Shown here: positions 1 through 52,391 of the stretch, one piece after another
Layout of the letters: every line of letters starts with the position of its first letter
How positions within the stretch are numbered: position 1 is the first letter of the stretch
Source: Aplysia californica
Taxonomy: Eukaryota
Assembly: GCF_000002075.1 (NCBI RefSeq)
Contig: NW_004797540.1
Coordinates: 712,404 to 764,794 of the forward strand
Direction of reading: 5' to 3'
DNA length: 52,391 nt
The notes under the pieces: model-generated
Seen by the model: only the letters and a program-made list of their open reading frames with translations
Database searches by the model: none
Told to the model about the DNA's origin: nothing
Made by a program: the position numbers and the translations under genes

Positions 1-1420
1 TGTGTGTGTGTGTGTGTGTGCGTGCGCACGTGTGTGTGTTTTCCACCCCCATATCGTACCACGCACTCAAAAGTTACAGAAAACTTTCCATCTCCTATTC
101 TGAAACAGAAAGTGTCATCATTTCTCATCATCCCTTCGCTCTTTAACAACTCTCTGAATAATTGATTAAAAAATTCTTATTTATCTTTTCAACAGTTTGC
201 TATATAAAAGTAAAAGAAATAGGGTATGACAAGTACGTGTACACGTATCTATGGTATAATATTGATTAACACTCTTTGGCATGTGCACGTCCTTTTCCTA
301 GCCACGAAAGCGCGAAGTCTGGGTCATGGTCTCTGACTTCAAGACACATGATCATTGCATGCTCGTTAGGCCCAAATAACAACCATGTATAATTATATAG
401 ATCAAATATATAGCATTAATATAGATACCAGGGCCCATACGGTATCTATATATAGGCTATAGGCTATCTTAAAGTACAAAGACAGCCTGACATACATGGT
501 TGATTGCACGCACTTCAGACGGTCCTTTATACACCAAAGACTGCACGCGTTCTCGTACGTGTTAATGGATGTTTCAACTCGTACATTTGTAACTATCTTA
601 GCCAATTAGTGAATTTGTGTGTGTGTGTGTGTGTGTGTGTGGGGGGGGGGGTACCACTTGCCACTCAGAAGTGAGTTTTCAGTGTTTCACTTTTCACTTT
701 TCATCATTTCACCTGTACGTGAACTGTGTGAACTCTGAACTTGTGTCCCCATTTGACCTTACACCATAGACTTGGATTTATAATATCCTAGATTAAAAAC
801 TGCCATGGCAGCCGTTCCTACTTTCTTTAGAAACTTGGCTGGCTTCATGCACACAAGGGACGTAAGAAAAAGAAAGGTAAATAACATCTTTTTCTCTAGT
901 TTGAGTGTGCACTCAACCTCTCCCTTGTGGCCCTTCTTTTGGTTCCAAAAGGAGTCAAATGGTGCTCCAGGAGTATACAATCTAGGATATTATCATATTA
1001 TAAGTCTATGGATCTTACCGACTACTGGCGAAATTTCCCGAGGCAAGCTGCGGTATGACGTAGAGACGAAACGCGCATGCGTGACCTTGCTCACATCTTC
1101 CTTTTAAGTAGGCATTGTGCGATACGTCATATCGATACTCTATTCTGTAAAAACACGCCTTTTTGTCTATGACCTTGACCTTCATATAACATTTTTCAAT
1201 GAAAAAGGAAAAGTTTACTAGCACAAAATCAGGCCCATACAGAATGAATTAAATGATATATATGTGTTCCAAATATAATTGCACTGAAATTTAGACAAGT
1301 CGAGGGGTTGATAAAACAGACATTCTAGTCCATTCAAACGAAAAATCGACATAGAGTATCGACTACAAATAGTCGCGTTAAATCCTGTCGAATACTGTAA
1401 CATTCGCTCGCACTCGCCCA

Positions 1421-1501
1421 TCTTTCTTTCACTCCAACCCAGACTGTCTCCACCGTACTACGTTTGTGCATCTCTATTATTTTGGTAGCAGACAACAACA
1501 G
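1421..1501 (+). other. GAPDH: Probable non-coding first exon of GAPDH
   Basis: Pyrimidine-rich TCTTTCTTTC start (TCT/TOP-like) at 1421, donor CAG|GTGAGA at 1501/1502, and acceptor TCACAG ending 2266, 14 nt before the ATG. The start site is inferred. A perfect DRE-like TATCGATA lies at 1130-1137. Confidence 0.55.
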
Positions 1502-2280
1502 GTGAGAATTTTCACATTTTAATAGAATATTTCTTGAACAATTAAAGCTTTTATTCTTTGAGTTAAACTTTTGTTCGTAGCGTCAAGTGCAGATAATAAT
1601 TGTGGAACCAGTTACAAACACCGGCTGCTCCTGGGCCTACCTGCCGGCATTTTGCTGCACATCGCATTCAGCAGAACACCACTGTACTATTCAACGTAGG
1701 CTTATTTCAGATCAGCAGTTTTTAAAATTAGATCTAATTGTTAGATTAAATCATTAAAATTGTATAAGGGACTGTGTTTTAGGTTGATTTGAGGTGACAG
1801 TGAAGAAATTTACATTGAAATGTCAAGGTTATGTGGCAACCTTGGCTCGGAAGTGCAAGGTCGTCTGTCTCGATTATATGATGCTCTCCTGAACCTGATC
1901 TGTAGCACACTCGCTCACCTCACTGGCATCAGTCAACCGTGTCAACAGGTTATACCCTCCTATACTATACAAGTAGATCAAGTAGAAATCTAGATCTAGA
2001 TACCTAGATCTAGATCTACATCTAGATCTACATCTAATCCCATGTTGTAGTCACAGGCTCAGACACAGGGTTACCCCATTCTAATAGTAACAGTTAACCG
2101 TAACCCCATGCCCCAGGGTCATTATTATTCTGTATCCCTGGGGTTGTATTCTTCACATTTTAGAATACTTTTAGTGCGAAGATCTCTTTGAAACTTTCAC
2201 ACACTTTACTTTCATTTTCATTAATATTATGATTAATTTGGAATCCTTTTGTTGTTTTGTTCACAGAATTCATAGTCAAG

Positions 2281-10025
<7,745 letters not shown>

Positions 10026-10871
10026 TTCACTTACTTTTACTTCCACACAAGAAAAAACTTCTCAGCCTGTTGCTTTTCAAACTGATCTAGGGGTTCTCTT
10101 CGCTGTCAACGCTGGGGGCATCTCTTTTATCGGAATTTTGAAATTGCACTTGAGACTGGGTCCTAGTATTTTGTACATTTTTGCATCTGACTGAGAGTGA
10201 GAATGTTTGCAAACTTGCAGAAATACTCGAATGTAGGGGAATGTATGAATTCACAAGGTGAAGGTCAACTCGACTTGTGCCGGTTGCCATGTGATCGGGG
10301 GGTTGTCTCCTGCTTTTGATTTCTTTTGTGGTCTTTGGGTAGATGATGACATTCATAGCAGAGAAAGCCTGCTAGTGTATCTGATGAGCAAGTCCATTTT
10401 CTACTCAAACGTTGTACATTTTTGGTTAGATCTGTTGGAATCTTTTGTTGCTTCAGGAACATTAGAGAAGGAAAGTGATCTTGTCGTCGGGTAGAATACT
10501 TAGGCATAACTTTAGGTGTACAATTGGTGTTGTTGGGAAAGGAAATATGCGGACACATCTCAGTGTTGTAATTTGCCTCTAGTTACTATTGGCATTTGTC
10601 TTTATTTTACTTTGCTTGAGTGCTGTGATTTTAATTTTCATCATGATTAAATCTCTAGCTATGAATGCATTGTCGTTGTAGCTACTGAGAGTAGGATTGT
10701 TATCAAGTCTCTTAAATCTTTACTACTCAATTCCCTCAGCCCTGTGTTAGTCTTATGTTTTGTATGAGATTTCATCATTAAACATTCGTACTATTAAACA
10801 TTTCATCTTTGAGTTCGTCCTTTTATGTTAGTTTTGTTGATTTTGCTGTCGGTGGCAGCTTGCATTTCTCT

Positions 10872-10926
<55 letters not shown>

Positions 10927-11428
10927 TCATACATATATGTGTGAGCACATTGTGATTTGTAAAGTTTGTGATCGTTGTGTTGCTGCCAGTCTTACAACAT
11001 TGTACTGAAATTAAAATACGGTCTGTGGAAAAGATTTTGTGATCCCAACGGTCTAACCAACTCATTCGTAGCCAACTAAATAATCACTAGCTAGCAACTG
11101 GGATAAGAAGATGTAGTGATTGAGCTCTTTACCTCTGGCACAGAAGCTACAAAGTTTCGTTCCCAAAGAAAGGGTATAATTACCACCATCTCTCTGCTGA
11201 GATGTATCCCACCTGACCGCCAACTACGATGCGTTAGTCAGGCACTTTTTTACCATCGTACGCAGGAGTAGATCTGCCGAGTTGACTTCCCCAGTGGGAA
11301 AATTTTTTATAAAGTAACTTCCACTTTCCACTGGGATATTGTTTCCCTCTGTCTGCTGGGAAGTTGTGTCCGTCTCCCTCTCAGCCCAGATTAGCCCTGT
11401 CTGGCACGCCTTCTCAAATCTATATTGG

Positions 11429-11611
11429 TGGGTGGTTGGCAGGTGCTCTGGTGTGGTTTGCTCCTTCTTTCCTATCAAACATCTGTCATCCTTATCTCTC
11501 CTCCTTTTTTGTTTGTTTGTTACTCTCTTGTAATAGCTCTAATCTTCTGGCGCTCATATGACCTTATGCAGTTGCGAGCGCCGTAAAACCCCTACTACAC
11601 TAAAACTAAAA
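11429..11611 (+). mobile_element. SINE-like family A copy with the alternative (type B) tail
   Basis: Family A body ending GGCGCTCATATGACCTTATGCAGTTGCGAGCGCCGTAAAACC. Confidence 0.85.
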
Positions 11612-13387
11612 GTCCCATCTGTCATAGGTATTATTATATATATAATATAGGTGGGGATGAAGTTGTCTGCCTTCCTAAATTCTAATTGCTGCTGAAGAGA
11701 GCTTTTTACTATACACATACATGAACAAATTTCCAAAGAATTATCGTGTCAGATCTTTAATAATATGTAACTGGATTGGTTACATGCAGTTGTAAATCGC
11801 ACAATATCAAATCACTTACAATCGTTTGTAAAAAGCACACTAAACATATACAAAGGAATTATAAAATTTGATCAAAGTTAAGAAAACTTGAAACAACCTC
11901 AAGCTTGCATAGAAGACAAAACACTGAATACATCACTTTGTTCATTGACCTTTGCTAATATTTTTGCTCTTGGTTGATAAAAACATCCATATTGCAAGCT
12001 CAGAACTTGTCTTAGCCATCTTTTCAACTGACTGTAGAAGGAAGTTTCAATCTTTCACAACTTGCCAACATCCACACAGTTCTTCCTTGCCCCATTTACA
12101 CTGAAGCATATAACCCCACTTTTGGATTCAAATTGTTATTGCAAATGGTCGCTTTGAAGGACAAATGGGCTAACCCAGATTTCGAGGTTAGTTCCAGAAA
12201 TCTTGACCTACACCAAAAGTGGTCATTGCCCTACCTATAGAACAAGTTTGGCTTCATTGGTGTGTGTATATTTGTTTGGTTATAGAGAAAACTCTCCTTG
12301 TCTTTTAAAGAAACCGAACAAGGTGCAAAAACTTTACCTTCCATTTTCTGAAAACATTTTTTTGGGATAGCTCCCTTGAGCTTAAAAGCAACCAAATAAC
12401 ATTCATCATTTGTACCAATATCTTCAGAACCACTAGCTGCCTACATTTTAAAATGTGTCATTAAATTAAACAAACTGCTCATTCTGGGAAGAACACGGTG
12501 CATACATACAGTCTCAGAAACTCTTTTTTTACACCGTTCATTTTCACATTCACATCACTGCACATCATTGTGAGTATATATACGTAAAGAAATCGTCAGT
12601 GAGATATTTGATAAAGTCGCCACTTGTCCCTGGCAATAGAAATAATAAATAAATATTTTTAAAAAACATGCTGAAGTTGAGTACATCAAACATGGCTCAG
12701 ATCTCACTCTCAGGTCTGCAGCTGCCACAAGACTTTTGTCTTTGAACAACGAAAAATGTCACAAAAACCTGAGAATACTGAGATGGCCTCATGGAGCACG
12801 CTGAAACATGCTAATGATTAATAGATCGTATTTGTATAAGCACAAATTCCCGCTCAACAAGCTCTGTGCGTTTCACAATCTAAACTATTACCCCATCAGA
12901 CCTGACAGCATTATAAACCAATCTCAACTTCCTGGGAAGCATACATACAGTACAAACAATCTTCCATTTTGTAAGCGCTAAAACATGCACAACCAAATAC
13001 TAACATACTTTCCCTGAATCTGTATTTAACACACACACTTATTATACTATTACTATACATATGTACTAGTCTGATAAAAGACTCGGGTAGATCTACCCCG
13101 CACAAAGCTGTAGAGTATCCCGCTCAGTGACCTACTCCTGTAGATATATATAGCCTACCAAGGTCATGTCATAGCATCAGTACGGTCAATACTGAAACTT
13201 GTATTCAAGATTTTAAATTAAATGTCAAAACGCGTCTCATCAGTAGAATATTCGATCATACAACTTTGACAAAGTCACATTGTTCACACACTCCATGAAA
13301 CCTGATCGGACGACATCACCATGGCAACATTCTCCTTCTCTCATCATGTGTACTTGCACTGTGTAGAACAGATGACAGGCATACATT

Positions 13388-13652
13388 GGGGGAACTTCTG
13401 ATTTCTCTTTCCTCATCCTTACTATCATCATTTTTCCTCTACTTCTTTTGTATGCTTGTCACTCTCTCGTATACTGCTATTTCCGGGGCGCCTTGAAAGT
13501 CGAAGCAGACTTTGTGCTGTTGAGGCTAGAGAGGTGAGCAGATTAAACCTGATTCTCCGTTTGGACTTCTCTGTTGACATCCACCCCTTGGCGCTCATAT
13601 GACCTTAGTATGCAGTTGTGAGCGCTGTAAAACCTTACTAAAACAAACAAAC
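13388..13652 (+). mobile_element. Retroposon family B (probable LINE 3' end or LINE-tailed SINE)
   Basis: Close match to 26890-27140. Ends in the type B stem-loop and an (AAAC)n tail. Confidence 0.8.
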
Positions 13653-13671
13653 AATGAAACACACTGTCACT

Positions 13672-13885
13672 TGACCAGTGTCTGCGGTGTAGCGCTTTGG
13701 TGATTAACTGTCACATGCAGGAGAACCCGGTTCGATTCCTGAGTGAGGAGAATTTTTATCAAATATCTGGGTCTTTTTACTGAGTCCTTGTTACGGTTGT
13801 ACCCCTCTCAGCATCGATTTGGCCTCAAAAGGCAAGGTCAAAATCCTTCTCTTAAATTACCTAAATTGTGTCAGAAACACTGACA
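13672..13885 (+). mobile_element. tRNA-derived repeat
   Basis: GGTGTAGCG A-box-like and GGTTCGATTCC B-box. The body resembles 17400-17610 and the element in the innexin spacers. Confidence 0.55.
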
Positions 13886-14031
13886 TTGACATTTAAAAAA
13901 AATACACAAAAAAAAGCCTTTCATTTATCATGCATACAATTCTGAACTTCCGCTTTGTGAGATCTGCATAAAATACATTCACATTGCACAGTTTTGTGCA
14001 AAGATCACAAGTACAGTTACACCCAGTAAAA

Positions 14032-14211
14032 CTGTCCCCGTAGTTTTAAGCAAGAAAAATTTTGAAATTATGCAAGCGGAGCCCAAAAATGTGAAATTAT
14101 GCGATTCTATTAATTTTAACAAAGAATGATAAAGGAAAATAATAAGAAATTATGAAAAAAATGATCAAATTTTGCCAAATTATGCGGGGTGCATAAAACC
14201 ACGGGGACAGG
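14032..14211. mobile_element. MITE (~180 bp)
   Basis: TIR CTGTCCCCG..TTTTA / TAAAACCACGGGGACAG, short TSD (TAAAA). Second copy at 34538-34723, partial copy at 32633-32757. Confidence 0.85.
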
Positions 14212-15583
14212 TAAAAGGAAAAGTAATTCTGGTGGTTATTGCAGCAGTTTGAAACAAACAAAAACCTCAACATTAAAAAAAAATGTAATGTAAAGAGTTC
14301 CTCAGTAATGATGTCATCTCAGTCAAAACTGGCCCAGGTTTTGACACGACATTTTGAGATGAAGATATATTGAAAAGAAAAGGAAACTTGAGAAAAGCCG
14401 CTTATTTGACTTTTCTAAACATGTACATAAATATGTGAGGCAGCATGGTGAAATCAGGCGCTCGTCAAAATGCTGAATTCAAAGCACTTTTCCGCTGTTC
14501 AGCAATTTTTTTCTCGAATTTTTTGTTTTTTTACTCAACACCTTAATTTTATGTCAATTTGAAAAGACATTTCTGAATGGAAATTACTGAAAAACGTTGA
14601 TTTTTGTAGATTTTCAGATATATAATATATGTAAATTTTCAGTTTCCAAAATCTCTCAAGTAAAGGAAGATACCGAACTTTAGCAGCCATTTTCTCGCTA
14701 ATTTTACCTCGGAAACCAAGCAAGCATTACCTCCTTCAATTGCAAATATCTCAAGTTCTATTCAAGTTAAAAATGTGTTTTTTCACCACATGCAAGACAA
14801 ATGAACAAGCTGTAATAGATGTTACCAACAACTCCATATGCCCAAAAACTGACGAGCACCTGATTCCACCGCGTTGCGACACGTATGCATTTTTACATGC
14901 AATAAAAAAAGCAATAAATAAGCTTGTTTGCCTCCTTTGCAAAACATTTTAAATTACTTTAATAAATGTACAGAAAAGCCTTTTCACTTTTTAATGAACT
15001 TTCACAGACTAGAAAAGATCAGTGTCTGTGATTTAAGGGTTGGGTTGCTCACCTTTGAAGCAGAAAATATACGTTTGATTCTTGAGTCTGGTACTTCATT
15101 TCTATTGAGTATCTCCACCTGACTGCAGGGACGTTGTGTCCCACTCAACATATGGTGGCCTTGACAGGCTGGGTGGAAGTAGCCTGACTGCTAAATGGTC
15201 TAAAATGTGTCTCTATAGAGGTGCAAAACATTTATTATAATCTTTTTGAGCAGCGGGTCTAAGCACTTAATTCTAGACTGTACTATACTGTGTATATACT
15301 GATATACACAAAACGTACTACTATTAATAAACTTGGTCTGCACTATAATTTAGACATAGGAATACAATTCTATGCATACATCTAACCCTCTCTGTCTATG
15401 GCAAGTTTTGCAGGTAGAAAAGACTAATCTTGATCTGGAAAACTGAATCCGGACAAGTGGTGGATGGAATCCATAGAAACGTCTTCTTTAGACTACTAGT
15501 CCAGATCCAGATAAGTGGATGGTGAAATCGACTGAAACGTCTTATTTAGACTAGTCTTTAGCCCAGAGCCAGACTACTAAGCC

Positions 15584-15852
15584 TTGTTCTATTCCATCAA
15601 AAATAAGAAAAAGGATCAAGATTTGGCAAGAACTTACTGAACATGAGAAGTCAATGCACAAACTATCATTTTTTAAATAGAAAAATCATGGTTTTGTGGC
15701 AAGGAAGCAAAGATCCTTCCATGCCACAAAACCATAAGTTTTCAATTTTAAATAATTTTTCATTGGTGCAAGGAACATTGACCTTTTATTTTCTGTAAGT
15801 TCTTGTCAAATCTTGATTTTTTTTGGGGGCCATTTTTGATGGAATAGACCAA
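15584..15852. mobile_element. Fold-back, palindromic MITE-like element
   Basis: TCTATTCCATCAAAA..TTTTGATGGAATAGA, AAGATTTGGCAAGAACTTAC..GTAAGTTCTTGTCAAATCTT and ATGGTTTTGTGGCA..TGCCACAAAACCAT pair all the way to the centre. Confidence 0.85.
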
Positions 15853-16031
15853 TATATCTTCTTATAAGTTATACAGTTGCATTTTTGTATGCAGACCTAC
15901 TTTTAGAAAGGCTTAAGATTGAAAGATTTTTTCCCTCTTTAGATCTTGTAAGTTAAATGTGACAAAGCATTCTTCTCAAAACTGATGTAAGAAGAGGTAA
16001 GTTTCTAACCTTCACGGGTTGCAATTTCTCT

Positions 16032-19000
16032 CTAAAAAAATCGATATCCTCTTCGTTTTTTGTAACCAAACTTGTAAATCAAAACTAGCAAGACGGGGGC
16101 TAGAACGAGAAACACAATCTGCTTGTAGCTCCACGGCTGCTCGGGGAACAGCGACACCTCCGTGTCGTCCGTGTACGTCAGCCGGAAGGAGACCATTCTC
16201 TCCGTCCCTATGGTGTACTGACTGGCCCGGTTCAGCACCATCGTGAGAGCGGACATGTCGTAGCGGTGACACCCCGTTGTTCTCGGGCGCCGGATGTCGA
16301 AGCATCCGCTGTAGCGCGCATGTTGGGGACTTATGCAGTCTTCGTTGAGTGCACACTTCAGCCACGGCTTCATCAACTCATTCCAAGTGGTCTCCGTTCT
16401 GTATAAAACTATTGCCTCTGGGCTCAGCAAGCTGCACTCCTTGAATGTGCATCGGTTCTCGTTGACGAACGTGAACATGTCTCTGTCCGAGTACGCCACG
16501 AGCGACGTGAACAGCACGTGGTCCCACACAAAGTAGCTTCGCGACCCACGCATGCGCAGATAGTTTGGAGACGACGGGTTTTTGAATCTGGTTGTTGGTT
16601 CAACATACATTGCAGATCCATGTTCCAGTAATACGTTCTGCAATACAATGGGTCGCCACGCATAGGTCTCCCTGAAGGAGACGTGACGAGGGAAACTCTC
16701 ATAGTCAAAATCCCTCACTTCACAATGGCCGTATTTCTTCAGCTGCAATTATATAAGAAAGGTGTAGGATTAAAATTCACTTGAGTTTGAAGAACGGCAA
16801 AAAACAACTCAGCTCTCTTCAACTGAGATACATTAGAAGTAGAAGTTAAGATAAAAAAAGGAAGAAAAAAATCAACAAAACATATCATAAGGAAATAACT
16901 TATATAAGGTATTTCATACGGCAATGTTCAGACACATTGAAACAAAGATACAAAATGAAAATACCCCCAAGACAAACAAAATCAATTAGGCTCTTTACTG
17001 ATTTCGACAGGAAGATTTTTTTCACAAAGACCACTGTCACACATTAATCCACAACATGATAACAAACATTCAAACAATATCGTTGCAAGGCAGCGTCCAG
17101 GGAGAAAGGAGCAGAGGCAGACCGAAGAAGAGTTGGGAGGACAACATCAAGGAATGGGCAGGTCTTGACCGCAAAGACACGCTCTAAAAAGCTGAAGACC
17201 GGAAAGAGTGGAGAAAGCTGGTGGCCAAATCTTCAAAAGCCCCGACGGACATCCAGTCTACGGGATAGGGGAAGTGAAGGTGAATAACTTCATTGCCGGT
17301 ACTGCTAGTCCCTGTTATTCAGCAAGCATTGAATGGTACCGGTATGTCTTACTCTGACTCAGACACTCTGATGACCACCCTTCTAAATGCAGTCACGTCA
17401 ACCTTGCTTGGACTGGCGTCTGTCGTAGCATAATAGACGCAAATTGCCATCGCATGTAGAAGTCCTGAGTTTGATTCCTATGTGGGGAAAATTTTAAACA
17501 GTTTTTCTGTTGGGGCAGTGTATCCCTTTCAGCCTGGAATTGGTCCTGACAGACAGGGTTGAAGCCAGCCTCCTAAATGATCTAATTGTGTCAATGGGCT
17601 CACAAGACACCTAACTGTACATTAACGCTCTCGTTATTTTCAATTAAAAACTAGGATTGAAAATGTGAAACAGAATAAAATTATGTAGTAAAATGCCCCT
17701 TGATGTTTTATACAAGTGACAGCTTTATGTGGAGATTCCCAGAAACTGATTTGGTCAAATGTGGAATGACGTTGATGATATGTCAATGCCAGGACACATA
17801 AACTTGGCACAGTCCCATTTATGAGTCTCCTGAAAAAAGAGAGTTTCACTCACCAGTTCTCTCTCTTTCTGGTAAAGTCCTAAGTCGTACACTATGAGCT
17901 GCACGTCCGAGTGGGTGGGCTTTATGTCCTCTGCAAGGTGATGGATGAGACCCTGCAGCTAGAAATGAATTTGAAAAAAAAATGCTAATGTTACTGACAG
18001 TACAGTGGTTGAAAGCGCAAACTCTATAACAATAATGCTGAAGTCAAAATCAGACATTTTTTCCAGCACAGAAAAGGTTTTCAGTTTTTTCTCAAAGTTT
18101 GTTCTTTTCCTTCTTTTTCTTACGGAGATGCAACACCAATTATTGCAAAGCTATAAATATAAATATATACATACGTATGTTTAGCTACTTGCTTATTTCT
18201 TACACTTTTTCCATATCATGTAATGACAGATTTGTGCCATCTACTGTAAAGAGGCAGTCACTCGTAAGGATCGTTCAGAGATCATGTTCATTAATGTTTA
18301 GGAAAAAACTATACCAAAGTTCAGATGAAATGCACTAGGAGGAACTTCGGAAAAGTCATCTGAACTTTATAAAAAATGTTAATGCCAAGCCCCGTTGATG
18401 CACAAAGGGTAGTATTAAAAAAAGAATACTAGCAGCTTTTGTATTTGTAGTACAGTGGAGTCCGCTTAAAGTGAACATGCTTTATTTGTACAATTGGTTA
18501 AAGTGAACGATATTCTGTGGTTCCGATTGAAACGTTATTTGTATAAGTAAAAAAAATAGTGGATAAAATGAAAATGTTCACTTTAAGTGAACTATACGGG
18601 TTTCCCTAATTATACCTATTGCATGCTCCAAATCATACACTGAACAAGACAACCATTTCTCTCCTCGACAATGAGTGGCTGTCTTGGGCAATATATTTCC
18701 TCTATATCACAACAACAAACCTGGTAAAACTGATCTGACGTCACACCGGTGACTAGAGGCGGCAAAGTGTTAGATTCCATCGGAAAATCTTCTACCGAAG
18801 ACGGGGGCTTCAGTCGGGCCAAATAGGCACTGGCATCTCCGTATGTGTAGTTCTCCAGCTGAACCGGGGAGAAGAACAAAAACATCAGTACAGTCTAGTC
18901 CAGATATATCAAAGCCTTAGGTAACAGTTTGCCGTTTATATGAAAGAATTTGACTACATCTCCTTTTCTCAACTAACTGAATCCATTATAAACTAGAGTT

Positions 19001-20307
19001 TTACAGAAAGGAAATTGACAGATATCTATAATGTCAAGAAATCAAATAAAACCAAGTTTTCTTTTTCGGAGGAAAAATAAGTCAAAGAACGATGAAGAAA
19101 AAGCAAATTCTTACGGAGACAAAAGCAAAACCTCAAATTCAGGTTATCAGTAAACTAGTATACCCATAACATGTTTTCAGTGTCTAGCTATTGGGGAAAA
19201 AAATAGGGAAAACTGTAAACAAAAAGATATAACTTAGTTTTGAAAGTGAGGTTTTCAAATTGTCTTCGTATTTGTTGCATTGTAATGCGACGCATCAAAC
19301 CAATGAGCAAAGAAAAGGATACTAGAAATGTCCATTGGCTGTACAAGTTGAGGCTGAGAACACGTCTCCAATATCTTGGAACAGAAGTGCTTATTATCTC
19401 TCATTACATTTAAGCGGGTAACAATGTAACTCAGTATGTATGTAGTATAGGGATTTATACAGCGCTCGCAACTGCTAACAGATCGAAGAACAAGCTACTG
19501 AAAATTACCTACTTAGATTTCACTGATTTTTTTCTAGCTTCTAGCTGTTAACAACATAGACATCACCTTCCACATTCAAAAAGAAATTCACAAATGTTCT
19601 GTTCTCACGTGATTTTTTTTCGTGTAAAAATACAACTTTGTATAAAGTTATTCAACAAATACTTACAATTTTTAAATTCTCTTCTTTGAGAGTGCTGAAT
19701 ATCTGTCTGCAAGGCCCATCAAGATCACTTTCTTGCTTGATGCGGGCATAGAGAATGCTGTACGAAACAACTAAATAGACTAAAGCAGATATCACGATCC
19801 AAAACAAAAGAGACATAACAACCATGTTAGAAGTCAGAGGAAATTGCTTCCGTGCCGCTTCCTTTTCTTTTTCAAAGGAATAGTTTGCTTTCCAATGATT
19901 TTTCTCGTCATCTTTCTTTTGCTGGGCCAGTTTTCTGTTACTAGATGATGTCTGAAACAGAGGAAAGAAATGTATATAACATAAGATATGAGATGAGATA
20001 AGATAAGATAAGATACATCTTTATTGTCCAGATCCTGGCACAATACATTGGATTATAACGAACAATTATTAAATTCACTTTCTATATATATGACCTATAT
20101 ATGTTTTGTGAGGTGACTTTACAAGCCTTACACTGACGCAAGCAACAACGGAAATAACAATAATATTAACATCTCATAATAGAAGACAGCACAAAAAGTA
20201 ATATACAATTAAGATTTACTACCGTTTATCTCCCTATCTCTCTAGTCTGTGCCCCCCCCCTTTTTCCCCCCCAAATTTTCCTTTCATGCATCTTCCGCTG
20301 GATCCCT

Positions 20308-20346
<39 letters not shown>

Positions 20347-20647
20347 TCTCTCTCTTTCTCCAGCTCTTTCTCTTTTACACACACAAAAATATCTTAATAA
20401 TATGAAGGCATTACTTTGACTTTGAAACTGAATAACTAATCCACGTGCAAATCACACGTACAAGGAATCACTCACAGTCACAAAACTTTATAATAATTTA
20501 CTTTTTTTCAATGGAAAACCTCTAGATCTAGACCTTGATTGAGAAAAGCATCTCAATCTGCTGAAAGACACTAAGTGGAAATTAACCTACCGTAATGGCT
20601 TTTAGGCTGGTGAGATAGGAGTTCTGCAGTTCCGTCAAGTTCTTCAT
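16032..20647 (-). CDS. DUF1647-like (putative glycosyltransferase-related) membrane protein, 5 exons, ~431 aa
   Basis: Exons 20647-20591, 19951-19667, 18858-18721, 17958-17854, 16742-16032, all phase 0 and GT-AG. Motifs LVTGVTSDQF, LIVYDLGL, EVRDFDYESFPRHV, YAWRPIV, WLKCALNEDCISP and CHRYDMSAL resemble DUF1647 proteins as I recall them. Hydrophobic segments lie near the N-terminus and at the C-terminus. The first exon and start codon are less certain. Confidence 0.8.
17085..17284 (+). mobile_element. RTE-type LINE 3' fragment
   Basis: Encodes QGSVQGERSRGRPKKSWEDNIKEW, typical of an RTE ORF C-terminus. Confidence 0.75.
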
Positions 20648-21265
20648 GTTGTAGCCCTGTTCAGTTATCTTGTGGTCTGCAAGTTTGGTAGACTAAGATC
20701 TATTGCCGGTTATGGTTATTTAGTCTGTGTTGTCTCATCGACGTATTTCTCCAGATGTGATATCAAAGACAGTGATTAGTGAACAACCTTTAGCCATGGG
20801 GAAAATTATTTCGAAGTTGGATACGCCAGCTTTTAATTTGCTTCGAAAATCTAATTGTTACTTCAGCCAAATGAAACTTAACCGTACAACGCAGCAGCAG
20901 CACGCACAAGCATGTAGCCTAGGCCTAGTCTATTCCAGAAACGGAAGTGACCGAGCCGTATTCTATCGGCTATCGAGTACACGCTGGATTCCGAAACAGA
21001 GCCTGATTCAACATGAGCTGCCATTGTTTACAAGCGGAGATGTATCCCAGCAACCACTTACACGAGCACCGTCCCTTTGGTCACATGATCAAAATATTTA
21101 GTCACATGACAAGGGTCAGAGGTGTGTGTTGTGTGTACTGTGTACTACGCACTACGCAGTAGCACAAGTTACTGTCATGGTGGAAGGTTGACGTCTTTGA
21201 ATGTCTTTAATCACACAAGTCTTAACCTAAGAAACGAATTAGGCTAGAGAAGATCAAGCTTCACA
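20648..21265. promoter_or_regulatory. Bidirectional promoter region between the DUF1647-like gene and PINK1
   Basis: Divergent start codons are ~620 bp apart. ETS-type CGGAAGTG at 20942-20949; M-box/CLEAR-like GTCACATGAT at 21080-21089 and GTCACATGAC at 21101-21110. Confidence 0.65.
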
Positions 21266-24200
21266 ATGGCGGTGGCCATGTGGGCCAAGTCCGCTGTTGG
21301 GACGAACTTGGCGTTTGTGAAGGGTTTCGGAAAAGCCCTGAAGAGTTGGAGAGATGTGATTCAGCAGACCGTTTTGAAAAGAGCACCTCTTCGACAGCCA
21401 AAAGTTCCGCAAGTCACTCAGCCATCTGCTAAGGAAAAATGCTTATTTCAAATACGACCAAGCGATCAGCTCAGAGCTACTGAGAGCTTACAGTCTCGTG
21501 TTTTTAGTTCACTCTTTTCGCGGACAACATCGAAATCGCTGGCCAGTGAACTTCGGCGGAGAGCTGCGTGTAGGTTGTCCTCCTCTCGGGTAGAGAATTT
21601 TCGAAATGTCCCAATATTCTCGCTGATTGGAGTGACCCTGGGTATTGATGCAGCCTCCCTCCTCAGTAGCAACACCGAAAAAGTGATGGAGGATATGCAG
21701 GTGAGGTGATAAGCTCTGTAACATGGTAATGGAACGTAATAAATTTACCGTGCTTACGATGACTCCAACTGTGCTGTTTTGTGCAGCAGTGCATTACTTA
21801 AAAAATACTAGATATCTAGTCTAGATCTAGATTCTAGATCTAATTACCTGTTCTGTATTGAAATTAAGGAACTCCTCAGACTCTACGAAAGGAGAAGCAT
21901 CCCGTGTAAAAAAAAATATTCATTAAAGTCAATATCAACAAATAAATCGTGAAAATTTTACTATTACTCCCGAACCCAATTGCAAAGAGGGCTTTACTGA
22001 TGTACTTATAGATCTAGATCTAGATCTAGATCTAGATCTTGTTCTAGATTCTAACTGCTGCTTACAAAATATTTGGCCTCGAAATGTGTTGCGGAAATGA
22101 AGTTTTCGAGATGATATGAATCCTTTGACGACCACAATGTGGCAGATACAGCGGAATGGCTTGCTTAAAAAAATAGCATGCCTCCGTGTTTGTACTGTAT
22201 AACATGCGTTTTAGGATGTGCCGGAGTAAGGAGAGGTTGGAGGGACAGATAATTCATGATGTGTTGGTTGGTGGTGGCTTTTTGAGTCCCAAGTTTCTTG
22301 TCTTCTCTCTCACACCCCCAGGGCCTGTTCTCTGGCTATGGCTGGCAGGCAGAAGCGTTAAGTCGTCCGCCGCAGAGTTTGCAAGACCTTGACATCAGCC
22401 TGGAGTCGTTGGCCTCGGGCTGTGAGGGGGCTGTTTACAAGGCCAAGGTCAAGCCTCTAGTCGTCAGCGGTGCAGGTTCGTGGTCATCATTGTTACTGTT
22501 TACATATGTATGTATTTTATTCTGTTGCAGTGAGAGAGAGAGAAAGGGAGGGAGGGAGAATGTTCAGAATGTGATCAGGGCATGCCTTTAACTGTTTGGT
22601 GTCACGCTCTTGTCATGTTTTCCAGACAACGCCCCTCACAACGAGACAGGGAGGACAGATGAAGATTTTGACCTGGCTGTCAAAGCTGTGTTCAACTACG
22701 GAGCAGCTTCAAATGCCGAAAGTCTCTTGAGAGAAATGAGGAGAGAGTACGTGCCTCTTCATATGAAGGAAAAGCCGGAGGACGACATTCTGTAGGTTCA
22801 GGTCTTTAGTATCTTCACGAAGTTTTGTTTTGTATTTTCCTGTAGGATTGGAGCATATTTCTAATTGGGATATGTGTGTGTGTGTGCTTTTGGGGGGGGG
22901 GGGCGGGGGGCACACCATTCGCCATTTTGTCATGTGTCCCAGTCACTAAATCTCTTCAAGGCTGTGTACTGTGTCCCAAATAGCCTGGCTTGGCTCAATA
23001 GTCTAGGTGGGTAGAGCGCGCCAGTAATCCCCAAATCACAGATGTCAAACTCAAGGCCTGCAGGCCGCCCTCAGCTTGGCGATCAGTTGTGTCACGATGA
23101 GGTGGAATTTGGTGCTCGGCAATTTTTGGCCATGTGGAATTATTTGTACATGTATCGTCTTAGAGCTTGTTCATTTGTCTTGCATTCTATGAAAAAAATA
23201 TCCTTCTATCTTGAATAGAAGTTGAGATATTTGCCATTGTAGGAGATGGGGTTGCCTTGTTTCAGAGGTAAAACTAGTGAGAATATGGCAGGCAAAGCTT
23301 GGTGACTTCCAAATCTTGAGATTCCTTGGAAACAATAGATTTCCCCTTTTTGTGCCTTTAATCAACGGTTTTCCTGTAAAATCCACACAGAAATGTGTTT
23401 TTAAATGGCCACAAAAGGTGTTTTGAGCAAGAAACAAAACAAAAAAAAGAAGACAAAGATTGCCTAACGAGTGGGAAAATGCTGGTTTAATTGATTTCAC
23501 AGTTTTCACGAGTGCCTGATTTCACCACGATGCCTCACAATTCTATCTGGCCTGCTAGAGAATCTCAGGTTGTCTGTCCTGGGAGATGTCTCCGTTCCTT
23601 GCTGTTTTGTTATATTTAGTGGGTCTTGTAACTGTTCTCTTGTTGTGCTCAGGAAGTGGGTGGTTGGCAGGTGCTCTGGTGTGGTTTGCTCCTTCTTTCC
23701 TATCAAACTAACATCTATCGCCCTTATCTCTCCTCCTTTCTTATGTTTGTTACTTTCTTGTGACACCTCTAATCTTCGGCACTTATATGACCTTGTTGTG
23801 TTGCAAGCGCCTTAAAATTGCTCAGGATCAATTTTTTCGAACGACGATGTCTTTTCTTCTCTCTTTCCCCCGCGCCCTCGTCTTATCTTTTTTATTTTAC
23901 TTCCCCCTGCTCCTAGAGCGGATCGTGTCGGTCGTCTGCCTCCTCACCCAAACATCGTGGACATGCCAGGAGTTTTCCAGGACGACGTTCTTGTCACGGA
24001 GGAAGGGTTGAGGAAGTTCCCGGCTGCGATGCCACGGCGACTGGACCCGGAGAATTGCTGGGGGCGGAACAAGACGCTCTATGTGGTGATGAGGAGGTAG
24101 GAGGGAACGGGATAGCACGCCTGGTGGCTGCGTCTGGACTGGTCTGCTTCTTCTACTTCTTTTCCGTCTTTTCTCTCTCTCTTGCCCTTTTTAACTCCCA

Positions 24201-27200
24201 GTGGAGCACAGGCCATCTACAACATAACTCCCAGTGGAGCACAGGCCATCTACAACATAACTCCCAGTGGAGCACAGGCCATCTACAACATAACTCCCAG
24301 TGGAGCATAGGCTATCTACAACATAACTCCCAGTGGAGCACAGGCCATCTACAACATTTCTCCAGCAGCGAAGCCTGTCCTGTGCATCCTTTTCTAGCTG
24401 TTTCCATGATGTCCCCGCCTTTTCCATTTCCGCTTGTACCGCTCACCTCCATGTCATCTTTGGTCTTCCTTTTTCTTTTCGGTGTTACTGATCTCTTAAA
24501 ACCTACTTCCTGGAGAAGTGGCTACCGTAGAATCACAAAGTTCCTATCTGACGTTTTTGGCCGTTTTGAGTGACCAATACCATGAGGTCAGAGACCGAAT
24601 GTTCTAGCTGCTCTATCAAAATCTTGTAAGATTATTCAGAGTCGTTGGCAAGATATTCACAGAATTGCATTTGAAAAAGCTTCACATGTTGTGAAACGCA
24701 AGGTCAAAGCAGCTTGCTTCCTAAATAATAATCATCATAATGATGATAAGAATGATAACCATAATAATAATAGCAATTATACTAATAATGATAATAATTA
24801 TAATAAATAGCATTTGTGTAGCGCATATCCACACTAACAGCAAGCTCTATGCGCTTTACACGATATCAATGTTGAAAATGATGTCTGATAATTATGCAGA
24901 TGATGGTATGAAATATTCTCGACAAAGCTCTTTGACTGCATTTATTGAACGCAAATGTCCTACTTGTTCTTTTGAAGTGGGACCAAAATAGTATTGTGGA
25001 TGCTGGAAGTTAATGTACTTGTAGTCAACTTTTTCTGTACAGAAATTCTTCACGCTGAATTGTCTCTGTCTGTCACTTTGAACCAGACGGAGCAGCCACC
25101 TCCGAGAGTACCTGTCCACCAACGAGGTTACCATGGAGACCCGATGTCTGCTGCTGGCACAGCTGCTGGAGGGTGTGGCGCATCTGGAGCAGCATGGGAT
25201 AGCTCACAGAGACCTCAAGGCTGACAACCTGCTGGTGGATGTACCTCGTGGTGGAGGTGAGAGTTTCCTGGGGGAGGGTGGTGTGTGGGTGTGGGAGGAG
25301 GAGGGAGGGAGGGAGGGAGGGAGGTGGAGGGGAGGATGAGAGTTTCCTGGCATCAGGCTGTGTGTGTGTGGGGTGGGGGGGAGGCTTAGCACAATCATCA
25401 TCAATGCCTCTCACCCCTGGCAAGGTATAGGCCACATACAAGCTCCTTCCATTTATCTCTGTCCTGTGCCGTCCTTCCAAGCTCGTTCAGAGTGAGCTTC
25501 ATCTATCTCTCTCATGTCCCTTTCCACACATCTCCTCCATGTTTCCCGTGGCCTACCCCTGCCTCGTGCTCCCTGTGGGTTCCTCTGCAGCGATTGTCTT
25601 GTGATGTTTCCGCTGGGCTTTCTGAAGGCGTGTCCCATCCATCGCCAGTTTCCTAGTCCTATTTCTACTTCTATATCCTTTTGTCCTGTCCTTTCCTGCA
25701 GCTCTTCATTTCTTACTCTATCCTGCCACTGAATTCTTAAGATACTCCTCATACATCTGTTGATGAAAGTCTGGACTTCATTCAGTGCTGTCTTTGGTTC
25801 AGCACAATGCAGTTTATATCATCATCATCATCCAGTGCCAGATCTGCGACATACATCGGCGATCATGATTTTCCATTCATTCCTTTGCTCGGATGCTCTC
25901 AGAAAAGCTACGTTTCCCTGATCTTTACCTGTTACCCATTTGTTTAGGTTCCCTAAGTATGTTGTTCTGGGCCTACCCCTGCCTCGCTTGCCCTCAATTT
26001 TGCCAGTGAGAGCTTGATGTTCAAGACCCTTATGTCTATTCAGGTGTCCCAAAAACTGCATTTGTCGTTTCCTGATTGTTTTATATATTGGTTGTTTTAA
26101 AACTTAATGAGTGACTCAATGCTCATGTTTGCAGGGATATGTTAAGGAAATGGCTGTTGGCATGGTGGTATAAGTAGAAGTTGTAGTTGGTTGATTTTAC
26201 TCTGGTCTTCAGTGAGGTTGCGTGTACGTCGTTTCTCGTGAATTTTCTCCTTTCTTGAAATTCTTGAGTGGCAGTTATGGTTAGTTGAGTGTGTCGGTGA
26301 TGTGGTCAGTTAGCGGAGGTGAGTGGTTGGCGGGTGCTCTGGTTTGGTTTGCTTCTTCTTTCCTATCAAACATCTATCGTCCTTATCTCTGCTCCTTCTT
26401 TTTTATGTTTGTTACTCTCTTGTAGCACCTCTAATCTTCGGCACTTATTTGACCTTATTGTGTTGCAAGTGCCGTAAAACTCTTACTGAAACTAAAAAAC
26501 TTAGTGGAGTGACCAGTGTTGTGTGTCTCGTGCCAGGCGTCCCAAAGCTGGAGATCTGCGACTTCGGCTGCTGCCTGGCAGAGGAGGACAAAGCTCTCCG
26601 CGTGGACTTTCCCTGCGTGGACGTCTACAAAGGTGGAAACTCCTGGCTCATGGCTCCGGAGGTAGGTGGCTTGAGTTGGGTCTCGTTTAGGCAACGCGTC
26701 AGCCTCGCAGTTGTGTGTTTGTTATGTACTTGAAAGATCCGAGTTTGATTCATGGGGACGTTTACCGCAAAATTCCTGTTTTTGGTGCAAAATCCCTGTT
26801 TTTTGCCTCTTGGATCTGGTGGGAAAAGAGAAGTAATTCTGAAGGGCTGATGCATCATGTCACGCTCATAACTGTGCCTGATCTTCAACAGGGAACTGCT
26901 GCTTTTTCTTTCCTGATCCTTACTGTTGTCATTTTCCTCTACTTCTTTTGTATGTTTGTCACTCTCTTGTGACCTGCTATTTTGGGGTGCCTTGATAGTC
27001 GAAGCAGACCTTGTGCTGTTGAAGCTAGAGAGGTGAGCAGAGTAAGCCTGATTCCCTGTAAAGACTTCTCTATTGACACCCACCCCTTGGCGTTCCTATG
27101 ACCTTATGCAGTTGCGAGGGCCGTAAAACCCTCTACAAAATAATATTCAAGTCGTCCATCCTTAACGTGGTCTTACCCTTACTCCAACAACCAATCAGAT

Positions 27201-29773
27201 CGCCACTGCAGTGCCGGGTCGCGGCCGCGTGTTGGACTACAGCAGGTCGGATCTGTGGGCGTGTGGGACGATCGCGTACGAGATTCTCGGGGGAGAGAAC
27301 CCATTCTACCCCAGCCAGGACGGCGTGCGTCGACAGTTGAGTACCCGGGATTACACGGAGGAGGATTTGCCGGCACTGCCAGGTGTGTGTGTGGGGATTT
27401 GTGTTTATTTGTGTGTGTGGGTGTGTATAGGTTTGTGTGCATGTGTATGTGTAGGTTTGTGTGTGTGTGTGTGTGGGGGGGGGGGGGAGAGATTGGTGTT
27501 TGTGGATGTATTGGTGTGTGTGGGTTTGTGTATGTGTGTGTGTGAGTTTGTGTATTTGTGGGTGTGTATGTGTGTGTGTGCATGTATGTATGTTCATGTG
27601 AGTGTCTGCCCTCCTGTGTTTGTGGTGTAGTGAGTATGCTGTTTACCTTACGTACAAAAGGCGTGAGTGAAATTACCCATGGGAAACTCTAATGACTATC
27701 AACGTCTGGAAAACTTACTGTGGGTGGTTGGCGGGTGCTCTGGTGTGATTTGCTTCTTCTTTCCTATCAAACATAGATCTATCGTTGTTATCTCCCCTCC
27801 TTCTTTTTTATGTTTGTTACTCTCTTTTAACACATCTAATCTTCTGGCGCTCATATGACCTTATGCAGTTGCGAGCGCCGTAAAACCTCTACTAAAACAA
27901 AAACAAAATGAAAACTTACAAGATTGCTGTTCTGTGCCATAAATGTGTTAACAATAAAATCCCCTTGTATTTAAGCAACGACTTTCAATTGTATGTTTGA
28001 TGGAGATCTCTTACGAGAAAAATGTGGGCGGACGCACCGTTATTATTATAATTACTATTACTATTATTATTATGATGATGATTATTATTAATATTACTTT
28101 CTTCTTCTTCTTCTTCTTATTATATCATGATTAATTTTAGTATTATTATGATTATTTATATTTTTATTATTATTATCATGATGATGATGATGATGATTAT
28201 TATGTTATTATTATCATTATTATTTTATAACCCAATGGTCCATATGCTATGTTGTTGCAGCGTGTGTGCCGGAGGCGGTGCAGAGTCTGGTGTTTGCCCT
28301 GCTGGCCCGCGACCCACGGGAGGTGAGTGGGGAGACAGACTTAGCGCTGGTTCTTTTGGTTTTACGTCTGTGTTTTACGTCCGTGTTTTACGTCTGTGTT
28401 TTATGTCCGTGTTTTATGTCCGTGTTTTAGGTCAGTGTTTTATGTCCGTGTTTTATGTCCGTGTTTTACGTCTGTGTTTTATGTCCGTGTTTTATGTCTG
28501 TGTTTTATGTCCGTGTTTTATGTCTGTGTTTTAGGTCTGTGTTTTATGTCAGTTTTTTAGGTCAGTTTTACGGCGCTCAGAGACTCCCGCGAGGTGAGTG
28601 GGGAGACAAACTTAGCGCTGATTCTTTTTTTGTTCTGTCAGTGTTTTACGTTATTATTTTACAGTGGTCAGAGAGCCCCGGGAGGTGAATGGATTCTTTT
28701 GAATACTAATTCTTTTTGGTTTTTGCATCTCTCAACTCATATGAGAAAAGCCCACTGCCATTTGCGACTTTTTTCTTCTTTAAAAAAAAAAGTGATATGG
28801 GGGGGGGGGGGGGGGGGTTGATAGTTTTATTGGGGTTCCTTGTATATATAGGATGTTTCCTTATATTTTTTTGTCCGTCTGTAAGATTCTCTTGGTTTGA
28901 TTTGTTTTCAAAATCCAGTAATAACTGAGGAATCGATGAGGTTGTTTTCTTTTTTTCCGACATTGAAGACGTGAACATGGCATTATGGTTTTATAATAAC
29001 GCTTGTACGAAAAACAACAACAGGAATGTTAATATATAGACTGTCATGGTTATAGGTTCTAGCGAGAGTTTTTGTGGCGTAGTAGTTGTTGGCTGGTCTG
29101 CGTAATGGCAGCCTTTATATGGACGAGGGCTGTAGTTGTGGGTGGTTAGCAGGTGCCCTGGTGTGGTTTGCTCCTTTTTTCCTGTAAAAAAATCTGTCGT
29201 CTCTATCTCCCCTCCTTCTTTTTTATGTTTGTTACTCTCTTGTAACACCTCTAATCCTCGGCACTTATGTGACCTTATTGTGTTGCAAGTGCTGTAAATC
29301 TCTTATAAAAAGAACTTTAGTGACCTCTCTCCTCCTTCCTTCCTCCCCCCCTCTCTCTCCCCCTCCTCATCCTTCTCCTCCTCCCCCTCCCGTAGCGCCC
29401 CAGTCCCAGTGTCGCTGCCGCTGTTGTACAGATGGTCGTCCTGGCGTCGAGTCCCGCCAACGTGTCTGTCCCCAAAGCTTGCCGACCTCGTAGACAACCG
29501 CCAACCACCCATCCCCGCGGACACTGTGCCGGGCGCGAGCGGGGACGTGGGTACGGGAGGGGCGGTCCTGGCGAGGTCCCGCGTGCGGTGTTGGCGGCAC
29601 GGCAGGAGAGGGACCGGCTCCAGTGGGTTCTGGTTCAAAGCCTGGCCCTGCTGTGTCAGCTGACGTTTGGCCGAGACCGAGCCGAGGTGTGGGACGTGCC
29701 GGCCGTCATGAGGTTCCTCTTCCTGTCCCGCCTGACGCACGCAGACTTCAGACAGGCCCTGGCCTTCTTCTGA
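21266..29773 (+). CDS. PINK1: PTEN-induced kinase 1 (mitochondrial Ser/Thr kinase), 9 exons, ~617 aa
   Basis: Exons 21266-21700, 22322-22475, 22626-22791, 23917-24096, 25087-25256, 26537-26661, 27199-27382, 28261-28322, 29396-29773, phases consistent, 1854 nt. Basic MTS-like N-terminus, then LASELRRRAA, SGCEGAVY, LAVKAVFNY..SNAESLLREM, LPPHPNIV, PRRLDP..GRNKTLYVVM, HRDLKADN, DFGCCLA, GGN..LMAPE, DYSRSDLW and ENPFY. These are PINK1 hallmarks. Confidence 0.95.
23657..23817 (+). mobile_element. SINE-like family A copy
   Basis: Full length; TSD TGCTCAGGA. Confidence 0.88.
24190..24500 (-). mobile_element. RTE-type LINE 3' fragment whose last 33 bp are repeated 5 times
   Basis: Minus-strand WKQLEKDAQDR..WRNVVDGLCSTGS; unit AACTCCCAGTGGAGCACAGGCCATCTACAACAT x5 at ~24192-24356. 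Confidence 0.8.
25410..25790 (-). mobile_element. RTE-type LINE 3' fragment
   Basis: ILRIQWQDRVRNEEL..WRWMGH..WNP-like QRNPQGARGRGRPRETWRR. Confidence 0.85.
25818..26085 (-). mobile_element. RTE-type LINE 3' fragment with (TGA)n tail
   Basis: FLGHLNRHKGLE..GKIEGKRGRGRPRTTY, followed by TGATGATGA on the minus strand. Confidence 0.85.
26322..26500 (+). mobile_element. SINE-like family A copy
   Basis: Full length; TSD TTAGCGGAG/TTAGTGGAG. Confidence 0.88.
26890..27140 (+). mobile_element. Retroposon family B copy
   Basis: Matches 13388-13652; type B tail. Confidence 0.8.
27720..27905 (+). mobile_element. SINE-like family A copy, type B tail
   Basis: TSD GAAAACTTAC on both sides. Confidence 0.88.
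28359..28572. repeat. 13-bp tandem repeat, ~16 copies
   Basis: Unit GTTTTA(C/T)GTC(C/T)GT in PINK1 intron 8. Confidence 0.9.
29139..29312 (+). mobile_element. SINE-like family A copy
   Basis: Full-length match to the family. Confidence 0.85.
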
Positions 29774-30009
29774 ATCGGAGCGCTTTGCTGCCGTGTTGGA
29801 TGGCAGTGGCAGACGGCGAGGACTTGCCAGGACCGCCATAGATCCGACCGGATCTAGACCTCGGTGCTTTTTTGTCCCATTCTCCACTACTTTTAAACAG
29901 TGAAAACAGTTCATAACGAAGAGTGAGCTTAAGAAGAAGTCAGTTTTCAATGTGTAAAAAAAAAAATGGAGATACGCCGACAAGAAAGCACTGAGGTCAA
30001 GGGATGTGT

Positions 30010-30090
30010 AGATTATGAAGCGCATGGAGCTTGCTGTTGAGCAGGGATTTGCGCTATATAAATGCTATCTATTATTATTATTATTATTAC
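30010..30090 (+). mobile_element. 3' end of an L2-like-tailed SINE
   Basis: AAGCGCATGGAGCTTG..GCGCTATATAAATGCTA(TTA)n. Antisense relatives at ~6278-6365, ~12815-12882 and ~24790-24865. Confidence 0.6.
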
Positions 30091-31335
30091 TATGTAGGCC
30101 TAAAGCAACTCTCAGAATGTAATCTATCAAAGTTCTGGATGAGTAGATGGTAGCCACACGTTGCTTTTACTTGATTGCTGTGTTGTTTCTCCCAAACTTC
30201 TAAATAGCCCCAGTGCTAGAGAACCTGATTGTTGCACCAAGTGATTTATGCATCTTTACGTTTTAAGATAAGATAAGATAATACTTTATCCCAGAAGGAA
30301 ATTTTTCTTGGCTGTACAGGACCGTAAAAACACATGCAGATATACATAAAAAATGTAGATGATATATAATTGCTCTCGTTAAAATTCTCTATGAAAATGA
30401 AAAGAGAAGTAAAGCTGACAAAATGTTATTACATGATGTCGCATCAGATGCATCATTCAACCACATGCTGGAATTTAATGACAAGACCTTTGGAGTTATA
30501 TAGATACATACTCTAAAGAGCAATACACATTCTTATTCTGACAATAGCCTTATGCCAGATGGTAAAAAGCTTCTTTCATATCTTTCTTTGTTTTTGGAGG
30601 TACATATATGCCGCTGCGTGATCTTACAATTTGCGTGGAAAGGGGTTTTGATGGGTCGTTTATAATGCTTGTAGAACTTGACTCCAACATGCTTTGCATT
30701 TAGCACGTTAGAAAGTTGTGACACACTTTCAGAAGGTCTGGAACCTGTTGCTCCTGAATCAATACTGGTGTACAACTGTACGTTTTTATTTAGTTGTTTT
30801 CCGTTACTGTTGTTCAAAGTAATCTAGATACTAAGAGGACATGATGGGTGGTTGCTTTAATAAGGTTTAACGGCGCTCGCAACCGCATAAGGTCATATGA
30901 GTGCCAAGAACATGTCCCAAAAAAATTTAAACATAAAATTGATAAAATATTTATATTTATATCCTGTCTAAAGAGAAAAGCGTTTGGAAAAGGTTGCTTG
31001 GGTGGAATAAATACCCAATCGTGTATCTTTGATTTATATGTTATACTTTTAATTTTTGCTGATCTGAGATAGAAGCCTCTTTTGTGCAGACATGTCACAT
31101 TATTTGTTTTCTTTGTTTCTTTTATGGCAAGAAATGTGCTCCAGAAAGCTGCTCTTGATGATGAATAAATTATTCTGTGGATACAAACATACCAGCATGG
31201 CAACTTTTCTGTGACATCATGCTTCCTCTACGGAGTTTTTTAAAAAGTTTTTTCAAGCGACTTTTTCCTTTGTTGTTGGTTTCATCTCCTCTAATGTTTG
31301 ACGAGGGGGCTCTCGTGGCCTAGATCTCCTCTAAT

Positions 31336-31500
31336 GCTCTGGTGTGGTTTGCTTCTTCTTTCCTATCAAATATCTGTCGTCCTTATCTCCCCTTCTTCTT
31401 TTTTGTGTTTGTTACTCTCTTGTAACACCTCTAATCTTCTGGCGCTCATATGACCATGCAGTTGCGAGCGCCGTAAAACCTCTACTAAAACAAACAAACA
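31336..31500 (+). mobile_element. 5'-truncated family A copy, type B tail
   Basis: TGCTCTGGTGTGGTTTGC..GGCGCTCATATGACC..GCGAGCGCCGTAAAACC, then an (AAAC)n tail. Confidence 0.85.
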
Positions 31501-32349
31501 AAATTTGTTACACTGTCTTTCAATTTGATTTTTATCTGTTTGATATACATGAGATAAAAAAGAAAGATGTGCACTGCAGTAGTTAGCATACTCTTCTTCT
31601 CCGTTTTTCTTGAAAGTACTTTTGGAAAGCCTTTGTGTTTTATCAGATGAGAAAGTCTTTCCAAAAAAGTAGTTGCGCGTTGCCCCTTCTTATGATTTAT
31701 ACACATTTCGATGCCTCAGAAGTCACATTTTCACTGTTTAAAAAAATGGAAATACGACAAAAAAGCAATGAGGTCCCGATTTGTTGTGGAAAATTTTAGA
31801 ATTCCGTCCCAAGAGTATTCTCCTCCGAGACTTCGGCCCCAGAACTTTCTTTGATCGGACTGGTCTGATTGTCGAACTGGTCTGGTACCCCGCACGGCCG
31901 TACAGCTCACCATTTTCGTCAAAATCTTTGAGGAGGGTTCTCTTCTGGACATGATTCTACAGTGTTATGTCGGGACTTAGAGTGGGCAGGACATGATTCT
32001 GCAGCATTATGTTGGGACGGGGAATGGGCAGGACATGAAGGGGACATTGGCTGTGAACCTGTCGCGTTTTTCAGAAAACAGAAAGTGAAGGAGATTGTCA
32101 CTGTTCTGTCGAGTTTTTTCTGAATACAAAAAGAGATTGTCACTTTGCCCGACAGCTGAATTTGTACATTTGATAAACTAGATGTTGTAGGTGTGAAATA
32201 AGCTGAGTAGTCTCCCTCAAAGCAACTGAATGTGTTGCACCCATCTTGTGCTTTAAAAAAAAATTAAAGTCGAGTTTCTTTCAGAGGAAGTTGCAGTTTA
32301 TGTTTTGTTTCTTGTCAATTCAGACTGTATGTTACTATAAGACAGATGT

Positions 32350-32535
32350 GTGGGTGGTTGGCGGATGCTCTGGTGTGGTTTGCTCCTTCTTTCCTATCAA
32401 ACATCTATCGTCTTTATCTCCCCTCCTCCTTTTTGTGTGTTTGTTACTCTCCTCTTGTAACACCTCTAATCTTCGGCACTTATGTATAATGACCTTATTG
32501 TGTTTCAAGTGCTGTAAAACTCTTATTATTAAAGT
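32350..32535 (+). mobile_element. SINE-like family A copy with an unusually long TSD
   Basis: Flanks AGACTGTATGTTACTATAAGACAGA and AGACAGTATGTTACTAAAAGACAGA. Confidence 0.85.
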
Positions 32536-32948
32536 TAAAAAGTTAAAGACAGTATGTTACTAAAAGACAGACGTGACACCTACCGTTTCTGAAGGATGTC
32601 AAAAGCTGCTCACCGTTTGTCTGTCTGACGTTCTGTCCCCGTGGTTTAAAAAAAATAATTATGCAAACTGAGCCCAAAAATGTGAAATTATGCGATTCTG
32701 TTAATTATAACAAAGAATGATAAAGGAAAATTATAAGAAATTATGCAAAAAAATGATGGAATGCTGGGTGGTGTGTTGGTAATCGCATGAGGTGTTCGAA
32801 CCATCGTGGGGACATAAACCCCAATAACAACTTTTTGACACTCCACATGCAGGCTAGAACCTCGGCTCACTGTCGTTTCTCCTCTCCAATAAACGCAAGA
32901 TAGATCTATGATGACAATGTCGTAGAACGAAATCTGTCAACCAGAGAG

Positions 32949-33581
32949 TAGAGGTGGGCAAAATCCGGATAATCTGTAAGAATAACCGGATAATTCTCAA
33001 GGAAGCATTATCCGAATTCAGACTCTTTTAACTCTCTTGCCTGACCCGTTTGCCTGACCCGTTTGCCTGACCCGTTTGCCGAAGTGGGTGCTCCCATTTA
33101 TTGAAGTAATGCTAACTAGAGCTGGGCGAAGAATCAAATCCGGAACCGATTCCCACGATTAATGCTACGGAAGAAAAGTTCTGACTCCTTTTTACGCAAA
33201 CCAACGGTTACCAGGTACCTTAATTATTAAAATCTTCGCTCTTTTTTAAAAAGAATTTATTTAAAAAAAAAAAAGTCGATGCTTCTTAGAGTTCCAAAAT
33301 GAAGGTTATCCTAACTCCTGAAGATGTTCGGAGCCCACCAGGTAACAATCGGAAGAAAGCACATCCTTGGGAAGCAAGTCATTGGGTTTGGAGTCCATTC
33401 TTACGATTCCTACTTGCTTTTATTATAATCGGGAACCTAGCCGCCCAGCACTAAAATGCTAACCTGTTTGTTGAAGTGGTTCTAACCTATTTGCCGAAGC
33501 GGTTCATATCATATTATTTGCTGAAGAGGTGCACTAACATATTATCCGGATTTTGCTAAAGCGACTCATTGCCCAGCCCCA
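32949..33581. mobile_element. hAT-like MITE with a second hAT-like MITE nested at 33117-33453
   Basis: Outer ends TAGAGGTGGGCAA / TTGCCCAGCCCCA with 8-bp flanks CCAGAGAG/CCAGAGAC. Inner ends TAGAGCTGGGCG / CGCCCAGCACTA flanked by ATGCTAAC (offset by 2 nt on the right). Confidence 0.7.
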
Positions 33582-33896
33582 CCAGAGACCCATGGACACA
33601 CGCGGGACATTGTGAGAACTGCTGGTGGTGGCAGGGAAGTAATCCATGTTACTGTTAGAACGACAGTGCACAACACAATATTTTTCTGTTACTTCCCTTC
33701 GTTGATCATTTCACGAGTGAGTCTCGCGCGCTCTGGAACTTGGTCGCTTGAACTTAAACTTAAAAATGTTTTTTATGGTGAATTAATTTTCTTGCATATA
33801 TAAGTAATTTTTTTTCTTATAAAATTAAATAGGCAGCAGACCAGCTTTTGTATTTATGCAAACAAACTACCACACACACACACTTACAGTACACAC

Positions 33897-34105
33897 NNNN
33901 NNNNNNNNNNNNNNNNNNNNNNNNNNNNNNNNNNNNNNNNNNNNNNNNNNNNNNNNNNNNNNNNNNNNNNNNNNNNNNNNNNNNNNNNNNNNNNNNNNNN
34001 NNNNNNNNNNNNNNNNNNNNNNNNNNNNNNNNNNNNNNNNNNNNNNNNNNNNNNNNNNNNNNNNNNNNNNNNNNNNNNNNNNNNNNNNNNNNNNNNNNNN
34101 NNNNN
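33897..34105. other. Assembly gap
   Basis: Run of N. Confidence 1.
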
Positions 34106-34537
34106 ACATTCATCACATAGATATCTACACTTGATACACACAGTCACCTCGTACGCTGGGATCACAATATGCAGCGACTTACCTTACTACACACAAACAA
34201 TTTACACTAAATCACATTTTAATGCATGTACACTTATTCCTCTTTTTTTAGGGGGGGGGGGGGGGTTGAAAACATGGGATAATAACCATGGAATAGGAAT
34301 TGGAGAATTACCATGTTTATTGATTAAACAATTATAATGTACTCATAAAATATTAAAGATAATAGATGAAAAGTCAAAAAAGATAGAAAACGATTCTGAT
34401 TCTGTGTGTTTTATAGTTATAGTCTGAACACAAACTACATATTATTATAACTGTAATATAAATATTATATGCTAAATTTCAACCTAATAATCTTGATTGA
34501 GACATTGATTATATATGAAAATTATTTATTAATTGTA

Positions 34538-34723
34538 CTGTCCCCGAGGTTTTATGCAAAAAAATAAAAAAAATCTGAAATTATGCAAACAGCCCAACAA
34601 TGTGAAATTGTGCGATTCTGTTAATTTTAACAAAGAGTGATAAAGGAAAATAATAAGAAATTACGCAAAAAAATGATCTAATTTTGCTAAATTATGCGGG
34701 GTGCATAAAACCCTGGGGACAGG
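34538..34723. mobile_element. MITE, same family as 14032-14211
   Basis: CTGTCCCC..GGGGACAGG with TSD TTGTA. Confidence 0.85.
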
Positions 34724-35419
34724 TTGTAGGTCTTCCTAATTAAATTATCAAATGTCTTTACCCCCCCCCCCCCCCAATGATATCTTAACTATTAAAAACT
34801 CGGGTTAATACATTATGGAGATTATATATATATATAAATATTATGGAATATTGATGACAAAATGTAGAAGTAAGGTAGACATCGAAAACTCACATTCTTG
34901 GGTATATATTGTAATTTTACAAATCAGGAATCTGTGAATAATTCGTTCAAACATACAGACTCTTCATACCTTTGTTCAAAGATACAAACTTTCCATATCT
35001 TGGTCAAAGATACAAACTCTTTAGATCTCGTACTTCTTCATTGTTTTGGACATATCAGAAAAAACCAATCTCACTTCTCGTAAGTCTATGAATTCATGCC
35101 CTTAATTATCCTGCATAATAATAATGTAGTTAACGATGATCTAGAAGTATCAGCTCATTGAAACAAGCTGTGCCCCCAGAGTGTCCATTTTCTGAGAATA
35201 AACCAAAGGACGACCGATGGTAACCAAAAGGTAAATTGTTTCAAGGAAAATATGACTATATTTTAAAACAAATTTCTTTAAAAATATGTTTGTGAAAGTA
35301 TTCATTTTGTACATTTATCATTTATGTAGAGTTTTCAGAAAAGAAAAGACGCTACGTGGCCCACTTTAAGTTGAAGGGATCTGCTGATCGAGCAAAACTT
35401 TGGACCCCCTGGCTCTGCT

Positions 35420-36679
35420 TTAGACACATCTCACATTGCTCAGGTCCTCAGTCTCCTCAGCTTTCTTTTCATCTTTTTCCTTTTCCGAGTCCATCTTTTC
35501 CTCAGCTCCTTCTTCTCCTCCTCCTTCTCCTGCTTGATTTCCTCCTTCAGCTCCGTCCTTCTGTCCATCCAGCTCAAACTGACCACTGGCCACTATTGGT
35601 CCAGCCAGCCCGGAGTCCTGTGTCCAAGCCTCGTTCTCAGCCAGGTCACGTGTCACCATGGGGCCCAGGTTGTCTTGGCTGAGGTAGAGAAGAAGGTAGG
35701 CGTCGGTGGGTAGGGATGGTCTCGCCGCTACCTGACTACGGCATGTCCCCATGGTCAGTCTGGACAGCCAAGTGAGAAAACTGACCACTGAGACCACGGT
35801 GAGAATCAAGAGATAGACGAGGAGGCCAGTGAACAACGCGTGATGGCCAAGCTGTGAGCGACGACTGGTGTCTGTTGGGGAGAACAGACATTGCATAACG
35901 TAATCGTGATGGTTTGACATTTGTCGAATGGTGAAAAAACAGGGTAAAATTTCCGACTGTTGCTGTATGGGTTGTCTTGAGCCAGTCTCAGCGAAGACCT
36001 GGGGCAGTATCCTTGTACTCAGAACGATGGACTCCAGAACTAGGACAAGGGAGCTGAAGAACTTGTAGAACAGATACGACACTGTGGCTCGATGTGGGCA
36101 GTCCTTGAGAGCTTTATCAACAGACTGGACCAGATCGGTGGTCACCTGACGTTTTGTGTCCGTCTGAAGGTTCTGGGCGTGGTCAGCTATGTGCAGAGTT
36201 TTCTCTATGTTGACCGGACAGAAAGTAAACATGAGGTACCAGACCAAGTGGGGTAACTTGATGAGTAGAGCAAAGACAAACAGAAGAAGTGGGGCGGTGA
36301 CGGAGGCGAAATGTCGGTGGTTGGTGTTGGGGGCGGGCGTGGAGGACACATTGGCTACGTCCTCGTCCACTTCAGACATTCTCACCAGCCTACGGCCGTG
36401 TGGGTTCCAAAGATTCTCTTCCAACGTCCCTCTTTGGAAGGCCTCAGTGTACCACTTAGAGCAGACGCTGTTGGCATACTCCACTTGGCTGGACTCAAAC
36501 TGGGCGGGGCACCAGCACTTTGCTTGGAAAGTCGGCGTTTCTTCTCCGGAGCTTATGACCAATGGGCTGGCAGCTAGTAACCACGTGACAAGAGACAGGA
36601 AGAAGAGGAGGCTCACGGTCCATGTGTGGACGTAACGGTCAGTTGAGTCCTCGCCCAAAGATCGTTGTAGGAAAGGCAT
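35420..36679 (-). CDS. Divergent innexin, copy A (419 aa, single coding ORF)
   Basis: Innexin pattern: EDSTDRY before TM1, CWCPAQF...YANSVC (two loop-1 Cys), P-LLLF..ALLIKLPHLVW (TM2), YLFYK (TM3), C-F-IRQMSN...QC (two loop-2 Cys), TM4, then DAYLLL..SQDNLG..VTRDL. An AG acceptor 38 nt upstream of the ATG keeps the frame open, so a small upstream exon may extend the N-terminus. Confidence 0.88.
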   Translation of the reverse strand: MPFLQRSLGEDSTDRYVHTWTVSLLFFLSLVTWLLAASPLVISSGEETPTFQAKCWCPAQFESSQVEYANSVCSKWYTEAFQRGTLEENLWNPHGRRLVRMSEVDEDVANVSSTPAPNTNHRHFASVTAPLLLFVFALLIKLPHLVWYLMFTFCPVNIEKTLHIADHAQNLQTDTKRQVTTDLVQSVDKALKDCPHRATVSYLFYKFFSSLVLVLESIVLSTRILPQVFAETGSRQPIQQQSEILPCFFTIRQMSNHHDYVMQCLFSPTDTSRRSQLGHHALFTGLLVYLLILTVVSVVSFLTWLSRLTMGTCRSQVAARPSLPTDAYLLLYLSQDNLGPMVTRDLAENEAWTQDSGLAGPIVASGQFELDGQKDGAEGGNQAGEGGGEEGAEEKMDSEKEKDEKKAEETEDLSNVRCV

Positions 36680-37589
36680 GTCGGTTCTAGTTTGACCACT
36701 TCCGCTGAAGTCAGATGCTGTAAAGGCAGACGTAGAACAAGGTCATAAATCAATGGAGAGTTGGAAAAAAACCCACACAGCTTTCTTCTTGTTTAAATCT
36801 TCTCAAAGTCAGCGTGTTGGAAACTGAATATGGCGAAATCATTATCTTCGGACCTCTGGCTGGGTTCTCCCAGATTTGTGTGCGTTGATTTCATGTCAAC
36901 ACTTCTGTGTGATGTCACAACCATACCCTGGTATGTTGATTCAATGTTAAAATTACTGCCGTGTAGGTTTTACAGCAATGTTTCAGACAAGGATTTTTTA
37001 AAAAGTTCTTACACTTTTAACTTGAAAAATGATGGCAAGAGCGCGTTATGGAGAAATGTGCAGAATTTACAGTAACATGTTCATACAGTCGATTTTGTTT
37101 CTCACAGTCTTTGTGAAAACCGCAAACACATCTCTCTATTTCAAGGGGCAATCGAAAGGAGAGGAAATGAAATGCAGTAAATATTTGGTTCCATTAACTG
37201 AGAAGTTTGTAAAACAGAGCAGCGTGCGAAGCGTGAAATGAGAAACGCGTAAACATTCTTCCAAGGGAATGGTTGTAAGAGATTACGTTTTGAGAAGGCA
37301 GCAACACATTGATGAGTAGGTAGGGAAAAATTTTAAACAGAAGTTCTAATGAGGAACAGACTTTTAAGGTAAATATTACCTATTACGAGCATTTCTTCCC
37401 ACCACCCCTAACATACTAGATGAAGAATTAAGATAAATTTGTTTATCATCGATAGAGGGTTCGGAAAAAATCTGTTTCTGAATTTTTTGCCTTGTCATGG
37501 TCCGCCATGATTGCAGAGAACCCACGTCATCACTGCTCTACTTGACGGCTATAAATAGCGACGCTTGGTATGGGAAATAATCCTCCTAC

Positions 37590-37860
37590 GTTTGTGGTGT
37601 AGTGGTTAGAGACGTCAGTGTGGCATGTAGAAGATATGGGTTCGACTCCTGGTTAGGGAAGATGTAATATTATTCTAAGGGACATCTCCGCATGTTTGTG
37701 ATCATGATGTAGCCCAGCCTGCCCCGATCTGCTCTGACAGGCAGGTACAACTGGCCAGACTCCTAAATAATCTACCATTAGTTCGTCCATCAATTTCTGA
37801 CCACACACGGAAGAATCAGTCTTGGGTCTGACCATGGCTAATGTATCTGCAGGGGTCAAT
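37590..37860 (+). mobile_element. tRNA-derived repeat in the innexin spacer (paralogues at ~42068-42340 and ~46606-46878)
   Basis: TGGTGTAGTGG A box and GGTTCGACTCC B box, with no closing acceptor stem. Confidence 0.65.
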
Positions 37861-38527
37861 ATTACATGAAGGGGGAAAAAGAAGAAATACGGATACTGAA
37901 AAATGATATTTAAGCTGTTTATTTTATAGTTGTCAAAACATTAATAAATGTGTTAATAAAGAAGAAATGATAGCAAATGAAATATTGTAAACCAAAAGCG
38001 AAGGTAACTACAATAACAGTCCAAACAAAACACTGATACTGAGATTAAAGAAATGAACTGTATCAAAGTTATGAGGAAAAATATTTTTATATGATTGGTT
38101 AAATATTAATATAATTAAAATACAATGTTATAAAATTTAAAAACAAATGGCCATTAATTGTAGTTAGCACTGTGAATGCTGAAATTCTCGTGCAGTAATA
38201 AAAAAATCGTGAATGGCCAAAAGTAAATACCGTTGAATTTGTTCTCACATGATTTTGTCAGGTATACAATATTACCCCCACATTATTATATTGTAAAGAA
38301 AATTGCCGATTTCGAAGCACTCATCTAGATCTACCAGTTTGATCCTTTGAAAGTGTAATAGGAACGACAGGTTATGACAGTGCTATCCGAGAAAGTCATT
38401 GAGTTCTATTTTGATTTTTCCATGTCGTTCTGGAAAGGAAGTAATGGCTTTCGTAATGTTGACACATCTTTGTTGATTATTACTTTGGACAAGATTTCTG
38501 AACCTATTGTGTGTTGACCTAGGGTCA

Positions 38528-38627
38528 NNNNNNNNNNNNNNNNNNNNNNNNNNNNNNNNNNNNNNNNNNNNNNNNNNNNNNNNNNNNNNNNNNNNNNNNN
38601 NNNNNNNNNNNNNNNNNNNNNNNNNNN
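38528..38627. other. Assembly gap (100 N) at the 42-bp minisatellite
   Basis: Run of N. The paralogous spacers indicate roughly 0.8 kb or more is missing, and extra gene copies could be hidden here. Confidence 1.
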
Positions 38628-38883
38628 ACAGAGAGGAAAAGAAAATACTGCAGTAGATGTCCATGCACTGGTTTAGTATCTCTCCAGAACATACATGTAT
38701 TTTAGCAATCTTTGTATTATTAAGGAAACCAATTCTTTTGTTCTTGATTTAAATTGATTTCCTTGTACTATGATGGTGACTAGACTAAGAGCAATGTTGA
38801 AAATGTTATCCCATCCAGCCGTTGTTGTTTTGAACAGATCAGAAAAAGAGATCTTAGAATGTCTCAAAGTCCATTTCCTTATA

Positions 38884-39674
38884 CAGTGGAGTCCACTTAT
38901 AACGAGTCCTGAAACAACGAGAAGTCTGTTATAAGGACACTGTTCTAAAACCCCGTTTGTTCTCGTTCTTTATCTTTGTAAATAAAATACTGCTATAGCG
39001 CAATCAGACCGTCACGCGAGTCGGTTTTAACGGAATATTGCTGCTGCTGTGCACAGCGCACAGACCAATTACATATTATAAAACCTTACCAGTTGAGAAA
39101 GTTGGTGATCCAGCGAAATTAAGAATGGGAGAGCCCACGCGAACCAACAGTGAAGGCCGAAGCGAATGAGTAGGGAGGGAGTGTCATGCGCAGACAAGCA
39201 GAACGCATCAGGTGATAGGCCTGCCCATTCTAGATTATCTAGGCATACCGTGCCTATCACTTCTCTGGTGCGGGATGGAGAGGTCACAATGCTGTGATAG
39301 ATGGAGTGAATGTGTGACGTGCGCAAGCAGACGCAACGCACCACAGGGTGTGGTGGGATGGGGGACAACACAGCGGGCGAGTTAGCCTAGAGCCAGAGCC
39401 CCTTCTTTCTGATCGCCAAGGCCGAGCTGTCAGCATTGCTAGTGATAGAGAAAGAAACCTAATTCGATTTTTTTATCAAGTAAGACCTACAGATCATGTT
39501 GAACAAATCATCATCAGGGGAAATACAAAAAGGAATAAACAGAACGCCAAACTCATAGATGAGATCTACTTTACTATTTCCCTTGAATTTATTACTGGAT
39601 CCCTTGTAACGAGAATCCTGCTATAACGGACATCGCACCGGTCCCTTCCCTCTCGTTATAACAGGATTCCACTG
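38884..39674. mobile_element. Non-autonomous Tc1/mariner-pogo-type DNA element (~790 bp)
   Basis: TIRs CAGTGGAGTCCACTTATAACGAG and (reverse complement) CAGTGGAATCCTGTTATAACGAG with a TA duplication. The empty site CCTTATAATACAACAG is visible in the paralogous spacers (~44087 and ~48718). Confidence 0.9.
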
Positions 39675-40029
39675 TAATACAACAGAATGGTTACCTTTGT
39701 GTGTCATTGAGGTAAACTGCAAATAAAACTTTTTGAGAATCGTGCCCTGAAAGATCTAAGTTGTTACAAAAGGTTTAAAAAATACAATGAAAATATAAAA
39801 ATGTTTTCTAATTATTATCTTTTGTTCGTTTGTAGAAATAAAATACTCTTCAAACAGTTGTTTAAAACTTTCTAAAACGAAACGGAATACTTTAGACCAA
39901 GTCAACTTTGTCAAGATCTACAGTCATGTCATCTTTCTTTTCATTTTTTTCCTTTTCCAAGTCCATCTTTTCCTCAGCTCCTTCATCTCCTCCTCCTTCT
40001 CCTGCTTGATCGCCTCCTTCAGCTCCGCC

Positions 40030-41151
40030 CTACTGTCCATCCAGCTCAAACTTACCACAGGCCACTATTGGTCCAGCCAGCCCGGAGTCCTGTGTCCAAG
40101 CCTCGTTCTCAGCCAGGTCACGTGTCACCATGGGACCCAGGTTGTCTTGGCTGAGGTAGAGAAGAAGGTAGGCGTCGGTGGGTAGGGATGGTCTCGCCGC
40201 TACCTGACTACGGCATGTCCCCATGGTCAGTCTGGACAGCCAGGTGAGAAAACTGACCACTGAGACCACGGTGAGAATCAAGAGATAGACGAGGAGGCCA
40301 GTGAACAACGCGTGATGGCCAAACTGTGAGCGATGACTGGTGTATGTTGGGGAGAACAGACATGGCAAGGTGTACTGGTGGACATTTGTAAGTGCTCGAA
40401 TCGGGAAAAAACAGGGTAAAATTTCCGACTGTTGCTGTATGGGTTGTCCTGAGCCAGTCTCAGCGAAGACCTGGGGCAGTATCCTTGTACTCAGAACGAT
40501 GGACTCCAGAACTAGGACAAGGGAGCTGAAGAACTTGTAGAACAGATACGACACTGTGGCTCGATGTGGGCAGTCTTTGAGAGCTTTGTCAACAGACTGG
40601 ACCAGATCAGTGGTTAGATGACGTTTTGTGTCCGTCTGAAGGTTCTGGGCGTGGTCAGCTGTGTGCAGAGTTTTCTCTATGTTGACCGGACAGAAAGTAG
40701 ACATGAGGTACCAGACCAAGTGGGGTAACTTGATGAGTAGAGCAAAGACAAACAGAAGAAGTGGGGCGGTGACGGAGGCGAAATGTCGGTGGTTGGTGTT
40801 GGGGGCGGGCGTGGAGGACACATTGGCTACGTCCTCGTCCACTTCAGGCATTGTCACCAGCCCACGGCCGTACGGGTTCCAAAGGTTCTCTTCCAACGTC
40901 CCTCTTTGGAAGGCCTCAGTGTACCACTTAGAGCAGACGCTGTTGGCATACTCCACTTGGCTGGACTCAAACTGGGCGGGGCACCAGCACTTTGCTTGGA
41001 AAGTCGGCGTTCCTTCTCCAGAGCTTATGACCAATGGGCTGGCAGCTAGTAACCACGTGACAAGAGACAGGAAGAAGAGGAGGCTCACGGTCCATGTGTG
41101 GACGTAACGGTCAGTTGAGTCCTCGCCCAAAGATCGTTGTAGGAAAGGCAT
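40030..41151 (-). CDS. Divergent innexin, copy B (373 aa; AAG>TAG removes the acidic C-terminal tail)
   Basis: Near-identical to copies A and C. The stop at 40030-40032 replaces a Lys codon. The ancestral tail stays in frame to a TAA at 39892-39894. Confidence 0.85.
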   Translation of the reverse strand: MPFLQRSLGEDSTDRYVHTWTVSLLFFLSLVTWLLAASPLVISSGEGTPTFQAKCWCPAQFESSQVEYANSVCSKWYTEAFQRGTLEENLWNPYGRGLVTMPEVDEDVANVSSTPAPNTNHRHFASVTAPLLLFVFALLIKLPHLVWYLMSTFCPVNIEKTLHTADHAQNLQTDTKRHLTTDLVQSVDKALKDCPHRATVSYLFYKFFSSLVLVLESIVLSTRILPQVFAETGSGQPIQQQSEILPCFFPIRALTNVHQYTLPCLFSPTYTSHRSQFGHHALFTGLLVYLLILTVVSVVSFLTWLSRLTMGTCRSQVAARPSLPTDAYLLLYLSQDNLGPMVTRDLAENEAWTQDSGLAGPIVACGKFELDGQ

Positions 41152-42981
41152 GTCGGTTCTAGTTTGACCACTTCCGCTGAAGTCAGATGCTGTAAAGGCA
41201 GACGTAGAACAAGGTCATAAATCAATGGAGAGTTGAAAAAAACCCCACACAGCTTTCTTCTTGTTTAAATCTTCTCAAAGTCAACGTGTTGGAAACTGAA
41301 TATGGCGAAATCATTATCTTCGGACCTCTGGCTGGGTTCTCCCAGAATTGTGTGCGTTGATTTCATGTCAACACTTCTGTGTGATGTCACAACCATACCC
41401 TGGTATGTTGATTCAATGTTAAAATTACTGCCATGTAGGTTTTACAGCAATGTTTCAGACAAGGATTTTTAAAAAGTTCTTACACTTTTAACTTGAAAAA
41501 TGATGGCAAGAGCGCGTTATGGAGAAATGTGCAGAATTTACAGTAACATGTTCATACAGTCGATTTTGTTTCTCACAGTCTTTGTGAAAACCGCAAACAC
41601 ATCTCTCTATTTCAAGGGGCAATCGAAAGGAGTGGAAATGAAATGCAGTAAATATTTGGTTCCATTAACTGAGAAGATTGTAAAACAGAAAAAAAGTAGC
41701 GTACGTGCGAAGCGTGAAATGAGAAACGCGTAAACATTCTTCAAAGGGAATGGTTGTAAGAGATTATGTTTTGAGAAGGCAGAAACAAATTGATGAGTAG
41801 GTAGGGAAAAGCGAACAGAAGTTCTAATGAGGAACAGACTTTTAAGGTAAATATTACCTATTACGAGCATTTCTTCCCACCACCCCTAACATACTAGATG
41901 AAGAATTAAAATAAATTTGTTTATCATCGATAGGGGGTTCGGAAAAAATCTGTTTCTGAATTTTTTGCCTTGTCAAGATCCACCATGATTTCAGAGAAGC
42001 CACGTCATCACTTCTCTACTTGACGGCTATAAATAGCGACGCTTGGTGTGGGAAATAATCCACCCACGTTTGTGGTGTAGTGGTTAGAGACGTCAGTGCG
42101 GCGCGTAGAAGATATGGGTTCGACTCCTGGTTAGGGAAGTTGTAAAATTATTCTAAGGGACATCTCTGCATGTTTGTGATCATGATGTAGCCCAGCCTGC
42201 CCCGATCTGCTCTGACAGGCAGGTAAAACTGGCCAGACTCCTGAATAATCTACCATTAGTTCGTCCATCAATGTCTGACCACACACGGAAGAATCAGTCT
42301 TGGGTCTGACCATGGCTAATGTATCTGCAGGGGTCAATATTACATGAAGTGGGAAAAAGAAGAAATACGGATACTGAAATATGAGGTTTAAACTGTTTAT
42401 TTTATAATTGTCAAAATATTATGAATAAATATGCAATCATTATATATGGAAGAAATGATGGTAAATGAAATATTTCAAACTAAAAGCGAAGGTAACTACA
42501 ATGACAGTCCAAACAAAACACTGGTACTGGGATTAAAGAAATGAACTGTATGAAAGTTATGAGGAAAAATATTTCTATACTTTGGTTAAATATTCATATA
42601 ATCAACAAGGTTATAAAATTCAAAAACAAATGGCCACTAATTGTAGTTAGGACTGTGAATGCTGACATTCTCGTGCAGTAATAAAGAATCATGAATGGTC
42701 AAAAGTAAATACTGATGAATTTGTTCCCACATGATTTTGTCAGGTATACGATATTACCCACAAATTGTAAAGAAAACTGCCGATTTCGAAGCACTCATCT
42801 AGATCTACCAGTTTGATCCTTTGAAAGTGTAATAGGAACGACAGGTTATGACAGTGCTATCCGAGAAAGTCATTGAGTTCTATTTTGATTTGTCCATGTC
42901 GTTCTGGAAAGGAAGTAATGGCTTTCGTAATGTTGACACATCTTTGTTGATTATTACTTTGGACAAGATTTCTGAACCTAT

Positions 42982-43236
42982 TGTGTGTTGACCTAGGGTC
43001 AGTGTAGTAAATATTGCCAGAACTGTGTGTTGACCTAGGGTCAGTGTAGTAAATATTGCCAGAACTGTGTGTTGACCTAGGGTCAGTGTTGTAAATATTG
43101 CCAGAACTGTGTGTTGACCTAGGGTCAGTGTTGTAAATATTGCCAGAACTGTGTGTTGACCTAGGGTCAGTGTAGTAAATATTGCCAGAACTGTGTGTTG
43201 ACCTAGGGTCAGTGTAGTAAATATTGCCAGAACTGT
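42982..43236. repeat. 42-bp minisatellite, 6 copies
   Basis: Unit ACTGTGTGTTGACCTAGGGTCAGTGTAGTAAATATTGCCAGA in direct tandem, no spacers. Confidence 0.95.
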
Positions 43237-44380
43237 ATGAACGGCCAGGGGCGAATAGTGGTAGTAAGCTCCGCGCCATTCCATGTAGCGAGCAAACGGC
43301 AGAGAGTGAAAGGAAAAGATAGCAGCCTGTCTCCAGATAATGTTATTATTGTTCAACCAGTGTGAATAATGGGAACACGAGTTTGTTCTATTTGATAAAA
43401 AAAAAAAAATGATATACATTTATAAATATACAAACAAATTTATTGAAAAGGAGATACAGAAAAAAAATGTCTTAAGAATAGATCTTGAGGCATTAGTCCA
43501 AGGGAGCTGTTGGTTAATTAAATAAGTTGTCCTTAGAGTCCAGCTTTTTGTACAATTAGATATAACATATTATGTCCTCGTGTTTTCTATTTCTTGTGTG
43601 TCTTTTAAGTGTCTCAATCATCTCACTGGACTCCCTCTCCCTCGCTATAATTCTTTGTCCACGTCGGTGATTATTTAACTGTACTTCTATAGGTGTCATT
43701 AAGTGACTATCATTCCCAAACTGTCATTTCCCCTCTACCAAGTCAATAAGTAATTCTGTGACTGTTATTCTTCAACCATTGTTCTTTAGCACACAATCTT
43801 TGTCTGTCTCCTTGAGATTGATTCACAGAATCGTGTGCACAGAGAGGAAAAGAAAATACTGCTGTAGATGTCCATGTACTGGTTTAGTATCTCTCCAGAA
43901 CATACGTGTATTTTAGCGACCTTTGTATAATTAAGGAAACCAATTAATTTGTTCTTGATTTAAATTGATCTCTTTGTACTATGATGGTGACTAGACTAAG
44001 AGCACTGTTGAAAAGGTTATCCCACCCAGCGGTCGTTGTTCTGGACAGTTCAGAAAAAAGGGATCTTAGAATGTCTAACTTCTTTTCCTTATAATACAAC
44101 AGAACGGTTCAACGTTCTTTGTCTATTAGCTAGATGAGGATATGATCTGTGTAAATTGAAGGTTTTGAGAATCGTGCCCCGAACGATCCAAGTTGTTACG
44201 ATTAGGTTAAAGATGCAACGAAAAGATGAAAATATTTTGTAAAGTTATCTTTTGTACGTTTGTGGAAATTAAATACGTTTCTAGTAATTCTTTAGAGCTT
44301 ACTAAAACGAAACGCAATATTTCCTTTCCAACATTAAGGAACCGACGGCTAATGCGACACTTTAGCGACTTTACACCATA

Positions 44381-45640
44381 TTAGACCAAGTCAACTTTGT
44401 CAAGGTCAACAGTCATGTCATCTTTCTTTTCATCTTTTTCCTTTTCCGAGTCCATCTTTTCCTCAGCTCCTTCATCTCCTCCTCCTTCTCCTGCTTGATC
44501 TTCTCCTTCAGCTCCGTCCTTCTGTCCATTCAGCTCAAACTGACCACTGGCCACTATTGATCCAGCCAGCCCGGAGTCCTGTGTCCAAGCCTCGTTCTCA
44601 GCCAGGTCACGTGTCACCAGGGGACCCAGGTTGTCTTGGCTGAGGTAGAGAAGAAGGTAGGCGTCGGTGGGTAGGGATGGTCTCGCCGCTACCTGACTAC
44701 GGCATGTCCCCATGGTCAGTCTGGACAGCCAAGTGAGAAAACTGACCACTGAGACCACGGTGAGAATCAAGAGATAGACGAGGAGGCCAGTGAACAACGC
44801 GTGATGGCCAAGCTGTGAGCGACGACTGGTGTGTGTTGGGGAGAACAGACATTGCAAGGTGTAGTGATGGACATTTTGCATTTGTCGAATCGGGTAAAAA
44901 CAGGGTAAAATTTCCGACTGTTGCTGTGTTGGTTGTCTTGAGCCAGTCTCAGCGAAGACCTGGGGCAGTATCCTTGTACTCAGAACGATGGACTCCAGAA
45001 CTAGGACAAGGGAGCTGAAGAACTTGTAGAACAGATACGACACAGTGGCTCGATGTGGGCAGTCCTTGAGAGCTTTGTCAACAGACTGGACCAGATCGGT
45101 GGTCACCTGACGTTTTGTGTCTGTCTGAAGGTTCTGGGCGTGGTCAGCTGTGTGCAGAGTTTTCTTTATGTTGACCGGACAGAAAGTAGACATGAGGTAC
45201 CAGACCAAGTGGGGTAACTTGATGAGTAGAGCAAAGACAAACAGAAGAAGTGGGGCGGTGACGGAGGCGAAATGTCGGTGGTTGGTGTTGGGGGCGGGCG
45301 TGGAGGACACATTGGCTACGTCCTCGTCCACTTCAGACATTCTCACCAGCCCACGGCTGTATGGGTTCCAGAGGTTCTCTCCCAACGTCCCTCTTTGGAA
45401 GGCCTCAGTGTACCACTTAGAGCAGACGCTGTTGGCATACTCCACATGGCTGGACTCAAACTGGGCGGGGCACCAGCACTTTGCTTGGAAAGTCGGCGTT
45501 TCTTCTCCAGAGCTTATGACCAATGGGCTGGCAGCTAGTAACCACGTGACAAGAGACAGGAAGAAGAGGAGGCTCACAGTCCATGTGTGGACGTAACGGT
45601 CAGTTGAGTCCTCGCCCAAAGATCGTTGTAGGAAAGGCAT
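44381..45640 (-). CDS. Divergent innexin, copy C (419 aa)
   Basis: Same motifs. The start is placed at the MPFLQ ATG (45640) by homology with the other copies, not at the ORF-track GTG at 45736. Confidence 0.88.
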   Translation of the reverse strand: MPFLQRSLGEDSTDRYVHTWTVSLLFFLSLVTWLLAASPLVISSGEETPTFQAKCWCPAQFESSHVEYANSVCSKWYTEAFQRGTLGENLWNPYSRGLVRMSEVDEDVANVSSTPAPNTNHRHFASVTAPLLLFVFALLIKLPHLVWYLMSTFCPVNIKKTLHTADHAQNLQTDTKRQVTTDLVQSVDKALKDCPHRATVSYLFYKFFSSLVLVLESIVLSTRILPQVFAETGSRQPTQQQSEILPCFYPIRQMQNVHHYTLQCLFSPTHTSRRSQLGHHALFTGLLVYLLILTVVSVVSFLTWLSRLTMGTCRSQVAARPSLPTDAYLLLYLSQDNLGPLVTRDLAENEAWTQDSGLAGSIVASGQFELNGQKDGAEGEDQAGEGGGDEGAEEKMDSEKEKDEKKDDMTVDLDKVDLV

Positions 45641-47483
45641 GTCGGTTCTAGTTTGACCACTTCCGCTGAAGTCAGATGCTGTAGAGGCAGACGTAAAACA
45701 AGGACAGAAATCAATGGAGAGTTGAAAAAAACCCACACAGCTTTATTCTTGTTTAAATCTTCTCAAAGTCAGCGTGTTGGAAACTGAATATGGCGAAATC
45801 ATTATCTTCGGACCTCTGGCTGGGTTCTCCCAGAATTGTTTGCGTTGATTTCATGTCAACACTTCTGTGTGATGTCACAACCATACCCTGGTATGTTGAT
45901 TCAATGTCAAAATTACTGCCATGTTGATTTTGCAACATTGTTTCAGACCAAGTTTTGCTAAGTTCTTACACTTTTAACTCTTTAGAAAATGATGGCAAGA
46001 GCTTGTTATGGAGAAATGTGCAGAATTTACAATAACATGTTCATACAGTCGATTCTCTTTCTCAGGCTTCTTTGTGGAAACCCCCAATATATCTCTCTAT
46101 TTCAAAGGGCGAATGAGAGGAGAGGAAATGAAATGCAGTAAATATTTGGCTCCATTAACTAAGAAGATTGTGAAACAGAAAAAAGTAGCGTACGTGCGAA
46201 GGGTGAAGTGAGAAACGCGCAAACATTTTCCAAAGGTAATAGTTTTAAGAGATGATTTTTGAAGAAGGCAGAAAAAAATCGATAAGTAGATTGGAGAAAG
46301 AGGGAAGAAAATGTCTAAAGAGAAACAGTTTTGTAAGGTGGATATATTACTTAGTACGTGCTATCCCTCCCTCCGCCCCCAACGTTCCAAAATGAAGAAT
46401 TAAGATACGTTTTGTTTACCATCGACAGGGAATAGAGAGCACAACAGGTTACAGAATGTTCAGTACATTGCTTGGGTCAGAAAAAAATGGTCGTTATGTT
46501 TTTTACTTTGTCATGATCCGCCATGATTTCAGAGAAGCCACGTCATCACTTCTCTACTTGACCGCTATAAATAGCGACGCTTGGTGTGGGAAATAATCCA
46601 CCCACGTTTGTGATGTAGTGGTTAGAGACGTCAGTGTGGCATGTAGAAGATATGGGTTCGACTCCTGGTTAGGGAAGTTGTACAATTATTCTAAGGGACA
46701 TCTCTGCATGTTTGTGATCATGATGTAGCCCAGCCTGCCCCGATCTGCTCTGACAGGCAGGTAATACTGGCCAGACTCCTGAATAATCTACCATTAGTTC
46801 GTCCATCAATGTCTGACCACACACGGAAGAATCAGTCTTGGGTCTGACCATGGCTAATGTATCTGCAGGGGTCAATATTACATGAAGGGGGAAAAAGAAG
46901 AAATACGGATACTGAAATATGATATTTAAGCTGTTTATTTTATAGTTGTCAAAACATAAATAAATGTGTTAATAAAGAAGAAATGATAGCAAATGAAATA
47001 TTGTAAACCAAAAGCGAAGGTAACTACAATAACAGTCCAAACAAAACACTGATACTGAGATTAAAGAAATGAACTGTATCAAAGTTATAAGGAAAAATAT
47101 TTTTATATGTTTGGTTAAATATTAATATAATTAAAATACAATGTTATAAAAACAAAACCAAATGGCCATTAATTGTAGTTAGGACTGTGAATGCTGAAAT
47201 TCTCGTGCAGTAGTTAAAAATCGTGAATGGCCAAAAGGAAATACTGTTGAATTTGTTCCCACATGATTTTGCCAGGCATACAACATTACCCACATATTGT
47301 AAAGAAAATTGCCGATTTCGAAGCACTCATCTAGATCCACTAGTTTGATCCTTTGAAAGTGTAATAGGAACGACAGGTTATGACAGTGCTATCCGAGAAA
47401 GTCATTGAGTTCTATTTTGATTTGTCCATGTCGTTCTGGCACATCTTTGTTGATTATTACTTTGGACAAGATTTCTGAACCGA

Positions 47484-47868
47484 TTGTGTGTTGACCTAGG
47501 GTCAGTGTAGTAAATATTGCCAGAACTGTGTGTTGACCTAAGGTCAGTGTAGTAAATATTGCCAGAACTGTGTGTTGACCTAGGGTCAGTGTAGTAAATA
47601 TTGCCAGAACTGTGTGTTGACCTAGGGTCAGTGTAGTAAATATTGCCAGAACTGTGTGTTGACCTAGGGTCAGTGTAGTAAATATTGCCAGAACTGTGTG
47701 TTGACCTAAGGTCAGTGTAATAAATATTGCCAGAACTGTGTGTTGACCTAGGGTCAGTGTAGTAGATATTGCCAGAACTGTGTGTTGACCTAGGGTCAGT
47801 GTAATAAATATTGCCAGAACTGTGTGTTGACCTAGGGTCAGTGTAGTAAATATTGCCAGAACTGTGTG
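47484..47868. repeat. 42-bp minisatellite, 9 copies
   Basis: Same unit as 42982-43236. A third array begins at ~38508 and runs into the assembly gap. Confidence 0.95.
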
Positions 47869-48945
47869 AAAGGCCAGGGGTGAATAGTGGTAGGAAGCTC
47901 CGCGCCATTCCATGTAGCGAGCAAACGACAGAGAGTGAAAGGAAAAGATAGCAGCCTGTTTCCAGATAATGTTATTATTGTTCAACCAGTGTAAATAATG
48001 GGAACACGAGTTTGTTCTATTTGATCAAATGAAAAATATGATATACATTTATAAATATACAAACAAATTTATTGAAAAGGAGATACAGAAAAAAAATGTC
48101 TTAAGAATAGATCTTGAGGCATTAGTCCAAGGGAGCTGTTGGTTAATTAAATAAGTTGTCCTTAGAGTCCAGCTTTTTGTAGAATTAGATATAACGTATT
48201 ATGTCCTCATCTTTTCTATTTCTTGTGTGTCTTTTAAGTGTCTCAATCATCTCACTGGACTCCCTCTCCCTCGCTATAATTCTTTGTCCACGTCGGTGAT
48301 TATTTAACTGTACTTCTATAGGTGTCATTAAGTGACTATCATTCCCAAACTGTCATTTTCCCTCTACCACGTCTATAAGTAATTCTGTGACTGTCATTCT
48401 TCAACCATTGTTCTTTAGCACACAATCTTCGTCTGTCTCCTCGAGATTGATTCACAGAATCGTGTGCACAGAGAGGAAAAGAAAATACTGCTGTAGATGT
48501 CCATGTACTGGTTTAGTATCTCTCCAGAACATACGTGTATTTTAGCGATCTTTGTATTATTAAGGAAATCAATTCATTTGTTCTTGATTTAAATTGATAT
48601 TTCTGTACTATGATGGTGACTAGACTAAGAGCAATGTTGAAAAGGTTATCCCACCCAGCGGTCGTTGTTTTTGGACAGATCAGAACAAGAGATCTTAGAA
48701 TGTCTCAAAGTCCATTTCCTTATAATACAACAGAATGGTTACCTTTGTGTGTCATTGAGGTAAACTGTGCAAATAAAACTTTTTGAGAATCGTGCCCAGA
48801 GCGATCTAAATTGTTACAAATAGATTAAAAAATACAATGAAAATATAAAAATGTTTTCTAATTATTATCTTTTGTTCGTTTGTAGAAATAAAATACACTT
48901 CAAACAGTTGTTTAAAACTTTCTAACTAAAACGAAACGGAATACT

Positions 48946-50217
48946 TTAGGCCAAGTCAACTTTGTCAAGATCTACAGTCATGTCATCTTTCTTTTCATCT
49001 TTTTCCTTTTCCGAGTCCATCTTTTCCTCAGCTCCTTCACCTCCTCCTCCTTCTCCTGCTTGATCGCCTTCTTCAGCTCCGTCCTTCTGTCCATCCAGCT
49101 CAAACTGACCACTGGCCACTATTGGTCCAGCCAGCCCGGAGTCCTGTGTCCAAGCCTCGTTCTCAGCCAGGTCACGTGTCACCATGGGACCCAGGTTGTC
49201 TTGGCTGAGGTAGAGAAGAAGGTAGGCGTCGGTGGGTAGGGATGGTCTCGCCGCTACCTGACTACGGCATGTCCCCATGGTCAGTCTGGACAGCCAAGTG
49301 AGAAAACTGACCACTGAGACCACGGTGAGAATTAAGAAATAGACGAGGAGGCCAGTGAACAACGCGTGATGGCCAAGCTGTGAGCGACGACTGGTGTCTG
49401 TTGGGGAGAACAGACATTGCAGAAAGTAATCGTGATGGTTTGACAATTGTCGAATGGTGAAATAACAGGGTAAAACTTCCGACTGTTGCTGTATGGGTTG
49501 TCTTGAGCCAGTCTCAGCGAAGACCTGGGGCAGTATCCTTGTGCTCAGAACGATGGACTCCAGAACTAGGACAAGGGAGCTGAAGAACTTGTAGAACAGA
49601 TACGACACTGTGGCTCGATGTGGGCAGTCCTTGAGAGCTTTGTCAACAGACTGGACCAGATCGGTGGTCACCTGACGTTTTGTGTCTGTCTGAAGGTTCT
49701 GGGCGTGGTCAGCTGTGTGCAGAGTTTTCTCTATGTTGACCGGACAGAAAGTAGACATGAGGTACCAGACCAAGTGGGGTAACTTGATGAGTAGAGCAAA
49801 GATGAACAAAACTAGTGGGGCGGTGACGGAGGCGAAATATTGGTCGCTGCTGTCCAAATTAAACGTCTCAGACCCATTTGTTGTTACGTAATAGTCCAGA
49901 ATAGAGCTGTCTTCTGGTTTGAAGGAGACCAAGCTAGTAAGAAGATCTCTTAGCCCCCTCAGTGTCCCTCTCTTGAAGGCGTCGCTGTACCACGTAGAAC
50001 AGAAGGCGTTAGAATATTCCACTTGGCTGGACTCAAACTGAGCGGGGCACCAGCACTTTGCTTGGAAAGGCGGCGTTCCTTCTCCAAAACTTATGACCAA
50101 TGGGCTGGCAGCTAGTAACCACGTGACAAGAGACAGGAAGAAGAGGAGGCTCACGGTCCATCTGTGGACGTAACGGTCAGTTGAGTCCTCGCCTAAAGAT
50201 CGTTGTTGGAAAGGCAT
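48946..50217 (-). CDS. Divergent innexin, copy D (423 aa; distinct extracellular loop 1)
   Basis: Same innexin motifs. The loop-1 segment after the second Cys is largely unalignable with copies A-C. Confidence 0.88.
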   Translation of the reverse strand: MPFQQRSLGEDSTDRYVHRWTVSLLFFLSLVTWLLAASPLVISFGEGTPPFQAKCWCPAQFESSQVEYSNAFCSTWYSDAFKRGTLRGLRDLLTSLVSFKPEDSSILDYYVTTNGSETFNLDSSDQYFASVTAPLVLFIFALLIKLPHLVWYLMSTFCPVNIEKTLHTADHAQNLQTDTKRQVTTDLVQSVDKALKDCPHRATVSYLFYKFFSSLVLVLESIVLSTRILPQVFAETGSRQPIQQQSEVLPCYFTIRQLSNHHDYFLQCLFSPTDTSRRSQLGHHALFTGLLVYFLILTVVSVVSFLTWLSRLTMGTCRSQVAARPSLPTDAYLLLYLSQDNLGPMVTRDLAENEAWTQDSGLAGPIVASGQFELDGQKDGAEEGDQAGEGGGGEGAEEKMDSEKEKDEKKDDMTVDLDKVDLA

Positions 50218-50537
50218 GTCGGTTCTAGTTTGACCACTTCCGCTGAAGTCAGATGCTGTAGAGGCAGACGTAAAACAAGGAAAGAAATCAATGGAGAGTC
50301 AAAGACACAACACAACTTTCTTCATGTTTAACTCTACACAAAGTCGCCGTTGGGAAATCAACCGATTAAAAAAATCATTGTGTTGTGAACTCATTTGACC
50401 TGCAATAGAAAAATATTTCGTATAACATAGATCTAGCTTTCTATTTCTGTGAAAACAGATGTCACTTGGTCTAATCAACAAGTTCCTGTTAGCATGTTCA
50501 TGCAATACTGAAATATTTCCACAGGCATGAGGAGATC

Positions 50538-50888
50538 GGACATCGGTGGCCTATAAGTGGTTAGGCTCTCAAACTCGCAACCGTAAGGTCGTGGGTTCAA
50601 ATCCTGTCAGGGGCCCGACGTTATGTGCTTGGGAAAGGCACTTTACACGGATTTTCGTCACTTCAATGGGTACCAGGCCATAGGTAGTGAAATATCTTGT
50701 CAGTCCATTGGGTGTTTGAGAGCTTAAGCTGCTGCTTGCACTGTATGCTTCCTGGGCAGCTGAGAATGTTTCTGAGTGTTCTATGGTCTGCTGGGGTAAT
50801 ACTATCGTCTAAAGACCATAGAGCTAGAGGCGAGCACTTCTAAAGCGCATACAGCTTGAAATACAAACTCTATTTATTATTTATCATT
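50538..50888 (+). mobile_element. tRNA-derived SINE with CORE/V-like central domain
   Basis: GGTGGCC..AGTGG A box, GGTTCAAATCC B box, CTTGGGAAAGGCACTTTAC central motif and an AT-rich tail. Confidence 0.7.
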
Positions 50889-50890
50889 AA

Positions 50891-51115
50891 CTCTATCCGT
50901 ACGTCGTGTTTTCCTATCGTATCCATACGACGTGGGGAACTCTGTGCCACCACTTTCCAAAGAGCCGTACACTTTGCATAGCAGTCTGTCAAAATGATTT
51001 TTTAAAAATACTGGAAGTTTCAAAGAGATTTTCGATCTAGATCTAGAAGTATTCTAATTAATGTGAAGAATACAACCCCGGGGGTACAAAATGACCCCAG
51101 GGCGTACGGATAGGG
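50891..51115. mobile_element. Small TIR element (piggyBac-like ends)
   Basis: TTAA-CTCTATCCGTACG ... CGTACGGATAGGG. Related sequence in reverse orientation at ~2095-2172. Confidence 0.5.
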
Positions 51116-52391
51116 AACATTTCAAAAGGAGTAAAGGTTCGCATGCTGAACACATGCTCCACGTCCGTTTTCACGACAATGAATCTACGCGTTGTTCACA
51201 GAGAGGCTCGGGTCTATAAAGTATAGACAGATCTCTTGTTTGTTTGTTTTAGTAGAGGTCCCGATTTTTCTCCTTATAGATCATTAGTAATTTTGGGTCG
51301 CCTCTCTATAAAGACATTTGTTTTTCTGTGGTCTGCACGATATCGTTATAGAGAGGCTGCACTCTAATTGATATTTATTTACAGGGTTCCGTGTTAACTT
51401 TACGTTTAAAAAAGTATTTTAAAGATGTTTTTAAAAAATGTTTCACAAATCATTTTACCTAATAAAGAAGGTTGCTTGTCAACAGTTTAATTGCTGTCAG
51501 AGCTTTCATCGGCTGAACGTTTCTAGCACTCATTCATTAATAAAAAAAAAAAAAAATCACACTGCATTCCACAATTTTGGCCAGCCTGTTACCAAGCTCG
51601 ATGTGGGAAGTGCGCACGATTGTAACAAAGGAGTAAAGGATAGCAGCAGGCTCTGTGCACTATTCTGTGTCCTCTTCCATCTCTTGAGCGAAGCAAAGCC
51701 ACAAAGCCACTCTTCTTTCTACTCTTCTTAGTCTTAGAACTTTCTAGTATTGTCATTTACGATGAATTTTACTAATCCTTCATCTTAAACACCCACCCTT
51801 TCACATCATTTATCCAAATTTAGACCATCTAGTGTGCGTTCTGGTGCTTTTCAGTGCGCACGAATACGTCATTGACACAGTAAATTAATGAATGGACGCT
51901 CTGCACCTATACGTACCAAAGATCGTTTTATACCATCTTTGCACGTAGGCCTACCCTCCCACACTTTGTGAGAAAAGTGAAGTCATTTTTGCGAATTCCC
52001 TAGCCCCAATTGACCATGGTTTTGCATTAAAACGTTTTAATGCCAGTTTAAAACGTTTTACGTTTTAATGGCAGTTTGAAACGGTTCAGTAGCCTTAAAG
52101 TACTTTTTAAAACGTTGCCCTGTGAGTAGTAACATTGTTGTCAATGGTTTTGGAGATGAACAATGCGGCTGGCCGATTGATCGACAGGCCTATTTATTCG
52201 GAGTTGAACTATATCCTGATTTTTTAAAGGGTAACTTTAATTAAGGCCAGCTGCCTCCAAACGTTTTTTCTGCACCCTGCCTGACATTAACAAGATCTCA
52301 GAAATCACTGAAGCTATCTTAGAAAGGGAAAAACCAAGTTGTTTAGAAATGATTTTTGTATCAGGAAATGTAAAAAAAAAAATGTATATAT

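What the first reader, a model, noticed from the sequence alone, without database searches (positions are those of the whole stretch)
35420..50217. Tandem innexin array with a hypervariable extracellular loop-2 hairpin: candidate docking or recognition code
Seen: four near-identical genes whose differences cluster in the 16 residues between the two loop-2 cysteines. A (35888-35941) C-FFTIRQMSNHHDYVMQ-C; B (40360-40413) C-FFPIRALTNVHQYTLP-C; C (44849-44902) C-FYPIRQMQNVHHYTLQ-C; D (49414-49467) C-YFTIRQLSNHHDYFLQ-C. Pairwise differences are A/B 9, A/C 7, A/D 4, B/C 6, B/D 8 and C/D 8 of 16. The next ~75 residues (TM4 through QDSGLAG) have only two variable sites across all copies. There are no indels, and C, IR, N, H, Y and C are invariant. 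Established: innexin and connexin extracellular loops form the hemichannel docking surface, and connexin E2 influences heterotypic compatibility. Inference: the channel body is homogenised while the exposed tip is diversified. That pattern would fit cell-cell recognition (selective coupling, self/non-self) or escape from a pathogen or toxin. I do not know of a described innexin locus behaving this way.
Basis: partly seen in the sequence, partly recalled or inferred. Interest (0 to 1): 0.85.

Follow-up and report, generated by a model that had tools for sequence, protein, structure and literature searches.

The report
Sea-hare innexin array, divergent outer loops
Four neighbouring, already catalogued channel genes of the sea hare Aplysia keep copying each other's sequence, except for two short stretches that face the outside of the cell; this is a real and tidy example of a familiar evolutionary pattern, and it is not evidence of a recognition code.

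Summary
Four minus-strand innexin genes (Pfam PF00876) lie in tandem with a ~4.5 kb period. Their amino-acid differences are strongly concentrated in the 16 residues between the two EL2 cysteines (10 of 16 columns against 16 of 292 elsewhere, p = 2e-8).

Corrections and additions:
- **Known genes.** They are Aplysia californica pannexin 7 (D), pannexin 8 (B), innexin 8b (C) and innexin 8c (A) in GenBank.
- **Other differences.** Copy D also has a completely replaced EL1 block. Copy B carries a real premature stop. Copy A has its own C-terminus.
- **Not hypervariable between individuals.** Independent GenBank sequences and four public runs reproduce each copy's hairpin.
- **Old or imported block.** Between the two hairpin classes (A/D against B/C), silent sites are about as diverged as replacement sites: dS is 0.7 to saturated, against 0.04–0.07 in the gene body. 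The block is therefore old or imported and sits in a homogenised background. It is not a recent adaptive burst.
- **Exchange between units.** Mosaic runs support it (p ≤ 2e-4).
- **Selection.** Within classes replacements dominate (16.5 N to 1.5 S). That is significantly above the body but not above neutrality.
- **Assembly gap.** It lies in an intergenic minisatellite and touches no gene.

A docking code is untested, and a conserved EL1 glycosylation sequon argues mildly against it. Earlier notes of this scan describe comparable conversion mosaics in other arrays of this genome.

The parts
35420..36679 (-). Copy A, 419 aa, matching GenBank innexin 8c (WEY19499) at all but a few residues. It is the last gene of the array. 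Its last 13 codons (35420-35461) are unique because homology with the other units ends there.
40030..41151 (-). Copy B, 373 aa, matching GenBank pannexin 8 (AAX24147 / NP_001191596 / WEY19497) at all but four residues. TAG at codon 374 (40030-40032) removes the acidic tail. The old frame stays open, without indels, down to 39892.
44381..45640 (-). Copy C, 419 aa, matching GenBank innexin 8b (WEY19498) at all but a few residues.
48946..50217 (-). Copy D, 423 aa, matching GenBank pannexin 7 / innexin-7 (AAX24146, NP_001191616, WEX25351) at all but a few residues. It is the first gene of the array. Its upstream sequence is unrelated to that of the others beyond about -140.
35888..35941 (-). EL2 beta-hairpin of A (C247 to C264), class I.
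40360..40413 (-). EL2 beta-hairpin of B, class II (closer to the subfamily consensus).
44849..44902 (-). EL2 beta-hairpin of C, class II. Exact-match contigs are present in runs X1, X11 and X19.
49414..49467 (-). EL2 beta-hairpin of D, class I.
49837..49965 (-). Replaced distal EL1 block of D. It is unalignable with 36311-36427, 40783-40899 and 45272-45388 in A, B and C. It keeps the single N-x-S sequon (N114-G-S against N110-V-S). No other copy of this block exists in the genome.
45641..45680 (-). 38-nt 5' UTR piece preceded by a splice acceptor (pyrimidine tract, then CAG). The corresponding stretch is identical in all four copies, with exon starts at 36717, 41189, 45678 and 50255. In run X19 coverage stops exactly at 45678 and continues into a 54-nt leader that is not in the window.
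42982..43236 (.). 42-bp minisatellite (6 copies) in the B-C spacer.
47485..47868 (.). 42-bp minisatellite (9 copies) in the C-D spacer.
38528..38627 (.). Assembly gap in the A-B spacer. It starts inside the same minisatellite, is intergenic, and by homology hides about 0.8-1.0 kb.
38884..39674 (.). A ~790-bp dispersed repeat inserted only in the A-B spacer. The genome has at least 1841 candidate copies, 90-93% identical.

Best explanation
This is a four-gene tandem array of a heterobranch-specific, divergent innexin clade in Aplysia californica. The gene order on the minus strand is D = pannexin 7, C = innexin 8b, B = pannexin 8, A = innexin 8c. The units, spacers included, exchange sequence by gene conversion or unequal crossing-over, which keeps the transmembrane and cytoplasmic body about 98% identical. 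Two short blocks have stayed outside this homogenisation, or were brought in from a source that is no longer present. One is the 16-residue E2 beta-hairpin, in two old classes (A/D and B/C) with a few extra replacements inside each class. The other is the distal part of EL1 in D. Both blocks face the outside of the cell. In the INX-6 structure, the hairpin is the plug and the E1 lobes are the socket of hemichannel docking. The variable hairpin residues fall on one face and the tip, and the other face (I251, N256, H258, Y260) is fixed. Each paralog's hairpin is stable between individuals. The most likely reading is that the paralogs are functionally differentiated at their extracellular surface, and that selection against conversion across these blocks preserves the difference. 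A secondary effect may help: a 25-35% mismatched patch itself hinders conversion tracts. Shown here: the family, the tandem structure, the mosaic, the heterogeneity of silent divergence, the stability between samples, and the hairpin structure. Inferred: selection as the cause, and any role in docking or ligand contact.
For: Family and fold: PF00876 in all four copies. The AF2 model has four TM helices and an E2 hairpin (strands 243-253 and 256-268). The best structural matches are INX-6 5h1q and 5h1r, then pannexin 1 and LRRC8. INX-6 has the same spacing of 16 residues between C248 and C265, and its hairpin docks into a cavity formed by the E1 lobes. Clustering: Fisher p = 1.7e-8. Mosaic: long odd-one-out runs for every pair of units, p <= 2e-4, and segment-wise switches of the closest pair. 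Deep block: hairpin dS is 0.7 to saturated between classes against 0.036-0.068 in the body. That is 4.5-7 silent differences where 0.3-0.7 are expected (P 5e-4 to 8e-7). All nine AD|BC informative sites in the alignable part of the gene lie in codons 250-261. D's EL1 block has dS of about 1.05-1.1. No ectopic donor exists in the assembly, and the next paralogs are only 36-38% identical. Within classes, N:S is 16.5:1.5 in EL2 against 21:20 in the body, Fisher p = 0.001-0.005. Stability and reality of the copies: independent GenBank entries reproduce each hairpin, with one L-to-P change in WEX25351, while differing at scattered other sites. The C and B hairpins co-occur in X1, X3 and X11, and X11 shows all types. 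Recurrence: two other young duplicate pairs of the same clade also concentrate replacements in the disulfide-bounded EL1 and EL2 segments (dN 0.135 and 0.195 against 0.047 and 0.035).
Against: dN/dS in the hairpin is not significantly above 1 (binomial p 0.06-0.20). With four sequences and demonstrated recombination, site models would be unreliable. Relaxed constraint on a solvent-exposed strand face, combined with a mismatch barrier to conversion, could give the same picture without any functional differentiation. The hairpin is also one of the more variable segments across the whole clade. No orthologous array from another species was found, so trans-specific persistence of the two classes is untested. 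I could not obtain model coordinates, so exposure is inferred from strand periodicity and was not measured. The function of these proteins is unknown, and the classical YYQW motif is absent.
Confidence: 0.6

Rival explanations
1. Neutral mosaic. The hairpin and the distal EL1 are weakly constrained surface segments. They diverged or were patched once, and their high mismatch density then blocks conversion tracts. They persist as islands without any functional meaning.
For: Loop omega is near 1 and not significantly above it. The same positions are the variable ones across the clade. The distal EL1 is predicted to be disordered, with pLDDT below 50 for residues 92-119. Earlier notes of this scan (s1-728372, s1-725197) report conversion mosaics in other arrays of this genome.
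Against: Both deep islands fall in outward-facing blocks. The variable hairpin residues sit on one strand face while the other face is invariant. The single N-x-S sequon is kept inside a fully replaced EL1. The within-class N:S ratio is significantly above that of the body. Hairpins are fixed between individuals while scattered sites elsewhere vary.
Confidence: 0.25
2. One reading: ongoing diversifying selection (an arms race or self/non-self code) that drives rapid point substitution at the tip on an otherwise homogenised gene.
For: Within classes, A-D has 4 replacements and 0 silent changes, and B-C has 8.5 and 1.5. B-C hairpin replacements exceed the neutral expectation (P = 0.002) if the block is as young as its flanks. 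Omega is 2.7 in the loops of pair L009/L010.
Against: Between classes, silent sites are saturated, which point selection does not predict. No allelic variation of the hairpins was seen across independent clones and four runs. There are only four copies and no further variants in the genome.
Confidence: 0.1
3. Assembly artefact: B and C, or other copies, are haplotypes or collapsed or mis-joined repeats placed in tandem.
For: There is an assembly gap inside the array next to a minisatellite. The assembly is a short-read-era scaffold. X3 may be the sample the genome was assembled from, so it is not independent.
Against: Four distinct sequences were deposited independently under four names. The B and C hairpins co-occur in three of three samples examined, and all types are present in X11. 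A and D have unique outer flanks. The spacers differ in minisatellite length and in a transposon insertion.
Confidence: 0.04

Closest known systems
C. elegans INX-6 gap-junction channel (PDB 5H1Q / 5H1R; PMC5146279)
   Same: Same Pfam family and fold, and the best Foldseek hit. Two E1-E2 disulfide cysteine pairs. The E2 beta-hairpin is bounded by cysteines 16 residues apart. PxxxW motif in TM2.
   Different: About 15% identity. EL1 is far longer (~80 residues) with a disordered, sequon-bearing distal part. There is an extra Cys57. There is no YYQW motif. Whether the Aplysia proteins dock at all is unknown.
Molluscan 'pannexin-like' innexins and vertebrate pannexins (Limax group 7, PMC8049302)
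   Same: A long EL1 with a conserved N-glycosylation sequon. In pannexins, glycosylation there is reported to hinder docking and to favour single-membrane channels.
   Different: The Aplysia 7/8 clade keeps 16 residues between the EL2 cysteines, whereas Limax innexin 11 has 12. I found no mention of pannexin 7 or 8 in the text of that paper. Glycosylation has not been shown.
Concerted evolution with selectively retained islands in other tandem membrane-protein families (for example chicken FFAR2 paralogs PMC4453067, CC chemokine receptors PMC2880985, cichlid RH2a opsins PMC3514295)
   Same: Gene conversion homogenises the bodies of tandem paralogs while short segments at ligand- or partner-facing sites stay divergent.
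   Different: Here the family is an innexin and the retained islands are the two elements of a channel's outer mouth. Positive selection has not been demonstrated. I saw only the titles and abstracts of these papers in the search list and did not read them.
Connexin E2 as a determinant of heterotypic docking compatibility
   Same: A disulfide-bounded second extracellular loop decides which hemichannels can pair. This comes from established knowledge and from the remark in PMC8049302 that the sequence between the Cys residues is critical for forming functional intercellular channels.
   Different: Connexins are an unrelated sequence family. No equivalent experiment exists for any innexin hairpin in the papers I searched.

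Membership tests
Innexin / pannexin superfamily (Pfam PF00876) | Full-length match to the family HMM above the gathering score | tested here: met
   Scores 56.8-63.3 bits against a cut-off of 25, profile positions 2-327 of 333, in all four copies.
Innexin / pannexin superfamily (Pfam PF00876) | Four transmembrane helices, an N-terminal helix, and a fold like INX-6 or PANX1 | tested here: met
   AF2 model with pLDDT 76. Top Foldseek hits are INX-6 (E 5e-7), then PANX1 and LRRC8.
Innexin / pannexin superfamily (Pfam PF00876) | Two conserved cysteines in each extracellular loop | tested here: met
   C55 and C73 in EL1 (plus an extra C57) and C247 and C264 in EL2. They are invariant across 25 clade members.
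Innexin / pannexin superfamily (Pfam PF00876) | P-x-x-x-W hinge motif in TM2 | tested here: met
   P143-H-L-V-W147 in all copies. The motif is as defined in PMC8049302.
Classical gap-junction-forming innexins | YYQW(V) motif at the start of TM2 (feature recalled from own knowledge) | tested here: not met
   The corresponding stretch reads H-F-A-S-V-T-A-P.
Classical gap-junction-forming innexins | Forms intercellular channels by head-to-head docking | not testable with these tools
   This needs paired-cell electrophysiology or electron microscopy.
Pannexin-like, non-junctional channels | N-glycosylation on an extracellular loop | tested here: inconclusive
   A single sequon, N110-V-S (A, B, C) or N114-G-S (D), lies in EL1 and is kept despite the replaced surroundings. 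Occupancy of the site is unknown.
Tandem array under concerted evolution with retained islands | Mosaic of exchanged tracts between units | tested here: met
   The runs permutation test gives p <= 2e-4 for all three pairs. Segment-wise divergence switches are seen.
Tandem array under concerted evolution with retained islands | Islands much older than their flanks at silent sites | tested here: met
   dS is 0.7 to saturated (hairpin) and ~1.05 (EL1 of D), against 0.04-0.07 in the body.
Tandem array under concerted evolution with retained islands | Positive or diversifying selection in the islands (omega > 1) | tested here: inconclusive
   Within-class omega is infinite (A-D) and 1.6-2.4 (B-C). 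N:S is above the body (p 0.001-0.005) but not above neutrality (p 0.06-0.2).

The most novel reading that the evidence does not exclude
The E2 hairpin (plug) and the distal E1 lobe (socket) act as a paralog-specific lock-and-key. It would decide which of the four otherwise identical channels can dock with which. Cells expressing different members would then be electrically insulated from one another while sharing the same pore and gating machinery. This code would be actively protected from gene conversion, and the same principle would operate in the other young duplicates of this heterobranch innexin clade.
Probability: 0.15. Interest if true: 0.8.

Novelty: new member of a known kind. Interest (0 to 1): 0.45.

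Why it matters
What determines which innexin hemichannels can pair is an open question. For connexins the second extracellular loop is known to matter, but for innexins there is only the INX-6 structure. This array is a natural experiment: four channels with essentially one body differ almost only in the hairpin plug, and in one case in the E1 lobe. It comes from an animal whose identified neurons and electrical synapses are classic preparations. Swapping 16 residues between these paralogs would test directly whether the innexin hairpin encodes docking or ligand specificity. As an evolutionary pattern it is a clean but unsurprising case of conversion with retained islands. The genes themselves are already in the databases.

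Tried and rejected
- **Close orthologues outside A. californica.** Two word-index searches found only the Aplysia proteins. A full HMMER scan of 1.8 billion representatives gave only 46 hits, the nearest at 35-40% identity. Segment-wise comparison between species was therefore impossible.
- **Ectopic donors.** No other copy of the class II hairpin or of D's EL1 block exists in the assembly. Import from an extant paralog is unsupported.
- **Direct sequence match to solved structures.** A single-sequence search found none. A clade profile reached INX-6 only weakly (E 1e-4). The fold search was needed.
- **The 54-nt leader spliced onto copy C in run X19.** It was not found in the window or the genome as a 30-, 22-, 20- or 18-mer. 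The idea of one shared 5' exon feeding all four genes could not be tested.
- **Genomic context of clade representatives.** The look-up of encoding contigs gave nothing for P0003 or P0005.
- **Literature.** No paper on Aplysia pannexin 7/8 or innexin 8b/8c, and none linking innexins with gene conversion or positive selection.
- **Steps not run.** PAML/HyPhy site models are not installed, and four recombining sequences would make them unreliable. Complex prediction was not used because a docking test needs 16 subunits.

Full report
**What is there.**
The window is part of an Aplysia californica scaffold. The genome has 927 Mb in 4332 contigs, and the encoded proteins match NCBI entries named for this species at all but a few residues. 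Between 35420 and 50217 lie four minus-strand ORFs with a period of about 4.5 kb:
- A, 35420-36679, 419 aa
- B, 40030-41151, 373 aa
- C, 44381-45640, 419 aa
- D, 48946-50217, 423 aa

All four match Pfam Innexin PF00876 over the full length. GenBank already holds them as pannexin 7 / innexin-7 (D), pannexin 8 (B), innexin 8b (C) and innexin 8c (A). The genome has no further close copies, and the next paralogs are 36-38% identical. The clade is small and lineage-restricted. A full HMMER scan gave only 46 hits. The named ones are Aplysia pannexins 9 and 10, innexin 15, and uncharacterised proteins of Elysia, Physella and Biomphalaria.

**The assembly gap.**
The gap 38528-38627 lies in the A-B spacer, 1.85 kb from A's start codon and 1.4 kb from B's stop. 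Its left edge is 20 nt into a 42-bp minisatellite that the B-C and C-D spacers also carry, with 6 and 9 units. Its right edge corresponds to 43839 and 48468 in those spacers. By homology about 0.8-1.0 kb is hidden behind the nominal 100 N. No reading frame is involved, and I did not try to recover the letters. The A-B period looks normal only because that spacer also carries a ~790-bp dispersed repeat at 38884-39674, which the other spacers lack.

**Check of the observation.**
The hairpin coordinates, the four 16-residue strings, the six pairwise counts, the invariant residues and the absence of indels are all correct. Among A, B and C, 10 of 16 hairpin columns vary against 16 of 292 elsewhere (Fisher p = 1.7e-8).

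- D carries a wholly replaced distal EL1. Codons ~85-123 (49837-49965) are unalignable at the DNA level, with a net +4 residues.
- A's last 13 codons are unique because the repeat ends inside its tail.
- B has TAG at codon 374, which removes the acidic tail. The 373-aa GenBank pannexin 8 ends at the same place, so the stop is real.

**Are the copies real and expressed?**
Independent GenBank sequences reproduce each copy's hairpin exactly, apart from one L-to-P change in WEX25351. They differ from the window at about 3 to 8 scattered residues elsewhere.

I laid Logan contigs of four runs from different samples on copy C.
- Exact C-hairpin contigs are present in X1, X11 and X19.
- A B-type contig is present in X1, X3 and X11.
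- A/D-type markers appear in X11 (two contigs) and X19.
- The D-type EL1 shows up as a 109-113-nt replaced stretch in X3, X11 and X19.

X1 has only 93 million letters, yet it covers the gene at word depths of 34-66. For a 927-Mb genome that means RNA or an enriched library, which is my inference. X1 shows no D-type contig, which hints at different expression of D, although contigs cannot prove absence. Misassembled haplotypes are therefore unlikely (about 4%).

The coding regions have no introns, but the genes do. A pyrimidine tract plus CAG lies 38 nt before each ATG, and that stretch is identical in all four copies. In X19 coverage stops exactly there (45678) and continues into a 54-nt leader. 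I could not find that leader in the window or the genome.

**How the pattern arose.**
Nei-Gojobori counts are as follows.

| Region and comparison | dS | dN | Omega |
|---|---|---|---|
| Gene body | 0.036-0.068 | 0.011-0.021 | about 0.3-0.4 |
| Hairpin, class A/D against class B/C | 0.7 to saturated | 0.31-0.48 | 0.1-0.7 |
| D's EL1 block against A, B, C | about 1.05-1.1 | about 0.52 | about 0.5 |

In the between-class hairpin comparison there are 4.5-7 silent differences where 0.3-0.7 are expected (P 5e-4 to 8e-7). All nine AD|BC informative sites in the alignable part of the gene lie in codons 250-261. The two islands have different groupings: D against A, B, C in EL1, and A, D against B, C in EL2.

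Across the whole units, spacers included, the identity of the odd copy out changes in long runs. A equals B for 31 consecutive sites around 37450-36900. A equals C for 16 sites at 39885-38823. B equals C for 11 sites. Each run gives permutation p <= 2e-4.

The locus is therefore a recombination mosaic in which two short blocks are much older than their surroundings, or were imported from a source no longer in the assembly. It does not support a recent burst of adaptive point changes at the tip.

Within classes the picture is different:
- A-D has 4-5 replacements and no silent change.
- B-C has 8.5-11.5 replacements and 1.5 silent changes.
- Pooled, N:S is 16.5:1.5 against 21:20 in the body (Fisher p = 0.001-0.005).
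- Against strict neutrality this is not significant (binomial p = 0.06-0.20).

Selection is therefore suggested but not demonstrated.

**Structure.**
The AF2 model (pLDDT 76) has four TM helices and an E2 beta-hairpin, with strands 243-253 and 256-268 and the tip at 254-255. Its best structural matches are INX-6, then pannexin 1 and LRRC8.

In INX-6 the hairpin is bounded by C248 and C265, the same 16-residue spacing as here. It inserts into a cavity of the opposed hemichannel formed by the inner and outer E1 lobes and two neighbouring hairpins. With the modelled register, residues 249, 251, 256, 258 and 260 share one face and are invariant or conservative (F/Y). Residues 248, 250, 257, 259, 261 and 263, together with tip residues 254 and 255, form the variable face. 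Apart from the conservative F/Y at 248 and M/L at 254, these positions hold nearly all the radical changes. This follows from strand periodicity.

D's replaced block follows the second E1 cysteine, which is roughly where the E1 outer lobe lies in INX-6. Here, however, EL1 is about 80 residues long and its distal part is predicted to be disordered.

Each protein has a single N-x-S/T sequon. It lies in EL1 and is kept at the aligned position even inside D's replaced block (this agrees with scan note s1-766810). A long, glycosylated EL1 is the pannexin-like condition, which in pannexins is reported to hinder docking (PMC8049302). These proteins may therefore act as single-membrane channels, in which case the hairpin would be an exposed rim and not a docking plug.

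**Recurrence.**
Two other young duplicate pairs of the same clade also concentrate replacements in the disulfide-bounded EL1 segment and the E2 hairpin. They are L009/L010, which is pannexin-10-like and 94% identical, and L007/L008, which is 93% identical.

| Pair | Loop dN | dN elsewhere | Loop omega | Omega elsewhere |
|---|---|---|---|---|
| L009/L010 | 0.135 | 0.047 | 2.7 | 0.55 |
| L007/L008 | 0.195 | 0.035 | 0.58 | 0.36 |

Neither loop omega is significantly above 1. Fast change of the outer mouth after duplication thus seems to be a property of the clade.

**Verdict.**
Homogenisation with retained outward-facing islands is real. 'Hypervariable' is wrong at the population level. The main hairpin dimorphism is old, not newly evolved. 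Function is open.

The phenomenon is a familiar kind: concerted evolution with islands at partner-facing sites. Earlier notes of this scan describe similar mosaics in a receptor-gene array (s1-728372) and a TLR pair (s1-725197) of this same genome, which I did not check. I found no paper that reports it for innexins. Its value is as a ready-made chimera series for testing what the innexin E2 hairpin specifies.

Noticed in passing
window 45641-45680 (and the equivalent stretch upstream of 36679, 41151 and 50217); run X19: All four genes share an identical splice acceptor 38 nt before the ATG. In run X19 the transcript continues into a 54-nt leader that is absent from the window and, as exact 18- and 20-mers (and the 30-mer with up to 2 mismatches), from the whole assembly. 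The leader could be an unassembled 5' exon, a strain or species difference (X19 is labelled as another organism), or something else.
   Followed up: partly
window 38884-39674: A ~790-bp dispersed repeat is inserted only in the A-B spacer. The genome has at least 1841 candidate copies, 90-93% identical. It has no Pfam match and is probably a non-autonomous transposable element. It could serve as a relative time marker for the array.
   Followed up: partly
G000 C92:505-560 kb (L009/L010) and C962:86-180 kb (L007/L008): Two further young duplicate pairs of the same innexin clade, 93-94% identical at the DNA level, also concentrate their replacements in the EL1 inter-cysteine segment and the EL2 hairpin. 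The blastn matches run in opposite orientation. L008's ORF runs into an assembly gap.
   Followed up: partly
window 39892-40032: Behind B's TAG stop the old reading frame stays open for 46 codons without indels. The B-specific changes there are almost all replacements, as expected for a tail that is no longer translated.
   Followed up: yes
window 5651-6001 (+): An exon-like ORF matches the GAPDH C-terminal domain (PF02800, E 7e-15). It may be part of a GAPDH gene or a pseudogene upstream of the array.
   Followed up: partly
window 27211-27630 (+), flanked by GT/CA microsatellites at 27381-27605: A short stretch has a weak protein-kinase match (PF00069, E 0.007, below the cut-off). It is probably one exon of a kinase gene.
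   Followed up: partly
window 16032-16748 (-): A 238-aa ORF ends in a hydrophobic stretch and has no Pfam match.
   Followed up: partly
window 33897-34105: A second assembly gap lies about 1.3 kb beyond the 3' end of copy A, so what follows the array on that side is not continuous in the assembly.
   Followed up: no
window 24192-24357 and 28359-28563: Two further minisatellites (33 bp x 5 and 13 bp x 16) lie in the region before the array.
   Followed up: no
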